Part shown: positions 1-64,000 of the stretch, one piece after another
Numbering within the stretch: the first letter of the stretch is position 1
How the letters are laid out: every line of letters starts with the position of its first letter
Origin: Actinomycetota bacterium
GTDB lineage: Bacteria; Actinomycetota; UBA4738; JACQTL01
Direction: 5' to 3'
NCBI GenBank assembly: GCA_046263085.1
Contig: JBHELK010000101.1
Coordinates: 2,011-66,010, forward strand
DNA: 64,000 nt
Made by a program: the position numbers and the translations under genes
Notes under the pieces: generated by a model
What the model saw: only the letters and a program-made list of their open reading frames with translations
Databases searched by the model: none
What the model was told of the DNA's origin: nothing

Positions 1-1190
1 AGGTCGCCCACGCGTGAGCCGATGTGCACGGCGATGCCACCGACGTCATGTCCCATGAGCTCGATCTCCCCGGTGTGCACGCCGCACCTGGCCTCGAGGC
101 CGAGGCCTCGCGTCCCGAGCGTGAGCGCCTCAGCGCAGCGAACGGCTCTGGCCGGTCCGTCGAACGTGGCGAGGACGCCGTCGCCCAGCGTCTTGACCTG
201 CCGGCCCCGGAACCGGTCGATCTCCCTGCCGGCGAGCGCGTAGTAGCGCTCGAGGAGCTCGTGCCACCTGCGGTCGCCCACGCCGGCGGCCCGCTCCGTG
301 GACCCCACGATGTCTGCGAACAGCACCGTGGCCAGCACGCGGTCGACGTCCGGCTCGGACCGTGCCCCGGTGACGAACTCCAGGATCTCCTGCACCGTCT
401 CCTCGGGATCCCCGAACCAGAACAGATGGTCCTGGCCCGACAGCTCCACGAACTTCGCCCCGGGCACCCGTTCGGCGAAGTCACGCCCCACCTCGATCCT
501 CACGAACTGCTCATCCCGCTGGTGCAGGACGAGCGTCGGGACCCGGATCGTGGGGAGGATGTCCCGGCAGTCGATCCCCATGTTGATCTCGAGCAGACGG
601 AGCCCCTCCGTCGGGCTGATCGACATCCGTTCGTACCTGCCCCACCACGCCCGGAACGCCTTGTCGCCGGCCCTGGACGGCACGATGATGTCCGCGCCCA
701 GGCCGGATCCCCACGCTTTGCGGAGGTACGTCATGAACATCTCGACGAACTCCTGCGGCATCCCCTGGGGGAAATCGTCGTCGGCGATGAACTTCGCCCC
801 GCCGGCGTAGGCGATCAGCGCTCGGGTCCGCTCCGGGTAGGCCGCGGCGAACATGGCGCCGAAGGTGGCGCCCTCCGACCATCCGAAGATCACGGCCTGC
901 TGCGATCCCGCGGCGTCCATGACCACTCGGACGTCGTCCATCCGGTCCTCGAGCGTGGAGGAGGAGACGTTGCGATCCGACAGCCCGGTTCCCCGCTTGT
1001 CGAACAGGATCACGCGGAAGTGCGGTGTGAGCCGGCGCATCATCCGCTCGAACGACGGGTCCTCCCACGCCACCTCGACGTGGAAGATCCACCCCGGCGC
1101 CATGACCATGTCGATCGGGCCGTCCCCGATCACCTGGTAGGCGATCGAGACGTCGCCCGCCTGCGCGTACCGCGTCTCGGGGTGGGTCAC
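1..1190 (-). CDS. alpha/beta-hydrolase fused to class III adenylate/guanylate cyclase domain; C-terminus runs off the window
   Basis: Reverse-complement translation gives VTHPETRYAQAGDVSIAYQVIGDGPIDMVMAPGW... (hydrolase N-terminus), then ...VLATVLFADIVGSTERAAGVGDRRWHELL...VKTLGDGVLATFDGP (cyclase catalytic motifs). GTG start shares GTGA with the upstream gene's stop. Not listed in the ORF track because no stop falls inside the window. Confidence 0.7.
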   Translation of the reverse strand, partial: MTHPETRYAQAGDVSIAYQVIGDGPIDMVMAPGWIFHVEVAWEDPSFERMMRRLTPHFRVILFDKRGTGLSDRNVSSSTLEDRMDDVRVVMDAAGSQQAVIFGWSEGATFGAMFAAAYPERTRALIAYAGGAKFIADDDFPQGMPQEFVEMFMTYLRKAWGSGLGADIIVPSRAGDKAFRAWWGRYERMSISPTEGLRLLEINMGIDCRDILPTIRVPTLVLHQRDEQFVRIEVGRDFAERVPGAKFVELSGQDHLFWFGDPEETVQEILEFVTGARSEPDVDRVLATVLFADIVGSTERAAGVGDRRWHELLERYYALAGREIDRFRGRQVKTLGDGVLATFDGPARAVRCAEALTLGTRGLGLEARCGVHTGEIELMGHDVGGIAVHIGSRVGD

Positions 1191-2242
1191 CGGCTCGGAT
1201 GCCGCTGGGGCAGGATCATCGTGGAGCCGGTGGCCGTGGCGACCTTCTTGCCGTCGGGCCCCACGACCTCCGAGTTCGCCACGGCGAGCGTCTTCCCCCG
1301 GTGCGTCACGACGCCACACGCCACGAGCTCGCCGTCGGCGGGTTTCACAGGGCGCAGGAAGTTGATCTTCACGTCCACCGGCCGGTACGCCGCGCCGAGC
1401 TCGAGCGTCGACGTGACGGCGATGGCCACGGCGGCGTGGGCGAGCATGGCGATCGCGCCGCCCTCGATGGTCCGGAAGGGGGAGGCCAACCATTCCGTCG
1501 CCGGCATGCTGAACGTGGCCGCGCCCTCCGACGCCTCGCGAAGCGTCAGGCCCAGCAGATGATGGATCGGCGGTGGCGGGAGCTCGCCCGCGATCTGCCG
1601 GCGAAGGATCTCCAGGCCCGGCATCGTTCGCCACACCTCCCAGGGGATCGTCTCGCCGGCGAGCGGCCGCAGGTACGGATCCGGCGTGGCCTCCTGAGGC
1701 TCGACGTACGGCTCGATGGCCTCGGGCGGCTCGATGTCCTCGCGCGGTGCAAACACGTAGCAACTCGACGTGCCGTGCGCGACCGGGCGTCCCTCGCCGT
1801 CGTGCACCCAGGCCGCTGAGAGCGCGAGCGGGCTCCCCATGTGCACGAGCGTTCCGACGGATCTGATCATGCCTCCGGCGGGGCACGGCTGGAGGAACGT
1901 CATCGACAGCTCCGCCGTCGTGTACGGCGTCGCCGCAGGCAGCCCGATCTGCACGGCCGTCCCGAGCGCCCCGTCGGCGAGCATCAGCAGCGGTCCCGCA
2001 GAGATCTGGTCCTGCGAAGACAGGAACCACTCCGAGGCGGGCATCTCGAACACGGTGTGTTCCTCGTCGGCCTCGACGAACGTCATACCGGTGAGCCGTG
2101 AGATGGGCGGCCTGGGCCCGCCGGCTTTCTTGGCCGCGTGGAGCTGGTGGAGCCCGGAGAGCCCGAACACGGATGGCTCCGGATAGTCGCCCCGAACGGG
2201 CTCCCGCCACAGGTCCAGGCTCGCCGCCGTCGTCTCGCCCAT
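1187..2242 (-). CDS. double hotdog-fold (PaaI/4HBT-type) thioesterase family protein
   Basis: 351-aa ORF with two tandem thioesterase-like halves (..GGMIRSVGTLVHMG.. and ..GGAIAMLAHAAVAIA..). 4-nt overlap with the downstream cyclase gene. Confidence 0.5.
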   Translation of the reverse strand: MGETTAASLDLWREPVRGDYPEPSVFGLSGLHQLHAAKKAGGPRPPISRLTGMTFVEADEEHTVFEMPASEWFLSSQDQISAGPLLMLADGALGTAVQIGLPAATPYTTAELSMTFLQPCPAGGMIRSVGTLVHMGSPLALSAAWVHDGEGRPVAHGTSSCYVFAPREDIEPPEAIEPYVEPQEATPDPYLRPLAGETIPWEVWRTMPGLEILRRQIAGELPPPPIHHLLGLTLREASEGAATFSMPATEWLASPFRTIEGGAIAMLAHAAVAIAVTSTLELGAAYRPVDVKINFLRPVKPADGELVACGVVTHRGKTLAVANSEVVGPDGKKVATATGSTMILPQRHPSR

Positions 2243-2380
2243 CAGATCCCCTTGGTATTCGGTTGGTATTCGGCGCCGAGGCCTCCATCCCTGCCCGGGA
2301 AGGCCCGCAGGCCGGCCTCCGTGGATCGAGGCGGGAGGGGCAAGTACTATTCCCCGGCCCCCGAGCGATAGGCCGGATCC

Positions 2381-3868
2381 GTGAGCTCAACCGATCCACA
2401 AGGTCGCCCAACGCCCCGGCGCCTGACGGCTCTGGGCTTGGGTGGCATCGCGCTCCTCGCGCTCGCTCTTCCGACCTCACCAGCCGTCGGATCTCTCGCG
2501 ATCCCCCCCGGCCTGGACGCTCGCGCCGAACGGCCTGCGTCTCCCGCCACCGCGGCCGGGGCAAATGCTCAGGCCTGTCGCATCGGTCAGCGTGCTCGGC
2601 CGTACCGAGCGGGCGGGAAGCCGGTGAAACCGACGTCCGTTCCGTCCGGACCACACCCCTGCCTCGACCGGACGGGCTTGCCTTCCTGGGAACCGACGAT
2701 CGCCGTGACGTCGCAGGGATGGATCCTCGAGGCGGGTGACAAGCGCAATCCGGTGCTCGTGGTCGTCCGCTCGCAGGACGGGGGGCGAACGTGGACCGAC
2801 GTGACCCCGATCGACGCTCCGTCACCCCTCGGCGATCCGTTCATGCATCTGGACCCGCGCACCGGCCGCCTCTTCACGGCGGAGTACAAACCCGACTCCT
2901 GCTATCAGTTCTCGTATTCCGACGACGCCGGCGACCACTGGACCCCCGTCCCCGAGGTCTGTGGCCTCGTCGACCATGAGAACATCTTCACCGCGCCGCC
3001 TGTCTCCTCCGCGACGCTCGGCTACCCGGACGTCGTGTACCTCTGTGCGAACACCGGTGGTTTCGGGACGCTCTCCACGGCCGATCAATGCATGAAGTCT
3101 CTGAACGGTGGCTTGTCCTTCGCGCCGACCGGCGATCTCCCGTACTCCGGCGGCGACTCCTCCTCGGACGGGGGGACCGGCCAGGGTGTCGGCGGGCCCG
3201 ACGGGACGATCTACCTGCCGAAGGGGTGGAACGGCCATCCATACCTCGCCATCAGCCACGATGAGGGCGCCACGTGGAGCCGCGTCCAGGTTTCGAGCCT
3301 CACGTTGGCGAGCGAGTACTTCGACTCGGTGCAGGGCTATCGGTACGCGGATCAGGCGGGAGTCGCGGTCGACGAGGAGGGAAACCTCTACTACGACTGG
3401 GTGGGCCCCGGCGGGTCCCTCTATCTCAACGTGTCACGCGACGGTGGCGCGACCTGGTCGAGCCCTCTGAACATCACCCCGCCGGGCGTCGTTGCCACGA
3501 GCTTGCCCGCCATCGAGGTCGGGACGCCGGGGCGCATCGCGGCCGCCTACATGGGCTCGCGCGTGGGATCCGTTTTCTGGGACGGGTTCATCACCGTGAC
3601 GACGAACGCGCTCGGCAGGCGACCGCTGTTCTACGCGACACGGGTGAACCCGCCGTCGGATCCGCTCGTGTACGGGTCATGCGGAACCACGCGATGTGCG
3701 GACGCGGGCGATTTCTTCGACGTGACGATCGGGCCCGATGGCCGGCCGTGGGCTTCGTTCGTGGACGCCTGCTCCTCGACCTGCGCGCAGGAACGGGGCC
3801 CGAACGACACCTCCGAAGGAGTGGTCGGCAGCTTCATGGGTGGCCCGACCCTCCGTCCCGCTGGTTAG
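2381..3868 (+). CDS. secreted BNR/Asp-box repeat protein (sialidase/glycosidase-like beta-propeller)
   Basis: N-terminal signal peptide. Repeated S-x-D-x-G-x-T-W motifs (SQDGGRTW, SDDAGDHW, SHDEGATW, SRDGGATW). Confidence 0.6.
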   Translation: MSSTDPQGRPTPRRLTALGLGGIALLALALPTSPAVGSLAIPPGLDARAERPASPATAAGANAQACRIGQRARPYRAGGKPVKPTSVPSGPHPCLDRTGLPSWEPTIAVTSQGWILEAGDKRNPVLVVVRSQDGGRTWTDVTPIDAPSPLGDPFMHLDPRTGRLFTAEYKPDSCYQFSYSDDAGDHWTPVPEVCGLVDHENIFTAPPVSSATLGYPDVVYLCANTGGFGTLSTADQCMKSLNGGLSFAPTGDLPYSGGDSSSDGGTGQGVGGPDGTIYLPKGWNGHPYLAISHDEGATWSRVQVSSLTLASEYFDSVQGYRYADQAGVAVDEEGNLYYDWVGPGGSLYLNVSRDGGATWSSPLNITPPGVVATSLPAIEVGTPGRIAAAYMGSRVGSVFWDGFITVTTNALGRRPLFYATRVNPPSDPLVYGSCGTTRCADAGDFFDVTIGPDGRPWASFVDACSSTCAQERGPNDTSEGVVGSFMGGPTLRPAG

Positions 3869-4623
3869 CCGGCCAGCGAGAACCCGCCGTCGACGACGAG
3901 CGTGTGGCCTCGGATCATCGATGCCTCATCCGAACAGAGGAACGCAACGGACTCGGCCACGTCCTCTGGCGTGAGCATCCTGCCGGCAGGCGTGCGAGAG
4001 GCTGCCTGCTCGAGCAGATCCTCGCGGTTCGGGAAGTGCTGCAAGGCGTCGGTGTCCACGACGCCGGCCGACACCACGTTCACCCGGATCCCGTGGGGCG
4101 CGAGCTCCACAGCGAGGTACCTGGCGAGCGTCTCGAGGGCAGCCTTCGACACGCCGACCGCGCCGTAGCCGGGGATCACGCGGGTCGAGCCGAGGCTCGA
4201 CAGCGCCACCACGGCCCCGCCACCGTTGGCGGCCATCGGGTCACGCAACTGCTGCATCAGCACGAGCAGCGAACGGCAGTTCACGTCGAGCGACCAGTCC
4301 CACCCGCGTTCCTCGACCTCCATCAGCGGGCGGAGCACGCCGGATGCCGCGTTGCTGACGACGATGGACGGTGCCCCGAGCTCCTCGACCAGCGTGCGCG
4401 CGACACCCCGGACCTTCTCGGGATCGCCGACGTGGCCGCGAAGCACCACCGCGCGCCGTCCCAGCTCCTCGATCTGAGCCGCCGTCTTCTCGGCACCCTC
4501 GCGGTTGCGGAAGTAGCCCACGCCGATGTCGGCGCCGCGCCGCGCGAGCAGCAATGCCGTGGCCCTGCCGATACCGCGGGATGCCCCGGTGACCAGCGCC
4601 ACCCTGCCCGTGAGCTCGCTCAT
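3865..4623 (-). CDS. fabL: enoyl-ACP reductase, FabL-type SDR
   Basis: GxxxGIG NAD(P) motif. Blocks NAASGVLRP..ME.EE..WDW and DTDAL.HFPNREDLLE...TPAGRM closely match B. subtilis FabL. Last gene of the fab operon, 4-nt overlap with fabF. Confidence 0.75.
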   Translation of the reverse strand: MSELTGRVALVTGASRGIGRATALLLARRGADIGVGYFRNREGAEKTAAQIEELGRRAVVLRGHVGDPEKVRGVARTLVEELGAPSIVVSNAASGVLRPLMEVEERGWDWSLDVNCRSLLVLMQQLRDPMAANGGGAVVALSSLGSTRVIPGYGAVGVSKAALETLARYLAVELAPHGIRVNVVSAGVVDTDALQHFPNREDLLEQAASRTPAGRMLTPEDVAESVAFLCSDEASMIRGHTLVVDGGFSLAG

Positions 4624-5870
4624 GCCGATCGGACCAGCGCGATCGATGCGTTCTGCCCGCCGAATCCGAAGGAGTTCGTGAGCGCAGCCTCGACCTGAAC
4701 CTTCCGCGCCGCGTTCGGCACGACGTCGATGTCACATGCCGGGTCGGGATCCTCGTGGTTGATCGTCGGCGGCAGCACGCCGTTCGCGAGGGCGAGTGCG
4801 GTCGCCGCGGCCTCGGTCGCACCGGCCGCGCCGATCAGGTGCCCGGTCATCGACTTCGTGGAGGACACCGCGACGCGGTTCGCATGTTCGCCGAACACGC
4901 GGCGCACGGCGGCAACCTCCGCCGCGTCGCCGAGCTGCGTCGACGTCCCGTGCGCGTTGATGTAGCCGACATCCTCCGGCTCGAGCGCGGCATCGCGAAG
5001 CGCCGCCTGCATGGCGAGGGCCGCACCTTCCCCCTGGGGATGCGGCGCGGTCTCGTGGTGCGCGTCGGCGGAGAGCCCGTAGCCCACGATCTCGGCGTAG
5101 ACGCGAGCGCCCCGCGCCACGGCAGCATCGAGCTCCTCGAGCACGAGCACCGTGGAGCCCTCCCCCACCACGAACCCGTCGCGTCCGGCGTCGAATGGCC
5201 GCGACGCACCCTCCGGGTCGTCGTTCCTGGTCGACAGGGCTCGCGACGCGCAGAACCCGGCCACCGTGAGCGGCGTGATGGCGGCTTCGCTTCCGCCGGC
5301 GAGACACGCATCGGCGGCGCCCCACCGGATGAGGTCGACGGCCCGAGCGATGGCGTGTCCGCTCGCGGCACACGCCGTGGTGGTGGTGTCGTTCGGCCCG
5401 CGCAGCCCGAGCTGGATCGCGACCTGCCCGGCCGCCATGTTCGGGATCATCATGGCCACGAGGTGCGGACTGACCCGGCGAGCTCCGCGCTCCAGCAGCA
5501 CGCTGTGCTGCGTCTCGTACGCGGCGATGCCACCGATGCCCGTACCGATCACCACGCCGACCCGTTCGGCGCCGTAGCGCTCGCTCTCGAGATCGGCGTC
5601 GGCCACGGCGAGCCTCGCCGCGGCCACGGCCAGCTGCGCGAAGCGCTCCATGCGCCTGGCGTCGGATGCCTCCATGAAGTCCTCGGCCCGGAAGCCGTGC
5701 ACCTCCGCGGCGATCCTGCTCGGCAGGTCCGACGCGTCGAAGGACTCGAGCTTGCCGACGCCCGAGCCGCCCGCGAGGAGCGTGTTCCAGAAGGCCTCGA
5801 CGCCGATGCCGACCGGCGTGACCGGACCGATGCCCGTGACGACGACGCGGCGGCGTTCGACCGCGGCCAT
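4620..5870 (-). CDS. fabF: 3-oxoacyl-ACP synthase II
   Basis: RRVVVTGIGPVTPVG N-terminus, active-site Cys region TTACASG, HGTST and GHLIGAAG motifs. 416 aa. Confidence 0.9.
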   Translation of the reverse strand: MAAVERRRVVVTGIGPVTPVGIGVEAFWNTLLAGGSGVGKLESFDASDLPSRIAAEVHGFRAEDFMEASDARRMERFAQLAVAAARLAVADADLESERYGAERVGVVIGTGIGGIAAYETQHSVLLERGARRVSPHLVAMMIPNMAAGQVAIQLGLRGPNDTTTTACAASGHAIARAVDLIRWGAADACLAGGSEAAITPLTVAGFCASRALSTRNDDPEGASRPFDAGRDGFVVGEGSTVLVLEELDAAVARGARVYAEIVGYGLSADAHHETAPHPQGEGAALAMQAALRDAALEPEDVGYINAHGTSTQLGDAAEVAAVRRVFGEHANRVAVSSTKSMTGHLIGAAGATEAAATALALANGVLPPTINHEDPDPACDIDVVPNAARKVQVEAALTNSFGFGGQNASIALVRSA

Positions 5871-6118
5871 CAGGCCGGGGTCCCCACCTTGCGGTGGAGC
5901 AGATCGAGCGCCTGCTCCAGCCGCTCGATCCCGGCGAGCTCGCCGTCGGGGATCTCCACGCCCAGGCGGTCCTCGAGCGACATGACGAGCGACACCATGT
6001 CGAGCGAATCGAGTCCCATCTTCTTGAACGTCGACTCCGGGGCGATCGTCTCGGGGTCGACCTTGAACTCCTCGACCAGGACCGTTCTGACCTGGTCGTC
6101 GATCTCCTGTGTGGTCAT
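5870..6118 (-). CDS. acpP: acyl carrier protein
   Basis: 82 aa, phosphopantetheine attachment motif GLDSLDMVSL. Confidence 0.85.
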   Translation of the reverse strand: MTTQEIDDQVRTVLVEEFKVDPETIAPESTFKKMGLDSLDMVSLVMSLEDRLGVEIPDGELAGIERLEQALDLLHRKVGTPA

Positions 6119-6131
6119 GCCATCCTCCTCG

Positions 6132-6872
6132 TCAGCTCGACAATCCGCCGTCCACCACGATCACGCTGCCCGTCACGTAGCTCGCGCCGGGCGACGCGAG
6201 GAACGCGATGGCCGACGCCACCTCCTCGGGCGTGCCGACGCGCCCGGCCGGCACTCCGTCCACGGCTCGCGAGCGCAGCTCCTCGGGGACCATCGCCGTG
6301 TCGATGTAGCCGGGCGCAACCACGTTCGCCGTGATGCCCTTGGTCGCCACCTCGCGCGCCACCGCGCTCATCAGCCCGATGACCCCGGCCTTCGCCGCGC
6401 AGTAATTGGCCTGCCCCACGTTGCCGTGCAGGCCGGCCACCGACGACACCGCCACGATCCGGCCCCACCGGGTGCGGAGCATCGGCCGGATGGCCCGGCG
6501 CACGCATCGGTACGTGCCCTCGAGGTTCACGTCGAGGACGCGGCGCCAGGAGTCGTCGTCCATGAGGGCGAGCACGCGGTCCCTCGTGAGGCCCGCGTTC
6601 GCCACGAGGATCTGAACCGGACCGAGGGCGGCCTCCGTCTCCCGGAACATGGCCTCGACATCCTCCGGCGCGGCGACGTCGCCGCGGACGACGATGGCCT
6701 CGCCTCCGAGCTCGCGGATGACCTCCGCGGTTTCCTCGGCCCCCTCCTTGTCCTCCCGGAAGTTCACGGCGAGCCGCGAGCCGCTCCTCGCGAGCGAGAT
6801 GGCCGCGGCGCGGCCGATCCCGCGCGACGCGCCCGTGACGAGCGCGACCGGGTTCGTCGGGGACTCGGTCAC
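6132..6872 (-). CDS. fabG: 3-oxoacyl-ACP reductase
   Basis: SDR with [10 protein letters not shown] motif and YxxxK catalytic motif (NYCAAKAG). 246 aa, operon context. Confidence 0.85.
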
Positions 6873-7906
6873 GGCGTCGTCCCGACCAGCATGTCGCTTG
6901 CTCGCTCGCCGTCACGAACCGCGGGCGCCGTCCACCGCACCACGCCGGTCCCCCACACGAGCCCCGCACCGATCGCGGTGAGCACGAGCGTGGAGCCGGG
7001 CTGCAGCCGTCCCTCGTCGGCGGCCTCCGAGAGCGCGATGGGCACCGAGGCCGCCGAGGTGTTGCCGTACCGCGCGACGTTGGACACCACGCGCTCGTTG
7101 TCGAGACCGAGCCGCTCGGCGCACGCGGAGACGATCCGCTGGTTCGCCTGGTGACAGATGAAGAGGTCGATGTCCGCCGGCTCGAGGCCGGCGTCGCGAA
7201 GGGCCCGCTCGGACGAGGCCGCCATGGTCCGGACCGCCGCGCGGAACACCTCGCGGCCGTCCATGTGGATGAGGTGTCCCTCCTCGAGGGTGGCCGCCGA
7301 CGCAGGGCGCTCGCTCCCCCCGGCCGGGATCGTGATCAGGGAGTAGCCAGTGCCGTCTGCACCGAGGTCCACCGACAGGAGCCCGGCGGCCTCGTCGGTG
7401 CGTTCGAGCACGACGGCCCCCGCCCCGTCGCCGAACAGCACGCACGTAGACGGATCGTTCCAGTCGACGAAGCGGGACAGCACCTCGGCCCCGATCACCA
7501 GGCAGCGGCGCATGGCGCCGGAGGCGATGAAGCTCGAGCACACCGCAAGTCCGTGCATGAACCCGGCGCACGCCGCGTTCAGGTCGAAGGCCCCGGCCTT
7601 CCCGGCACCGAGCGCGAGCTGTACGAGGGGCGCGGTGGCCGGACACATGCGATCGGGGGTTGTGGTCGCCACCACCACGAGGTCCAGATCCTGCGGCTGC
7701 ACGCCCGCGCGCGCCAGCGCCCTCTTTCCGGCCCGCACGGCGAGCGACGACGTGCGCTCGTGCGGGCCCGCGATCCGACGTTCCCGGATCCCGGTGCGAC
7801 GCACGATCCAGTCGGTGTCCACGCCGAGCGAGTCGGCGAGCTCCTCGTTCGTGACGACGCGGTCGGGGACGGCGCGACCCCAGCCGGTGATCGTCGCGGC
7901 GGGCAT
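6869..7906 (-). CDS. fabH: 3-oxoacyl-ACP synthase III (KAS III)
   Basis: AACAGF active-site Cys region, HQAN and GNTSAAS motifs. The ORF extends to 7927, but the [10 protein letters not shown] start at 7906 fits FabH N-termini better. Confidence 0.85.
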
Positions 7907-7908
7907 CG

Positions 7909-8172
7909 TCACTCCACCCTCAGCCACGCGACCGGGTCACCCGGATCGATCGGCTGCCCGTCGAGGACCAGGTAGCCCATCACCCAACCGGGGAACGCGC
8001 TGCGCACCGGGATCTGTTCGCCGTCGCCGCGCCGGATGGCGGCGATCGAGTCCCCGGTGAGCACGAACTCGCCCTCGGCGCGCGTCTCGTCGGTGACGAG
8101 CTCGACCCGGCCGCCCGACGGCGACACGAGCACTCGCTCGGGGAGCGAGAACACTTCAGCCGACGTGTCCAT
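7909..8172 (-). CDS. small biotinyl/lipoyl-domain-like protein lacking any lysine (hypothetical)
   Basis: 87 aa. C-terminal PGWVMGYLVLDGQPIDPGDPVAWLRVE resembles the BCCP hybrid-barrel fold but the protein has no Lys. Strong SD (GGGAGGGGG). Sits between fabD and fabH. Confidence 0.45.
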   Translation of the reverse strand: MDTSAEVFSLPERVLVSPSGGRVELVTDETRAEGEFVLTGDSIAAIRRGDGEQIPVRSAFPGWVMGYLVLDGQPIDPGDPVAWLRVE

Positions 8173-9100
8173 GGCCCCCTCCCACGACGACGGGCGGGCC
8201 GTCGAGCAGCGCGTTCACCGCTTCGTCGTCGGCCACCTGGAGGGTGTTCGCGACGGGAGCGATCCGCCGGATCAGGCCGGACAGCACCCGTCCCGGCCCG
8301 ACCTCGACGAACGTGTCGACGCCCATCGCCTCGAGTGTCCGGACGCAATCGATCCACCGGACCGCATGGGTCACGCCCTCGACGGCGAGAGCGACGAGCT
8401 CCGCGGCATCCTCGTGCGCGCGGCCGTCGACACCCGACACCACGGGGACGCGTGGAGCCGACGCGCGGAGCCCGCTCAGCACGCCGGCCAGCTCGTCGCG
8501 GGCGGGGCGCATCAAGGCGCTGTGGGCCGCGACGCTCACCTTCAGGCGGATCACGCGTGCGCCCTCGGACTTCGCGGCCGCGGCCACCTCGGCGAGCGCC
8601 TCGTTCTCCCCGGAGATCACGACCTGCTCGGGCGCGTTGACGTTGGCCGGGCCGACCTCGCCCGGCGTCGCCGCGCAGAGCTCCTCGATCCGCTCCAGGC
8701 CGAGGCCCACGACGGCGGCCATGCCGCCCGGGTGCAGGCGCCCCGCCCGGCGCATGGCCTCGGCTCTGGCCGCCACGGCAGCGAGCGCGTCCTCGAACCG
8801 CAGAACGCCAGCCGCGACCAGCGCCGCGAACTCGCCGACACTGTGGCCGGCCACCGCATCGGGCTCCATGTCCCGGGCCTGCAGGGTTCGCGCCACGGCC
8901 ACACCGACCGTGAACACCGCCGGCTGCGTCACCTCGGTGGAATCCAGACGCTCCTCCGGACCGAGCACGCAGGTCTGCAGGAGGTCCCAGCCGAGAACGC
9001 GAGCGGCCTCTGCGAACGTCTCGCGTGCCGCATCCGACGTGAGTCCGGCGCCCATCCCCAGGGATTGGCTTCCCTGCCCCGGGAACACCCAGGCCCTCAT
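8156..9100 (-). CDS. fabD: malonyl-CoA:ACP transacylase
   Basis: VFPGQGSQ and GHSVGEF motifs. 314 aa. Confidence 0.9.
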   Translation of the reverse strand: MRAWVFPGQGSQSLGMGAGLTSDAARETFAEAARVLGWDLLQTCVLGPEERLDSTEVTQPAVFTVGVAVARTLQARDMEPDAVAGHSVGEFAALVAAGVLRFEDALAAVAARAEAMRRAGRLHPGGMAAVVGLGLERIEELCAATPGEVGPANVNAPEQVVISGENEALAEVAAAAKSEGARVIRLKVSVAAHSALMRPARDELAGVLSGLRASAPRVPVVSGVDGRAHEDAAELVALAVEGVTHAVRWIDCVRTLEAMGVDTFVEVGPGRVLSGLIRRIAPVANTLQVADDEAVNALLDGPPVVVGGGHGHVG

Positions 9101-9252
9101 GTGCGCCTCACGAAGTTACTGAGAGTCAAGTATCGGATCCGTGACCGGCCCGGCGCGGGACAGGGCGCGACGGGGGGTCCGAGCGGCATGCGCGCACGCT
9201 ACATGGCCACCCGACCCCGGTCAAGTTTGGCCTTGGCTTGGAGTCCCAGTTC

Positions 9253-9278
9253 CTTAAGCTACTTGTAGTATACTTAGG
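9253..9278. promoter_or_regulatory. AT-rich palindromic operator candidate in the fabD/tetR divergent intergenic region
   Basis: Near-palindrome TACTTGTAGTA (9260-9270) overlaps a perfect palindrome AGTATACT (9267-9274), in an AT-rich patch within ~70% GC DNA. Confidence 0.3.
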
Positions 9279-9281
9279 CCG

Positions 9282-9935
9282 ATGGCAACGACGACGGGGC
9301 GAACCCGCATGCCGGCGAATGAGCGCAAGCGGCAGATCGTCCTGGCCGCCCGCGACGTCTTCGGGCGAGCCGGGTACGAGGACGCGAGCGTCGACCAGCT
9401 CGCCGCTCGCGCCGGGGTGACGAAGCCCATCCTCTACCGTCACTTCGACGGCAAGCGCGACCTGTACCTCGCGGTGCTCGAGGACCATCTCGGCGATCTC
9501 ATCCGCCGGTTGTGGGTGGGGCTGTCGGCTTCGACCGAGCCCCGCGAGCGCCTCCGCGAGTCGCTGCACGCGTACTTCGAGTTCGTGGAGCAGCGCCCCG
9601 ACGGGTACCGCATGCTTGCCGAGGCCGGCACGAGGATGGATCCCGACACCAGGGAGCGCCTCGGGACCGCGTGGGACACGCTCGCCGAGGGCGTGGCGCG
9701 GATGGTCGGGGACATCCTTCGCGCCTCCGGGCTCGACGAGTCCGGCGCTCCCGTCTACGCCCGCGCGCTGGTGGGGATGGCACAGGGCGTCGCCGACTGG
9801 TGGGTCCGCACACCCCGCCTGCCCCGCGAGGCGCTGGCCGACTATCTGCTCGCGCTCACGTGGCGGGGGTTCGACGGGCTTCCCCGCCACCCGACCCCGT
9901 TCCGCCCTCCCCGGGAGGCCGTAGCGCCAGCGTGA
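9282..9935 (+). CDS. TetR-family transcriptional regulator (candidate fatty-acid synthesis regulator, FasR-like)
   Basis: N-terminal HTH (RQIVLAARDVFGRAGYEDASVDQLAARAGVTKPILYRHF). Divergent from the fab operon. Confidence 0.8.
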   Translation: MATTTGRTRMPANERKRQIVLAARDVFGRAGYEDASVDQLAARAGVTKPILYRHFDGKRDLYLAVLEDHLGDLIRRLWVGLSASTEPRERLRESLHAYFEFVEQRPDGYRMLAEAGTRMDPDTRERLGTAWDTLAEGVARMVGDILRASGLDESGAPVYARALVGMAQGVADWWVRTPRLPREALADYLLALTWRGFDGLPRHPTPFRPPREAVAPA

Positions 9936-10353
9936 AGTGGTGCGCGGCGTGCTCCATCCCCTCCCGCCGATAGAACCGGTGGGCGTCGGCCCGCTGTACA
10001 CCGGAGTCGAGGTCGAACCACGCGCACCCCGCCTCGCGTGCCCGGCGGGTCAGATCATCCAGCAACGCCTTCCCGACGCCCCGCGACCTGAACGTCGACG
10101 TGGTCACCAGGTCGTCGACGCTGAGCTTGCGGAGCGCGAAGGTCGTCGCGACGATCCGCCACCCCGCGACACCGACACATGCGTCGCCGTCGTACGCGGC
10201 GGTGAACCGCAGGCCCTGCGGATGGCCTTCGGCGTACACCTGGGAGAAGGACGCCGGCGTGAGATGCGGGCGGAGCTCGAGGAGCACGGGGAGGAGATCA
10301 CGCTCGAGCCGAGGGTCGCCGGGCTCGAGATCGACGATGCGCACCTCGCTCAC
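9856..10353 (-). CDS. GNAT-family N-acetyltransferase
   Basis: VSEVRIVDL...TTSTFRSRGVGKALL...HRFYRREGM acetyl-CoA binding motifs. GTG start shares GTGA with the permease stop. 3' end overlaps the tetR 3' end by ~80 nt. Confidence 0.55.
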   Translation of the reverse strand: MSEVRIVDLEPGDPRLERDLLPVLLELRPHLTPASFSQVYAEGHPQGLRFTAAYDGDACVGVAGWRIVATTFALRKLSVDDLVTTSTFRSRGVGKALLDDLTRRAREAGCAWFDLDSGVQRADAHRFYRREGMEHAAHHFTLALRPPGEGGTGSGGGEARRTPAT

Positions 10354-11189
10354 GCGGTGCGCCGATACCGCCGCACGGCGAGCGGAACGAACACCAGGAG
10401 GATCCCGCCGATCCACGCCAGCGCCTGCCACACGTGGGTCAACGTCGATCCCCCCTGCACGGCCGTGGCCGTCCTGCTGCCGAGACACAACGCGCGGATC
10501 ACGTCGACCACCACGCTGACGGGGTTCACCTTCGCCCATGCCTGCAGCCACCCCGGCATGCTCTGCAGCGGCACGAACGCCGTGCTGGCGAAGACGAATG
10601 GGAACACCCACACGAAGCTCGACGCCTGCGCCGCCTCGACGTTGCCGGCGGTGAGGCCGATCAGGGCCATGATCCACGAGAACGCGAGGCCGAAGGACAC
10701 GGCGAACGCCAGGGCGGCGACGGCGTTGCCGAACCCGGCGTGGAAGCGGAAGCCGACCGCCGTGCCAACCGCCGTCATCAGCAACACCACCAGCAGGTTG
10801 CGAACGGTGTCCGACACCGTGCGCCCGGCCAGCACGGCGGAACGGGCCATGGGCAGCGAGCGGAACCGCTCGATCATCCCGCCCGCGAGGTCCTCGGCCA
10901 GGCCCACACCCGTCTGCGTGGAGCCGAACACCACGGTCTGCACGAAGATCCCCGGGATCAGGTAGTCGACGTACGCGAGACCCGGAACGGGCAGAGCGAT
11001 GGCGCCGCCGAACACGTAACGGAACAGCACGACGAACATCACCGGCTGCACGGTGGAGAACACGAGCAGGGTCGGGATGCGCGTGTATTTCCGGAGGTTG
11101 CGCCGGGTGATGGTCAGCGCGTCCGCGATGGCCCACCGCGCCCGCGTCGAGGGTGCGGGGGCGCTCGCCTGCACGGCCGCGGCGCTCAC
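10350..11189 (-). CDS. ABC-2 type transporter permease
   Basis: 279 aa, 6 predicted TM segments, ABC-2 family profile. Confidence 0.8.
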   Translation of the reverse strand: MSAAAVQASAPAPSTRARWAIADALTITRRNLRKYTRIPTLLVFSTVQPVMFVVLFRYVFGGAIALPVPGLAYVDYLIPGIFVQTVVFGSTQTGVGLAEDLAGGMIERFRSLPMARSAVLAGRTVSDTVRNLLVVLLMTAVGTAVGFRFHAGFGNAVAALAFAVSFGLAFSWIMALIGLTAGNVEAAQASSFVWVFPFVFASTAFVPLQSMPGWLQAWAKVNPVSVVVDVIRALCLGSRTATAVQGGSTLTHVWQALAWIGGILLVFVPLAVRRYRRTA

Positions 11190-12223
11190 CGGCGACCTCC
11201 CCGGGACCGCCGGCCCGCCACCGCAGCGGCCGGTTCGTCGCCGTCGGTGGTCTCGGCCACGTGGCCGGTCAGCGCGAGGAACACGTCGTCGAGGGTCGGC
11301 CTGCGAAGCTGGAGATCGGCGATCTTGATCGACGCTCCGTCGAGCCCTCTGATCATGTCGGTGAGCGCCGTGGATCCGTCGCCCCCAACGGGAACCACCA
11401 CCCTCCCGGTGTCCTCCTCCACCGAGGCCTCGGCGGCGGCCACGGAACCGGCCACCTTCGCCGCCGAAGGGAGCGCCGCGCGGTCGAGCACGCGGAACTC
11501 CACGAGATCGCCGCCGACACGCCCCTTGAGCTCGTCGGACGTGCCCTCGGCGATGACGAGCCCGCCGTCGATCACGGTGACCTTGTCGGCGAGCCGATCG
11601 GCCTCCTCCATGTACTGGGTCGTGAGCAGGAGCGTCGTGCCGTCCTTCACCAGCTCGCGGATCAGCTCCCAGAGCTGCAACCTGCTCCGCGGATCGAGTC
11701 CCGTCGTTGGCTCGTCCAGGAACAGCACCGCCGGTCGCCCCACCAGACTGGCGCCGAGGTCGAGGCGGCGCCGCATGCCGCCCGAGTACGTCCGGACCGT
11801 GCGATCCGCCGCGTCGGTGAGGTCGAAGCGCCCCAGGATCTCCTCGGCGCGGCGGCGGGCTTCCGCGGCAGGCAGGTGGTAGAGCCGCCCCACCATCTCC
11901 AGGTTCTCGAGGCCGGTTTGATGGGGATCGACGGCCGCGAACTGCCCGGCCAGGCCGATCACGGATCGCAGGGTCACGGCGTCGCGGACGACGTCGAGCC
12001 CGGCGACCTCGGCCCGTCCCTCGTCGGGATGCAGGAGCGTCGTCAGGATCCGGACGGCCGTGGTCTTGCCGGCGCCGTTCGGTCCGAGCAGGGCAAGGAT
12101 CGTGGCGGGCGGCACCGAGAGGTCGATGCCCCGCAACGCGCGAACGTCACCGAAGGACTTCCCGAGATCCTCGACCAGGATGGCCGGTCGATCCGTCAAT
12201 GCGCCCCCCCTCTCGCGTGTCAC
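11186..12223 (-). CDS. ABC transporter ATP-binding protein (DrrA-like)
   Basis: Walker A GPNGAGKTT, signature YSGGMRRRL, Walker B LLFLDEPTTGLD. Confidence 0.85.
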   Translation of the reverse strand: MTRERGGALTDRPAILVEDLGKSFGDVRALRGIDLSVPPATILALLGPNGAGKTTAVRILTTLLHPDEGRAEVAGLDVVRDAVTLRSVIGLAGQFAAVDPHQTGLENLEMVGRLYHLPAAEARRRAEEILGRFDLTDAADRTVRTYSGGMRRRLDLGASLVGRPAVLFLDEPTTGLDPRSRLQLWELIRELVKDGTTLLLTTQYMEEADRLADKVTVIDGGLVIAEGTSDELKGRVGGDLVEFRVLDRAALPSAAKVAGSVAAAEASVEEDTGRVVVPVGGDGSTALTDMIRGLDGASIKIADLQLRRPTLDDVFLALTGHVAETTDGDEPAAAVAGRRSRGGRR

Positions 12224-12258
12224 ACGAGCGTACCCGCGCGCCGCGGGCGCGGAACCGC

Positions 12259-12801
12259 TTAGGGGCGAGCGGGGGGCTTCTCGGCGATCTCCTTCCAGAA
12301 ATCGAGGACGGCGACCTCGACGGCGATGCCGCAGCGAAGGGTCGCCATCTGGTACTCGAGGCCCGTCACCTCGGAGAACTGGTCCTCGATCCGCCGATAC
12401 TCGTCGAGCAGGCCCTCGGAGACCTCGATCTGCTGCTTGGCCAGACTCACGACGGCCTCGCCATCGACGAGGTTGCCGAAGAAGAGCTTCAGCGTCGCCG
12501 GGTACCTGACCTCCGCGGGGTCGGTCCGGGGATCGCGAAGCCAGTCCTCGAGCTCCTTCTCCCCGTCCTCCGTGATCGAGTAGACGCGCCGGCGCCTGCC
12601 GCCCGTCTCGCGGTCCTCGGTCAGGAGCCCCAACCGGACGAGCCGCTCGGGCTCCGCATAGAGCTGGGAGTGCGGGAAGGTCCAGAAGTGCCCGATCGAC
12701 ATCCCCACCAGGCGTTTCAGGTCGTAGGAGGTGGCCCGCCGGAGCATGGCGATCGAGCCCAGGACCACGTACGAGGTGGAGGTGAGTTTGTCGTTTGACA
12801 T
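12259..12801 (-). CDS. PadR-family transcriptional regulator
   Basis: YVVLGSIAMLRRATSYDLKRLVGMSIGHFW winged-HTH typical of PadR. First gene of the PadR-ABC-GNAT operon. Confidence 0.8.
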   Translation of the reverse strand: MSNDKLTSTSYVVLGSIAMLRRATSYDLKRLVGMSIGHFWTFPHSQLYAEPERLVRLGLLTEDRETGGRRRRVYSITEDGEKELEDWLRDPRTDPAEVRYPATLKLFFGNLVDGEAVVSLAKQQIEVSEGLLDEYRRIEDQFSEVTGLEYQMATLRCGIAVEVAVLDFWKEIAEKPPARP

Positions 12802-12839
12802 CCAGGGAATCCTACCCTACACTTCAGACCATCCAAAAC

Positions 12840-12862
12840 AGACGGTCTCAGAAAGACGGTCT
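12840..12862. promoter_or_regulatory. direct repeat of a near-palindromic 9-mer AGACGGTCT (x2) in the padR divergent intergenic region
   Basis: Seen directly: AGACGGTCT at 12840-12848 and 12854-12862. Confidence 0.3.
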
Positions 12863-12885
12863 GAGCAGGACGAAAGGAGAGGGAC

Positions 12886-13212
12886 ATGGACGCAGCAGCC
12901 ATGAGACTGGACACGGTCAGGACGGTCCCGTGGGCGCATACCCGGCGCGAGCGACCGGCGAGGCGCTCCACCGAGCGGAAGCAGGATCGAAACGACAGCC
13001 CGCTCCTCCACCCCGACGCCACGCAGGCCCTGCTGATGGCGGCGGCCGGACCCGGCGCCCCGGGCCCCCAGCCCGTCGCGGTGGTCCTGGCCGACGGCAC
13101 GGTCCGCGCCCTGCGCGAGGACCCGGGCTCCGAACGGCCCCGGGCTCGAGGCAGCATGTCTGGCCGGGACTGGATCCTGTGGTGGGAGCGCCGATCCTGG
13201 GCCGTTTCCTGA
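12886..13212 (+). CDS. hypothetical protein (weak call)
   Basis: Strong SD AAAGGAGAGGG 5 nt upstream of the ATG, but the R/P/A-rich composition could be a GC artefact. Confidence 0.25.
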   Translation: MDAAAMRLDTVRTVPWAHTRRERPARRSTERKQDRNDSPLLHPDATQALLMAAAGPGAPGPQPVAVVLADGTVRALREDPGSERPRARGSMSGRDWILWWERRSWAVS

Positions 13213-13342
13213 TAGCAGCGATGGTCCCGGATCTCGGAGCCGACTCCAAGATCGTCGGTATCGAGCTGTACGGTGATGTCCTCCCCCCGCGGCGTGACCG
13301 GCATCGAGGCGCGGCTGGAGGCGACCCCTGGACTCGGAGACA

Positions 13343-13660
13343 TTGGTGGACCCGAGGGGCACCCGGTGGCGGGTGCAGGTGCCGACCCACCGCCGTGAGC
13401 GCATCCGCGGCCTGCGGGGTCGCGATGAGATCGGGCGTCGGGAAGCGTTCCTCATCCGCGGCGCCACGTCGATCCACACGTTCGGCATGCGGGTGCCGCT
13501 GACCGTGGCCTGGCTGGACGACGACCTCACGGTCGTCGAGATCGGACACCTCGGGCCTCGGCGCGTGACCCTCCCCCGCCGGCGGGCCCGGCACGTGCTG
13601 GAGTGCGCTGAGGGATCCGACCTCCGGGTCGGCGACCGCCTCGTGACGCTCGACCCCTGA
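13343..13660 (+). CDS. DUF192 (COG1430) family protein
   Basis: RGLRGR ... HTFGMRVPLTVAWLD ... LECAEG motif pattern typical of DUF192. Confidence 0.5.
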   Translation: MVDPRGTRWRVQVPTHRRERIRGLRGRDEIGRREAFLIRGATSIHTFGMRVPLTVAWLDDDLTVVEIGHLGPRRVTLPRRRARHVLECAEGSDLRVGDRLVTLDP

Positions 13661-13689
13661 GCCCGATCGGGGGCGAACACCCCTGCGGC

Positions 13690-13695
13690 TATACT
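13690..13695 (+). promoter_or_regulatory. -10-like hexamer TATACT upstream of the tRNA cluster
   Basis: ctgcggCTATACTctgg lies ~50 nt upstream of tRNA-Glu. Weak call. Confidence 0.2.
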
Positions 13696-13743
13696 CTGGA
13701 CGTTGCCCCGGACGGGATGACGTGATGAGCGGGGACGCCGTTT

Positions 13744-13816
13744 GCCCCCATCGTCTAGCGGCCTAGGATGTCGCCCTTTCAAGGCGGAGACACGGGTTCG
13801 AATCCCGTTGGGGGCA
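13744..13816 (+). tRNA. tRNA-Glu (anticodon TTC)
   Basis: Cloverleaf folds by hand: acceptor GCCCCCA/TGGGGGC, anticodon loop CTTTCAA, T-loop GGTTCGAATCC. Confidence 0.85.
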
Positions 13817-13836
13817 CGGAACAAGCACCAAAAGAT

Positions 13837-13911
13837 GGGCCTGTGGAGCAGTCTGGAGTGCTCGCGACCCTGTCAAGGTCGAGGTCGGGGGTTCAAATCC
13901 CCTCAGGCCCG
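13837..13911 (+). tRNA. tRNA-Asp (anticodon GTC)
   Basis: Acceptor GGGCCTG/CAGGCCC, anticodon loop CTGTCAA, T-loop GGTTCAAATCC. Confidence 0.85.
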
Positions 13912-13937
13912 CAAGAGGACGAAGATCGCGGAGGTAA

Positions 13938-14010
13938 GGCGAGGTAGCTCAGTTGGCAGAGCACGCGGCTGAAAACCGCGGTGTCGGCAGTTCGATTCTG
14001 CCCCTCGCCA
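13938..14010 (+). tRNA. tRNA-Phe (anticodon GAA)
   Basis: Acceptor GGCGAGG/CCTCGCC, anticodon loop CTGAAAA, T-loop AGTTCGATTCT. Confidence 0.85.
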
Positions 14011-14018
14011 CACACCCC

Positions 14019-14999
14019 TCAGGCCGGGAGGACCACCTCGCCGGTGGTCGTATCGATGGTGACGTTGATCCGCCGCAGCGGCACAGGAGCGGGGCCGGCG
14101 ACCGGCGCAGCGCCGCGCGCGGGATCGAACTCGGCGCCGTGACACGGGCAGACCAGTAGACGGCTCCCCGGGTCATATCCCACCTCGCACCCCGCATGGG
14201 TGCAGATGCGGCTGAATGCCACCACGTCGTTCTGGCTCAGCCGGAACAGCGCGCAGGGCTGGCCGGCCGGTCCCTGGAAGGCGATCGGCGAGCCGACCTG
14301 CAGCTTGTCGAGCGCCACGATCTGTGTTCCCGCCGGCGCCGACGAGGTACTCGGCGCCGGCCGCGACGGCGCCGGTGTCCTCGGCGACGTCGGAGTACGG
14401 ATCCCTTGGCCCACCGCAGCCGAAGAGCCCGCACCCCTGCTCACCGCCTTTGCCAATGCGCCGAGCAGCAGGCTCGATGCCACCACCACACCGCCCCGGA
14501 TGAATCGCCGGCGTGACAGCTCATCCGGCGACGGCCGGGACGGCCGGGACGGTCGCGGCGACTCGATCACGGCAGCCCTGCGTTCGGTCTCCCACCCGGA
14601 GACGCCGTACGCGGCCCACGCCACCGCGTACATCGAGTCCGAGCCGAGGAAGTACGGACGCACGTGCCAGGTGGCGGAGAGGAACAACGCCATGCTGATC
14701 ACAAACCCGGCGGCGGCGGCGGATTTCTTCGCCACGCCGAGGAGCGTGGCCGATCCGACCGCCGTCTCAGCGAACGCTACGGCCAGTCCCGTCGCCACCG
14801 GCGCGTGGGCCAGCGCGCGAAGCACGCCCCCGATCGGGCTGCCCCGCGCGAACCCACGGAGCTGCTCGCCGATGAACGTCGGCCCACCCCCCGCGAGGAA
14901 GTGCGGGTCCGCGAGCTTCTGGACACCCGCGTACACGAAGGTCACGCCGAGGAAGGCGCGCAGGAGCCGGATGGCGATGGGCTGCTGGCGCCAGCTCAT
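14019..14999 (-). CDS. DoxX-family membrane protein fused to a C-terminal Rieske [2Fe-2S] domain
   Basis: N-terminal DoxX-like TM region (MSWRQQPIAIRLLRAFLGVTFVYAGVQKL...). C-terminal Rieske motifs CTHAGCEV ... CPCHGAEF. Internal Met start is used because the long ORF would overlap the divergent response regulator gene. Confidence 0.6.
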   Translation of the reverse strand: MSWRQQPIAIRLLRAFLGVTFVYAGVQKLADPHFLAGGGPTFIGEQLRGFARGSPIGGVLRALAHAPVATGLAVAFAETAVGSATLLGVAKKSAAAAGFVISMALFLSATWHVRPYFLGSDSMYAVAWAAYGVSGWETERRAAVIESPRPSRPSRPSPDELSRRRFIRGGVVVASSLLLGALAKAVSRGAGSSAAVGQGIRTPTSPRTPAPSRPAPSTSSAPAGTQIVALDKLQVGSPIAFQGPAGQPCALFRLSQNDVVAFSRICTHAGCEVGYDPGSRLLVCPCHGAEFDPARGAAPVAGPAPVPLRRINVTIDTTTGEVVLPA

Positions 15000-15073
15000 C
15001 ACGAGTCCCGCCGCCGGCGATCCACGAGCATGCCGGCTGCTCACCCGTCCAGTCTCCTCGGCGCCGATTGGAG

Positions 15074-15118
15074 GAGATCCAGAGCGGGGTTTGGAAACGG
15101 TAAGGATCTCGTCCAAAC
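15074..15118. promoter_or_regulatory. two interleaved 7-bp inverted repeats in the divergent DoxX-Rieske / response-regulator promoter region
   Basis: GAGATCC (15074-80) / GGATCTC (15104-10) and GTTTGGA (15089-95) / TCCAAAC (15112-18). Confidence 0.3.
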
Positions 15119-15144
15119 GCGCTCGGATAGCGGAACATGGGTCG

Positions 15145-15807
15145 GTGCGCATCCTGCTGGTCGAGGACGACCATCGTCTGGCTTCGTTGATCGCCGAGCG
15201 GCTCGTGACCGAGGGCTACGAGGCGGTGCCCACCTTCACCGGACCGGAGGGTCTGCGGCAGGCCACGTCGAGCCCGTTCGACGTGGTGGTCCTCGACGTG
15301 ATGCTGCCGGAGCTCGATGGCGTGACCCTCGTTCGCACGCTCCGGCAACACGGTATCCACGTCCCGGTGCTGATGCTTACCGCGCGGGACGCCGTCGAGC
15401 ATCGCGTCGAGGGCCTTCGAGCAGGTGCCGACGACTACCTGGTCAAACCCTTCGCCTTCAACGAGCTGCTCGCGAGGATCGAAGCGCTGACGCGGAGGCT
15501 GGGACGGGACCGTGGCTTGCGTTTCGGCCCACTCGTCCTCGAGCCGGCCGCTCGACGTGTCAGGGTGAACGGCACCCCCGTCGAGCTCACGGCGAAGGAG
15601 TTCGATCTTCTCGAATGCCTGCTCCGGCACCGGGGCCGCGTCCTCACCCGCGCCGATCTGAAGGAATACGTCTGGGACTTCTCATTCGACGCTCGCACGA
15701 AGGTGGTCGACCTGTACGTCCACTACCTGCGGAGGAAGCTCCAGGAAGCGGGAGCTTCGGACCTCATCGAGACGGTTCGGGGAGTTGGCTACGCGATCGG
15801 GCGGTGA
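15145..15807 (+). CDS. OmpR-family response regulator (TCS-1)
   Basis: VRILLVEDD..DVVVLDVMLP..DDYLVKPF receiver domain plus winged-helix output (VRVNGTPVELTAKEFDLLE..GYAI). GTG start. Confidence 0.85.
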   Translation: MRILLVEDDHRLASLIAERLVTEGYEAVPTFTGPEGLRQATSSPFDVVVLDVMLPELDGVTLVRTLRQHGIHVPVLMLTARDAVEHRVEGLRAGADDYLVKPFAFNELLARIEALTRRLGRDRGLRFGPLVLEPAARRVRVNGTPVELTAKEFDLLECLLRHRGRVLTRADLKEYVWDFSFDARTKVVDLYVHYLRRKLQEAGASDLIETVRGVGYAIGR

Positions 15808-17080
15808 GCGGCCCCGCTCCGCGCACCGGCGGAAGGTGCACGCACCGGGACTCTTCCGCTCGCTGCGGGCAAGGATGGCCCTTTCGCACGGTGCCGTCAT
15901 CGCGCTGATCCTGCTCATCCTCGGGGGGGTGGGGTTCGTCCTCCTGCAGCGCAGCCTGGATCGCGAAGCGACCGCGGAGATCGTCGGCGCAGGCCGCGAG
16001 GCCGCCGGGTACGTGGCCGCGACCGGCAGCGCCGTCCACCCGCCCGACTCCGATGTGCCATCACTGCTCGGAGTACGCGTGGAGGTGTTCCTGCCCGACG
16101 GGCGCCCGGTCGATCGAGACGAGCCCGCCATGACATGGCTGCATCCGCAGGGCCAGCCGATGCTCGACCTGCGGGTCGCCGGCGAGCCGGTGCGAGTGGT
16201 CACCATCCCGGCCAGGAGAGCGGGACGGCTCATCGCGATCGTCGTCGCCGGCCGATCGCTCGTCGCCGAGCAGTCGTTGCTGCATCGTGTGCGACTGCTC
16301 CTTCTTCTCGGCGGTCTCTCCGCCGTCGCCGCGAGCGTGATCGCCGGCTGGTGGCTCGCCGGACGAGCGGCCCGGCCGGTGCGTCGCGCCTACGAGGCGC
16401 AGGCGGGCTTCGCCGCGGACGCCTCGCACGAGTTCCGGAGCCCCCTGGCATTCATCCGCGCGGGGGTGGAAGTGCTGGGCGAGGACGGGTCAGACCTGTC
16501 CGGAGAGGTTCTGGGCGAGATCGACTACCTCACCGGGCTGACGGAGCGGATGCTGCTGCTGGCGCGCGCCGACAGCGGCGCGCTCAAGCTGGCGACGCGG
16601 TCTTGTGGCTTCTCGTCCATCTGCCGGAGCGCCGCTCGACGGGCCGAGGTGGCATACGGACTACGGACAGAGATCCGTTCGCACGAGGATCCTGCAGTGC
16701 GCGCCGACCCGGTCGCCACCGCGGCCGCACTCGACGCCATCCTGGAGAACGTCGCCGTGTACGGAGGAGGAAGAGCCGAGATCGTCTCCGCGAAGGGGGA
16801 TCGCACGGCGAGCGTCGAGATCGTGGACCACGGCCCGGGTATGCACCCCACGGATCGGGAGCGCGCGTTCGATCGATTCTTCCGGGCCGACCCGGCTCGC
16901 GCCCGAACCACGCGGGGCGGAGGTCTCGGGCTGCCCATCGCTCGCCGGCTCGTCGAGGCTCAGGGCGGGTCCGTCTCGCTGGCGCCGACCCAGGGCGGCG
17001 GATTGACCGTACGCATCGAGCTTCCGCTCTCGGAGGAGATTCCCGCCGCCGCGAGCCCAGCCGGGCCCGATCACCCGTAG
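15785..17080 (+). CDS. sensor histidine kinase (TCS-1)
   Basis: Two TM segments, H-box ADASHEFRSPL, HATPase G-boxes (DHGPGM, GGGLGL). The start may be the internal MALSHG at 15875. Confidence 0.8.
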   Translation: MATRSGGERPRSAHRRKVHAPGLFRSLRARMALSHGAVIALILLILGGVGFVLLQRSLDREATAEIVGAGREAAGYVAATGSAVHPPDSDVPSLLGVRVEVFLPDGRPVDRDEPAMTWLHPQGQPMLDLRVAGEPVRVVTIPARRAGRLIAIVVAGRSLVAEQSLLHRVRLLLLLGGLSAVAASVIAGWWLAGRAARPVRRAYEAQAGFAADASHEFRSPLAFIRAGVEVLGEDGSDLSGEVLGEIDYLTGLTERMLLLARADSGALKLATRSCGFSSICRSAARRAEVAYGLRTEIRSHEDPAVRADPVATAAALDAILENVAVYGGGRAEIVSAKGDRTASVEIVDHGPGMHPTDRERAFDRFFRADPARARTTRGGGLGLPIARRLVEAQGGSVSLAPTQGGGLTVRIELPLSEEIPAAASPAGPDHP

Positions 17081-17099
17081 CGTGCCCCTCTTGAGGCGC

Positions 17100-18491
17100 T
17101 CAATCGGATTCGGGGATCGAGAGCGAGAAGGAGCTGCCCCGCCCGGGATCGCTCTCCGCCCACACGCTCCCCCCGTGGGCCTCGACGATCTCCCTGCAGA
17201 TGGCGAGTCCGAGACCGCTGCCCCCCGCGTCCCTCGACCTCGAGTGATCCACTCGCACGAAACGTTCGAAGATGCGCGGGAGGGCATCCGAGGGGATGCC
17301 CGGTCCGGAATCCGTCACGGTGATCCCGGCCTGCCGGTTTCGATGCCAGCTCGCGATCCGGATCCGGCCTCCCGAGGGCGTGAACTTCACCGCGTTGTCC
17401 ACGAGATTGGTCACCGCCTGTCGCAGGCGCTCGTGGTCCCCCTCGACGGTGGCGCCGTCGCCGGAGACGTCGAGGCGGAGGCCTTTCGCCTCCGCGATCG
17501 GCCGCAGCTTGCCGGCGACGTCCTCGGCGATGGTCCCGAGCGGGACCGGAGCGCGGAGCAGCTGCATCCTGCCCTCGTCGATCCGGGCCAGCGTGAGCAG
17601 GTCCTCCACGATCGCGGTCATCCGATCGACCTCCTCCGCCGAGCTCTCCAGCACCTCCCGGGCGGCCGGCGACACGTCTCCCGATCGAAGGCTGACGTCG
17701 ATCTCGGCGCGCATCACCGCGAGGGGGGTCCGCAGCTCGTGGGATGCGTCGGCCAGGAAGCCGCGCTTCTCCGCGACCCCGCGCTCGAGCCGGTCGAGCA
17801 TGGCGTTCAACGTTCGGCCCAGCCGCTCGATCTCGTCGGACGTCCCCGGGACCGCGATGCGCTCGTCGAGGCGGTCGACGCCGATCGCGGCCGCCTCCTC
17901 GGTCATCGTGCTCACGGGACGAAGGGCCTTACGCGCGAGTCCCCACCCTCCCGCGCCCGCCGCGGCAAGCACCGCGGGCCCGGCAAGCAGCATGAGCACC
18001 AGCAGCCGGTGCACGGAGCGGTCGACCTGCTCGAGCGATTCGGCGACCGCCAACACACGACGGCTCCCTTCGATGCGGACCGCAAGCACGCGGAACGGCT
18101 CACGGTCGCGCCCGAGGATGGTCGTGGCGCGGACGATGCCACCCGACGCGGCCCGGGCCAGCTCTGCCCGGCCGATGAGCGGATGGCCCGCGACCGACAC
18201 GTCCCCGCCCGCTTCCACGATTCGCCCGGACGCCGAGATCAACTGCGCGGCCACCTCACCGCCGCGGACGGCGACGGCAGACGTGTCCCCGAGATCGGGA
18301 AGATCGCTCTCACCGGTCGTCGATTCCCCGCCGAGCTCCAGTTGGGCGGCCCGAGCATCGAGCGAGCGGTCGATCCCCGAGACGAGATCGGAACGGAGTC
18401 GCACCAGCAGGAACACCCCCAGCGCGAGGAGGAGGACGCCGAGCAACATGACGTACCAGGCGGTCAACCGGACCTTGATAGGGAGGCTCAT
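17100..18491 (-). CDS. sensor histidine kinase (TCS-2)
   Basis: Start [18 protein letters not shown] (TM1). H-box [13 protein letters not shown] boxes DNAVKFT, DSGPGI, GGSGLGL. The upstream part of the 624-aa ORF is arginine-rich junk. Confidence 0.8.
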
Positions 18492-19231
18492 GGACCACCG
18501 ATGGCGTAGCCGACGCCGCGGACGGTCCTGATGATCGGCCGGCCGAACGGCCGCTCGATCTTCTTGCGCAGGTAGCCAACGTAGACGTCGACGACATTCG
18601 ACAACCCGTCGTAGTTGTAGTCCCAGACGTGCTCGAGGATCTGGCGTCGGGTGAGCACCCGGCCCGAGTGCCGCATCAGGTACTCGAGCAGTGCGAACTC
18701 CCTCGCCGACAGCTCCACATGTAGACCGGCGCGGCTCACGCGGTGCGCAGCCGGGTCGAGCTCGACGTCCTCCACCTCGAGCACGGTCGGACGCTCTTGC
18801 GCGCCGCGACGGATCAGCGCGCGGAGACGGGCCAGGAGCTCGCCGAACGCGAACGGCTTCACGAGATAGTCGTCGGCTCCCACGTCGAGCCCCCGGATGC
18901 GATCCTCGACCGCGTCGCGAGCGGTGAGCATCACCACCGGCGCCCAGCGCCCGCGGCCGCGAAGGGCATGGCACACCTCGAAGCCGTCGAGGCCGGGAAG
19001 CATCACGTCGAGGATGAGGGCGTCGTAGTCGTTCTCGGTGGCCTGGAACACGGCCTCCTCGCCCCCGTTCACCACGTCCACCGCGTACCCCTCCTGCTCC
19101 AGGCCGCGACGGATGGCCCTCGCCATCTTGATCTCGTCTTCCACCAGGAGGATTCGCATGCGCCTCGAGAAGGGTGCCGTTCGGTTCATGAGAACACGAT
19201 GAGAGTTCGTGGGAGCCGGATGGTCTCTCAC
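18488..19231 (-). CDS. OmpR-family response regulator (TCS-2)
   Basis: MRILLVEDE..DALILDVMLP..DDYLVKPF plus winged helix. Paralog of the TCS-1 regulator. The true start may be internal (19159 or 19189). 4-nt overlap with its kinase gene. Confidence 0.85.
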   Translation of the reverse strand: MRDHPAPTNSHRVLMNRTAPFSRRMRILLVEDEIKMARAIRRGLEQEGYAVDVVNGGEEAVFQATENDYDALILDVMLPGLDGFEVCHALRGRGRWAPVVMLTARDAVEDRIRGLDVGADDYLVKPFAFGELLARLRALIRRGAQERPTVLEVEDVELDPAAHRVSRAGLHVELSAREFALLEYLMRHSGRVLTRRQILEHVWDYNYDGLSNVVDVYVGYLRKKIERPFGRPIIRTVRGVGYAIGGP

Positions 19232-19289
19232 CCTGCTCTCATGAACGGGCGAGTAGACCGGACGGTGTCGACCGAAGGGAGCAGCGCCG

Positions 19290-19994
19290 ATGCCGCCGAG
19301 ACCGCTCCGCCGCCTGTTCGCCGTGGCGATCCTCGTTCCCCTCGCCGCCTGCGGAAGCGGTGGGGGTCAGTCGCCCACCGCCTCGCCCGCGGAGAGCTCT
19401 GGCGGCTCGAGCGGCCCGCCGCCCCATGGGCACACGTCGTCCGCCCCGCTCCCCACGGAACAGCCGGTGCCGGCCGAGAGCAACCCGCCGGGGGACATCC
19501 CCGACAGCACCGTGTTCGTCCCCTTCCGCGCCGACGGCGGGCACATCGTCCTGCGGGTCCCGGAGGGATGGGCCAGGCGCACATCGGGATCGAGCGTGAC
19601 CTTCTCCGACAAGCTCAACGCGGTTTCGTTGTCGTGGAGACGGGTGAGCTCCGAGCCGACGGAGCGATCGGCGAGATCGATCGACGTTCAGGACCTGCGT
19701 GGCACGGAGCGGGCATTCCGTCTGCACGACGTGCTGACCTGCGCCCCCTCCTGCTCCATCCCCTACAGCACGGCGCCGATCGACGTCCGGTTGAGCGTGC
19801 CGCGCGCCATCGTCATCACGTACGACGCGAACAGCACGCCGAACGCCGTCACCGGCAAGGAGTACCGCCTCGAGGTGCTTCGCTTCGAGCTCTGGAAGAG
19901 CGGGGTGGAAGCCGTCGTGACGCTGTCGGGACCCGTGGGATCCGACAACGTCGATCCCTGGCGGCTGGTCGCGGAGAGCTTCCGGTGGACGTGA
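19290..19994 (+). CDS. lipoprotein (hypothetical), first gene of the ABC operon
   Basis: Signal peptide with lipobox LAAC. No recognisable domain. Confidence 0.55.
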   Translation: MPPRPLRRLFAVAILVPLAACGSGGGQSPTASPAESSGGSSGPPPHGHTSSAPLPTEQPVPAESNPPGDIPDSTVFVPFRADGGHIVLRVPEGWARRTSGSSVTFSDKLNAVSLSWRRVSSEPTERSARSIDVQDLRGTERAFRLHDVLTCAPSCSIPYSTAPIDVRLSVPRAIVITYDANSTPNAVTGKEYRLEVLRFELWKSGVEAVVTLSGPVGSDNVDPWRLVAESFRWT

Positions 19995-20662
19995 GCGGAC
20001 CGACCGTCGAGGCGCACGAGCTGTACCGGTTCTTTCACGCCGGCGACGACGAGACATTCGCGCTGCGGGGCGTCTCGCTGAGCGTCTCGCCGGGAGAGAC
20101 GGTCGCGGTTGTCGGCCCCTCCGGCAGTGGCAAGTCGACCTTCCTGGCGTGCGTGGCCGGACTGGACGAGCCCGACGGCGGGCACGTGGTCGTCGCCGGA
20201 AACCGGATCACGCGACGGCCCGAGGCCCTGCGGGCGTCCCTGCGAGCGAGATGGATCGGGGTCCTGCAGCAGTCCGGCAACCTCCTCGAACATCTCACCG
20301 TGGCGCAGAACGTGGCGATCGCCCGGACACTGGCGCGCCGCGGGCGGGAGGGGAAGAGCATCGACGCGCTCCTCGTGGCCCTCGGGCTCGAGGACAGGGC
20401 GTCGGCCACCCCCGCCACGCTCTCGGGGGGTGAGGTCGCCCGAGCGGGACTCGCCGTGGCGCTCGCCAACGATCCCGCGCTCCTCGTGGCCGACGAGCCC
20501 ACCGGCGAGGTCGACGGCGAGAACGAGGCCCGGATCCTGGATCTGCTGCTGATGCGGTCGCGGGAGGGCGGAGCCGTGCTCGTGGCGACGCACAGCGAGC
20601 GAGTGGCCGGCGCGGCGGACCGGGTGATGCGGCTCGTGGACGGGCGGGTGTCCGCTGACTGA
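19991..20662 (+). CDS. ABC transporter ATP-binding protein (MacB/LolD-type NBD), copy 1
   Basis: Walker A GPSGSGKST, signature LSGGEVARA, Walker B LLVADEPTGEVD. GTG start shares GTGA with the lipoprotein stop. Confidence 0.85.
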   Translation: MSGPTVEAHELYRFFHAGDDETFALRGVSLSVSPGETVAVVGPSGSGKSTFLACVAGLDEPDGGHVVVAGNRITRRPEALRASLRARWIGVLQQSGNLLEHLTVAQNVAIARTLARRGREGKSIDALLVALGLEDRASATPATLSGGEVARAGLAVALANDPALLVADEPTGEVDGENEARILDLLLMRSREGGAVLVATHSERVAGAADRVMRLVDGRVSAD

Positions 20663-20666
20663 GCCG

Positions 20667-21335
20667 GTGGTCCGAGCGATCGACCTCACCCGGACGTTCG
20701 GCCGGGACACCCGGTCGGTCTCTGCCCTCGTCGGCGCCACCTTCGAGATGTACCCCGGCGAACGGCTGGCACTGATTGGGCCGTCGGGCAGCGGGAAGTC
20801 GACGCTGCTGCACCTCGTGGCCGGGCTCGATCGTCCGACCTCGGGGAGCATCGAGTGGCCGGCCCTCGGTCCGCCCGTCCACCTCAGACCGGGCCGGGTC
20901 GGGGTGGCGTTCCAGGGGCCCAGCCTGGTCCCGGCACTGACGGTCCTGGAGAACGTGGCGCTGCCGCTGCTGTTGATGGGCCGCCCCGAGAGCGAGGCCG
21001 ATGCCGAGGCCGCCCGGTTGATCGCTCGGTTCGACCTCGAGGACGTCGCCGCAAAGCTGCCGGAGGAGCTCTCTGGCGGCCAGCAGCAACGGGCAGCCGT
21101 GGCCAGGGCGCTCGCCGGCGAGCCCGCTCTGATCCTCGCGGACGAGCCGACCGGCCAGCAGGACCGCGTCACCGGACAACGCGTGATCGATGGGCTCCTG
21201 GCCGGGGCCGGCGAGAGCGGCGCGGCGTTGGTGGTCGCCACGCACGACGGATCGGTGGCCGGGCGGATGGCCGACCGATGGATGCTTCGCGACGGACGGC
21301 TGCTCACGGGGGAGAGGGTCGCATCCTCACCCTGA
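20667..21335 (+). CDS. ABC transporter ATP-binding protein (MacB/LolD-type NBD), copy 2
   Basis: Walker A GPSGSGKST, signature LSGGQQQRAA, Walker B LILADEPTGQQD. Confidence 0.85.
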   Translation: MVRAIDLTRTFGRDTRSVSALVGATFEMYPGERLALIGPSGSGKSTLLHLVAGLDRPTSGSIEWPALGPPVHLRPGRVGVAFQGPSLVPALTVLENVALPLLLMGRPESEADAEAARLIARFDLEDVAAKLPEELSGGQQQRAAVARALAGEPALILADEPTGQQDRVTGQRVIDGLLAGAGESGAALVVATHDGSVAGRMADRWMLRDGRLLTGERVASSP

Positions 21336-23989
21336 CGTGGGTCGCCGGGCTCGTTCGCCGCCGCACCGGGCGGCTGATCGCGACGACACTTGGCGTCGCG
21401 CTCGTCGTGACCATCACGGCCTCGCTCGGCGCGTTCTTCAGCGTGAGCCGGGCCGGGATGACCGCGCTCGCATCGGCGGGCCTTCCCGTCGACTGGCAGG
21501 TCCGTCTCGAGCCCGGAACCAACGTGGCGCGGGCTCGATCGGTGATCGCTTCGGCACCGGGGATCGCCGCCGTCCGCCCGGTCGAGTACGCGGACACGAC
21601 GGGGCTGCAGGCCCGCAGCGGCGCCACGGTGCAGACAACGGGCCCCGGCCAGGTCCTGGGCATCCCGAGGGACTACGCGACGACGTTCCCCGGCGAGATC
21701 CGTCCGCTGGTGGGATCGCGGTCCGGCGTGCTGCTCGCGCAGCAGACCGCGGCGAACCTCCACGCGGCGCCCGGAAGCGTCGTGCGGATCCGGAGGCCGG
21801 GGTCGAAGCCGGCTTCCGTTCGGGTGCAGGGTGTGATCGACCTCCCGCAGGCGGACTCCCTCTTCCAGGCCGTGGGAGCGGCCCCGGGCGGGGGGCTGCG
21901 GGCTCCTCCGGACAACGTCGTGATCCTGCCGTCGATGACCTGGCACCGGCTGTTCGACCCCACCGCCGCAGCCCTGCCGACGGCGGCACAGACGCAGGTC
22001 CACGTGAAGCTCGATCCCTCGCTGCCCTCCGATCCCTCCGCCGCCTTCGCCGACGTCCTGGCGAGAGCGAGGAACCTCGAGGCTCGCCTGGCCGGGAAGG
22101 GCGTGGTCGGCGACAACCTGGCAGCGCGGCTCGATGCAGCGAGGACGGATGCGACGTACGCAGAGCTCCTGTTCCTGCTCCTGGGCGTCCCGGCGGCCCT
22201 GCTGGCCGCCGTGCTGACCGGCATCCTCGCGGCGTCCGGAGGGGATCGAAGGCGCCGGGAGCAGAGCCTGCTCCGGATCCGCGGGGCGTCGCCGCGCCGT
22301 CTCCTCGGGCTCGCGCTCGCGGAGGCCGCCGCGGTCGGGGTCGCCGGGGTCGCGCTCGGATTCGCGGGCGCGGCGATCGCCGGAGAGCTCGCTTTCGGGA
22401 GCTTCGCCTTCGGCGCGACGCCGGGACAAGCGGTCGCCTGGGCGGTCGGCAGCGGCGCGGCCGGACTCGCCGTGGCCGCCGCCGGGATCGTCGTCCCGTC
22501 GTGGCGCGACGCTCGGACCCTAACGGTGCGGGGCGCTCAGGCCGCGATCGGGTCGGCTCCCCGGCCGACGTGGGCCCGCCTCTACCTCGACGTCGTCGCG
22601 CTCGTCGCCGCGGGGCTCGTGTTCTGGCAGGCCGTCCGGAACGGCTACCGCGTGCTCCTGGCGCCTGAGGGAGTCCCGACCATCTCCGTCTCGTCCTTCA
22701 CGCTTCTCGCGCCCGTCCTGCTCTGGATCGGCGCGACGCTGTGCACGTGGCGCCTCTCCGTCGCCGCGCTTTCGCGGGGGCGCCGTGCGCTGGCACGGGC
22801 GGTCCGGCCTCTCGCTGCGGGATTGTCGGGCGTCGTCGCGGCGTCGATGTCGCGTCAGGCCAGGCTGCTGGGGCGGGGCGTCGTGATCATGACGCTCGCC
22901 ACCGCCTTCGCCCTCTCCACGGCGGTGTTCGACACGACGTACCAGGCCCAGGCGCGCGTCGACGCCCAGCTCACGAACGGAGCGGACGTGACCGTGTCCA
23001 CGGCGGGGTTCAGCGGGCTTCCATCGAACCTGCCCGAGCGGGTCGAGAAGCTGCCCGGCGTCGTGGCGGCCCAACCGATGCAGCACCGGTTCGCCTACGT
23101 CGGCAACGACCTCCAGGACCTCTACGGCATCGACCCCTCGACGATCGGATCCGCCACGAACATGTCCGACGCGTTCTTCGCCGGGGGCGACGCGGCGGCC
23201 GCGCTCGCGACGCTCGCCTCGCGACCGGACGGCGTCCTCGTGTCGGACGAGACCGTGCTGGACTTCCGTCTCCAGCCGGGCGACCTGCTGCGCCTGCGGC
23301 TCCAGCTGACCCGGGATCACCGGTACCACGTGGTGCCTTTCCACTACGTGGGGATCGTCCGGGAGTTCCCCACGGCGCCGCGCGACTCCTTCATCGTGGC
23401 GAATGCCTCCTACATCGCGCGGCGGACGGGGTCGGCTGCAGCCCAGACCCTCCTGATCCGAACGAGCGCGCCGCCGCGGTCCGTCGCGGCCGCCGTGCGA
23501 GGCCTGCTCGGCCCGGCTTCCGGCGCGAACGTCCGGGACATCGAGTCGCAGGCGAAGATCACGCTTTCCGGATTGACCGCCATCGACCTCTCCGGCCTGA
23601 CGCGCCTCGAGCTCGCGTTCGCCATCGTCATCGGCGCGGCATCGGCCGGGGTCGTGCTCGCGCTCGGCCTCGCCGAGCGTCGCCGGACCTTCGCCATCAC
23701 GTCCCTCGTCGGGGCGAGGTCCCGCCAGCTCGCCGCGTTCGTCTGGAGCGAGGCCGGGTTCGTCACCGTCGGCGGGGTGGTCTTCGGCGCGCTCGCCGGG
23801 TGGGGGCTGGCCTTCGTCGTCGTCAAGATCCTGACGGGCGTGTTCGATCCACCGCCGCAACACCTGTCGTGGCCTTGGGCCTACCTGGCGACGGTGGGCG
23901 CCGGCATCGCGCTCGCGGCGACCGCAGCGGGGATCGCGACGCTTCGCGCCACCCGTCGCCCGGCTGTGGAGATCCTCCGTGACCTCTAG
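21278..23989 (+). CDS. large FtsX-family ABC permease with two FtsX/MacB-type modules and large extracytoplasmic domains
   Basis: ~900 aa. N-terminal TM (LTLTWVAGLVRRRTGRLIATTLGVALVVTI), then soluble domains, FtsX 4-TM block, second soluble domain, second FtsX block. Start taken as the in-frame ATG at 21278; uncertain. Confidence 0.7.
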   Translation: MDASRRTAAHGGEGRILTLTWVAGLVRRRTGRLIATTLGVALVVTITASLGAFFSVSRAGMTALASAGLPVDWQVRLEPGTNVARARSVIASAPGIAAVRPVEYADTTGLQARSGATVQTTGPGQVLGIPRDYATTFPGEIRPLVGSRSGVLLAQQTAANLHAAPGSVVRIRRPGSKPASVRVQGVIDLPQADSLFQAVGAAPGGGLRAPPDNVVILPSMTWHRLFDPTAAALPTAAQTQVHVKLDPSLPSDPSAAFADVLARARNLEARLAGKGVVGDNLAARLDAARTDATYAELLFLLLGVPAALLAAVLTGILAASGGDRRRREQSLLRIRGASPRRLLGLALAEAAAVGVAGVALGFAGAAIAGELAFGSFAFGATPGQAVAWAVGSGAAGLAVAAAGIVVPSWRDARTLTVRGAQAAIGSAPRPTWARLYLDVVALVAAGLVFWQAVRNGYRVLLAPEGVPTISVSSFTLLAPVLLWIGATLCTWRLSVAALSRGRRALARAVRPLAAGLSGVVAASMSRQARLLGRGVVIMTLATAFALSTAVFDTTYQAQARVDAQLTNGADVTVSTAGFSGLPSNLPERVEKLPGVVAAQPMQHRFAYVGNDLQDLYGIDPSTIGSATNMSDAFFAGGDAAAALATLASRPDGVLVSDETVLDFRLQPGDLLRLRLQLTRDHRYHVVPFHYVGIVREFPTAPRDSFIVANASYIARRTGSAAAQTLLIRTSAPPRSVAAAVRGLLGPASGANVRDIESQAKITLSGLTAIDLSGLTRLELAFAIVIGAASAGVVLALGLAERRRTFAITSLVGARSRQLAAFVWSEAGFVTVGGVVFGALAGWGLAFVVVKILTGVFDPPPQHLSWPWAYLATVGAGIALAATAAGIATLRATRRPAVEILRDL

Positions 23990-25253
23990 CCCGCCTCCCG
24001 GCCGCCGAGCCGCGCCTCGCTCGCGCAACCACCGACGATCGCGATGGCGCCGCCGGCGCCGGTTGCTCGTGGCGATCAGCGCGGCCGGCGTGATCGCCAG
24101 CTGCGTCGTCGCGGGCGCCGACGAGTTCACCGAGAGCCGCGCTGCCTCGGCCTCGCGGCACGCTGCACATGTGTCGCCGCCCACCGCGCGTGCACGGCGC
24201 GGACTCCAGCGACACAGCCATCCCCGGCAGGCGGCGCACCGCGATCTCACCACCGCGGACCAGCATCGGAGGGCCGGCGTGTACGCCGCCGACGGGAGGG
24301 GCAGGTTCAGCCCGGCGGTGGCCGGCATCCGCCCGCGCGTGTACGTGCCGAACACCCTCGACGGCACGGTGGACGAGATCGACCCGCGAACGTACCGCGT
24401 GATCCGGCGCATCACCGTGGGAGGCGAACCGCACCACATCACGCCGTCGTGGGACCTCCGGCACCTCTACGTCGACAATGCCGGAGCGGGTCTCCTCCAG
24501 GTCATCGACCCCCGGACCGGCAGGCTGGGACGGGCGATCCGGGTCTCCACGCCCTACAACCTGTACTTCACGCCGGACGGGACGAAGGCCATCGTGGTCG
24601 CCGAGGCCGCGCACCTCCTCGAGTTCCGCGACCCCCACACGTGGCGGATCCTCGGGCTCGTTCCGATCCCGTGGCCGGGCGTCGATCACATGGACTTCTC
24701 CGCCACCGGTCGGTTCCTTCTCGTCAGCTGCGAGTACAGCGGGATCGTGGTCCGGGTCGACACCCGCAGGATGAAGGTCACGGGGACCCTCGACGTCGGC
24801 GGTAGGCCAGTCGACGTGAAGGTCTCCCCCAACGGACGCGTGTTCTACGTCGCGAACCAGGGCCTCGGCGGCGTGTCGGTCGTGGATCCGAGATCCATGC
24901 GGCAGATCGCCTTCATCCCGACGGGGACGGGAGCCCACGGATTCGCCGTCGGCAGGGACGGCACGTCGCTCTACCTCAGCAACCGCATCGCCGGAACGGT
25001 CTCCGTCATCGACTTCGCCACGCGCCGGGTGGTTCGCACCTGGCACGTCGGGGGGAGCCCCGACATGCTCCAGGTCTCACCGGACGGCACGCAGCTGTGG
25101 GCGTCGAATCGATTCGGCGACACGGTCTCCATCATCTCGACCACGACGGGGCGGGTCATCCGATCGATCATCGTCGGGCGAGGGCCGCACGGACTGTCGT
25201 TCTTCCCCGAGCCGGGTGCGCACAGCATCGGGCACAACGGCGTGTACCGCTGA
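23979..25253 (+). CDS. YVTN-family beta-propeller repeat lipoprotein
   Basis: TAT-like RRRRRLL signal with lipobox IASC. Repeated ~40-aa YVTN-type motifs (YVPN.., YVDN.., YFTPDG, YVANQG, YLSNR). Overlaps the permease stop. Confidence 0.65.
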   Translation: MTSSPPPGRRAAPRSRNHRRSRWRRRRRLLVAISAAGVIASCVVAGADEFTESRAASASRHAAHVSPPTARARRGLQRHSHPRQAAHRDLTTADQHRRAGVYAADGRGRFSPAVAGIRPRVYVPNTLDGTVDEIDPRTYRVIRRITVGGEPHHITPSWDLRHLYVDNAGAGLLQVIDPRTGRLGRAIRVSTPYNLYFTPDGTKAIVVAEAAHLLEFRDPHTWRILGLVPIPWPGVDHMDFSATGRFLLVSCEYSGIVVRVDTRRMKVTGTLDVGGRPVDVKVSPNGRVFYVANQGLGGVSVVDPRSMRQIAFIPTGTGAHGFAVGRDGTSLYLSNRIAGTVSVIDFATRRVVRTWHVGGSPDMLQVSPDGTQLWASNRFGDTVSIISTTTGRVIRSIIVGRGPHGLSFFPEPGAHSIGHNGVYR

Positions 25254-25367
25254 GGGGATCGCATTCCGTCTGGCACAGGTCGAACTCTCAGCGTTATCTC
25301 ATGGAGCGCCGGGTACGGTGCACTTCGTTCGCCCGCGACATCGCTTCGTTCACGACAGGAGGTATGG

Positions 25368-26270
25368 ATGCTCACGCGCTCGCTACGGCCACGGCCAATG
25401 ATCGGCAAGCAATCCGATGGAGGACCCACGCGTCCGCGACTGGTCCGGATGCTCAGCAAGGTTCCCGAAGTCACGGTCTTCTTCTGGATCATCAAGGTCC
25501 TCGCCACCACCGTGGGCGAGACCGCGGCCGACTTCCTCGGCGGCACCCTGAACCTCGGACTCACGGTAACGACGTACGTCATGACGGCGCTGCTCATCGC
25601 GTCGCTGGTCTTCCAGGTCAGGGCCCGACGGTACATCCCCGGGATCTACTGGCTCGCGGTCGTCCTGATCAGCATCGTCGGTACCCTCATCACGGACAAC
25701 CTCTCGGACAACTTCGGGGTCAGCCTGGTGACCACGACCATCGCGTTCTCGGTCGCGCTCGCCGCCACATTCGTGGCGTGGTACGCGAGCGAGCGGACCC
25801 TCTCGATCCACAGCATCTTCACCAGAAGGCGAGAGGCCTTCTACTGGCTCGCCATCCTGTTCACCTTCGCGCTGGGCACCGCGGCGGGCGACCTCCTCTC
25901 GGAGCGACTCAACCTCGGCTACGCCGTCTCGGCCGTGCTGTTCGGCGGCGCGATCGCGGTCGTCGGCGTCGCGTTCGCCTTCCGGCGCATCGGCCCCGTG
26001 CTCGCATTCTGGATCGCGTACGTCCTGACCCGGCCGCTCGGAGCGTCGATGGGTGATCTCCTGTCGCAGGGGCGGCGCGGCGGGGGTCTCGGCGTGGGAA
26101 CCGTGGGCACCACCGTGATCTTCCTGGCGACGATCCTCGGCGTGGTGACCTACCTGAGCATCACGAAGCGCGACCAGGAGCCTTCTTCGAACGTGGTGGA
26201 AGACGACCGGGAGTACGCCCGTGGCGCTGCTGAGGCCGAGGCCCTGGTCGAAGCCGACAAGATGGCATAG
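25368..26270 (+). CDS. COG4705-type membrane-anchored protein of unknown function
   Basis: Repeated TM modules (VFFWIIKVLATTVGETAADFL ... LAILFTFALGTAAGDLL). AGGAGG SD 9 nt upstream of the 25368 ATG. Confidence 0.55.
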   Translation: MLTRSLRPRPMIGKQSDGGPTRPRLVRMLSKVPEVTVFFWIIKVLATTVGETAADFLGGTLNLGLTVTTYVMTALLIASLVFQVRARRYIPGIYWLAVVLISIVGTLITDNLSDNFGVSLVTTTIAFSVALAATFVAWYASERTLSIHSIFTRRREAFYWLAILFTFALGTAAGDLLSERLNLGYAVSAVLFGGAIAVVGVAFAFRRIGPVLAFWIAYVLTRPLGASMGDLLSQGRRGGGLGVGTVGTTVIFLATILGVVTYLSITKRDQEPSSNVVEDDREYARGAAEAEALVEADKMA

Positions 26271-26291
26271 GGCCCGGGGCCGTACGAAGAA

Positions 26292-26311
26292 GAAGGCCCC
26301 GCAGGGCCTTC
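26292..26311 (+). terminator. hairpin gaaggcccCGCAgggccttc downstream of the COG4705 gene
   Basis: Perfect 8-bp stem followed by a weak T-containing tract. Confidence 0.4.
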
Positions 26312-26394
26312 GGCGTTTCGCTCACGATCGGCTCCATCCGCCCGGGGGACCCCCCTCGCGTTCCCCGAGCGGACCAGCCTTGGAAGGGGCGCTG

Positions 26395-26426
26395 CCCTGA
26401 GGAGCCGCTCCCGGGGCTCCTCAGGG
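26395..26426. terminator. strong GC hairpin (11-bp perfect inverted repeat CCTGAGGAGCC / GGCTCCTCAGG) between convergent genes
   Basis: Seen directly: ccctgaggagccgctcccggggctcctcaggg. Confidence 0.45.
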
Positions 26427-26434
26427 CTTGAACG

Positions 26435-26686
26435 TCACTCCTGCGAGGAGACCTCGATGAGCTCGCGGATCTCCGACTCGCGATACCGGCGGTGGCCGCC
26501 GAGCGTCCGGATCGAAGACAACTTGCCGGCCTTCGCCCAGCGCGTGACCGTCTTCGGGTCCACCCGGAACAGGGCGGCGACCTCTGACGGGGTGAGCAGC
26601 TTCTCCGAGTTGTCTGCCTTCATGTCTTCCCTCCGGGCCGATTGCGGACATTGTGTGCGAAGCAGCACGAGTTTGGACATAGACAA
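26435..26686 (-). CDS. bldC: BldC-like small MerR/excisionase-type DNA-binding regulator
   Basis: LLTPSEVAALFRVDPKTVTRWAKAGKLSSIRTLGGHRRYRESEIRELI is near-identical in pattern to Streptomyces BldC. Likely start MKADNSEK at 26623 with a GGAGGG SD. Confidence 0.75.
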   Translation of the reverse strand: MSMSKLVLLRTQCPQSARREDMKADNSEKLLTPSEVAALFRVDPKTVTRWAKAGKLSSIRTLGGHRRYRESEIRELIEVSSQE

Positions 26687-26706
26687 AATGGGTCAATTTG
26701 GCATAG
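26672..26706. promoter_or_regulatory. AT-rich direct repeats TTTGGACATAG / TTTGGCATAG upstream of the bldC-like gene
   Basis: Repeats at 26672-82 and 26697-706 in an unusually AT-rich stretch. A TTGACC -35-like element lies on the coding strand. Confidence 0.3.
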
Positions 26707-26742
26707 CCCGAAATGACTAGTCCCGCATGGTCCCCTGGAGGG

Positions 26743-27552
26743 TCAGTTCAGGGATTCGTGGCTGCGAACCTCGGCCCAGCGGGCCGCCACGGACTGGTAC
26801 ATGGCCACCGACCGGGGGAGATCGCCGGACCCGAGGGCTTCGACGGAGTCCTGGACCTCGCGGGCGCTGTGGTCGTTGTCGAGCTCGTCCCACGTGAACA
26901 GCCCCGACACCGACGCGTACTCGAGCTGCACGATCGAGGCCGGGGCGAACGCCGCCAGCCACCGCCCGAGGTCCCCCACCAGGTCGGCCAGCGGGGCGAG
27001 CTCGGAGCGTCGAAGGATCCCGAGCGCGTGCTCCACCCGTTTGCGCGCCCGGGCGGCGGTCGTCCGGTAGCTCAGGCGGTACCCGCTCTCCTCCTCGACC
27101 AGCCGTCGGTCGTCGTCGCCGAACAGCACGAACCACCGCACCGGGACGTGCCAGGCGCTCTGGAGGATGAAAGGCACGGCCGTGGCGCCCCGCCGCCGCA
27201 TCCGTGCGAGCTCGCGAGCCGCCCGCCGCGCGTCGGCCTCCGACACCAGGGCGTCCACCACGTCGGGCGGCGTCGTCTCGCGGAGCGAGAGCAGGCTGGC
27301 CAGCATGCGTACCCTGGTCCGCCACGGGCACACGAAGTACCGGCCCTCCTCGAGCAGGAGGTCGGCGTGATCACCCTCGGCGGAGGAGAGCAGGCCGAGG
27401 CTGCCCTCCGGCGCGGTGGATCGCTCCCGGTAGACGGGTCTCGGTGGGGGCGAGTGCCCCCCGGCCACGATGTAGCGCTCCCAATGGCTCCGCTCCTCGG
27501 CCGGAAACGCGTCGAGGGGTTGGAACACGCGGAGGTAGGCGACCGGGAACAT
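26743..27552 (-). CDS. conserved hypothetical protein
   Basis: 269 aa of normal composition at the C-terminal end of a 497-aa ORF (MFPVAYLRVFQPLDAF...). TATAAT hexamer 14 nt upstream of the ATG with no SD, so possibly a leaderless or short-leader transcript. Confidence 0.45.
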   Translation of the reverse strand: MFPVAYLRVFQPLDAFPAEERSHWERYIVAGGHSPPPRPVYRERSTAPEGSLGLLSSAEGDHADLLLEEGRYFVCPWRTRVRMLASLLSLRETTPPDVVDALVSEADARRAARELARMRRRGATAVPFILQSAWHVPVRWFVLFGDDDRRLVEEESGYRLSYRTTAARARKRVEHALGILRRSELAPLADLVGDLGRWLAAFAPASIVQLEYASVSGLFTWDELDNDHSAREVQDSVEALGSGDLPRSVAMYQSVAARWAEVRSHESLN

Positions 27553-27571
27553 CGTTCGCCCGGGGATTATA

Positions 27572-27601
27572 GGAGGGGGCAGCGAGCCGGCCGCCCCCTC
27601 C
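27572..27601 (-). terminator. hairpin GGAGGGGGC...GCCCCCTCC (9-bp stem) immediately after the giant BNR gene
   Basis: Perfect inverted repeat followed by a TATAAT-containing AT stretch. Confidence 0.4.
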
Positions 27602-27614
27602 TCGAGTTGCTCTG

Positions 27615-30600
27615 CTACGGGATCGTCATGACGATCGTCTTGAACTCGTTCACGGCGAGGCTGAACGACAGGGTCTTCGACTGATTGCCCACCGTGACGG
27701 TGAGGTCGTAGTAGGCGCCCTGGTTGCCGGCCCGGTCGGTGTTCGGCAGGTTCTGATTCTCGTACTGGTACATGACGGGTAGGCACGTGGTGGGTGGCGA
27801 GAGTGACACTCGCGAGAGGTTCTTCATGTTCAGGTTCACGTTGCTGTGGAACCCGTGGGACACCAGCTTCAGCGACTTGAGCTGGGTGAACGGGCTCCCG
27901 TTCGCGTCCTGGGCGAGGACCCGGATGCCCCGGCCCGCCCCCTCCCCACAGAAAGCCACGGTCCGGGTGATGGGCGACGCGTCGAGGGGCTCGTGGCCGG
28001 TCCCTAGGTTGTCGGTGAAGGTGACCTGCCCGGTGATCCGCCGATCCACGGTGGTGGGGTCGAACATCACGGCCTCGCTGCCGCCGCCGTTCGGCGCGTA
28101 GCGCTGAGGAGGCGACGTGGCCCCGGGCCCAGAGAAGGCGCTGGAGCCCGAGAAGGCCACGCCGTCCACGATGAGCTCGGCCTGCCCGGAGTTCGTGTAG
28201 GGCTCGGAAAGCATCCTGCCGCACACGGGCGAGCACACCGGGTCGATCACGGTGGGCGGGAAGATCAGGGCGTTGCCCCCATCGGTCGCCGAGGCGAGGA
28301 CGTTGCCGTTCGGCGTCGCGATCCCGGGGACGAGGCCCCTGCCGGTGAGCGAGACCGTGCGCGTCGGCGTGGCGGGATCGTCCGACGTGATCGTGAGCGT
28401 GGCCGATCGGTCGTCAAGGTTCGTGGGATCGAACCGCACCGTGATGTCCAGGTGGTTGCCTGCACCCACCGTGGAGCCGGGGCCGGGCGGGTCGACGAGC
28501 TCGAAGTCGTCGGGGCTCGTGCCCGAACTCGGCGCGATCGACACCCCCGTGATGTGGGCGTCGCACCCCGAACACGAGGCCTGGTTGTAGAAGGTCACGA
28601 TCTTGTCGCGGAAGTGCGGATCGGTCCTGCCGTCCACCGGGACCCCGCCGAAGTTCAGCGAGGCCGTGGAGACGCCCGTCACCGGGACCCCGGCCCGCCC
28701 CGAGGCGTGCAGTGTGGCGTCCGGGTCATCCGGGTCGTCCGAGGCGACGTGCAGATCGGCCTCCCGCAGGTGGTCGTCGGAGTCGGCCGGAGGGGAGAAC
28801 CGCACGTGGATCGTGACCTGCTCGCCGGGGGCGATCTCCAGCGGCGCCGAGGAGGTGGGGGAGGCCTCGTCGGTGGAGAACGACCTGCCTCCCGGGCAGC
28901 TCGGGCAGTCGCTTCCGGCCATGCGCCACTTCGTCACGTGCAGATAGCCCTCGCCCACGTTCTGGATGGCCACCGCACGGGTGGTGGTGGTACCCCGGGC
29001 CACGGTGCCGAAGTCCAGGTCGCCGGAGAGCTCGACGATGCCGGCGACCCCGGTGCCGGAGGCGGGGATGTCGTAGGTCGGCTGGGTTGGGTCGTCGGAC
29101 TGCACGGTGAAGACGGCGGTCTCGTCCCCTGCCGAGGTGGGGGCGAACTGCACGGTCCAGTCGAGCTCCTCGCCGGGGGGGATCGTGACCGGCGTGGAGG
29201 GCCCGGAGATCACCGAGAACTCGTTCGAGCCCGCGCTCCGGGAAAACGACAGGATGTGCAGGTCCGCCGAGCCCACGTTGAACAGCTGGACGACCCGGGT
29301 GGCCCGCCTTCCCACCGGCACCCGGTCGAAGGCGAGGTCCCCGTTGACGGCAAGGAGGGGGCCGGTCGGCGACGCAAGCTCGTACACGCTACGGCCATAC
29401 GTGGCGACGCGGAGCACCGGGGGACTCACGCTGGAGTCCAGCGCAAGCTGTGTGCTGTCGATGATCGGCAGGCCTACACCGAATCGCTGCCACGACGCAC
29501 CGCCGTCGGCGGTCCGGACGACGCCGCCCTGGTCGGCCACGATGATGGAGTGCGGAGTCGTGCCCGCGTCGATCACGATCGAGTTCACCGGCAGGTTGGG
29601 CAGGCTGGACGGGCCGCCGTTCGTTCCGCTGATATCCGTCCACGCCGCGCCCGCGTCGGAGCTCAGGAAGACGTGCTGCCCCGGCTGAGTCGACGGGTTC
29701 TTCGAGAGACCCCCGTAGCCGATGGCGACCCGATCGGAGTTGGTGGGGTCGATGGCGATGGCTCGCACGGGTTGGTTGGTGATCACCCCGCTGGGCGGCG
29801 TGACCGACGTCCAGTGGGAACCCGACCCGACCAGCGCGTCGCTCGTGAAGGTGAGCTCACCGTCGTTCAGGGCGACCCACACGGTGTCGGAATCCACCGG
29901 CGACACCGCGATGGCCCGGATACCGAGCGTGGTCACGCCCGAGGGGATGTCGAACGTATGCACCTTCGTGAAGGTCGAACCCGAATCCGTGCTGACATAC
30001 AGCGAATTGGACTGATTGTTGCCGTCGGCGTCCGTGTAACCGGCCGCCGCGTAGACACGACCGGCGATCGCGGGGTCGACCGCGACGAGTGTGACGACGG
30101 CGGGGAGCCCTGCCCCCACGCCGTCCGTCGATTCCTGCCAGGTGGTCCCCCCGTCGGAGGTCATCCGGAACGTGTAGTCGGCCCCCGTGGCGGCGTACGC
30201 CGTGGTCGGTGTGCCGGCGTCGACCCCGACGGCGACTCCGTCGGCGTTCAGGCCGTCGTACCACTCGGGCCCGGTCTGGCCCGAGTGCGGGTGCACGGCG
30301 AACCCGACGTCCCACATGCCGCCGTACGTGTAGGCGCTGTTCGCGCTGCTTCCGCGACCGATGTCGATCGAGAGCATCTGATTGGTCGCGACACCCCCGT
30401 TGGCGGAGGTCCACGAGCTGCCTCCATCATCGCTGCTCCACAGGCCTCCGTCGGAGCCGAGCCAGAACGTGCTGATCGAACCCGAGGACGGGTGCGTCGA
30501 GGGCCTGAAGGTGAACGCGTGCACGTCGAAGTGGGGATGCGTGGAGCCCGAGTAGTCGGTCGGGTCGAAGGTCGCACCGCCGTCGGTGGAGACGAACACC

Positions 30601-31898
30601 TTCTGGTCGGAGAAGTACACGCGCTTGGCATCGAGGGGGTCCACGGCGACCTTGTTGTCGTAGTTGCACTGGCATGTCGTGCCTTCATTCAACGAGTCGT
30701 TCGTGGCGAAGATCCCGGACGTGGACACCCAGCTGGCGCCGCCGTCGGTCGACTTGTAGAGCCCCGCGATGTCGCACCCCACCCCGCTGCCCTCGCACGT
30801 CGTGGAGAGCGACAGGAACATGGTGTTGCCGCTCGACATCCCTCCGACCGTGGTGGATTGCCCGAACGACATGTAGCCGTACGTGCTCGGATCGGGAGCC
30901 CCGGTCGCCGTCGTGAAAAGGTTCGTGGAGAACGTCGCCCCGGCATCCGTCGACTTCCACAGACCGCCCCCCTCCTGGGCGGCGAAGACCGTCGAGGGGG
31001 TCTGCGTGTCCAGATGAAGATCCGTCACGTACCCATCGAGCACCGGCTCGCCGTTGCTGAACGAGGGACCGTCGTTGCCGAAGTGCTCGCCTCCGTCGAT
31101 CGACCGGAACAGCCCTTCGTCGGTGGCGGCGAGGACGACGCCGGACGAGGGAACGACGATCCGATCCACGCTCGCCGCGATCGAGTCGTTCACGAGCGCG
31201 CTGCTCCCGGAGACGACGGTCCAGGTCTCACCGCCGTCAGCCGACCGGTAGATGCCGGCCGGGTCGGGCAGGAGCGTATGACTGACGAACGATGTCCCGG
31301 TCCCGGCGTACACGATGGAGGGATTCGTGGGATCGAGCGCGACCGCGCCCACAGGGAGCGCGGGCATCGAATCGGTCTTGGGCGCCCACGTGACACCGGC
31401 ATCCGTCGATTTCCACACCCCGCCCGCGGTCGCGCGGTAGATGACCTTGTCGGCGCTCCCGCGAGGGTCGATGGCGACATCGAGCACGGCCCCGGCCCAC
31501 TGATCGCCCGTGCTCGTGGTGAGCGGCTGCGGACCGATCTCGGTCCAGAGGCTCCCCGTCACGGGGTTGGCGCCGGAAGGCGACAACGCAGTCGATATGC
31601 TCATCCCGGCCGTTCTGGAAGCAGCGGACTCAGCCGGCCGCGAGCCGAATGCGACCGGCAGCCGCCGCAGCTCGTCGATGCCATCCCGACGCCGGTCGGC
31701 CGAGGACGCTCGTGCACCCCGTCCTCCGCCCCGCGAGTGGCCGACCGGTGAGACTCGATGAACGGAGCGCGTCAGTGCGGCCGCCGAGGGGAGCGTCACC
31801 ACCATCACCGCGAGGAGCAACGTCGCTGTGACCGTCGCCGGGATGACCCTGATCGTGCGAGGAACCTCGTGCGTACTCCGATTCGAGCCGAGCGCCAT
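27615..31898 (-). CDS. 1427-aa secreted multi-domain protein: N-terminal BNR/Asp-box (sortilin/GH74-like) beta-propeller repeats plus three C-terminal Ig-like (ASH / choice-of-anchor-D-like) modules
   Basis: Signal/anchor VIPATVTATLLLAVMVVTLPSAAA. Many SxDGGxTW motifs (STDAGVTW, SADGGETW, STDGGASW, STDGGATF, SDDGGSSW, TSDGGTTW, STDSGSTF, SSDAGAAW, TADGGASW). C-terminal repeats with L.F..V..G....V.I.N.G...L.I pattern. Confidence 0.7.
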   Translation of the reverse strand: MALGSNRSTHEVPRTIRVIPATVTATLLLAVMVVTLPSAAALTRSVHRVSPVGHSRGGGRGARASSADRRRDGIDELRRLPVAFGSRPAESAASRTAGMSISTALSPSGANPVTGSLWTEIGPQPLTTSTGDQWAGAVLDVAIDPRGSADKVIYRATAGGVWKSTDAGVTWAPKTDSMPALPVGAVALDPTNPSIVYAGTGTSFVSHTLLPDPAGIYRSADGGETWTVVSGSSALVNDSIAASVDRIVVPSSGVVLAATDEGLFRSIDGGEHFGNDGPSFSNGEPVLDGYVTDLHLDTQTPSTVFAAQEGGGLWKSTDAGATFSTNLFTTATGAPDPSTYGYMSFGQSTTVGGMSSGNTMFLSLSTTCEGSGVGCDIAGLYKSTDGGASWVSTSGIFATNDSLNEGTTCQCNYDNKVAVDPLDAKRVYFSDQKVFVSTDGGATFDPTDYSGSTHPHFDVHAFTFRPSTHPSSGSISTFWLGSDGGLWSSDDGGSSWTSANGGVATNQMLSIDIGRGSSANSAYTYGGMWDVGFAVHPHSGQTGPEWYDGLNADGVAVGVDAGTPTTAYAATGADYTFRMTSDGGTTWQESTDGVGAGLPAVVTLVAVDPAIAGRVYAAAGYTDADGNNQSNSLYVSTDSGSTFTKVHTFDIPSGVTTLGIRAIAVSPVDSDTVWVALNDGELTFTSDALVGSGSHWTSVTPPSGVITNQPVRAIAIDPTNSDRVAIGYGGLSKNPSTQPGQHVFLSSDAGAAWTDISGTNGGPSSLPNLPVNSIVIDAGTTPHSIIVADQGGVVRTADGGASWQRFGVGLPIIDSTQLALDSSVSPPVLRVATYGRSVYELASPTGPLLAVNGDLAFDRVPVGRRATRVVQLFNVGSADLHILSFSRSAGSNEFSVISGPSTPVTIPPGEELDWTVQFAPTSAGDETAVFTVQSDDPTQPTYDIPASGTGVAGIVELSGDLDFGTVARGTTTTRAVAIQNVGEGYLHVTKWRMAGSDCPSCPGGRSFSTDEASPTSSAPLEIAPGEQVTIHVRFSPPADSDDHLREADLHVASDDPDDPDATLHASGRAGVPVTGVSTASLNFGGVPVDGRTDPHFRDKIVTFYNQASCSGCDAHITGVSIAPSSGTSPDDFELVDPPGPGSTVGAGNHLDITVRFDPTNLDDRSATLTITSDDPATPTRTVSLTGRGLVPGIATPNGNVLASATDGGNALIFPPTVIDPVCSPVCGRMLSEPYTNSGQAELIVDGVAFSGSSAFSGPGATSPPQRYAPNGGGSEAVMFDPTTVDRRITGQVTFTDNLGTGHEPLDASPITRTVAFCGEGAGRGIRVLAQDANGSPFTQLKSLKLVSHGFHSNVNLNMKNLSRVSLSPPTTCLPVMYQYENQNLPNTDRAGNQGAYYDLTVTVGNQSKTLSFSLAVNEFKTIVMTIP

Positions 31899-32057
31899 GG
31901 AGCGTCTCCCTCCAGATTGGGATGTCGTGCCGACGGTGCACGACCGGCGTCACCGGAACGTCATTGGCACTTCACCGCGAGGCCTCGGGTCGCAATGGAC
32001 CAGTGACACGCGGCCCCGGCCGGCCACGCTGGGGAACCCGGTAGGCTTACTTCGCTG

Positions 32058-33128
32058 ATGGGCGTGTTCACGGAGCTGGGTGCCGAGTTCGAGGAGGTCG
32101 TGTTCTTCCACGACGCCTCCTCGGAGCTGCACGGCATCGTCGCCATCCACTCGACCACCCTCGGCCCGGCTCTCGGCGGCACACGCTTCTATCCCTTCAA
32201 GACGGAGGAGGACGCCCTTCGCGACGTCCTGCGTCTCGCACGCGGCATGACGTTCAAGGCCGCGGCCGCCGGCCTCGACCTCGGCGGCGGCAAGGCCGTG
32301 ATCATCGGGGACCCCAAGCGCATCAAGACCGAGGAGCTGCTGCGGGCCTACGGCCGGTTCCTCGACTCCCTCGGCGGGCGCTACGTCACCGCGGAGGACG
32401 TCGGCACGACCGGCGACGACATGGACATGATCCGACGGGAGACCCGCCACGTCACCGGCGTGTCGCCGGCCATGGGTGGCTCGGGCGATCCCTCCCCGGT
32501 CACGGCGTGGGGCGTGTACCAGGGCCTCATCGCGTGTGCGGAGGAGGCCTGGAAGGACGCCTCGCTCCGGGGCAGGCGCGTCGCCGTCCAGGGCGTCGGG
32601 AAGGTGGGCTTCCATCTCGTGAAGCACCTCCACGAGGCCGGGGCGAGCGTCGTGGTGTCCGACGTCGACGTCGACGCGGTGGCCAGAGCGGTGCGCGAGT
32701 TCGGCGTCGACACGGCCGAGCCCGACAAGATCCATGCCGAGGAGTGCGACATCTTCGCGCCGTGCGCCCTCGGGGCCATCATCCGCGACGACACGATCCC
32801 GTCGCTTCGGTGCCGGGTGGTGGCCGGCGCGGCGAACAACCAGCTCGCGGCGCCCGAGCACGGCGAGCAGCTCCGCGAGCTCGGCATCCTGTACGCGCCC
32901 GACTACATCATCAACGCCGGGGGCCTCATGAACGTGGCCGACGAGCTGCGGGGCTACGACCGCCAGCGCGCCATGCGTCAGGTCGAGGGGATCTACCGGA
33001 CCCTGCGTGACATCTTCCAGTGGGCCAAGGAGAAGGACATCTCCACGGGACGGGCCGCCGACGAGTTCGCGCTGCGGCGCGCGCAACGGGTGGGCCGCCT
33101 GCGGCAGATCTGGGTGCCCAACCGGTGA
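32058..33128 (+). CDS. leucine (branched-chain amino acid) dehydrogenase, Glu/Leu/Phe/Val dehydrogenase family
   Basis: GGGKAVIIGDP active-site lysine region, Rossmann GVGKVGFHL. 356 aa. Confidence 0.85.
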   Translation: MGVFTELGAEFEEVVFFHDASSELHGIVAIHSTTLGPALGGTRFYPFKTEEDALRDVLRLARGMTFKAAAAGLDLGGGKAVIIGDPKRIKTEELLRAYGRFLDSLGGRYVTAEDVGTTGDDMDMIRRETRHVTGVSPAMGGSGDPSPVTAWGVYQGLIACAEEAWKDASLRGRRVAVQGVGKVGFHLVKHLHEAGASVVVSDVDVDAVARAVREFGVDTAEPDKIHAEECDIFAPCALGAIIRDDTIPSLRCRVVAGAANNQLAAPEHGEQLRELGILYAPDYIINAGGLMNVADELRGYDRQRAMRQVEGIYRTLRDIFQWAKEKDISTGRAADEFALRRAQRVGRLRQIWVPNR

Positions 33129-34168
33129 CCGAGCCGCGGCGGATCATCGCCCCGGACGGCTCGGCGGTCGTCGATCCCGCCGACCTCGGATTGAAGGACG
33201 AGGACCTCGAGGAGATCCTGCGCCTGCTGGTCACGGTTCGCAGGGCCGACCTCGAGGCCACGGCGCTGCAGCGTCAGGGCGAGCTCGCCGTGTACCCGCC
33301 GCTCATCGGGCAGGAGGCCGCCCAGGTCGGCAGCGCGTTCGCCCTCAACGAGGACGACTACATCTTCCCCTCCTACCGGGAGCTCGGCGCGGCGCTCGTC
33401 CGGGGGATCGATCTCGTGGAGTACCTGCATTTCTACCGGGCCACGTGGCACGGCGGCACGTACGACGCCAACGAGCATCGCTTCGGCTACGTGAGCGTGC
33501 CGGTGGGATCGCAGGCGCTGCATGCCGTGGGCTACGCCATGGGGCGGCGCAAGGACGGCGCGCAGGAATGCACGCTCGTGTACTTCGGCGACGGCGCGAC
33601 CTCGGAGGGCGACGTCCAGGAGGCGTGGAACTTCGCGGCGGTGCTGAACACACCCGTGATCTTCTTCGTGCAGAACAACCAGTGGGCCATCTCCGTCCCG
33701 CTCGCGCAGCAGACGGCGTCGCCGATCTGGCAGAAGGCCGAGGCCTACGGGTTCCCGGCCGTGCAGGTGGACGGCAACGACGTGCTCGCGGTGTACCAGG
33801 CCACGAAGGAGGCGGCGGAACGGGCCCGCGCCGAGGGCACGCCGGCGCTGATCGAGGCCGTGACGTACCGCCTGGGCCCGCACTCGACGGCGGACGACGC
33901 GTCCCGGTACCAGCCCGCGGAGGAGATCGCCAGGTGGAAGGAGCAGGACCCCCTGGAACGGTACCGCCGCTTCCTGGATGCGAGAGGTGTGGACGTCGAG
34001 GGACTCGTGGCGCGCTTCGAGGACGAGGCCACCCAGGAGATGCTGCGGATCCGCGAGGGCGTCGTCGGATCGGGCCCCCGGCCGGTCGAGGAGATGTTCG
34101 AGTGGGTCTTCGCCGACCTCCCGGAGCACCTCCGGCGCCAGCGCGACGAGGTGACCGGCGATGGGTGA
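33125..34168 (+). CDS. bkdA: branched-chain alpha-keto acid dehydrogenase E1 alpha subunit (TPP-dependent)
   Basis: TPP-binding GDGATSEGD...NN motif, YR.G.HSTSDD-like block (YRLGPHSTADD). GTG start overlaps the Ldh stop (GTGA). Confidence 0.85.
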   Translation: MTEPRRIIAPDGSAVVDPADLGLKDEDLEEILRLLVTVRRADLEATALQRQGELAVYPPLIGQEAAQVGSAFALNEDDYIFPSYRELGAALVRGIDLVEYLHFYRATWHGGTYDANEHRFGYVSVPVGSQALHAVGYAMGRRKDGAQECTLVYFGDGATSEGDVQEAWNFAAVLNTPVIFFVQNNQWAISVPLAQQTASPIWQKAEAYGFPAVQVDGNDVLAVYQATKEAAERARAEGTPALIEAVTYRLGPHSTADDASRYQPAEEIARWKEQDPLERYRRFLDARGVDVEGLVARFEDEATQEMLRIREGVVGSGPRPVEEMFEWVFADLPEHLRRQRDEVTGDG

Positions 34169-35135
34169 GGTCACCATGGTCGCCGCGCTCAACCAGGCGC
34201 TGCGCGACTCGCTTCGCGACGACGACCGCGCCCTCGTCCTCGGCGAGGACGTCGGCAAGCTCGGCGGCGTGTTCCGCGTGACCGACGGCCTCCAGGAGGA
34301 GTTCGGAGCGGAGCGGGTGTACGACACGCCGCTCGCGGAGTCGGCCATCGCCGGCGTCTCGCTCGGGCTGGCGCTCGCCGGGTGGCATCCCGTGGCGGAG
34401 ATGCAGTTCGACGGGTTCTCCTACCCGGCGCTCGACCAGGTCATCTCTCACATCGCGAAGTACCGGATGCGATCGCGGGGCCGGCAGACGGTGCCGATCG
34501 TCATCCGCATCCCGTTCGCCGGCGGCTACGGCGGCGCGGAGCACCACAACGACAGCCCGGAGACCTACTACGCGCACACCGCGGGCCTCAAGGTCGTCGC
34601 ACCCTCGACGCCGCTCGACGCGTACTCGTTGCTCGTGCAGTCCATCGCCGATCCCGACCCCGTGATCTTCTTCGAGCCGAAGAGCCGCTACTGGAGCAAG
34701 GAGTCCGGCGAGCTCACGGCGGACGGGTTGCCGATCGGTCGGGCTCGCGTCGTCCGGGAGGGCTCGGAGTGCGTGATCGTGACCTACGGCGCCATGGTGG
34801 CCCGGTCGCTGCAGGCGGCCGAGCGCCTGAGCCAGGAGGGCACGGAGTGCACGGTCCTCGACCTGCGCTCGCTGGTGCCGCTCGATCTCGACACGCTCGC
34901 CGAGACCGTCCGGGCGTGCGGTCGAGCCGTGGCGGTGCACGAGGCGCCGATGACGCTCGGCATGGGCGCCGAGATCGTGGCGCGCATCGTGGAGGACTGC
35001 TTCGACTACCTGGAGGCCCCGGTTCTTCGGGTGACCGGGTACGACACGCCGTATCCCCCCGCCACGATCGAGCAGCACTACCTGCCGAGCGTGGATCGCA
35101 TCGCGCGAGCGGTGACGCGCACCATGGAGTACTAG
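34161..35135 (+). CDS. bkdB: branched-chain alpha-keto acid dehydrogenase E1 beta subunit
   Basis: Transketolase-like pyrimidine-binding and C-terminal domains (AEMQFDGFSYPALDQ, YGGAEHHNDSPE). 324 aa. Confidence 0.9.
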   Translation: MGEVTMVAALNQALRDSLRDDDRALVLGEDVGKLGGVFRVTDGLQEEFGAERVYDTPLAESAIAGVSLGLALAGWHPVAEMQFDGFSYPALDQVISHIAKYRMRSRGRQTVPIVIRIPFAGGYGGAEHHNDSPETYYAHTAGLKVVAPSTPLDAYSLLVQSIADPDPVIFFEPKSRYWSKESGELTADGLPIGRARVVREGSECVIVTYGAMVARSLQAAERLSQEGTECTVLDLRSLVPLDLDTLAETVRACGRAVAVHEAPMTLGMGAEIVARIVEDCFDYLEAPVLRVTGYDTPYPPATIEQHYLPSVDRIARAVTRTMEY

Positions 35136-36388
35136 TGGCCGAACGCGACTTCCTGCTCCCCGACCTCGGTGAGGGACTGGAGGAGGCCGAGATCGTGAAG
35201 TGGCTCGTGACCGAGGGCGACACGGTCACCCTCAACCAGCCGCTCGTCGAGGTGAACACGGCCAAGGCGCTGGTGGAGATCCCGTCGCCGTTCGCCGGGC
35301 GGATCGTGACGCTTCACGGATCCGATGGCGACATCGTGTTCGTGGGCAAGCCCCTCGTCACGTTCGACGTCGAGGGCCCAGTTTCGTCCGTAGCCCCGGG
35401 GCCTGGCCCCGCGGCCGAGCCGAAGCCGAAGCGGACCGCGGTCCTCGTGGGCTACGGCGTGGAGGAAGAGGAGCCACCGCCGACGCTCGCCGGTGTGCCC
35501 GCCAGGCGGGAGCGCGGTGACCGTCCGGTTCCCGCATCCCCGCCCGTGCGGCGGCTGGCGAAGGAGCTCGGCGTCGACCTGGCGTCCGTCGCGGGCACCG
35601 GTCCGGGAGGCCGCGTGACCCGAGAGGACGTGGAGAAGGCATCGGAGGCCGGCGGATCCGTCGGCCCGGGCCTGTCCCCGGCCGACGCGCAGGAAGGGGA
35701 GGAACACATCCCGGTTCGCGGAACGCGCCGTCTGGTGGCCGAGAAGATGGCCCGCTCGGCGCGCGACATCCCGCACGTCACCACGTTCCTGTCGATCGAC
35801 GGCTTCTCCCTCGACGGGTACCGCCGAGAGCTCCAGGAGCGGTTCGGCGAACGCGTCAGTCCCCTGCCGATCGTGGTCCGGGCGTTGGTCGAGACCTGCA
35901 AGCAGCACCCGAAGCTCAACGCGTCGTTCGACGCCGACGCCGGTGAGATCGTGCTCCGCCGCTCGTACCACGTCGGCATCGCCACCGACACCGAGCGCGG
36001 CCTGATGGTCCCGGTGATCCGCGACGCCGACTCGAAGGGCATCCTCGAGCTCGCCACGGAGATCGCCCGGCTCTCGGAGGCCGCCCGGGAGGGCCGGAGC
36101 TCACCCCAGGAGCTGGTCGGATCCACGATCACGGTCACCAACGTGGGGAGCTTCGGCGCCGAGTTCGGCACGCCGATCATCAACGCTCCCGAGTCGGCGA
36201 TCCTCGCGGTCGGCGTCATGGAGCCGCGCGCCCTCGTCGTCGACGGCGAGATCGTGGCCCGTCCGGCCATGACGCTCTCGCTCTCCTTCGACCACCGCCT
36301 GCTCGACGGCGCGGAAGCCGGACGGGCGCTGCGGGATCTCGGCGACGTCCTCGAATCGCCGTTCCGGCTCGGGTCGCTGCAACCTTGA
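35135..36388 (+). CDS. bkdC: dihydrolipoamide acyltransferase E2 (lipoyl domain - E3-binding - catalytic)
   Basis: Lipoyl motif EVNTAKALVEIPSP, PSBD (PPVRRLAKELGVDL), catalytic DHRLLDG. GTG start overlapping the E1beta TAG. Confidence 0.85.
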   Translation: MAERDFLLPDLGEGLEEAEIVKWLVTEGDTVTLNQPLVEVNTAKALVEIPSPFAGRIVTLHGSDGDIVFVGKPLVTFDVEGPVSSVAPGPGPAAEPKPKRTAVLVGYGVEEEEPPPTLAGVPARRERGDRPVPASPPVRRLAKELGVDLASVAGTGPGGRVTREDVEKASEAGGSVGPGLSPADAQEGEEHIPVRGTRRLVAEKMARSARDIPHVTTFLSIDGFSLDGYRRELQERFGERVSPLPIVVRALVETCKQHPKLNASFDADAGEIVLRRSYHVGIATDTERGLMVPVIRDADSKGILELATEIARLSEAAREGRSSPQELVGSTITVTNVGSFGAEFGTPIINAPESAILAVGVMEPRALVVDGEIVARPAMTLSLSFDHRLLDGAEAGRALRDLGDVLESPFRLGSLQP

Positions 36389-37296
36389 AGATCATCTCGC
36401 TGCTGCCCTCCGCCACCGAGATCGTGTTCGCGCTCGGCCTCGGCGAATCCCTGGAGGGCGTCACGCACGAGTGCGACTACCCGGCCGAGGCGACGGAGAA
36501 GCCCATCGTGAGCCGCCCGGCTCTCCCACCCGGGCCGCTCTCCTCCCGGGAGATCGACGCCGCGGTTCGCGAGCGGATGGACGCGAAGGATCCGTTGTAC
36601 GTGCTGGATCGCGCGCTCATCCAGCGCGTGCAACCGGACGTGATCCTCACGCAGGACCTGTGTCGGGTCTGCGCCGTGCCCACCGGGCAGGTCGAGGCCG
36701 CGCTGGCCGACCTGGGGGTCGACTCGAAGGTGCTCTCGCTCGACCCGAACACCCTGGAGGAGATCTTCCTGTCGGTCGAGGCGGTCGGGAAGCTCCTCGA
36801 TCGCCGGGACGCGGCGAAGGAGATCACCGAAGGTCTCCGGGCCCGGGTCGAGGCCATGAAGAAGGCCGCGCTTCGCCTGCCGACCATCCGGGTCCTGGCT
36901 CAGGAGTGGCTCGACCCGCCGTTCGCCGGCGGGCACTGGATCCCGGAGATGATCGAGCTCGCCGGCGGCACGAACCTGCTCGCCGAGAAGGGCGAGCCGT
37001 CGCGGCAGGTGTCGTGGCGGGAGATCCGGGACGCGACGCCCGAGGTCGTGTTGTTCATGCCCTGCGGCTACTACCTCGACGAGGCCGAGGAGGAGGCCAA
37101 GCGGCTGTTCGACAACCCCGAGTTCGCCGACACGCCCGCGGCGCGCGAGGGCAACGTGTTCGCCGTGGACGCCACGTCGTACTTCTCGAGGCCCGGGCCC
37201 CGGATCGTCGACGGCCTCGAGATCCTGGCGTGGGCCGTCCATCCCGAGGCGTACCCCGAGCCCCCTGCGGATACCATCGTCCGGATCCAGCGATGA
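36385..37296 (+). CDS. BtuF/FecB-like class III substrate-binding protein without signal peptide (cobalamin/siderophore-binding fold)
   Basis: [33 protein letters not shown] resembles the TroA/BtuF family. No N-terminal signal or lipobox. Confidence 0.55.
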   Translation: [303 protein letters not shown]

Positions 37297-37511
37297 GCCA
37301 GAGCGCGAAAGGACGCAACGAGGTCGAGCCCACCGACATCGGCCGGCGGGTGTCGTTCCAGTGGGATCTCCCGAACGGCCTCTTGCAGGAGGCGATCGGC
37401 ACGCTCGAGCTCTACGACCACGCCTCGGAGACCTACGTGCTCCGCGACAAGAGCGACCGTCTGGTCCGCGTCCCCCGCCGCGACGTACGCCACGGCAAGG
37501 TCGTTTCGTAG
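37293..37511 (+). CDS. small hypothetical protein (72 aa)
   Basis: ATG overlaps the upstream stop (ATGA). Normal composition. No known domain. Confidence 0.35.
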   Translation: MSQSAKGRNEVEPTDIGRRVSFQWDLPNGLLQEAIGTLELYDHASETYVLRDKSDRLVRVPRRDVRHGKVVS

Positions 37512-37552
37512 CTCACGAGTCCGGCCGGGAGCACGAGGTCCGGCACGATGGC

Positions 37553-38551
37553 TCAGCGGATGTCGACGCCGGTGCCGGCCACCACTCGGCCGATCACGCG
37601 GGCGCCATCGCCGGCCGCGTCGAGCGTGACCTGCTCCTGATCGGGGGACACGACCAGGACCATCCCGATGCCCATGTTGAAGGTCAGGAACATCTCCTCG
37701 ACCGACACCGCCAGATCACGCTGGATGAGCTCGAAGATCGGCTGGACCTCCCAGGTCGAGCGATCGATCTCGGCGCCGAGCCCTTCGGGCAACACGCGGG
37801 GGACGTTCTCGATCAGCCCTCCGCCGGTGATGTGCGCCGCGGCGGCGACGAGCCCGTCACGCGCGAGCTCCAACACCGTGGGCGCGTAGATGGCGGTGGG
37901 CTCCAACAGCTCGTCCTCGAGCCGGCGACCGATCTCCTCGGGACGATCCCGAAGGAAGAAGCCCTTCTCGTCGAGCCACCGGCGAACGAGCGAGAACCCG
38001 TTCGAGTGCAGGCCGCTGCTCGGGAGGCCGAGGAGCACGTCGCCCTCCTCGACCCGGTTCGGGCCGAGCATGGCCTCCTCGTCCACGATGCCCACACAGA
38101 ACCCGGCGAGGTCGAACTGTCCGGGCTCCATCGTTCCGGGATGCTCGGCGGTCTCCCCGCCGAGCAACGCGCAGCCCGCACGGCGACAGCCCTCCGCCAC
38201 GCCCGCCACGATCCCCGCGATCTCCGAGGGGACCACCTTGCCGGCCGCGATGTAGTCGAGGAGGAACAGCGGCTCGGCGCCCGTGCAGACGACGTCGTCG
38301 GCGCACATGGCAACGAGATCGATCCCGACGGTGTCGAACCGACCGGCCAGGCGGGCGATCTCGGTCTTCGTACCGACGCCGTCGGTCGCCGCCGCCAGCG
38401 ATCGGCCCTCACCGATCCGGAAGAGCCCCGCGAACCCGCCGACGGAGTCCTCGACCTCGGGCCGTGTCGCGCCCGCGGCCAGGTTCCTGATCAGGGAGAC
38501 GGCTCTCGCCGCGGCCTCGAGGTCGACCCCCGCCTCCCGGTAGGAGGTCAC
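37553..38551 (-). CDS. purM: phosphoribosylformylglycinamidine cyclo-ligase (AIR synthetase)
   Basis: 332 aa, PurM N- and C-domain motifs (GGFAGLF, DGVGTK, GGETAE). Confidence 0.9.
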   Translation of the reverse strand: MTSYREAGVDLEAAARAVSLIRNLAAGATRPEVEDSVGGFAGLFRIGEGRSLAAATDGVGTKTEIARLAGRFDTVGIDLVAMCADDVVCTGAEPLFLLDYIAAGKVVPSEIAGIVAGVAEGCRRAGCALLGGETAEHPGTMEPGQFDLAGFCVGIVDEEAMLGPNRVEEGDVLLGLPSSGLHSNGFSLVRRWLDEKGFFLRDRPEEIGRRLEDELLEPTAIYAPTVLELARDGLVAAAAHITGGGLIENVPRVLPEGLGAEIDRSTWEVQPIFELIQRDLAVSVEEMFLTFNMGIGMVLVVSPDQEQVTLDAAGDGARVIGRVVAGTGVDIR

Positions 38552-38552
38552 C

Positions 38553-39971
38553 TCAGGCGTTCTCGACGTAGAACGACTTCTCGAGCAGGAGCTTGGTCGG
38601 GGTGTCCTCGGGGATGGGGATGGCGTACTCGCCGTCGAAGCAGGCCCGGCAGAAATCGCCCTTGGGCCGGCCGGTCGTCGCGACGAGCTCGTCGAGCGAG
38701 AGATAGGACAGCGAGTCGGCGCCGATGAACTGCCGGACCTCGTCGACGGAAAGGTCGGACGCGACGAGCTCCTGGCGCGTGGACATGTCGATGCCGTAGA
38801 AGCACGGCCATTTGATCGGCGGCGAGGTGATACGCATGTGGACCTCGATCGCCCCCGCCTCTCGGAGTGTCTGCACGATCTGACGGGTGGTCGTGCCGCG
38901 CACGATGGAGTCGTCCACGACGACGATCCGCTTGCCGCGCACCGCGCCGGGGATGGGGTTGAGCTTGAGCTTCACGCCGCGTTCGCGAAGCGACTGGGAC
39001 GGCTGGATGAACGTGCGGCCGACGTAGCGGTTCTTCGTCAATGCCTCGCCGTACGGGATGCCGGACGCCTCGGCGAAGCCGGCGGCGGCCGCGGTGGCCG
39101 TGTCCGGGACCGGGATGACCAGGTCCGCCTGCACCGGGGCCTCCCCGGCGAGCGCTCGCCCCATCTCGCGACGGGACTCGTGGACCGACCGGTCGAGCAG
39201 CTGCGAGTCGGGCCGGGCCAGATAGACGAACTCGAACAGGCAGAGCGCCTTCCGCGGCGACTCCGCGAACCGCCGGGAACGCAGCCCGTCCTCGTCGACC
39301 ATGACGAGCTCGCCGGGCTCGACCTCACGGAGGTACGTGGCGCCAACGATGTCGAGGGCGCACGTTTCGGAGGCGAAGCACCATCCGTTCGGGAGCCTGC
39401 CGATGGCGAGCGGCCGTAGCCCGTGTGGGTCGCGGGCGGCGAACACCGTTCGCTCGTTCATGGCCACGAACGAGAACGCACCCTGCAGACGAGGGAAGAC
39501 CGTCATGCAGGCCTGCTCCAGATCGCCGTCGCCGTAGCGGGCGAGCATGGAGGCCACGAGGTCTGAGTCGGTGGTCGCCTTGCTGCGCCACCCCTCCGCG
39601 TCGGCGAGCTGGCGGGTGTTCACGAGGTTGCCGTTGTGGCCGAGCGCGATGGCCGCGCTGGTTCCGTCGGTCTTGAACGCGGGCTGCGCGTTCTCCCAGG
39701 TGGTGGAGCCGGTCGTGGAGTAGCGCGTGTGGCCGATGCCGAGGTCGCCCTGCAGCGTGGCCAGGGTGCCCTCGTTGAAGACCTGGGACACGAGCCCCAG
39801 ATCCTTGAAGACCAGGATGTTGCTCCCGTCGGAGACGGCCATCCCGGCGGACTCCTGCCCCCGATGCTGGAGGGCAAAGAGGCCGAAGTAGATCATCCGG
39901 GAGACCTCTTCGCCGGGCGCCCAGACCCCGATCAGCCCGCAGGCTTCCTTCGGCGATTCCCCCGCGCCCAT
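38553..39971 (-). CDS. purF: amidophosphoribosyltransferase
   Basis: N-terminal nucleophile Cys (MGAGESPKEA propeptide then CGLIGVW), PRTase motif VVVDDSIVRGTT. The ORF extends upstream to 40046. Confidence 0.9.
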   Translation of the reverse strand: MGAGESPKEACGLIGVWAPGEEVSRMIYFGLFALQHRGQESAGMAVSDGSNILVFKDLGLVSQVFNEGTLATLQGDLGIGHTRYSTTGSTTWENAQPAFKTDGTSAAIALGHNGNLVNTRQLADAEGWRSKATTDSDLVASMLARYGDGDLEQACMTVFPRLQGAFSFVAMNERTVFAARDPHGLRPLAIGRLPNGWCFASETCALDIVGATYLREVEPGELVMVDEDGLRSRRFAESPRKALCLFEFVYLARPDSQLLDRSVHESRREMGRALAGEAPVQADLVIPVPDTATAAAAGFAEASGIPYGEALTKNRYVGRTFIQPSQSLRERGVKLKLNPIPGAVRGKRIVVVDDSIVRGTTTRQIVQTLREAGAIEVHMRITSPPIKWPCFYGIDMSTRQELVASDLSVDEVRQFIGADSLSYLSLDELVATTGRPKGDFCRACFDGEYAIPIPEDTPTKLLLEKSFYVENA

Positions 39972-40104
39972 GCCGTTCGAGGATAACACCGGTCCCAGCG
40001 CGGTCGAAGGAACGATCACTGCTCGGGCGGAGCGCGTACCTCGCAAGATCCTCCCCCTGAGACTTCAAGTTGACGGCAGACGGCGAAAAGGTTAAAAGAC
40101 GGCG

Positions 40105-40935
40105 ATGCCTCGTCGTCTTCGTGCAGAGCAGGAATCCCTGGAGTCGCTCGGCCTGACCTCCACCGAGGCCAGCGCGTATCTGGCGCTGGTGCAGAAGGGG
40201 CCCCTCGGAGCGCAGGCGGTCGCGGACGAGGTCGGACTGTCCCGCGGAGCCATCTATCCGGCCCTCCAGACGCTTGCCGACAAAGGCCTCGTGGAGGGCG
40301 GAGCCGGATACGGAGCACGCTTCCGTGTGGTCCCGTGGGAGACCGCACTTCCATCCTTGGTCGACCGCGAGCGCGAGATCGTCCACGAGCACGAGTCGGT
40401 GGCCAAGGAGCTCATGGAGCGGCTGGCGGATCTCGCCGGCGAGACCGGAAGCCCCTCGCCGGAGGTCGTCGAGGTCATCCGGAACCGGCGGGCCATCGCC
40501 GATCGGTGGGCTCGGCTCCAACTGGAGGCCGAAGAGGAGATCAACGTGTTCGTGAAGGCCCCGATCCTCTCCGGCCGCAATGAGAACCCCGAGGAACGGG
40601 CCGCCCTGCGGAGAGGCGTCCGGTACCGGGCACTGTATGAAGGGGCCATCCTCGACGACCCGGAGATCCTGCCGTACCTCATCGAGTGGACCTCACTGGG
40701 CGAGGACGCGCGGGTGTTCACCGGGGACCTGCCCCTCAAGCTCGCCCTGTTCGACGAGGCTGCCGCGCTGCTGCCACTGGAGACCCCGGGAGACCGGCAG
40801 CCCGTCACGGCCATCGTCATCCGTCACCGTGCGCTCGTGGCGGGGCTTCGCATCCTGTTCGACTGCCTCTGGGGGGGATCCCAGATATTGGAACGCGCCC
40901 ATGCCACTCCCCCACGCAAGCGCAAGCGCGCTTAG
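40105..40935 (+). CDS. TrmB-family transcriptional regulator
   Basis: N-terminal wHTH (LGLTSTEASAYLALVQKGPLGAQAVADEVGLSRGAIYPALQTLADKGLVE) and TrmB C-terminal domain. Confidence 0.65.
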   Translation: MPRRLRAEQESLESLGLTSTEASAYLALVQKGPLGAQAVADEVGLSRGAIYPALQTLADKGLVEGGAGYGARFRVVPWETALPSLVDREREIVHEHESVAKELMERLADLAGETGSPSPEVVEVIRNRRAIADRWARLQLEAEEEINVFVKAPILSGRNENPEERAALRRGVRYRALYEGAILDDPEILPYLIEWTSLGEDARVFTGDLPLKLALFDEAAALLPLETPGDRQPVTAIVIRHRALVAGLRILFDCLWGGSQILERAHATPPRKRKRA

Positions 40936-41224
40936 CGACGAGCAGATCGCGATCCTGCTGCTCGTCGCGCAGGGTCACACCGACGAGCGGATATCCCGCG
41001 AGATCGGCATCTCCAAGAGCAGCGTGCAGCGACGGCTCCATCACGCAGCCGTAACCGTCGGCGCGACGTCCAGGCTGACCCTCGTGCTCTGTGCGATCGA
41101 GCGCGGCCTGATCGAGCGACCGCACGGCCCGTGCGATGAAGCGAACTCGTCACGACAGGCAGCAGGAACGCGACCCGGGAAGGGCGAATCGCTCACCAGG
41201 AACACGAGGAGGCCCGCAAGATGA
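40901..41224 (+). CDS. small LuxR/GerE-type HTH protein
   Basis: LSDEQIAILLLVAQGHTDERISREIGISKSSVQRRLHHA matches the LuxR C-terminal HTH. The TrmB stop lies inside its 5' end. Confidence 0.45.
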   Translation: MPLPHASASALSDEQIAILLLVAQGHTDERISREIGISKSSVQRRLHHAAVTVGATSRLTLVLCAIERGLIERPHGPCDEANSSRQAAGTRPGKGESLTRNTRRPAR

Positions 41225-43020
41225 ACACATCGATGCAATCCGGAAGGAACCTGATGACCCGGACGATCCGCCGGGCCGCGGTGACGTGCGCCTGCGTTGC
41301 GATGCTCCTTCCTACCGGAGCCCGGGCCGCCGTCGAGGCCCCGAATCACGTCGCCTTCAGCACGTACTTCGGCGGCGAGTACTTCGACTACGGGACGAGC
41401 GTGGCGGTGGATGCCGCTGGGAACAGCTACGTCGCCGGGGCCACCGAGTCCGCCGGCCTGCGGACGAAGAACGCCGCGCAGCCGGTGTGGGGCGGGCTCT
41501 CCCCGAACCCACAGGTGCTCCTGCCGATCCCGAACCGAAGAACGGATGCCTTCGTGGCGAAGTTCGATCCCGCCGGCCAGCTCGTGTACAGCACGTATCT
41601 CGGCGGTACGAGCACCGACGGGGCAAGCGCCATCGCGGTCGACGCGGCCGGCGACGCCTACGTCACAGGCGCGACGTTCTCGTCGGATTTCCCGACGAAG
41701 GATCCGTATCAGGCAACGGTGCACGCGGGCGACGGCGACGCGTTCCTCACGAAGCTCGACCCCTCCGGATCGATCGTGTGGAGCACCTATTTCGGCGGCG
41801 CGCCCGCGGAAGGGTCCTCGCTCGCTCTCGACTTCCCGCTCACGATCGCCGTCGACCCCAGCGGACGACCGGTCCTCGGCGGCTACACCGAGAGCCAGCG
41901 ATTCCCGACGACGCCGGACGCGCTGGAGCCAGCGTGGCGCGGCGGGGACATCGACGGGTGGGTCTCCGTGTTCTCCCCCTCCGGCGACCGCCTCGCCTAC
42001 AGCACCTATCTCGGCGGATCCGACAACGACGAGGTGGCCGCGCTCGCGCTCGACGGCGCCGGCAACGCGGTGGTGGGCGGCGCAACGGTGTCGGAGGACT
42101 TCCCCGTCACGCCCGACGCGTACAAGACGGACTTCGTCGGGAGCGACGACCCCAACGCGGCCGGGCTCGGCTCGGATGATTTCGTCGTCTCCCTTCCCCT
42201 CGACGGCGGGCCGCTCAACTACGGCACGTTCGTGGGCGGGATCCACGGATCCTGGAGTGGGCAGTGGTACTCACCGCCGCGAGAGATCGTCTCCGGTCTC
42301 GCACTTGGGCCCGACGGCCGCGTCTATGTGGTCGGGTACACCCAATCGCTCGACTTCCCCACGACGAGCGGCGCGTTCCAATCGAAGCCACAGGACAAGG
42401 CCGACCTCGCGCTGCTCGAAGGCGGCGATGGGTACGTCTTCGAGCTGAGCGCCGACGGCCGCACGCTCGTCGCGTCCACGTACCTCGGCGCCGAGAGCAC
42501 CGACGACGCGCTCGCAGTGGGAGTCGACGCCGGCGGCAGAGCCTACGTCCTGGGGTTCACCGACTCGCGTTCGTGGCCGGTGACGGCGGACGCGATGCAG
42601 CCCCGGCGCGCCAACGAGGACCGCCGCGACGTGTACACCCAGCTCGTCTGCGACGGACCGGCGGGCCCGGTCATCTCCATGTTCACGTCCTGCGAGGACA
42701 TCGGGCTGGTCCTGGTGGGCGACAGCCAGGACGCCACCCTCACCGTGCTCGATCCCACGCTCTCGGCACCGGTCTACTCGACCTACTTCGGCGGGTGGGG
42801 TGAGGAGGATCCGGCCTCGATGGCCGTCTCCTCGTCCGGCGTGGTCACGTTCGTCGGAACCTCGACGGCCCGGGACTTTCCGGTCCGTCGCGCCGTCCAG
42901 CCCGTGACCGCCGGCATGAGCGACGCCACCCTGACACGCTTCTCGCCCGTCGAACCGCCGCCCTGCGGCCTCGAGATCGGGCCGATGTGCATCGGCCAGG
43001 AAGAGAGAGGACCCCGATGA
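41221..43020 (+). CDS. secreted SBBP (beta-propeller repeat, PF06739-like) protein
   Basis: Signal peptide. Many repeats of the STYFGG..D...(I)AVD..GN.YV.G.T.S.DFP type. Confidence 0.65.
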   Translation: MNTSMQSGRNLMTRTIRRAAVTCACVAMLLPTGARAAVEAPNHVAFSTYFGGEYFDYGTSVAVDAAGNSYVAGATESAGLRTKNAAQPVWGGLSPNPQVLLPIPNRRTDAFVAKFDPAGQLVYSTYLGGTSTDGASAIAVDAAGDAYVTGATFSSDFPTKDPYQATVHAGDGDAFLTKLDPSGSIVWSTYFGGAPAEGSSLALDFPLTIAVDPSGRPVLGGYTESQRFPTTPDALEPAWRGGDIDGWVSVFSPSGDRLAYSTYLGGSDNDEVAALALDGAGNAVVGGATVSEDFPVTPDAYKTDFVGSDDPNAAGLGSDDFVVSLPLDGGPLNYGTFVGGIHGSWSGQWYSPPREIVSGLALGPDGRVYVVGYTQSLDFPTTSGAFQSKPQDKADLALLEGGDGYVFELSADGRTLVASTYLGAESTDDALAVGVDAGGRAYVLGFTDSRSWPVTADAMQPRRANEDRRDVYTQLVCDGPAGPVISMFTSCEDIGLVLVGDSQDATLTVLDPTLSAPVYSTYFGGWGEEDPASMAVSSSGVVTFVGTSTARDFPVRRAVQPVTAGMSDATLTRFSPVEPPPCGLEIGPMCIGQEERGPR

Positions 43021-44969
43021 TGCCGAAGCTTCGCCGAACGACGCCGCTGTTGCTGCTCGCCCTCGCCCTGAGTGGCATCGTGCCGGCCCGAGCGGCGACA
43101 ACGCCGACGTGGACCGCCTACGGCCCCGCAACCGGCGGCAACATCGAGAGCATCGTGATCGATCCGTCGGATCCGCAGACCGTCTACGCCGCCGACTACG
43201 TTCAGGGCGTGATGAAGAGCACGGACGGTGGGCTGACGTGGCGACCGGTGAACGACGGCTTCAACGACGTGTTCGAGCAGGTCCTCGCCATCGATCCTGT
43301 TCATCCGCAGACGCTCTACGCCGGCTCCCAGCTCACCGGCGTCTACAAGACCGTGGACGGCGGCGCCAGTTGGGAATTCGTGACCGCCGGCATACCGGCC
43401 GAGAACGTGCTCTCCATCGTCGTGGATCCGGTCGATCCGCGGATCGTGTACTTCGGCACGGCCAACGAGGGCGTCTTCAGGACCGCCGACGGCGGCGAGA
43501 CCTGGACGAAGACGAACGCGGGGCTCGGTGATCTCCTCGTCCCGGCGCTGGCCCTCGATCCCACGCAACCTTCGGTCGTGTACGCGGCGACCGGCAAGGG
43601 CGTCTTCAAGAGCACCGATGGGGCCGCGTCGTGGTCCGAGGCGACGGACGGCATGGGCGAGGCCCCGATCGGGGATCTCGTCGTCGACCCCACCGACCCG
43701 GCCACCATCCTCGCCGGCGCCCTGACGGGCGGCGTGTTCCGGTCCTCCGACGGTGGAGCGAGCTGGAGCGCCGGCACCGACAGCATCGGCAGCCAGCCGG
43801 TCATGGCGCTCGCCGTCGATCCGTCGGACCGCGACACCGTGTACGCGGGAACCGACGGGGACGGCCTGTACCGAAGCGAGGACGGCGGCCATACCTGGGA
43901 CGCACTCGTCGACGGGGTGCCGGGCGGCAGAGGGGTCTGGGCGCTGGCGGTCGATGCGGCCGACCCCGAGCGGGTGTACGCCGGCGCGGTCGACGACGCG
44001 GGAGGGGTCTTCCTCTCCACCGATGGCGGCGACAGCTGGGCCAGCGAGACGACGGGCATGCCCGCGAACACCGTCATCTCGCAGGTCGTGGTCGACCCCC
44101 GAGATCCCCGAAGGCTCTATGCGGCCAGTGAGAGCTTCTTCAGCTCCTATGCGTCGAGTGACGGCGGCTCACGATGGACGCCGACCGTCGGGACGCCCGG
44201 CATGACACTCGCCTCGCTGCTCCTCGATCCCGCCGCCCCCGACACGATGTACGCCACCTCGCTCGAGGCACGGCGCGGGATCCTCAAGTCGACCGACGGC
44301 GGACAGTCGTGGAAACCGACCGGGCTCTCTCAAGGCGGGTTCACGTCGCTGGCCATGGATCCATCCGATCACTCCGTGCTGTGGGCGGGATCCGGCTACG
44401 GCACCGGTGAGACGCAGTACACCGGCGTGTGGAAGACGGCCGACGGCGGGAAGACGTGGAAGCAGGGAACGGGCATCCCGCCGGGCGTTGGGTTCGTGTG
44501 GAACGTCGTGGTCGACCCGAAGAACCCGGCCACCCTGTACGCCGCGCACACGCACTTCGGGATCTTCAAGAGCACCGACGCGGGCGCCACCTGGGTCCCG
44601 AGCAGCCTGGGGATCACCCGGCCGATGATGAAGGGCCTCGCCATCGATCCCACGAACACGGGGACCCTGTACGCGGGGTCGACCACCGGGGTGTTCAAGA
44701 GCACGAACGGTGGCTTGCTGTGGACGGCCGCCGGCCTCTCGAGCGAGAACGTCCTCACGATCGCGGTCGACCCGACGGATCCGAGCCACGTCTACGCCGG
44801 CACCGGGTTGCACGGCGTCTTTCGGAGCACGGACGGCGGCGCGACGTGGACGGCGATGAACGATGGGCTGGGCGCCCTGACCATCCAGCACCTCACCGCC
44901 GACCCTGCCGGCAACCGGCTGTACGCCGCGACCGACGGCGGGGGTGTCTACGGCGTCGCGTTGAGCTGA
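43017..44969 (+). CDS. secreted BNR/Asp-box beta-propeller protein (sortilin/Ycf48-like)
   Basis: Signal peptide MMPKLRRTTPLLLLALALSG. More than 12 repeats of the (V/L)YAG(T)..GV(F/Y)KSTDGG.(T/S)W type. ATGA overlap with the SBBP gene. Confidence 0.65.
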   Translation: MMPKLRRTTPLLLLALALSGIVPARAATTPTWTAYGPATGGNIESIVIDPSDPQTVYAADYVQGVMKSTDGGLTWRPVNDGFNDVFEQVLAIDPVHPQTLYAGSQLTGVYKTVDGGASWEFVTAGIPAENVLSIVVDPVDPRIVYFGTANEGVFRTADGGETWTKTNAGLGDLLVPALALDPTQPSVVYAATGKGVFKSTDGAASWSEATDGMGEAPIGDLVVDPTDPATILAGALTGGVFRSSDGGASWSAGTDSIGSQPVMALAVDPSDRDTVYAGTDGDGLYRSEDGGHTWDALVDGVPGGRGVWALAVDAADPERVYAGAVDDAGGVFLSTDGGDSWASETTGMPANTVISQVVVDPRDPRRLYAASESFFSSYASSDGGSRWTPTVGTPGMTLASLLLDPAAPDTMYATSLEARRGILKSTDGGQSWKPTGLSQGGFTSLAMDPSDHSVLWAGSGYGTGETQYTGVWKTADGGKTWKQGTGIPPGVGFVWNVVVDPKNPATLYAAHTHFGIFKSTDAGATWVPSSLGITRPMMKGLAIDPTNTGTLYAGSTTGVFKSTNGGLLWTAAGLSSENVLTIAVDPTDPSHVYAGTGLHGVFRSTDGGATWTAMNDGLGALTIQHLTADPAGNRLYAATDGGGVYGVALS

Positions 44970-44990
44970 TGCCCGCGCCCGCCGGCCGGG

Positions 44991-47105
44991 CTAGGCGCTC
45001 GCCTGTTCGTCGGCCGCGGCGAGCAGGCGGGGGATCGCGCTCTCGTAAGCGTCGCGGGCCTCGGCCACCGTGGCCTCGAAGAGGGTGTCGAAGACCATGC
45101 GGGGGCCGCCGGTCTCCCCGAGCCGTGCGAAGGGGACATGGCGCGCCATCGCGAGCTCCTCGAGGCGCTCCGCGTTCTCCGGGGCCGCCGAGACCACCGC
45201 TCGCGACGCGGACTCGCTGAACAGCGCGACGTGCCAGGGCAGGTCGCCGGCGAGCGAGATCGCGAACCCGGTATCACCGGCGATGGCGGACTCCGCGAGG
45301 GTGACGGCGAGGCCGCCGTCGGAGCAGTCGTGCGCCGACTCCAGCAGATCCGCCGCGGCCACCTCGACGAGGAGCTCGAGCAGCGCCTTCTCGGCGTCGA
45401 GGTCGAGCGACGGCGGACGGCCGGAAACAGCGCCCAGCACGGCCTCCGCGAACTCAGACCCGCCGAGCTCGGCAAAAGTTTCACCGAGCAGATAGATCAC
45501 GTCGCCGGGCCGGCGGAACCCGATCCCAACGAGCAGCCGGTAGTCCTCGATGAGACCCAGCATCCCGATGACCGGCGTGGGCCAGATCGCGGACTCGCCG
45601 GACTCGTTGTAGAAGCTGACGTTGCCGCCGGTGACGGGCGTGGCCAGCGCGCGGCACGCGTCGCCCATGCCCCGCACCGCCTCCGCGAACTGCCACATCA
45701 CCTCGGGGCGCTCGGGGTTGCCGAAGTTCAGGCAGTTCGTGACGGCGAGCGGCCGCGCCCCGGTGGCCGCCACGTTGCGGGCGGCCTCGGCCACCGAGTG
45801 CGCCGCCCCGAGATAGGGGTCGAGCACGCCGTAGCGGCCTTTCCCGTCGCTCGACAGCGCCATGGCCTTCAACGTCCCCTCGATGCGGACCACCGCGGCG
45901 TCGCCTCCGGGGCCGGCAACGCTCTGTCCGCCGACGAGCTGGTCGTACTGCTCGTACGCCCACCGCTTGCTCGAAACGTTCGGGGATCCCAGGACCCGGA
46001 AGAACGCATCGGTGGGTGACGAGGTGACCGTCGCGAACGTCGGATCGTCCTCCACGATGTCCGTGACGGTCGGCGGCGGCTGCATGGGCCGGCGGTACGT
46101 GGGTCCCTCGTCGGCGAGCGAGCGCGCCGGCACCTCGGCCACGACCTCGCCATCCGCCTTGACCCGCATCCCGCCACCGGGCACAACCGTGCCGATCACG
46201 GCCGCCTGCAGCAGCCATCGCTCGCAGAGTGCGCGGACCTCCTCCAGCTTCTCGGGGCGCACGATGGCGAGCATCCGTTCCTGCGACTCCGAGGTGAGGA
46301 CCTCGAAGGGCTCCATCCCCTGCTGGCGCAGCGGCACGGCGTCGAGATCGAGCTCTACCCCCACGCCCGCCCGGCTCGCCGACTCGCTCACGGCGCACAC
46401 GAGCCCCGCTCCACCCAGGTCCTGGAGGCCGTCCAGCAGCTCGCGGTCGACGAGCTCGAGGCACCCCTCGATGAGCAGCTTCTCCTCGAAGGGGTCCCCG
46501 ATCTGCACCGACGGCCTGGACTCCTCCGCCCCCTCCTCGATGGTCCGCGAGGCCAGCACCGAGACGCCGCCGATGCCGTCGCGGCCGGTGCGCGACCCGA
46601 TCAACACGAGCAGGTTGCCCTCGCCCTCGGCCCGGCTGCGCATCAGCTTGTCGGCCGCCGTCAGGCCGACGCACATCACGTTCACCGTGGGGTTCGCCGT
46701 GTGGCATTCGGCGAACGCGATCTCACCGCCGACCGTCGGCACGCCGATGCAGTTGCCGTAGCCGCCGATGCCGGCGACGACGCCCTCGAACAGCCAGCGA
46801 TTGCGCGCGTCGGTGAGGGGGCCGAACCGGAGCGGATCGAGCAGGGCCACCGGCCGCGCCCCCATCGACAGGATGTCGCGGACGATCCCTCCCACGCCCG
46901 TCGCCGCACCCTGGTACGGCTCGATCGCGCTGGGATGCGAGTGGGACTCGATCTTGAACACGGCGGCCACGCCGTCGCCGAGGTCGACGACGCCGGCGTC
47001 CTCCCCCGGGCCGACGAGCACCGCATCGCCCTCGGTGGGCAGCGTCTTGAGGTGCACCTTGCTCGATTTGTACGAGCAGTGCTCCGACCACATGGCGGCG
47101 TACAT
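44991..47105 (-). CDS. purL: phosphoribosylformylglycinamidine synthase II (large subunit)
   Basis: AMWSEHCSYKSSK, PGEDAGVVD, two PurM-like repeats. The true 5' end lies upstream of the first ATG at 47105 (see findings). Confidence 0.9.
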   Translation of the reverse strand: MYAAMWSEHCSYKSSKVHLKTLPTEGDAVLVGPGEDAGVVDLGDGVAAVFKIESHSHPSAIEPYQGAATGVGGIVRDILSMGARPVALLDPLRFGPLTDARNRWLFEGVVAGIGGYGNCIGVPTVGGEIAFAECHTANPTVNVMCVGLTAADKLMRSRAEGEGNLLVLIGSRTGRDGIGGVSVLASRTIEEGAEESRPSVQIGDPFEEKLLIEGCLELVDRELLDGLQDLGGAGLVCAVSESASRAGVGVELDLDAVPLRQQGMEPFEVLTSESQERMLAIVRPEKLEEVRALCERWLLQAAVIGTVVPGGGMRVKADGEVVAEVPARSLADEGPTYRRPMQPPPTVTDIVEDDPTFATVTSSPTDAFFRVLGSPNVSSKRWAYEQYDQLVGGQSVAGPGGDAAVVRIEGTLKAMALSSDGKGRYGVLDPYLGAAHSVAEAARNVAATGARPLAVTNCLNFGNPERPEVMWQFAEAVRGMGDACRALATPVTGGNVSFYNESGESAIWPTPVIGMLGLIEDYRLLVGIGFRRPGDVIYLLGETFAELGGSEFAEAVLGAVSGRPPSLDLDAEKALLELLVEVAAADLLESAHDCSDGGLAVTLAESAIAGDTGFAISLAGDLPWHVALFSESASRAVVSAAPENAERLEELAMARHVPFARLGETGGPRMVFDTLFEATVAEARDAYESAIPRLLAAADEQASA

Positions 47106-47205
47106 CGCGAGCTCGGTCCGGTTGGGGTCGCGCCCGAGCGTGTCGCGGATCTGCTGCAGCTCGTCGTCCGTGAGACCGAGCGCCGGTGCAGCGGCTCGTC
47201 CGCGC

Positions 47206-47910
47206 TCACGCGGAAGCGGGCTGCAGCGCGTGCGCCAGCAGGGATCCGAACAGCGGCTGGCCCCCGATGGGGCCGACGTCTGGGTCGACCGCGTGCTCGG
47301 GGTGCGGCATGAGCCCCACCACGTTGCCGCGGTCGTTGCGCAGCCCGGCGATGGCGTCGGTCGCCCCGTTGGGATTGAAGCGCTCGTCGAGCTCCCCGTG
47401 CGGGCCGCAGTACCGGAAGAGGACCAGCCCGTCGTTCTCGATGCGGCGCAGCTCGTCCGGCGTGGCCACGAACTGGCCCTCGCCGTGCTTCACCGGGATC
47501 TCCAGGACGTCCCCGACGGTGCACGTCGTGGTGAGCACCGACGAGCTCGTCTCCACCCGCACCCGGATCGACCGGCAGACGAACCGCAGCGATCGGTTCC
47601 GGATGAGCGCGCCGGGGAGCAGGCCGGCCTCGCACAGGATCTGGAACCCGTTGCAGACGCCGACCACCGGGCCTCCGGCGTCGGCGAACGCGCGGACGGC
47701 GTCCATGACCCGGGCGAAACGAGCGATGGCGCCGGCGCGCAGGTAGTCGCCGTAGGAGAACCCTCCGGGCAGGATCACCGCGTCCACGCCGTGCAGATCG
47801 GGGTCCCCGTGCCAGATCGAAACAGCCTCCCCGCCCATGTACTCGACCGCCCGCAGGGCGTCGCGATCGTCGAGCGAGCCGGGGAAGGTGATCACGCCGA
47901 CCCTGGTCAT
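47206..47910 (-). CDS. purQ: phosphoribosylformylglycinamidine synthase I (glutaminase subunit)
   Basis: Class I glutamine amidotransferase with catalytic Cys (GVCNGFQ) and His (PHPEH). Confidence 0.9.
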   Translation of the reverse strand: MTRVGVITFPGSLDDRDALRAVEYMGGEAVSIWHGDPDLHGVDAVILPGGFSYGDYLRAGAIARFARVMDAVRAFADAGGPVVGVCNGFQILCEAGLLPGALIRNRSLRFVCRSIRVRVETSSSVLTTTCTVGDVLEIPVKHGEGQFVATPDELRRIENDGLVLFRYCGPHGELDERFNPNGATDAIAGLRNDRGNVVGLMPHPEHAVDPDVGPIGGQPLFGSLLAHALQPASA

Positions 47911-48164
47911 GGCACCGCCTCGACCGTCAGGACCGCGTAGTCCTCGATCACGGGATTCGACAGGAGCCTCTGCGCCATCTCCTCGACCTGGGCGCGCGCC
48001 GACCGCTCGTCGGGCGCGTCGATCGTGAGCCGCACGTGCTTGCCCACCCGCACATCGGTCACGTTGGTCCAGCCCATCGTGGGAAGCGAGCCGAGCACGG
48101 CCTTGCCCTGGGGATCGAGGAGCCCATCCTTCAACGAGACGATGACCTCGAACCGGAAGCTCAG
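47907..48164 (-). CDS. purS: phosphoribosylformylglycinamidine synthase PurS subunit
   Basis: SFRFEVIVSLKDGLLDPQGKAV... 85 aa. Only a CTG lies in frame at the purC stop overlap (cTGAgc). Start uncertain. Confidence 0.7.
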   Translation of the reverse strand: MSFRFEVIVSLKDGLLDPQGKAVLGSLPTMGWTNVTDVRVGKHVRLTIDAPDERSARAQVEEMAQRLLSNPVIEDYAVLTVEAVP

Positions 48165-49054
48165 CTCTCGACCCCCATGCGCTGCAGGTACTCCGCGAAC
48201 GGCTCGCCGGTCAGCCGCTCGTACGCCTCGCGGTACCGGGCCAGGGTGTGCTCCACCACGTCCGGGGGAAGGTCGGGCGCGGGCGGCTCGTGATCCCAGC
48301 CGCTCTCGTCCAGCCAGTCTCGCACGTACTGCTTGTCGAACGAGGGCTGCGCGCCGCCCGGCGCGTACTCGTCGGCCGGCCAGAACCTGGACGAGTCGGG
48401 CGTCATGACCTCGTCGATGAGGATGAGCTCGCCGTCGGCGAAGCCGAACTCGAACTTCGTGTCGGCGAGGATGATGCCGCGCTCGCGCGCCACCTCCGCC
48501 CCGCGCTCGTAGATCGTGAGCGTGAGCTCCTCGAGCTTGCGCGCCAGCCCCTCGCCCACGAGCTCCCCGGCCTGCTCGATCGTGATGTTCTCGTCGTGGC
48601 CCTCGGTGGCCTTCGTGGACGGCGTGAAGATCGGCTCCGGCAGCCGATCGGACTCCTGCAGGCCGCCGGGCAGCTCGATCCCACACACGGTTCCGCTGCG
48701 CGTGTACTCCTTCCAGCCGCTTCCGGAGAGGTATCCGCGGGCCACGCATTCGACCATCACGACGTCGGCCCTCTTCACGAGCATGGCCCGGCCGGCGAGC
48801 TCCGGCTCGCGGAAGGCCTCGGGGAAATCGCGATAGTCCGCGGTGATCAGATGGTTGGCGACGAGGTCCTTCGTCTGCTCCAGCCAGAACAGCGTGAGCC
48901 CGGTGAGGACACGTCCCTTGTCGGGGATCGGCGTGGGGATGACCACGTCGAACGCCGAGATGCGGTCGCTGGCCACGAGGACCAGCGAGTCCGGCCCGGC
49001 CTCGTAGATGTCGCGAACCTTGCCGCGCGCGTGGAGCTCTGCCGTCACGCTCAC
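48161..49054 (-). CDS. purC: phosphoribosylaminoimidazole-succinocarboxamide synthase
   Basis: SAICAR synthetase motifs (GKVRDIY, LILIDEVMTPDSSRFW). GTG start at 49054 overlaps the purB stop; the 349-aa ORF N-terminus is junk. Confidence 0.9.
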   Translation of the reverse strand: MSVTAELHARGKVRDIYEAGPDSLVLVASDRISAFDVVIPTPIPDKGRVLTGLTLFWLEQTKDLVANHLITADYRDFPEAFREPELAGRAMLVKRADVVMVECVARGYLSGSGWKEYTRSGTVCGIELPGGLQESDRLPEPIFTPSTKATEGHDENITIEQAGELVGEGLARKLEELTLTIYERGAEVARERGIILADTKFEFGFADGELILIDEVMTPDSSRFWPADEYAPGGAQPSFDKQYVRDWLDESGWDHEPPAPDLPPDVVEHTLARYREAYERLTGEPFAEYLQRMGVES

Positions 49055-50355
49055 TGCGATACCACCTCCAGCTTCTCCAGGCGGTCGAAGACCTGGTCGA
49101 GATGAGCGAGGTGGGAAGTGGGATCGAACAACTCGTCGAGCAGCTCGGGCGAGAGTCCCGGGCCGACGACGGTTGCGATCTCCTCGCGGAACGGTCGGTT
49201 CTCGTCCCATGCCGCAGCTGCGGCCCGCTGGACGATGCGGTAGGCATCCTCACGGCTCATACCGGTGTCGATCAGCGCCAGCAGGACGCCCTGGGAGAAC
49301 GCCAGGCCCCCGCCGTGGTCGAGGTTCTCGCGCATCCGTTCGGGGAACACGCGAAGCCCCTCCACCACCCCGGTGAACAGGTGCAGCATGTAGTCGAGCG
49401 CGATCGTCGAATCGGGCAGGATCACACGCTCCGCGGACGAGTGCGAGATGTCGCGCTCGTGCCACAGCGCCACGTTCTCCAGCGCGGCCTGCAGGTTGCC
49501 GCGCACCACACGGGCCAGACCGCAGACCCGCTCGCAGATCACCGGGTTGCGCTTGTGCGGCATGGCGCTCGAGCCCTTCTGTCCCTCGGCGAACGGCTCC
49601 TCGACCTCCCTGACCTCCGTGCGCGCCAGGTGGCGGATCTCCAGCGCGAACTTGTCGAGCGATGAGGCCGTGATGGCGAGCGCCGACACGAGCTCCGCAT
49701 GGCGGTCGCGCTGCAGGATCTGCGAGGACGCCTCCGCCGGTCGCAGCCCAAGCTTGCCGCACACGTACTCCTCGACCCGCGGGTCGACCTTGGAGTACGT
49801 GCCGACGACGCCGCTGATCTTCCCCACGGCGATGACCTCGCGGGCGCGCCGGAGGCGATCGCGATCGCGGTCCAGCTCGAACGCCCAGAGGGCGAGCTTG
49901 TGGCCGAACGTGGTGGGCTCGGCGTGCACCCCGTGCGTCCTTCCCATCATCACCGTGTCCCGGTGTTCGAACGCCCCGGTGCGCACGACCGCGAGCAGCC
50001 GCTCCACCTTGTCCAGCAGGAGGTCGGCCGAGGTCCGCAGCTGGAGCGCCAGCGCGGTGTCCAGCAGGTCGGACGACGTCATCCCGAAGTGGATCCAACG
50101 GCCGGGCTCCCCCACCGACTCCCCCACCACCTGCACGAAGGCCGCGACATCGTGCTGGGTCGTGCGCTCGATCTCGAGCACGCGATCCACGGTGAACGAG
50201 GCCAGCTCCCTGATGGCGTCGAGATCCGCCGGAGGGATGCGCCCGAGCTCGGCCCACGCCTCGCACGCCAGGACCTCGATCCGGAGCCAGTGCGAGAGCT
50301 TCGCTTCGTCGGACCACACCGCCGACATCTCCGGCAGCGAGTACCGGGGAATCAC
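49051..50355 (-). CDS. purB: adenylosuccinate lyase
   Basis: 434 aa, fumarate lyase signature GSSAMPHKRNP. Confidence 0.9.
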   Translation of the reverse strand: MIPRYSLPEMSAVWSDEAKLSHWLRIEVLACEAWAELGRIPPADLDAIRELASFTVDRVLEIERTTQHDVAAFVQVVGESVGEPGRWIHFGMTSSDLLDTALALQLRTSADLLLDKVERLLAVVRTGAFEHRDTVMMGRTHGVHAEPTTFGHKLALWAFELDRDRDRLRRAREVIAVGKISGVVGTYSKVDPRVEEYVCGKLGLRPAEASSQILQRDRHAELVSALAITASSLDKFALEIRHLARTEVREVEEPFAEGQKGSSAMPHKRNPVICERVCGLARVVRGNLQAALENVALWHERDISHSSAERVILPDSTIALDYMLHLFTGVVEGLRVFPERMRENLDHGGGLAFSQGVLLALIDTGMSREDAYRIVQRAAAAAWDENRPFREEIATVVGPGLSPELLDELFDPTSHLAHLDQVFDRLEKLEVVSQ

Positions 50356-50828
50356 AGCTTCAGGCCCTCGGAGAGGGACTCCTTGAACTCCCGGAGGCGC
50401 TTGCGGAGGTCCTCGTCGGTGCTGGCGATGATCTGGGCGGCGAGGATGGCCGCGTTCACGGCACCGTCGATGGCCACCGTGGCCACGGGCACCCCGCGGG
50501 GCATCTGCACGGTCGAGTAGAGCGCGTCGGCGCCGCCCACGTACTTCGTGCCGACCGGAACGCCGATGACCGGCAGGATGGTTCGCGCGGCGACGGCCCC
50601 GGCGAGGTGGGCGGCCATGCCCGCCCCGCAGATCACCACGCGGATCCCCCGCTCGTCGGCCATGCGCGTGTAGGCGTCGACGGCGTCGGGGTTGCGGTGG
50701 GCCGACATCACCTGCAGCTCGTGCGGGATGCCGAAGCGCTCCAGGATGGCGGTGGCCTGCTCCATCACCGGAAGGTCGGACGCGGATCCCACCAGGATCC
50801 CGACGAGCGGCCTCTGCGTCTCAGCCAA
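50352..50828 (-). CDS. purE: N5-carboxyaminoimidazole ribonucleotide mutase
   Basis: 158 aa, GSASDLP and AGMAAHLAG motifs. Confidence 0.9.
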
Positions 50829-52086
50829 TTTCCGCTCCGATGTCCTTTCGATAGTGCATGCCCCGGAAGGAGATCGCGGATGCGGCCTCGTAGGCCCGCT
50901 TCCTCGCCTCGGGGAGCGACGACCCCAACGCGCTGACCGCGAGCACCCTTCCCCCTGCCGTCACCACTCTACCGTTCCGGAGCGCCGTCCCGGCGTGGAA
51001 CACGAAGGCGTCGTCGTGGGCCGCGGCCTCGTCGAGGCCCTCGATGGGGAACCCGGTCTCGTGCTCACCCGGGTAGCCGCCGGATGCCAGCACCACGGTC
51101 ACGCAGGCCTCCTCCCGCCAGCGGACCCCGTAGTTGGAGAGGTTCCCCTCGACCGTCGCCAGCAGGAGCTCCCCGAGATCGGAGCCGAGCCGGGGCAGGA
51201 TGGCCTGGGTCTCCGGGTCGCCGAGGCGGCAGTTGAACTCGAGCACCTTCGGGCCGTCGGGGGTCACCATGAGGCCGGCGTACAGCACGCCGCGATACCG
51301 GACCCCCTCGTCCGCCATGGCCCCCACCGTCGGCTCGAGCACGTCGCGCACGATCGCATCGCGCAGGCCGTCGTCGATGAACGGCACGGGCGAGTACGCG
51401 CCCATCCCGCCCGTGTTCGGCCCGGTGTCGCCGTCACCGGCGCGCTTGTAGTCCTGCGCGAGCGCCATGGGCAAGACCGTGCGGCCGTCGGTGATGGCGA
51501 TGGCCGACACCTCGCGGCCCTCGAGAAACTCCTCGACCAGCACCCGGGTTCCGGCCTCGCCGAAGGCGCGGTCGACCAGGCTCGCCCGCAGGGCCCGCTC
51601 GGCCGTGTCGAGATCCTCGGCCACGGTGACGCCCTTGCCGGCCGCGAGGCCGTCGGCCTTGATGACGTAGGGGGGCTTCAGCGCATCGAGATACGCGCGG
51701 GCGGGCTCGTATGCCGTGAACGACTCCGAGACCGGCGCCGGGATGCCGGCGCGCACGCAGAGCTGCTTGGCCCACGCCTTCGACCCCTCGATCAGCGCCG
51801 CGGCCCGGTCCGGACCGAACACCCGCAGGCCCCGCATCGACATCTCGTCGACGAGCCCGGCGACGAGTGGCGCCTCCGGCCCGACGACGGTGAGGTCGAT
51901 CGACTCACGCTCGGCGAAGTCGGCAACGCCCTGCACGTCCGCGGCAGCGATGGGCTCGCAGGTGGCCAGCTCGGCGATGCCCGCGTTCCCAGGCGCGGCG
52001 AAGAGCTTCTCGACCGTGGGGTTGTCGGCGAGCTTCGAGGCGATCGCGTGCTCGCGCCCGCCCTGGCCCACGATCAGCACGCGCAC
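50821..52086 (-). CDS. purD: phosphoribosylamine-glycine ligase
   Basis: MRVLIVGQGGREHA N-terminus, ATP-grasp. Confidence 0.9.
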   Translation of the reverse strand: MRVLIVGQGGREHAIASKLADNPTVEKLFAAPGNAGIAELATCEPIAAADVQGVADFAERESIDLTVVGPEAPLVAGLVDEMSMRGLRVFGPDRAAALIEGSKAWAKQLCVRAGIPAPVSESFTAYEPARAYLDALKPPYVIKADGLAAGKGVTVAEDLDTAERALRASLVDRAFGEAGTRVLVEEFLEGREVSAIAITDGRTVLPMALAQDYKRAGDGDTGPNTGGMGAYSPVPFIDDGLRDAIVRDVLEPTVGAMADEGVRYRGVLYAGLMVTPDGPKVLEFNCRLGDPETQAILPRLGSDLGELLLATVEGNLSNYGVRWREEACVTVVLASGGYPGEHETGFPIEGLDEAAAHDDAFVFHAGTALRNGRVVTAGGRVLAVSALGSSLPEARKRAYEAASAISFRGMHYRKDIGAEIG

Positions 52087-53361
52087 CTAGGCCACCCTCA
52101 GGCTCTGCTCGCGGGCCGGGCCCACCGAGACCAGGGCCACGGGCACCCCGGCCAGCTCGGCGATGCGCTCCACGTAGGTCCGGGCGGCCGCGGGCAGCTC
52201 GGCGAACGACGTCACGTCGGACAGGTCCTCCTGCCACCCCTCGAGCTCCTCCCAGACGGGCTCGGCCCGGTGGAAGATCGACTGGTGGGGCGGGAAGTCG
52301 TCGAAGGTGTCGGCGCCGTCCCGGTACGCCACGCACACCCGGATCGGCGAGAGCCCGGACAGCACGTCGAGCTTCGTCAGGAACACCTCGGTGAAGCCGT
52401 TCACGCGCGCCGCGTACCGCAGCAGCACCGCGTCGAACCACCCGCACCGCCTGGGACGGCCGGTGGTGGTGCCGTACTCGTTGCCGCGGGTGAAGAGGTG
52501 CTCGCCCACCTCACCCGTGTCCTCCGTGGGGAAGGGGCCCGCGCCGACGCGGGTGACGTAGGCCTTCGTGATGCCGATGACCGTGTCCACCTCGCGCGGC
52601 CCGAGGCCGGAGCCGGTGAGCGCGCCGCCCGCCACGGGGTTCGACGAGGTGACGAACGGATACGTGCCGTGATCCAGGTCGAGGAGCGTTCCCTGTGCCC
52701 CCTCGAGCAGCGCCCGCTTGCCCTCGCGCATCGCGTCGTGCAGGAGCTTCGCGGTGTCGGCCACGTGCTTCCCGAGCCGGTCTCGGTGTCCCATGAAGTC
52801 CTGGACGATCTGCTCGGGCTGCAGCGGCAGCCGGTTGTAGAGCTTGGTGAGGATGAGGTTCTTCTCCTTCAGCACGACGTCGAGCTTCTCGCGGAAGATC
52901 TTCTCGTCGAACAGGTCCTGCACGCGCAGGCCGATGCGGGCCGCCTTGTCCGCGTACGCGGGCCCGATCCCCCGTTTCGTGGTCCCCAGGGCGTACTTGC
53001 CGAGGAACCGCTGCGTCACCTTCTCCAGCTCGAGGTGGTACGGCATGATGAGGTGCGCGTTGCCGGAGATGAGCAGCCGCGATGTGTCGATGCCCTGCGC
53101 GTCGAGGGCGTCCATCTCCTCGATCAGGACGCCGAGGTCGATGACCACGCCGTCCCCGATCATCGACGTGACGTGGTCGTAGAGGATGCCCGAGGGGATC
53201 AGGTGGAGCTTGAGGAGCCGCCCCCCGGCGACCACCGTGTGCCCGGCGTTGTTGCCGCCCTGGTAGCGGACGCAGAAATCCATCCGGTCCGCCAGGTAGT
53301 CGGTGGCCTTGCCCTTCCCCTCGTCACCCCACTGCGCTCCGACGACGATCGTGACCGGCAC
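52087..53361 (-). CDS. purA: adenylosuccinate synthetase
   Basis: VVGAQWGDEGKGK P-loop, GNNAGHT, GTTKRGIGP. GTG start near 53361; the ATG at 53412 would give an unusually long N-terminus. Confidence 0.9.
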   Translation of the reverse strand: MPVTIVVGAQWGDEGKGKATDYLADRMDFCVRYQGGNNAGHTVVAGGRLLKLHLIPSGILYDHVTSMIGDGVVIDLGVLIEEMDALDAQGIDTSRLLISGNAHLIMPYHLELEKVTQRFLGKYALGTTKRGIGPAYADKAARIGLRVQDLFDEKIFREKLDVVLKEKNLILTKLYNRLPLQPEQIVQDFMGHRDRLGKHVADTAKLLHDAMREGKRALLEGAQGTLLDLDHGTYPFVTSSNPVAGGALTGSGLGPREVDTVIGITKAYVTRVGAGPFPTEDTGEVGEHLFTRGNEYGTTTGRPRRCGWFDAVLLRYAARVNGFTEVFLTKLDVLSGLSPIRVCVAYRDGADTFDDFPPHQSIFHRAEPVWEELEGWQEDLSDVTSFAELPAAARTYVERIAELAGVPVALVSVGPAREQSLRVA

Positions 53362-53399
53362 GGGCCTGATTCTATGGGCCGGGCAGCTACCATCTGTGC

Positions 53400-54050
53400 A
53401 TGGCGGATCCACCCTCGGCCCGCACCCAGGTCAAGCGCCTGCCCGAGCGCGGCGTCTACGACCGCGCCGCGATCGACGCCATCCTGGACGAGGCGCTCTT
53501 CTGCCACCTGGCCTGGATCCAGGACGGGTCGCCGCGAGTGATCCCCACGATCCACGCCCGGGCCGGCGACGAGCTGTACGTGCACGGCTCGCAGGCCAGC
53601 CGCACGCTCCGAGGCGCGCGCGACGGGGCCGAGATCTGCGTGGTCGTCACGCTGCTCGACGGCCTGGTGCTGGCCCGCTCGGCCTTCCACCACTCCATGA
53701 ACTATCGGTCGGTGGTGGTCTACGGGCGCGGCCGCGAGATCACGGATCCCGACGAGAAGTGGCAGGCACAGCGAGCCGTCGTCGAACACGTCGTCCCCGG
53801 CCGGTCGGCCGACGTCCGCATGCCGAACGAGAACGAGCTTCGCCAGACCATGATCCTCTCGCTGCCGCTCGACGAGGCCTCCGCGAAGGTGCGCGCGGGT
53901 CCCCCGAAGGACGACGAAGAGGACTACGACCTGCCGATCTGGGCCGGCGTGCTCCCGATGACGATGCAGCCGGGCGAGCTGATGGCGGACCCGAGGCTGC
54001 CTGAGGACCTCGAGCCTCCTGCGAACGTCGCGCGGTACCGAAGGTTCTGA
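53400..54050 (+). CDS. pyridoxamine 5'-phosphate oxidase-like FMN-binding (split-barrel) family protein
   Basis: DRAAIDAILDEALFCHLAWIQDGSPRVIPT matches the PNPOx-like split-barrel family. Confidence 0.6.
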   Translation: MADPPSARTQVKRLPERGVYDRAAIDAILDEALFCHLAWIQDGSPRVIPTIHARAGDELYVHGSQASRTLRGARDGAEICVVVTLLDGLVLARSAFHHSMNYRSVVVYGRGREITDPDEKWQAQRAVVEHVVPGRSADVRMPNENELRQTMILSLPLDEASAKVRAGPPKDDEEDYDLPIWAGVLPMTMQPGELMADPRLPEDLEPPANVARYRRF

Positions 54051-54059
54051 CCGGCCGGG

Positions 54060-55454
54060 TCAGCACACCGTGAGCGGCGTCCCGTCCGGGGCGGGGACTC
54101 CGGGCCCCAGGTAGACCCCCGGCTGCGTGAGGCTGCATCCGTCGCTCTGGCGGGCGAAGGCGATCTCCGTGCCGGTCCCCCGGTCCCGCGCGTAGACCAC
54201 CATGAGGGCACCCGTATCGTGCGCGACCTGCATGTCGAAGAAGTCGAGCAGCTTCCGGTCGTCCCCGCTGCATCCGGTGCCGTTCGTGCAGATGTTGCCG
54301 GTGTGGAAGCTCGACTGGGCGACCGCCGGCGTGAACGTCGGTGCGGCATCGAGCGCATCGAGCGTGGAGGACACGTCGACGTCCCAGATGGCGCCGGGCA
54401 CGTTGTTCGGATCGCCCACCGTGCTCGTGCCGAACCAGGAGACCGCCACGCGGCCGGCAGCCCCGGCCATCACGTTGGGGAAGATCGCCGTACCGCTGAT
54501 CCCCCGGCTCACGGCGACCGGCGCCGACCACGTGGCGCCCTTGTCGCTCGAGTGCGAGAGGTACAGCGTGAAGCCGTTCCCCTTGTCCTCGGACCATGCG
54601 GTGTAGACGTTGCCGGCGGAATCCGTGGCCATCACCGGGAAGTCGTTGCCGGTACCGCCCGGGCCCGAGCCCGTGACATGGGTGGTGGTGAAGGACAGAC
54701 CTCCGTCCCCGCTGATGGCGACCGCGACGCCACTGGGACCGTCCGGATAGGGGAAGTACAGGGTGCCGTCCGTCGGGTCGATGGCCGGACGCCCCGGCGA
54801 CACGCCGCCGGGCACGGTCGCGAAGGTGGTCTGCGGGAAGAAGCGCGCGCCGATCGGGCTGTTCGCGAGATCGGCCTTCACCACCTCCAGGCCCTTGAAG
54901 CCGTCGTACCAGCCGTAGAGCGCGTCCTCCATCGGCGAGTACAGGAACCATTCCCGGTCGGAGGCCGGGTCGTGGGAAGCGGGCGACCAGTCCCAGTGCT
55001 GCCCGCCGTCGGAGGAGATGTAGATGGAGTCGCTCCCGAGCCAGAGCTCGCCCTCGTAGACGGTCCCGCGCTTGTCGACGGCGAGCTCCGTGTCACCGCC
55101 GGTGAAGGCGTCGGCGTACGACGGCGAGCCGGTGGCTGCAGGGAAGATCGGCTTGGCCCAAGTCGTGCCGTCGTCGGTCGACTTCCACACGGGGCTGGAC
55201 TTGTTGTTGCAGCAGATGAGGAGCGTGCGTGGGGTGCTGACCCAGAGCGTCCCGTCGAGCGGCGAGACGACGAGCGACGGCTCCCCGCAGGGGTTGTAGC
55301 ACGTGGCCGAGGTGCTCCCGGTCGAGCCGGACTGAGGCAGGACGACGGGTGCCGAGAAGGTGAACGGATGCACCGTGACGGTCGCTCCAGCGCGCCCGGG
55401 CACGAGCACCGCCAGCAGGATCAACGCCACCATCGCACCGAATGGCTTCCTCAT
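54060..55454 (-). CDS. secreted BNR/sialidase-fold protein
   Basis: Signal peptide. STDDGTTW, SSDGGQHW, SGDGGLSF, SSDKGATW Asp-box motifs. Confidence 0.6.
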   Translation of the reverse strand: MRKPFGAMVALILLAVLVPGRAGATVTVHPFTFSAPVVLPQSGSTGSTSATCYNPCGEPSLVVSPLDGTLWVSTPRTLLICCNNKSSPVWKSTDDGTTWAKPIFPAATGSPSYADAFTGGDTELAVDKRGTVYEGELWLGSDSIYISSDGGQHWDWSPASHDPASDREWFLYSPMEDALYGWYDGFKGLEVVKADLANSPIGARFFPQTTFATVPGGVSPGRPAIDPTDGTLYFPYPDGPSGVAVAISGDGGLSFTTTHVTGSGPGGTGNDFPVMATDSAGNVYTAWSEDKGNGFTLYLSHSSDKGATWSAPVAVSRGISGTAIFPNVMAGAAGRVAVSWFGTSTVGDPNNVPGAIWDVDVSSTLDALDAAPTFTPAVAQSSFHTGNICTNGTGCSGDDRKLLDFFDMQVAHDTGALMVVYARDRGTGTEIAFARQSDGCSLTQPGVYLGPGVPAPDGTPLTVC

Positions 55455-55512
55455 CCCCAGAAATCCGTACCCGCGGCGAGGAGAGGGAAAACGAATCCGC
55501 CGGCAGACTCGC

Positions 55513-55944
55513 CTATCGCACGATCAGCACGGAGCAGGGGGCGTGCCGACTGACTCGCTCAGCCGCCCCCCCGGGAAGGAGTCCCCAGACGCCCGATCGA
55601 CCGACGTGGCCGATCACGATGAGATCGACGTCGCCCGCCTTGGCCGCCTCGATGATCGAGCTCGCCGTGTGTCCGGCCGCCACTTCGGTGGACAGCCGCA
55701 CGCCGGCTTCACCCGCCAGGCGCTGTGCTTCGGTGAGCGCGGTTGCGGCCTCGGATCGCTCCACCTCCAGCTCCTCCTTCACCTCACCGACGGTCGCGCC
55801 GTAGTGCGGCAGGTGTGCCTCGACGGCGACCGCGTGAAGATCCGCGCCGGAGACTCTCGCGATCTGCAACGCGACTTCGAGAGCTCGCTGCGCACCGGCC
55901 GACCCGTCGAACGCCACGAGGATCTTCGAGAACGGCCGATCCAT
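55513..55944 (-). CDS. universal stress protein (UspA family)
   Basis: ILVAFDGS ... DLIVIGHVGRSG ... ATP-binding G-x2-G-x9-G-S pattern. Start MDRPFSK at 55944; the ORF extends to 55971. Confidence 0.8.
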   Translation of the reverse strand: MDRPFSKILVAFDGSAGAQRALEVALQIARVSGADLHAVAVEAHLPHYGATVGEVKEELEVERSEAATALTEAQRLAGEAGVRLSTEVAAGHTASSIIEAAKAGDVDLIVIGHVGRSGVWGLLPGGAAERVSRHAPCSVLIVR

Positions 55945-56013
55945 GGAGCGATTATCGACGACGGGCCGCATGGAGGCTTTGACGTTCGACTCCGCCGTTC
56001 CTAGACTGTGACT

Positions 56014-56102
56014 CGGCGATGGAGCGCCGCCCGGGTCCCTCGGACCCGAACAGCCCTACAACCCGGCTAATGGCTCCTGGCGAACAGCCAGGGGCTTTTT
56101 TG
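56014..56102 (+). ncRNA. candidate fluoride riboswitch (crcB motif) with intrinsic-terminator expression platform
   Basis: GGCGAUGGAGCGCCGCC: P1 GGCG/CGCC with loop GGAGC complementary to downstream GCUCC (pseudoknot). Linker AACA. Short P3 GCC..GGC. Conserved UAAUGGCUCCU. This matches the T. petrophila aptamer GGGCGAUGAGGCCCGCCC...CUGAUGGCCUCU with covarying pseudoknot. Then hairpin CCUGGCgaacaGCCAGG plus U6, immediately before the SD of the antiporter gene. Confidence 0.55.
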
Positions 56103-56118
56103 TTGCCTGGAGGACGAG

Positions 56119-57357
56119 TTGGATCCACACATCCTGTACACGGCGATGCTCCTCGGAGTCCTCGTGCTCGTGGCGAGCATGGCCTCCGTCGAGCTCGCCC
56201 TCTCCATCGCCATCATCGAGATCGCCCTGGGGGTGTTCGCCGGCAACGTCTTGGATCTCCACACGTCCGAGTGGCTGGACTTCCTCGCCGGATTCGGCTC
56301 GATCGTCCTTACGTTCCTGGCAGGCGCCGAGGTCGACCCCGACCTGATGCGAGCCGAGCTCAAGGAGAGCGCCCTCATCGGCGGCGTGTCGTTCATCGTC
56401 CCGTTCGCCGCGACCCTCGGTGTCACCTATTTCCTGATCGGCTGGGATCTCAAGGCCTCCGAGATCGCGGCCGCCGCGATGTCGACGACCTCGCTCGCCG
56501 TCGTGTACGCGGTCCTCGTGGAGACCGGCCTCACGGAAACGGAGTTCGGGAAGCTCATCATGGCCGCGACGTTCTTCACCGACTTCGGCACGGCGGCCGC
56601 ATTGACGATCCTGTTCATCAAGCCGACGATCTGGATGATTCCCTTCGTTGGGGTCTCCATCGCGATCATCGTCGCGATGCGAGTCCTGGAGCCGTGGTTC
56701 TTCAAACGGTACGGCAACCGGGTGATCGAGCCCGAGCTGAAAGGCGCATTCGCGGCGCTCCTCATCCTGATGTATTTCGGGGCGAAGGCCCAGAGCCACG
56801 CCGTGCTGCCCGCGTTCCTCCTCGGTCTCGCGCTCGCGAAGACCTTCGAGCGGCACCGCGTCGAACAACAACGGTTCCGGGTCGTCGCGTTCGCGTTCCT
56901 CACGCCGTTCTTCTTCCTGAAGAGCGGGATGAACGTCTCCCTGAGCGCCGTGTGGGCCAACATCGGCCTGCTGGCGGTGTTCCTCGGCGTCAAGCTCGCC
57001 GGGAAGTTCGTGGGCGTGTATCCGCTCGCGCGGCGATACGTACCGGAGCGGCGCAACGCCAACTACCTGACGCTGTTGATGAGCACCGGGTTGACGTTCG
57101 GGACGATCTCTTCCCTCTACGGGCTTCAAGCTGGGATCATCAACGAGGCGCAGTTCTCAGTCCTCGTTACCGTGGTCGTGCTGACCGCGATCGTCCCGAC
57201 GGCGATCGCGCAGCGTTTCTTCCATCCCGCCGTGACGACGATCGGTCCGCCTCCCGAAGGCTCAGATCGGTCTGAGGCAGCCACGTTTCCCGAATCGGCC
57301 GCCGGATACTCGGGAAAGAGCACCGACCCATCAGAGGAACGAGCACCCGAGACGTGA
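56119..57357 (+). CDS. cation/H+ antiporter (CPA2 / Kef-NapA type Na+/H+ exchanger family)
   Basis: 412 aa, 11-12 TM segments, Na_H_Exchanger-like profile. TTG start 5 nt after the GGAGGA SD. Confidence 0.8.
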   Translation: MDPHILYTAMLLGVLVLVASMASVELALSIAIIEIALGVFAGNVLDLHTSEWLDFLAGFGSIVLTFLAGAEVDPDLMRAELKESALIGGVSFIVPFAATLGVTYFLIGWDLKASEIAAAAMSTTSLAVVYAVLVETGLTETEFGKLIMAATFFTDFGTAAALTILFIKPTIWMIPFVGVSIAIIVAMRVLEPWFFKRYGNRVIEPELKGAFAALLILMYFGAKAQSHAVLPAFLLGLALAKTFERHRVEQQRFRVVAFAFLTPFFFLKSGMNVSLSAVWANIGLLAVFLGVKLAGKFVGVYPLARRYVPERRNANYLTLLMSTGLTFGTISSLYGLQAGIINEAQFSVLVTVVVLTAIVPTAIAQRFFHPAVTTIGPPPEGSDRSEAATFPESAAGYSGKSTDPSEERAPET

Positions 57358-57366
57358 CCGGGAAGG

Positions 57367-58563
57367 TCACGTCCGAGGGTGTGCCCCGGCGGCGACTCGG
57401 ATGAAGAAGGGGATCGCGAGGGCCTGCGCCGCCATCGAGAACGCGACGGCGCCGCCGATCGAGAACGTGTAGAGGCCTCCGATCGCGGCGCTGCCGAGGA
57501 ACCAGGAGATCCCGTACCCCGCGGTGAACAGGCCGTAGGCCGAGGCTCGCCGCTGGACCGGCACCATCGGCGCGACGGCCGCGGGCACGATCGACTCGTG
57601 GACGCCCATCCCCAGTCCCCACAGGGAGGCCCCGACGAGCGCAGGCCAGAACCCACCCAGGAAGACGAGCGGTGCGAACAGGGCGGAGACGATGGTCAGC
57701 GGGATGAGGATGCGGATGCCCGTGCGATCGAACAGGCGCCCGAACAGGAGCGATCCGATCCCGCTCACGCCCATCGCGACCGCGTAAAAGATCGGGATCA
57801 TCGCGGCGGACACCGTCGAGGTGCGGGCGAAATGGAACGCGATGATCGGGTAGTCGGCGAAGCCCGCCCCGACGAGCGCCGCGCCCGCGAGATACACCCA
57901 GAAGATCCGGGGGAGGCCTTCGGCCTGCACGTCCGGAGGCTCGGTCTCCATCTCCTCAGGCCGCGGGTAGAGCAGACGGGCCACCACCAGGACGGCGAGC
58001 GTGATCGCGGCGGGAACCGCGAGGACCGCAAAGGCGAGACGGAACCCGCCGTGCCGCAGGGCGAGCACACCGCCGATCGCCAGCGGTCCGAGCAGGGCGC
58101 CGAACTGATCGAGGGCCTCGTGCAGCCCGAACGCCCATCCGTATCCCCCGAGCTGCTTGCCCGCGTGCGACAGCATCACGTCGCGTGGCGGGTTCCGGGT
58201 GGCCTTCCCCACGCGCTCCAGGACGATCAGCAGCGCGGCGACCTGCCAGCTCCCGGCCAGTGCCAGGAGCGGCACGACCGACATCTGCAGCACGTACCCG
58301 GCGATCGTGATCGGCCAGAACTGCCTCGTCCGATCGGCCAGCCGACCGGAGACCACACGGAGCCCGTAGCCGAGGAGCTCGCCGAACCCGCTGACCGCCC
58401 CGACCGTGAACGCTCCCGCCCCGAGCGCCGCGAGGAACGGACCGACGATCGACCTCGACCCCTCGTACGTGAGGTCGGCGAAGAGGCTCATGACTCCCAC
58501 GAGGAGCACGAACCTCAGCGCGGTCGATCTCGCCGAGGCCTCTCGGCGCGACGACGAGATCAC
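57367..58563 (-). CDS. MFS transporter
   Basis: 398 aa, 12 TM segments, MFS motif GRLADRTR. Confidence 0.8.
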   Translation of the reverse strand: MISSSRREASARSTALRFVLLVGVMSLFADLTYEGSRSIVGPFLAALGAGAFTVGAVSGFGELLGYGLRVVSGRLADRTRQFWPITIAGYVLQMSVVPLLALAGSWQVAALLIVLERVGKATRNPPRDVMLSHAGKQLGGYGWAFGLHEALDQFGALLGPLAIGGVLALRHGGFRLAFAVLAVPAAITLAVLVVARLLYPRPEEMETEPPDVQAEGLPRIFWVYLAGAALVGAGFADYPIIAFHFARTSTVSAAMIPIFYAVAMGVSGIGSLLFGRLFDRTGIRILIPLTIVSALFAPLVFLGGFWPALVGASLWGLGMGVHESIVPAAVAPMVPVQRRASAYGLFTAGYGISWFLGSAAIGGLYTFSIGGAVAFSMAAQALAIPFFIRVAAGAHPRT

Positions 58564-59096
58564 GGCCTACCGATGCGCCGGAAGAATCCGAGCGTCCGCT
58601 CCCGACGGCTCTCGTTCGACTCGAAGTGCGGGGGCTCGTAGGAATCGACGGCGAGCGTCTTCGTCCCGTCGACCGGGGGCTCGACCGAATCCGGATCGAC
58701 ACCGCGCGCTCGGAGCTCGCCCTCGAGCCGGCGGAGCTCGGCGCGCAGCGCCTTGGCCTCCTCCTTCAGGGGCGGAACCAGGTCCTTGTTCAGCTCGAGG
58801 TGGAGCTCGTAGGTGCGTTGCTCGTCGCGCTCGGCCCTCGCGAATCGCTCGCGGCCGGTGACGAACGTGAAGCGGTGGGCCGCGACGATGCCGGCGCGAT
58901 GCGCGAAGTGCCTCCGCAGTCGCGCCAACCGCTCCGGCGCGGGCAGGTCCGCGGGGAACGTCTCATCGATCGGTTGCGCGAGGATCCGCCGGGCCCTCTC
59001 GACGGCCTCGTTGACGAGCGCGCGGTCGTCCTCGTCGGGATACGCGCGCCGCAGCCGTTCCCAGTCCACCACGAGGATCCTCACCCGTCCGCTCAC
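58560..59096 (-). CDS. hypothetical charged coiled-coil protein (dynamin operon partner 2)
   Basis: GTG start at 59096 overlaps the upstream stop (GTGA). No known domain. 4-nt overlap with the MFS gene. Confidence 0.4.
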   Translation of the reverse strand: MSGRVRILVVDWERLRRAYPDEDDRALVNEAVERARRILAQPIDETFPADLPAPERLARLRRHFAHRAGIVAAHRFTFVTGRERFARAERDEQRTYELHLELNKDLVPPLKEEAKALRAELRRLEGELRARGVDPDSVEPPVDGTKTLAVDSYEPPHFESNESRRERTLGFFRRIGRP

Positions 59097-59518
59097 GCGC
59101 GGTCCAGTCGCTCGCGCAGGGCGTCGATCCTCGACCGGTAGTCCTCGATGTCCTCGCGGAGGCGCGGGATCATCCACTCACGGGTCACGGCGATCTCCCG
59201 TCCCCGCATCCGGGTCACCAGTTCCTGCTGCTCCGCCTGCCGGCCCCTGTCGTAGAGCCAGTACCTGAGGGTCGGCTCGATCGCGGTGAAACGGCCGAGC
59301 ACGCCGAGCAACGCGTCGAAACGCTCCTCGTCGGTCGAGGGCCGTTGCATCGCCGCCTCGGCGAGCATGTCGAACAGGCCCATCGACACGAGGAACCGCA
59401 TCTCGGCTTCATCCGGCGGGAGGGCGGATGGGCCGACCGCAAGCTCGACCACGTCGTCCGAGACGTGCTCGTAGTCGAGGTCGGCGTCGAGTCCGGCGAA
59501 CGGGTCCTCCCGGCTCAC
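59093..59518 (-). CDS. hypothetical acidic protein (dynamin operon partner 1)
   Basis: 141 aa. 4-nt overlap with the dynamin stop. No known domain. Confidence 0.4.
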   Translation of the reverse strand: MSREDPFAGLDADLDYEHVSDDVVELAVGPSALPPDEAEMRFLVSMGLFDMLAEAAMQRPSTDEERFDALLGVLGRFTAIEPTLRYWLYDRGRQAEQQELVTRMRGREIAVTREWMIPRLREDIEDYRSRIDALRERLDRA

Positions 59519-61296
59519 GCGGTCCCGCTCTTGACAAGTGGCGCAGCGCGCTCGGCGATCTGTCCGAGCCGCGACTCGATCTCCAGCAGTCGCGTTCGCT
59601 GTTCGGCCAATCGCGTCTTCGCGATGTCGACGCGTTCGGCGCTCGCGGCGCGATCAACCATGGCCCGCTCGACGCCGTGACGGAGGCTCTCGATGGTCGC
59701 TGCCAGACGGCGGTCGAGGGTCCGTTGCAAGGAGACGCGGCTGCGATCGAGGCGCTGCTGAAAGTCCCAACGCAGCCGGCCGGCGTGCTTGTCCAGGAGG
59801 TCGGGGATGCGCGTTCGCACCTCCCTGAGGGCAAGTTTCCGGGCCATACCGGCCGGGAGGTATCGCCGAACGTCGGGAAGCAGGCTCTCGAGCATCGTCG
59901 GCACCTCGCGCAACGAGTACGTGAAACGCGACTCCGGCGTGATGCCCCGGAGCGGGGAGGAGATCTCGAGGCGGAGACCGAAGACCTCCCCGGTCAGGCG
60001 AACGGTCCGCTGCACGAGCTCGTTCGTCTGGTCCACGAAGCGCTCCGTGGCCTCGTCGAAGCGCTCGGCGATCCGGACTTCCTCCTCGGTGCGCCACCGA
60101 TCGACGGAGCGCCGGACGGACCGACCGATCCGGTCCTCGAGCTGCGCCGTCGCCTCTCGCAGATCCTCGGTCGACCCGAGCTCCCGATCTATCTCCTCGA
60201 CCACCGCGGCGGCGTCGCGATCGCGGAACGACCGGAGGTCCGCCTCGACCGCGGCGAGCAGCTTGCGCAGCTCCCCGTCGAGGAGGACGCGCGTGTCCTC
60301 GCGGGATCGCTCGGCTTCGGCGAAGATGCGCTCCATCTCCCGTGTCTTCTCCGCGAGCTCACGCTCCGGGATGCCGAGCGTGCGCTCCTCCATCTCCAGC
60401 GAATTCCTCTCGTCGGCGAGCAGCTTCCCGGCCTGTCCCGCTACCGAGAGCACGATCGCGGCCCCCTTCTCCCGCAGGAGGAATTCCCTGAAGTCACGCT
60501 CGAATCGCGGGAACCCGCTGGCCGCGAGCCGTTCGGTGTCGCGGACGGCCTTCGCCCGAAGGGCCTCGCGTGCGGATACCGGATAGACCGCCGTCTGCCG
60601 CCCGAGCGCTTCCTCCAGCACCCCCTCGGTGAAGGCGACGGCCTCGCCTCGCTCCGCTTCCGACAGATAGTCCGCCTTGTTCAGGACGAAGAACATGCGC
60701 GCCGACGCGTCGCGGACCTCCTCTAGGAACGATCGCTCTCCCTCCGAGATGGGGGGGTCGGCGGACGTGAGGAACAGCGCGGCATCGGCCTCGGGCAGGA
60801 ACGCCCGCGCGACGTCGGTGTTGTGCCGGTACACGCTGCCGACGCCGGGCGTGTCGACGAGGTGGACGCCGTCGCGCAGATCCTCTGCCGGGTAGTGGAG
60901 CACGGCGCGATCGACACGCAGCTCGTTGCCCGGGTTCTCCCGCTCGGTCACGTAGCGGGACAGGGAGTCGACGACGATGTCCTCGGTCCGGCCGTCCTGA
61001 TAGACCACCTCCGCCCGCACCTCCGGGCCGTGCGCCACCACCGTCACGACCGAGGTCAGGGGAACGACCGCCGCCGGCAGGATCTCCGTGCCGAGCAGCG
61101 CGTTCACGAACGTGGTCTTCCCTCGCTTGAACTCGCCGACGACGACCACGTTGAACCGTTCGTCGACGAGCTTATTGTCGAGCTCGCGCAGGGATTCCGC
61201 GACCGACGAGCTCCCCCGGCTCTCGGCGATGGCCGCGGACGCGCGCAGCGTGTCGAGCAACTCCGCCTTCAGATCCGCGTACGTGGTCTCGGCCAT
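59515..61296 (-). CDS. bacterial dynamin-like GTPase
   Basis: P-loop GEFKRGKTTFVNALLG, DTPG, NKAD G-motifs, long coiled-coil stalk. Start MAETTYADLK at 61296 with a GAGGTAGGGG SD; the ORF extends to 61374. Confidence 0.75.
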   Translation of the reverse strand: MAETTYADLKAELLDTLRASAAIAESRGSSSVAESLRELDNKLVDERFNVVVVGEFKRGKTTFVNALLGTEILPAAVVPLTSVVTVVAHGPEVRAEVVYQDGRTEDIVVDSLSRYVTERENPGNELRVDRAVLHYPAEDLRDGVHLVDTPGVGSVYRHNTDVARAFLPEADAALFLTSADPPISEGERSFLEEVRDASARMFFVLNKADYLSEAERGEAVAFTEGVLEEALGRQTAVYPVSAREALRAKAVRDTERLAASGFPRFERDFREFLLREKGAAIVLSVAGQAGKLLADERNSLEMEERTLGIPERELAEKTREMERIFAEAERSREDTRVLLDGELRKLLAAVEADLRSFRDRDAAAVVEEIDRELGSTEDLREATAQLEDRIGRSVRRSVDRWRTEEEVRIAERFDEATERFVDQTNELVQRTVRLTGEVFGLRLEISSPLRGITPESRFTYSLREVPTMLESLLPDVRRYLPAGMARKLALREVRTRIPDLLDKHAGRLRWDFQQRLDRSRVSLQRTLDRRLAATIESLRHGVERAMVDRAASAERVDIAKTRLAEQRTRLLEIESRLGQIAERAAPLVKSGTA

Positions 61297-61399
61297 GGAG
61301 CTACCCCTACCTCGATCGATGGTAGGAGCTATCAGCCCGGGAGGGCGTTCGGCGAGCTCCATCGCCTGATCCATCCCGAGTATAGGTGGTCGGACGGAG

Positions 61400-62803
61400 C
61401 TAACGGCCGGGTAGGTTCTCCCACCAGCCGGTCATGTCGCGGAGATCCGGCGGCCACTCCTTCTCGTCCCGGTAGAAGTGGAAGGCGTCGGTGCCGAGGC
61501 AGTCGCGAACCGGGGGCAGCGGATCCGGCGGCCGCGGCTTGTCGCGGAAGCTGAACACGTGCTCGAAGTTGTGGGTCTTCGCGATGCGATCGGTGAGGTA
61601 CGGCAGGTCCCAGTTGTCCGACACGAACTTCAGCGGAGAGGAGAACTCCCCGAGAGCGCGGTCGATGTAGCCCTTCTTCGCGTACGGCGAGATCACGAGG
61701 GCCGGCACGCGGAGGCCGAGCCCGAGGTGGTCGACCTTCGGCGGGGGGACGTGGTCGTAGAACCCGCCCCACTCGTCCCATGCGATGAAGATCGCGGTGC
61801 TCTCCCACATGCGGCTGCGCATGATGGCGTTCACCACGCTCGTCACCCAGTTGTGGCCGAAGCACGTGCTGAAGGGCGGATGGTCCGACAGCTCCATCCG
61901 GGGCGTGATCCACGTCATCGACGGCAGCGCGCCGCGGCGGATGTCGGCCAGCAGCCCGTCCACCGGCCTGATGTGCTGATCCCACATGTCCGTGTAGAAG
62001 ACATGGCCGATCGCGTTGTACGAGCTCCAGAAGTAGCCGGACTGCCGGTTCGTGGCCGAGTACATGGCCCATCCGATGTCCTTGTCGCCGAGCTGGTCCC
62101 CGACGGTCCGGAAGTCGAAGCACGTCCCGCGCTCCGAGATCCTCCCCCTGGCGTCCTTGATGAGGATCGTGGCCTCCTCGTTCGCGTCGCATCCCCATGT
62201 GGAGACATGCGCGCCGGGGAGACGCTTGAGGTGGTCCGGGTTGTTGATCGTGTCACCGCACTGGCCCGCGATCATGAACAGGTGGTTCGGGTGCGAGGGG
62301 CCGAGCACCGAGGCGAAGAAGTTGTCGCACACCACGTAGTCGCGCGCCCATTGCCAGTAGTTCGGCACGTCCTGCTCCGGGAGCTGCGAGTAGGCGAAGG
62401 CCTCGCCCACCGGCCCCTGCGCGAAGCCGTCCATGCGCCCCTCGTTCAGCGAGTTCAGGCCGGCGTAGTAGTCATGAGGGAGATCGCCGGGCAGCCACTG
62501 CGGCGTGGCGGCGAGCGGGACCTCCCGTCCATCGCTCACACCGACCGTCGCGCCGTTCACGCCGGGCAGGGTGCCGAAGAGGTGATCGAAGCTGCGGTTC
62601 TCGAGCATGAGGTAGACGACCCGCTTGATCGGCCACCGGGTGTCGATGTCCTCGGGCCTCACCCCGGATGCAACGGAGCCGGCGATGCTGGGATACGTCC
62701 GCGGCGGACGAGGTGTCGCGCTGTCGCCCCAGCACGAGGTGAGCAGGGATCCGGCGGCCGCGGCGAAGGCTCGCTCGAGGAACTCCCGTCGAGAAAGGGT
62801 CAT
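61400..62803 (-). CDS. phosphoesterase family protein (non-haemolytic phospholipase C / acid phosphatase AcpA-like), TAT lipoprotein
   Basis: TAT motif SRREFLERA, lipobox LTSC, phosphoesterase motifs ([20 protein letters not shown]). Confidence 0.75.
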
Positions 62804-62833
62804 GCAGTGGGCGCGGCCGGCAGGCCGCGGCCG

Positions 62834-63037
62834 CTATCGCTCGATCCGGAACCTGATGCGGACGTGCGTCTGGTACTCCTTTATCTGATCGTCCTGGACG
62901 ACGGCGCTGGTCTCCAGGACGTCCATGCCCTCGATCCCCCGCAGCGTCTTCGCGGCCTCCTGGAGCGCCTGCTGCGCCGCGTCGCGCCACGACTCCGCCG
63001 ACACCCCCACCAGATCGATGGTCTTGATGACCGCCAC
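62834..63037 (-). CDS. dodecin (flavin-binding) family protein
   Basis: 67 aa, VIKTIDLVGVS ... characteristic of dodecins. Confidence 0.65.
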   Translation of the reverse strand: MAVIKTIDLVGVSAESWRDAAQQALQEAAKTLRGIEGMDVLETSAVVQDDQIKEYQTHVRIRFRIER

Positions 63038-63077
63038 GTCCGCTCCTCCTCGCTGCCGGGTCCGGCGATTCTAGGGG

Positions 63078-63986
63078 CTACTCGGCGCCGCTGTAGACGG
63101 CGATCATCCGCTGGTAGTTCTGGGCGATGCCGGAGATCGCGGTCTCGCGCGACATCTGGCCGTCGACGAAGGACTTCAGCGGGTCCCACCAGATGGTGCG
63201 GCCGATGGCGAACCCGATGTAGCCCGCCACCCCGGCGCCCGTCTTCAGCCAGTGCTCCACGGAGGCCTCGTTCGCGCCGCGGCCGAGGACCACGCAGACC
63301 ACGCCGTCGCGACCGTCCTTGCGGACCTCGGCGGAGATCGTCTCGCAGTCCTCGCGCTTGTCGATGCCCTCGATCTTCCAGATATCCGGCTCGACGCCGC
63401 GCTCGTGGAGCTCCGCGACGGCGCGGCGCATGAGCTCGGGTCGGAGCTCCTTGTCGTAGCGGTCGGTTTCGCCGCCGACGCCCGAGAGCTGCGACTCCTC
63501 GGCCGGCACGAGCAGCTCGAAGAGGAACTTGCGGCCGTTCTCGTGCAGCCACTCGCCGAGCCGCTTCAGGCGCTCGGACTGACGGCTGTTCATCCCCTGG
63601 TCGCCCTCGACGTTGTATCGGACGAGCACCTTGGAGAACGTGGGATCGAACTCCTCGATGTGCCCGCCGAAGTCGTCCCCGTACTGGAAGTCGAACTCGT
63701 CCTGCCCCGACTTCTCGACCGGCATCGCGAAGAGGTAGCCCTCCTTCTTCGCCCGGCGAACGATGTCGGCGCCGAACTGCTCGTCGACCAGGATGCCGCC
63801 GCTCTCCTTGGGCGCGCCGTCGTCGATGGCCTTCTGGAACCCCTCGAAGATCACCGTCTTGGCGTCGGAGATGCGCTCGGCCTCCTCCGGGTTGGGCTCG
63901 CCGGTGATGCCGAAGAACTTCTTCTGGAACGACCCTCGATGGTCGAACGCCAGGATGTACAGCGCCTTGTCGTACCCGAGTGCCAT
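63078..63986 (-). CDS. DUF2090 / DeoC-LacD-like aldolase family protein (inositol/deoxy-sugar catabolism-type)
   Basis: YILAFDHRGSF ... resembles the C-terminal DUF2090 domain of IolC-like proteins and the tagatose-bisphosphate aldolase fold. 302 aa. Confidence 0.5.
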   Translation of the reverse strand: MALGYDKALYILAFDHRGSFQKKFFGITGEPNPEEAERISDAKTVIFEGFQKAIDDGAPKESGGILVDEQFGADIVRRAKKEGYLFAMPVEKSGQDEFDFQYGDDFGGHIEEFDPTFSKVLVRYNVEGDQGMNSRQSERLKRLGEWLHENGRKFLFELLVPAEESQLSGVGGETDRYDKELRPELMRRAVAELHERGVEPDIWKIEGIDKREDCETISAEVRKDGRDGVVCVVLGRGANEASVEHWLKTGAGVAGYIGFAIGRTIWWDPLKSFVDGQMSRETAISGIAQNYQRMIAVYSGAE

Positions 63987-64000
63987 GCGTCAGTCCTCCT

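Follow-up and report, generated by a model that had tools for sequence, protein, structure and literature searches.

The leader of the antiporter gene at 56119-57357 in the stretch of DNA analysed here (64,000 nucleotides, denoted the window) carries what is very probably a functional fluoride riboswitch of the RF01734 class, by which rising cytoplasmic fluoride would turn on transcription of a CPA2 antiporter. As judged from the sequence and its homologues, the element is most likely a fluoride-ON transcriptional switch. The features of the locus, in window coordinates, are as follows.

55513-55971, minus strand: universal stress protein (Usp) gene, divergent (PF00582, E = 1e-28)
55979-56007, plus strand: sigma-70-like promoter, TTGACG-17 nt-TAGACT (consensus scan)
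56015-56081, plus strand: putative fluoride (crcB, RF01734) aptamer, with all structural and ligand-site hallmarks present in the sequence
56015-56031, plus strand: P1 hairpin, GGCG (56015-56018) with CGCC (56028-56031), from the Rfam alignment
56032-56048, plus strand: inserted hairpin of 7 bp, CGGGUCC-CUC-GGACCCG, located after P1 and ahead of the linker; an insertion relative to the Rfam consensus
56049-56052, plus strand: A-rich linker AACA, aligned with the consensus AAC(C)
56053-56055 and 56065-56067, plus strand: P2 (termed P3 in the earlier note), GCC/GGC, 3 bp, from the Rfam alignment
56068-56081, plus strand: 3' tail UAAUGGCUCCUGGC, with U38, A40, U41, G42, GCUCC and U48
56072-56101, plus strand: intrinsic terminator GGCUCCUGGC-GAACA-GCCAGGGGCU followed by U6 (terminator scan)
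56109-56113 and 56119-56121, plus strand: Shine-Dalgarno sequence GGAGG and TTG start codon, seen in the sequence
56119-57357, plus strand: CPA2-type cation/H+ antiporter gene, NapA-like, 412 aa (PF00999, E = 1.5e-40)

An earlier note on this DNA had proposed a crcB-motif leader ahead of the antiporter gene. The proposal is supported by a sub-threshold match to RF01734, by the retention of the ligand-site nucleotides and by orthologues that carry an aptamer in the same place. In a permissive local scan of the leader (231 nt), RF01734 aligned over model positions 1-64 of 64 with a score of 27.6 bits and an E-value of 5.4e-6, which becomes ~1.5e-3 when rescaled arithmetically from the 231-nt search to 64 kb. 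The match is full-length, but it does not reach the RF01734 gathering score of 34, and for this reason the site at 56015-56081 is unlisted in a default Rfam scan of the window. The aptamer lies under the Rfam cut-off mainly because of the inserted hairpin; the shortfall corresponds to a 14-nt insertion state. A second covariance model, built from orthologous, insert-free leaders (denoted R1), detected the window aptamer with 18.1 bits and an E-value of 0.0012 (588 kb searched). Since R1 misaligns insert-bearing aptamers (L095 was mis-registered and the P2 columns collapsed), the helices were parsed by script with curated rules.

In the Rfam alignment, P1 encloses a 9-nt loop, AUGGAGCGC, which holds A6-U7-G8 and GGAGC; the positions A6, U7, G8, U38, A40, U41, G42 and U48 are numbered here as in T. 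petrophila. The GGCG and CGCC strands of P1 had been recognised before, with a start one base early: the helix correctly begins at 56015, and its 3' strand is better placed at 56028-56031. The alternative 3' strand, CGCC at 56025-56028, was rejected, since it would bury the pseudoknot strand. The GGAGC/GCUCC pseudoknot proposed for this leader stands, with exact complementarity between 56021-56025 and 56073-56077 that provides 5 Watson-Crick pairs; a sixth pair, C27-G42, is possible only if the extra loop nucleotide G26 bulges. Likewise, the AACA linker and a short GCC...GGC stem were found where they had been described (56049-56052 and 56053-56067), the latter closing a 9-nt loop, CUACAACCC. 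All positions of the ligand site and of the long-range pairs are kept (A56019, U56020, G56021, U56068, A56070, U56071, G56072 and U56078). Apart from the A40-U48 linchpin and U41, we take the roles of the ligand-site residues to be those of the T. petrophila structure. The roles of the linchpin and of U41 have been established in other representatives of the class, and the U41A exchange in the B. cereus aptamer abolishes the ligand response (PMC11077080).

The signals that flank the aptamer are arranged as in a transcriptional switch. The predicted transcription start, ~56013-56015, coincides with the first base of P1; the -35 hexamer (TTGACG) and the -10 hexamer (TAGACT, TACACT or TATACT) are found with the same spacing in L081, L082, L083 and L089. 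The terminator stem comprises 10 bp, 7 of them GC pairs, with a 5-nt loop, and is followed by T6 at 56096-56101. The terminator hairpin alone has a folding energy of -19.4 kcal/mol and is present in the MFE fold. Its 5' arm (56072-56081) consists of aptamer nucleotides G42-C51, that is, the 3' strand of the pseudoknot and U48, so that the two structures are mutually exclusive. A terminator overlapping the 3' part of the aptamer is the classic design of the class (PMC2864571; PMC11077080). The terminator with U6 that the earlier note had placed over this part of the aptamer and ahead of the Shine-Dalgarno sequence and the TTG codon was recovered at 56072-56101, and its transcriptional-ON design is supported by the identity of terminator arm and pseudoknot strand. 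The stem is kept with compensatory changes in L083, L092, L094, L095 and L074. Homologues start with ATG or GTG at the same site and share the same M-D-P-H N-terminus.

We propose that the switch would operate as follows. Transcription would start at ~56014 from the sigma-70-like promoter, and the nascent RNA would form P1, the extra hairpin and P2, together with the GGAGC-GCUCC pseudoknot, whose strands are seen in the sequence and which presumably folds at this stage. By analogy with studies of the class, fluoride, held via Mg2+ at A6/U7/G8 and the U41/G42 backbone, would lock the pseudoknot and the A40-U48 linchpin; in the locked state 56072-56081 could not pair with 56087-56096, so that polymerase would read through and the antiporter would be made. 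Without fluoride, the -19 kcal/mol terminator with U6 would form and transcription would stop ahead of the Shine-Dalgarno sequence. The inserted hairpin would decorate the base of P1 as an optional element, clear of the ligand site. As for the benefit to the cell, the literature suggests that exchange of Na+ or K+ for H+ would offset the acidification caused by HF influx and the loss of proton-motive force.

The comparative sample comprised 95 antiporter copies, from fetched DNA and the window. Close relatives were gathered by exact-protein look-ups; a scan of metagenome contigs with a single protein gave 5 distant loci. A fluoride aptamer lies within 300 nt upstream of 81 of the 95 copies, and a further 7 are preceded on the same strand by one at a distance of 300-5000 nt. 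The same hairpin-bearing variant is found in the nearest homologues (L081-L083, L089, L090, L092, L094 and L095; 56-84% protein identity), in which the promoter, the aptamer core and the terminator are kept and the hairpin top, the P2 loop and the terminator loop vary.

In a covariation count limited to reliably aligning columns, P1, the pseudoknot and P2 were 98.6% paired, with 226 double-sided changes among 98 aligned aptamers, a level reached by none of 500 shuffles. P1 covaries among 97 distinct aptamers (GC, CG or AU at pair 1; CG, GC or UA at pair 3), and in L090 GGGUG/CACCC replaces GGGCG/CGCCC. The pseudoknot is 99.3% paired family-wide, with double-sided changes at 3 of its 6 pairs; 5 relatives have a mismatch in its middle. 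The P2 pairs show strong family-wide covariation, and the helix is just 3 bp long in most of the closest relatives of the window aptamer. The linker ends with AACC in 63 of 95 aptamers; in the subgroup to which the window copy belongs, its last four bases are AACA, AACG or GAAC. Across the 12 members of this subgroup, U38, A40, U41, G42 and U48, as well as A6, U7 and G8, are invariant, and G replaces A at position 49 throughout.

The most conspicuous departure from the consensus is the inserted hairpin. Its stability was judged per sequence by folding against mononucleotide shuffles, the insert lying outside the columns of the covariation count: at -11.5 kcal/mol it has a z-score of -3.8, and 0 of 300 shuffles were equally stable. 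A hairpin occurs in 21 of 96 aptamers. It is present at the same site in 12 of 12 subgroup members with differing sequences, the stems including GGGUUC/GAACCC (L082), GGGGCG/CGCCCC (L025) and one of 9 bp (L074). Among the hairpins outside the subgroup, 5 of 9 were without significance at the 5% level (mononucleotide shuffles). The hairpin is also combined with fully canonical cores (L046, L052, L061, L065, L043 and L009). By sequence comparison, the inserted hairpin is a recurrent optional element; the earlier note was right about its presence, and its description as atypical does not hold in view of the 21 occurrences.

The peculiarities of the subgroup could also be read as signs of a changed function, in which an aptamer of fluoride origin has acquired, through the hairpin, the 9-nt loop and the irregular pseudoknot, a ligand or response threshold different from that of the canonical copy. 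The features specific to the subgroup are common to its 12 leaders (the hairpin, G49, and either a 9-nt loop with a bulge or a mismatch at 11-44), and a canonical 42.5-bit aptamer with a translational platform is located in the same window, indicating that two designs coexist in one genome. We nevertheless consider a changed ligand or threshold quite improbable. All known contacts of the Mg2+/F- cluster and the long-range pairs are unchanged, the canonical aptamers of sister lineages regulate the same orthologue, and the hairpin accompanies canonical cores in the six loci listed above. Moreover, the RF01734 scores of subgroup members range from 24.8 to 40.4 bits; 3 of them exceed the gathering score, which places the window copy on a continuum with accepted members.

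It is very improbable that the element is a decayed descendant of a fluoride riboswitch that no longer responds and whose only remaining effect is constitutive partial termination or attenuation. The sub-threshold scores, the short P2 and the imperfect pseudoknot would be in keeping with decay, but the leaders bear the marks of purifying selection, with the core, the pseudoknot strands and the terminator invariant or compensated while adjacent loops diverge, and a constitutive terminator of -19 kcal/mol would silence a conserved gene. Chance resemblance, in which an unremarkable GC-rich 5' UTR happens to contain a hairpin and a terminator, is scarcely credible and, by the comparative data, effectively refuted: GC-rich leaders fold easily and the whole-leader fold reaches a z-score of only -1.66, but the covariance-model E-value is 5.4e-6, the element is placed exactly where orthologues have canonical aptamers, and the same element is kept in at least 8 homologous leaders.

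The protein that the putative fluoride switch would control scores 139.6 bits with PF00999 (Na_H_Exchanger; cut-off 26.2) and 94.5 bits with the TIGR00932 model of the CPA2 subfamily, under its cut-off of 238. It sits in a tight clade with 60-84% identity. Pfam finds no second domain after PF00999, and there is no C-terminal KTN/RCK domain. On these sequence features, we assign the antiporter to the short, NapA-like cation/H+ exchangers of the CPA2 type; its likeliest activity is the exchange of Na+ or K+ for H+. The previous description of the protein as CPA2/Kef-like is therefore correct as to CPA2 and not as to Kef, since a regulatory domain is lacking and the protein is closest to NapA. 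A Kef-type K+ efflux system was rejected for want of a KTN domain. KefB and KefC belong to the same CPA2 superfamily, and many clade members are named 'Kef-type ... KefB' by JGI; however, these systems have ~600-620 aa compared with 412 aa here, where the C-terminal KTN/RCK domain is absent, and the KefB/KefC NCBIfam models match weakly (32-35 bits against cut-offs of 752-804; E = 1e-8 to 1e-9).

The closest solved structure is that of NapA from Thermus thermophilus (PDB 4BWZ/5BZ2/5BZ3), which aligns over residues 22-362 with E = 1.9e-10. The two proteins share the length class, the lack of a soluble domain, the T-S motif of TM4 and the TM10 lysine, to which K296 is equivalent here. In contrast, the TM5 Asp-Asp of NapA aligns to Thr154-Asp155, and the identity is low; ion specificity and stoichiometry may thus differ. 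The Thr154-Asp155 pair is invariant in 20 clade members. Fluoride export, which the earlier note had offered as a candidate function, was rejected as the likeliest reading: with the cation-site Asp and Lys conserved, export is unlikely, and the antiporter probably does not export fluoride. No biochemical characterisation of the clade was found in the searchable literature.

The Usp gene belongs with the antiporter module but is outside riboswitch control at the window locus. It is divergent and upstream of the antiporter gene in the window and in L081, L082, L092, L094 and L095. Of 35 Usp copies found, 22 have a same-strand aptamer located 300-5000 nt upstream, and the Usp gene is directly 3' of the antiporter gene in the majority of these 22. 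No crcB or CLC-F gene is present among the 49 called ORFs of the window, in which gene calling left a few stretches with no credible ORF.

The window aptamer shares with known members of the class, such as those of B. cereus crcB and T. petrophila, the AUGG... of the P1 loop, the H-type pseudoknot to the 3' ...AUGNNUCCU tail, the AAC linker, the short P2 and the eight conserved positions, together with the ON logic and a terminator that uses the 3' strand of the pseudoknot as its 5' arm (PMC2864571; PMC11077080). It differs from the canonical aptamer by the 17-nt hairpin between P1 and the linker, a P1 loop of 9 rather than 8 nt, a P2 of 3 bp, and UGG instead of UAC in the tail after the pseudoknot. 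Nor is the gene behind it unusual. After exporters, Na+/H+ antiporters are the next commonest class of genes associated with the riboswitch (PMC11139923, summarising Baker et al. 2012), in agreement with the association cited in the earlier note, and 'K+ transport' genes had been linked to the motif in Weinberg 2010 (PMC2864571). As in these cases, a PF00999 transporter lies directly behind the aptamer, often with Usp in the module; nothing essential differs, except that Usp in the window lineage is divergent and not co-transcribed. Because the link between antiporter and riboswitch has already been reported, the novelty is low and consists in an added member of the class with a recurrent optional hairpin.

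A canonical fluoride riboswitch with a translational platform is located at 61316-61375 on the minus strand of the window (42.5 bits), where it precedes an operon encoding a dynamin-like GTPase, a DUF6062 protein and an MFS protein. The link between fluoride riboswitches and dynamin-like GTPases was seen at 9 independent loci, and we found no mention of it in the literature. A dynamin-like GTPase operon that is consistently under fluoride riboswitch control may matter more than the antiporter switch. We regard it as unlikely, though worth stating, that the hairpin-bearing actinobacterial aptamers with a 9-nt loop form a distinct subclass differing in threshold, kinetics or ligand, and that the window is a two-tier fluoride island. 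If this were true, the first tier would be a transcriptional variant switch on the Thr-Asp CPA2 antiporter, the second tier a canonical translational switch on the dynamin-like GTPase/DUF6062/MFS operon, and the arrangement would point to membrane remodelling as a part of the fluoride response that has so far gone unrecognised.

Taken together, our preferred reading, a fluoride-ON riboswitch on a cation/H+ antiporter gene, would be a further instance of the strongest link known between the fluoride riboswitch and genes other than exporters. Owing to an optional hairpin, a conserved actinobacterial subgroup of this riboswitch escapes the Rfam gathering score, so that fluoride regulons in such genomes are under-annotated. 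Finally, a CPA2 clade that is nearly always led by the riboswitch and has an invariant Thr-Asp pair would provide a defined target for the role of cation/proton exchange in fluoride tolerance.

The leader at 55979-56121 (+) occupies the stretch between the divergent universal stress protein gene (usp) and the antiporter gene, and reading of its sequence yielded the following elements.

Elements of the antiporter leader
55979-56007, + strand: sigma-70-like promoter, TTGACG-17-TAGACT
56015-56018 and 56028-56031, + strand: P1, GGCG/CGCC, enclosing the loop AUGGAGCGC
56032-56048, + strand: inserted 7-bp hairpin, CGGGUCC-CUC-GGACCCG, 3' of P1
56049-56052, + strand: linker, AACA
56053-56055 and 56065-56067, + strand: P2, GCC/GGC
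56068-56081, + strand: 3' tail, UAAUGGCUCCUGGC
56021-56025 and 56073-56077, + strand: pseudoknot, complementary strands GGAGC (loop) and GCUCC
56072-56096, + strand: intrinsic terminator, 10-bp stem followed by T6, its 5' arm being the 3' strand of the pseudoknot
56109-56113, + strand: Shine-Dalgarno GGAGG, ahead of the TTG start at 56119

A terminator scan of 55400-57800 found this terminator as the sole terminator-like site. Homologous genes start at the same codon position with ATG or GTG and share the N-terminus MDPH. The leader as drawn in the earlier note was accurate overall, apart from a one-base offset and a wrong register for the 3' strand of P1.

With default settings, the Rfam scan of the window did not list RF01734, the fluoride riboswitch (crcB motif), at 56015-56081. 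The RF01734 search suggested by the earlier note, run as a permissive local scan, gave a full-length match with E = 5.4e-6, its 27.6 bits being below the gathering score of 34; in the same scan no rival Rfam family came near this score at the leader. The Rfam alignment renders the inserted hairpin as a 14-nt insertion. Compared with shuffled sequences, the whole leader is slightly more stable (z = -1.66); the hairpin (-11.5 kcal/mol, z = -3.8) was equalled in stability by 0 of 300 shuffles.

To place this copy among its relatives, 80 genomic loci encoding antiporter homologues (here given L numbers) were gathered, and a covariance model was made from 28 of their leaders. Searching with this model revealed that most loci by far have a fluoride aptamer directly 5' of the antiporter gene. 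By a tblastn tally, 81 of 95 antiporter copies have an aptamer no more than 300 nt upstream, and for a further seven the upstream distance to an aptamer in the same orientation is 300-5000 nt. Across 98 aligned aptamers, pairing in P1, pseudoknot and P2 reaches 98.6%, with 226 double-sided changes, a result reached by 0 of 500 shuffles, and slid controls drop to 42-54% paired. The upstream tally and the pairing statistics therefore place this antiporter family among the most consistent fluoride-riboswitch clients.

Because the window copy scored just 18.1 bits with the model built here from homologous leaders, its closest homologues were collected by exact-protein look-up. The window and L081, L082, L083, L089, L090 and L092 (70-84% protein identity) have in common a P1 enclosing the 9-nt loop AUGGAGC(G/A)C, a GGGUnn...nnACCC hairpin, a short linker with a 3-bp P2, a tail U(G/A)AUGGCUCCUGG and a terminator CUCCUGGCG...CGCCAGGGGCC with a run of U after it. 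L094 and L095 (72-73%), L008, L025 and L074 (Streptomyces prunicolor) are built alike, except that their loop is 8 nt long. In the alignment of this subgroup, the -10 hexamer, aptamer core and terminator stem are invariant; variation is seen at the tops of the hairpins and in the loops of P2 and the terminator. Rfam scores range from 24.8 to 40.4 bits, exceeding 34 in L095, L025 and L090; the window copy is thus a sub-threshold member of a group that merges into accepted fluoride riboswitches.

The subgroup has further oddities, namely G49 (T. petrophila aptamer numbering), an extra loop nucleotide and a mid-pseudoknot 11-44 mismatch (U-U, A-C or C-C) in five members (L008, L025, L074, L094 at 909-973, and L095), a position that is G-C in the 88 canonical aptamers. 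A6, U7, G8, U38, A40, U41, G42 and U48 are retained in 12 of 12 members, and we consider a variant aptamer with an altered response very unlikely. A dead relic is unlikelier still; stems change in a compensatory manner in P1 (GGGUG/CACCC in L090, L094 and L095), in the hairpin (GGGUUC/GAACCC in L082 versus GGGUCC/GGACCC in the window) and in the terminator (CUGAC/GUCAG in L074 versus CUGGC/GCCAG in the window). We infer that fluoride is the ligand of the subgroup and, as judged from its sequence, the window RNA belongs to the fluoride riboswitches and carries an optional hairpin.

The hairpin, called atypical in the earlier note, turned out to be a recurrent optional element: of 96 aptamers, 21 carry one, placed after P1 and ahead of the AAC linker. 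It also occurs on fully canonical cores (L009, L043, L046, L052, L061 and L065) and in leaders of other genes (L007 and L018). It lies at the base of P1 beside the 5' end and, judging from the published fold, should be peripheral to the ligand pocket. No description of a P1-linker hairpin was found in the open-access text searched.

In the ligand-free minimum free energy fold (-43.4 kcal/mol), P1, hairpin, P2 and terminator are all present together; the terminator folded alone has -19.4 kcal/mol, and the pseudoknot duplex has about -7 to -10. The B. cereus and T. petrophila aptamers fold with or without ligand, and fluoride locks the A40-U48 linchpin, preventing strand invasion by the terminator; U41A abolishes the response (PMC11077080). 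The crcB motif was originally reported with overlapping terminators, as an ON switch (PMC2864571). The same ON logic fits the window switch, in which a fluoride-locked linchpin would block the terminator.

In seven distinct aptamers upstream of the antiporter (L016, L030, L037, L039, L040, L051 and L062/L076) A6 is replaced by G, and in exactly those seven U38 is C (GUGAGG ... C(A/G)AUGG). This paired change resembles covariation of A6-U38, a long-range tertiary pair.

Another fluoride aptamer, this one canonical, was detected by the default Rfam scan at 61316-61375 (-) with 42.5 bits. A gene for a dynamin-like GTPase (PF00350; ATG at 61296) begins 20 nt downstream of it, and the operon of this gene converges on the antiporter gene.

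Other features of the window
57367-61296, - strand: GTPase operon (GTPase, 141-aa and 205-aa proteins, MFS transporter)
13744-14010, + strand: three-tRNA gene cluster (Rfam scan of the window)
37553-53412: purine biosynthesis gene cluster, just upstream of the fluoride island
2381-3868 (+), 27615-31898 (-), 41221-44969 (+) and 54060-55454 (-): large secreted proteins with BNR/Sortilin-Vps10/beta-propeller repeats

The GTPase leader (61285-61380 (-)) has no U tract. In it, pairing is possible between CUCCUACC and GGUAGGGG, the latter probably a Shine-Dalgarno, and between the P1-loop strand and a second AGCUCC copy adjoining the AUG. The lack of a U tract and these alternative pairings suggest translational control, so that this platform may be translational, not transcriptional, unlike the antiporter switch of the same genome. 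The aptamer-GTPase link was seen in nine independent loci, elsewhere in L024, L067, L087, L092, L094 and loci within L096-L103, including 3 of 3 further homologues chosen by protein similarity alone (43-55% identity), which conserve an operon of GTPase, ~140 aa, ~175 aa, His_Phos_1, DUF6062 and MFS genes. In L100 the order is aptamer, Na_H_Exchanger, DUF190 and GTPase, adjoining enolase. No joint mention of dynamin and fluoride riboswitches was found in the searchable literature.

Genes of the same family as the operon-terminal MFS transporter (57367-58563 (-)) stand immediately behind a fluoride aptamer in L015 (3627-3675 (-)) and L018 (1080-1144 (+)), and behind the antiporter gene in L081 and L082. 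A Tat-signal phosphoesterase gene (PF04185; 61400-62803 (-)) sits upstream of the canonical switch, ending 25 nt from the aptamer (61375); phosphatases have been discussed as part of fluoride responses (PMC11139923). Directly behind other aptamers in the fetched loci (L012 2779-2828 (-), L069 1075-1125 (+), L044 2797-2844 (-) and L007 492-559 (+)) lie genes for a MutS2-like ATPase, for Cys-rich DUF6062-like proteins and for a 252-aa membrane protein. In L081 and L092, MutS_V genes are also found next to the antiporter. The purine cluster encodes AIR synthase-type, amidotransferase, FGAM synthase-type, adenylosuccinate lyase, AIR carboxylase, GAR synthetase and adenylosuccinate synthetase domains. 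No CrcB (PF02537) or CLC (PF00654) match was found among the 49 called ORFs of the window (1-64000), of which those lacking a Pfam match at 4755-7975, 17082-18509, 26713-27684 and 35132-35971 may be mis-called; any fluoride exporter gene that the genome may carry is located outside the window.

The antiporter gene encodes a PF00999 transporter of 412 aa from a tight clade (60-84% identity) spanning Actinomycetota, Chloroflexota, Rokubacteria/Methylomirabilota and others. Among solved structures its nearest relative is NapA (E = 1.9e-10), whose Asp-Asp motif aligns to Thr154-Asp155 and whose TM10 lysine aligns to K296. T154, D155 and K296 are invariant in the clade (Thr-Asp in 20 members); Thr-Asp instead of Asp-Asp could mean a cation or stoichiometry different from that of NapA. 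The conserved residues indicate that the cation site is retained, which argues against fluoride export, an option the earlier note had raised. That note's CPA2/Kef-like assignment held as to the transporter family only: KefB and KefC models score the protein far under their cut-offs and no KTN domain was found, and 'Kef-like' is therefore a mere naming habit.

Both gene associations that the note had named for fluoride riboswitches, with Na+/H+ antiporters (PMC11139923) and with Usp, were borne out. A riboswitch-controlled uspA responds to fluoride in Enterobacter (PMC5533749), and for 22 of 35 Usp copies an aptamer is present 300-5000 nt upstream in the same orientation, in most cases with usp directly 3' of the antiporter gene. 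Usp belongs to the module. In the window's lineage it is placed divergently upstream of the antiporter (55513-55971 (-)), and its promoter region must therefore overlap the riboswitch DNA.

Among gene classes linked to this riboswitch, antiporters are reported to come second in frequency, behind the exporters (PMC11139923), and 'K+ transport' genes were already linked to the crcB motif in 2010 (PMC2864571). Both the riboswitch type and its pairing with an antiporter are already known, and the window copy adds another member to this set. Such antiporters are viewed as countering HF-driven acidification (PMC11139923).
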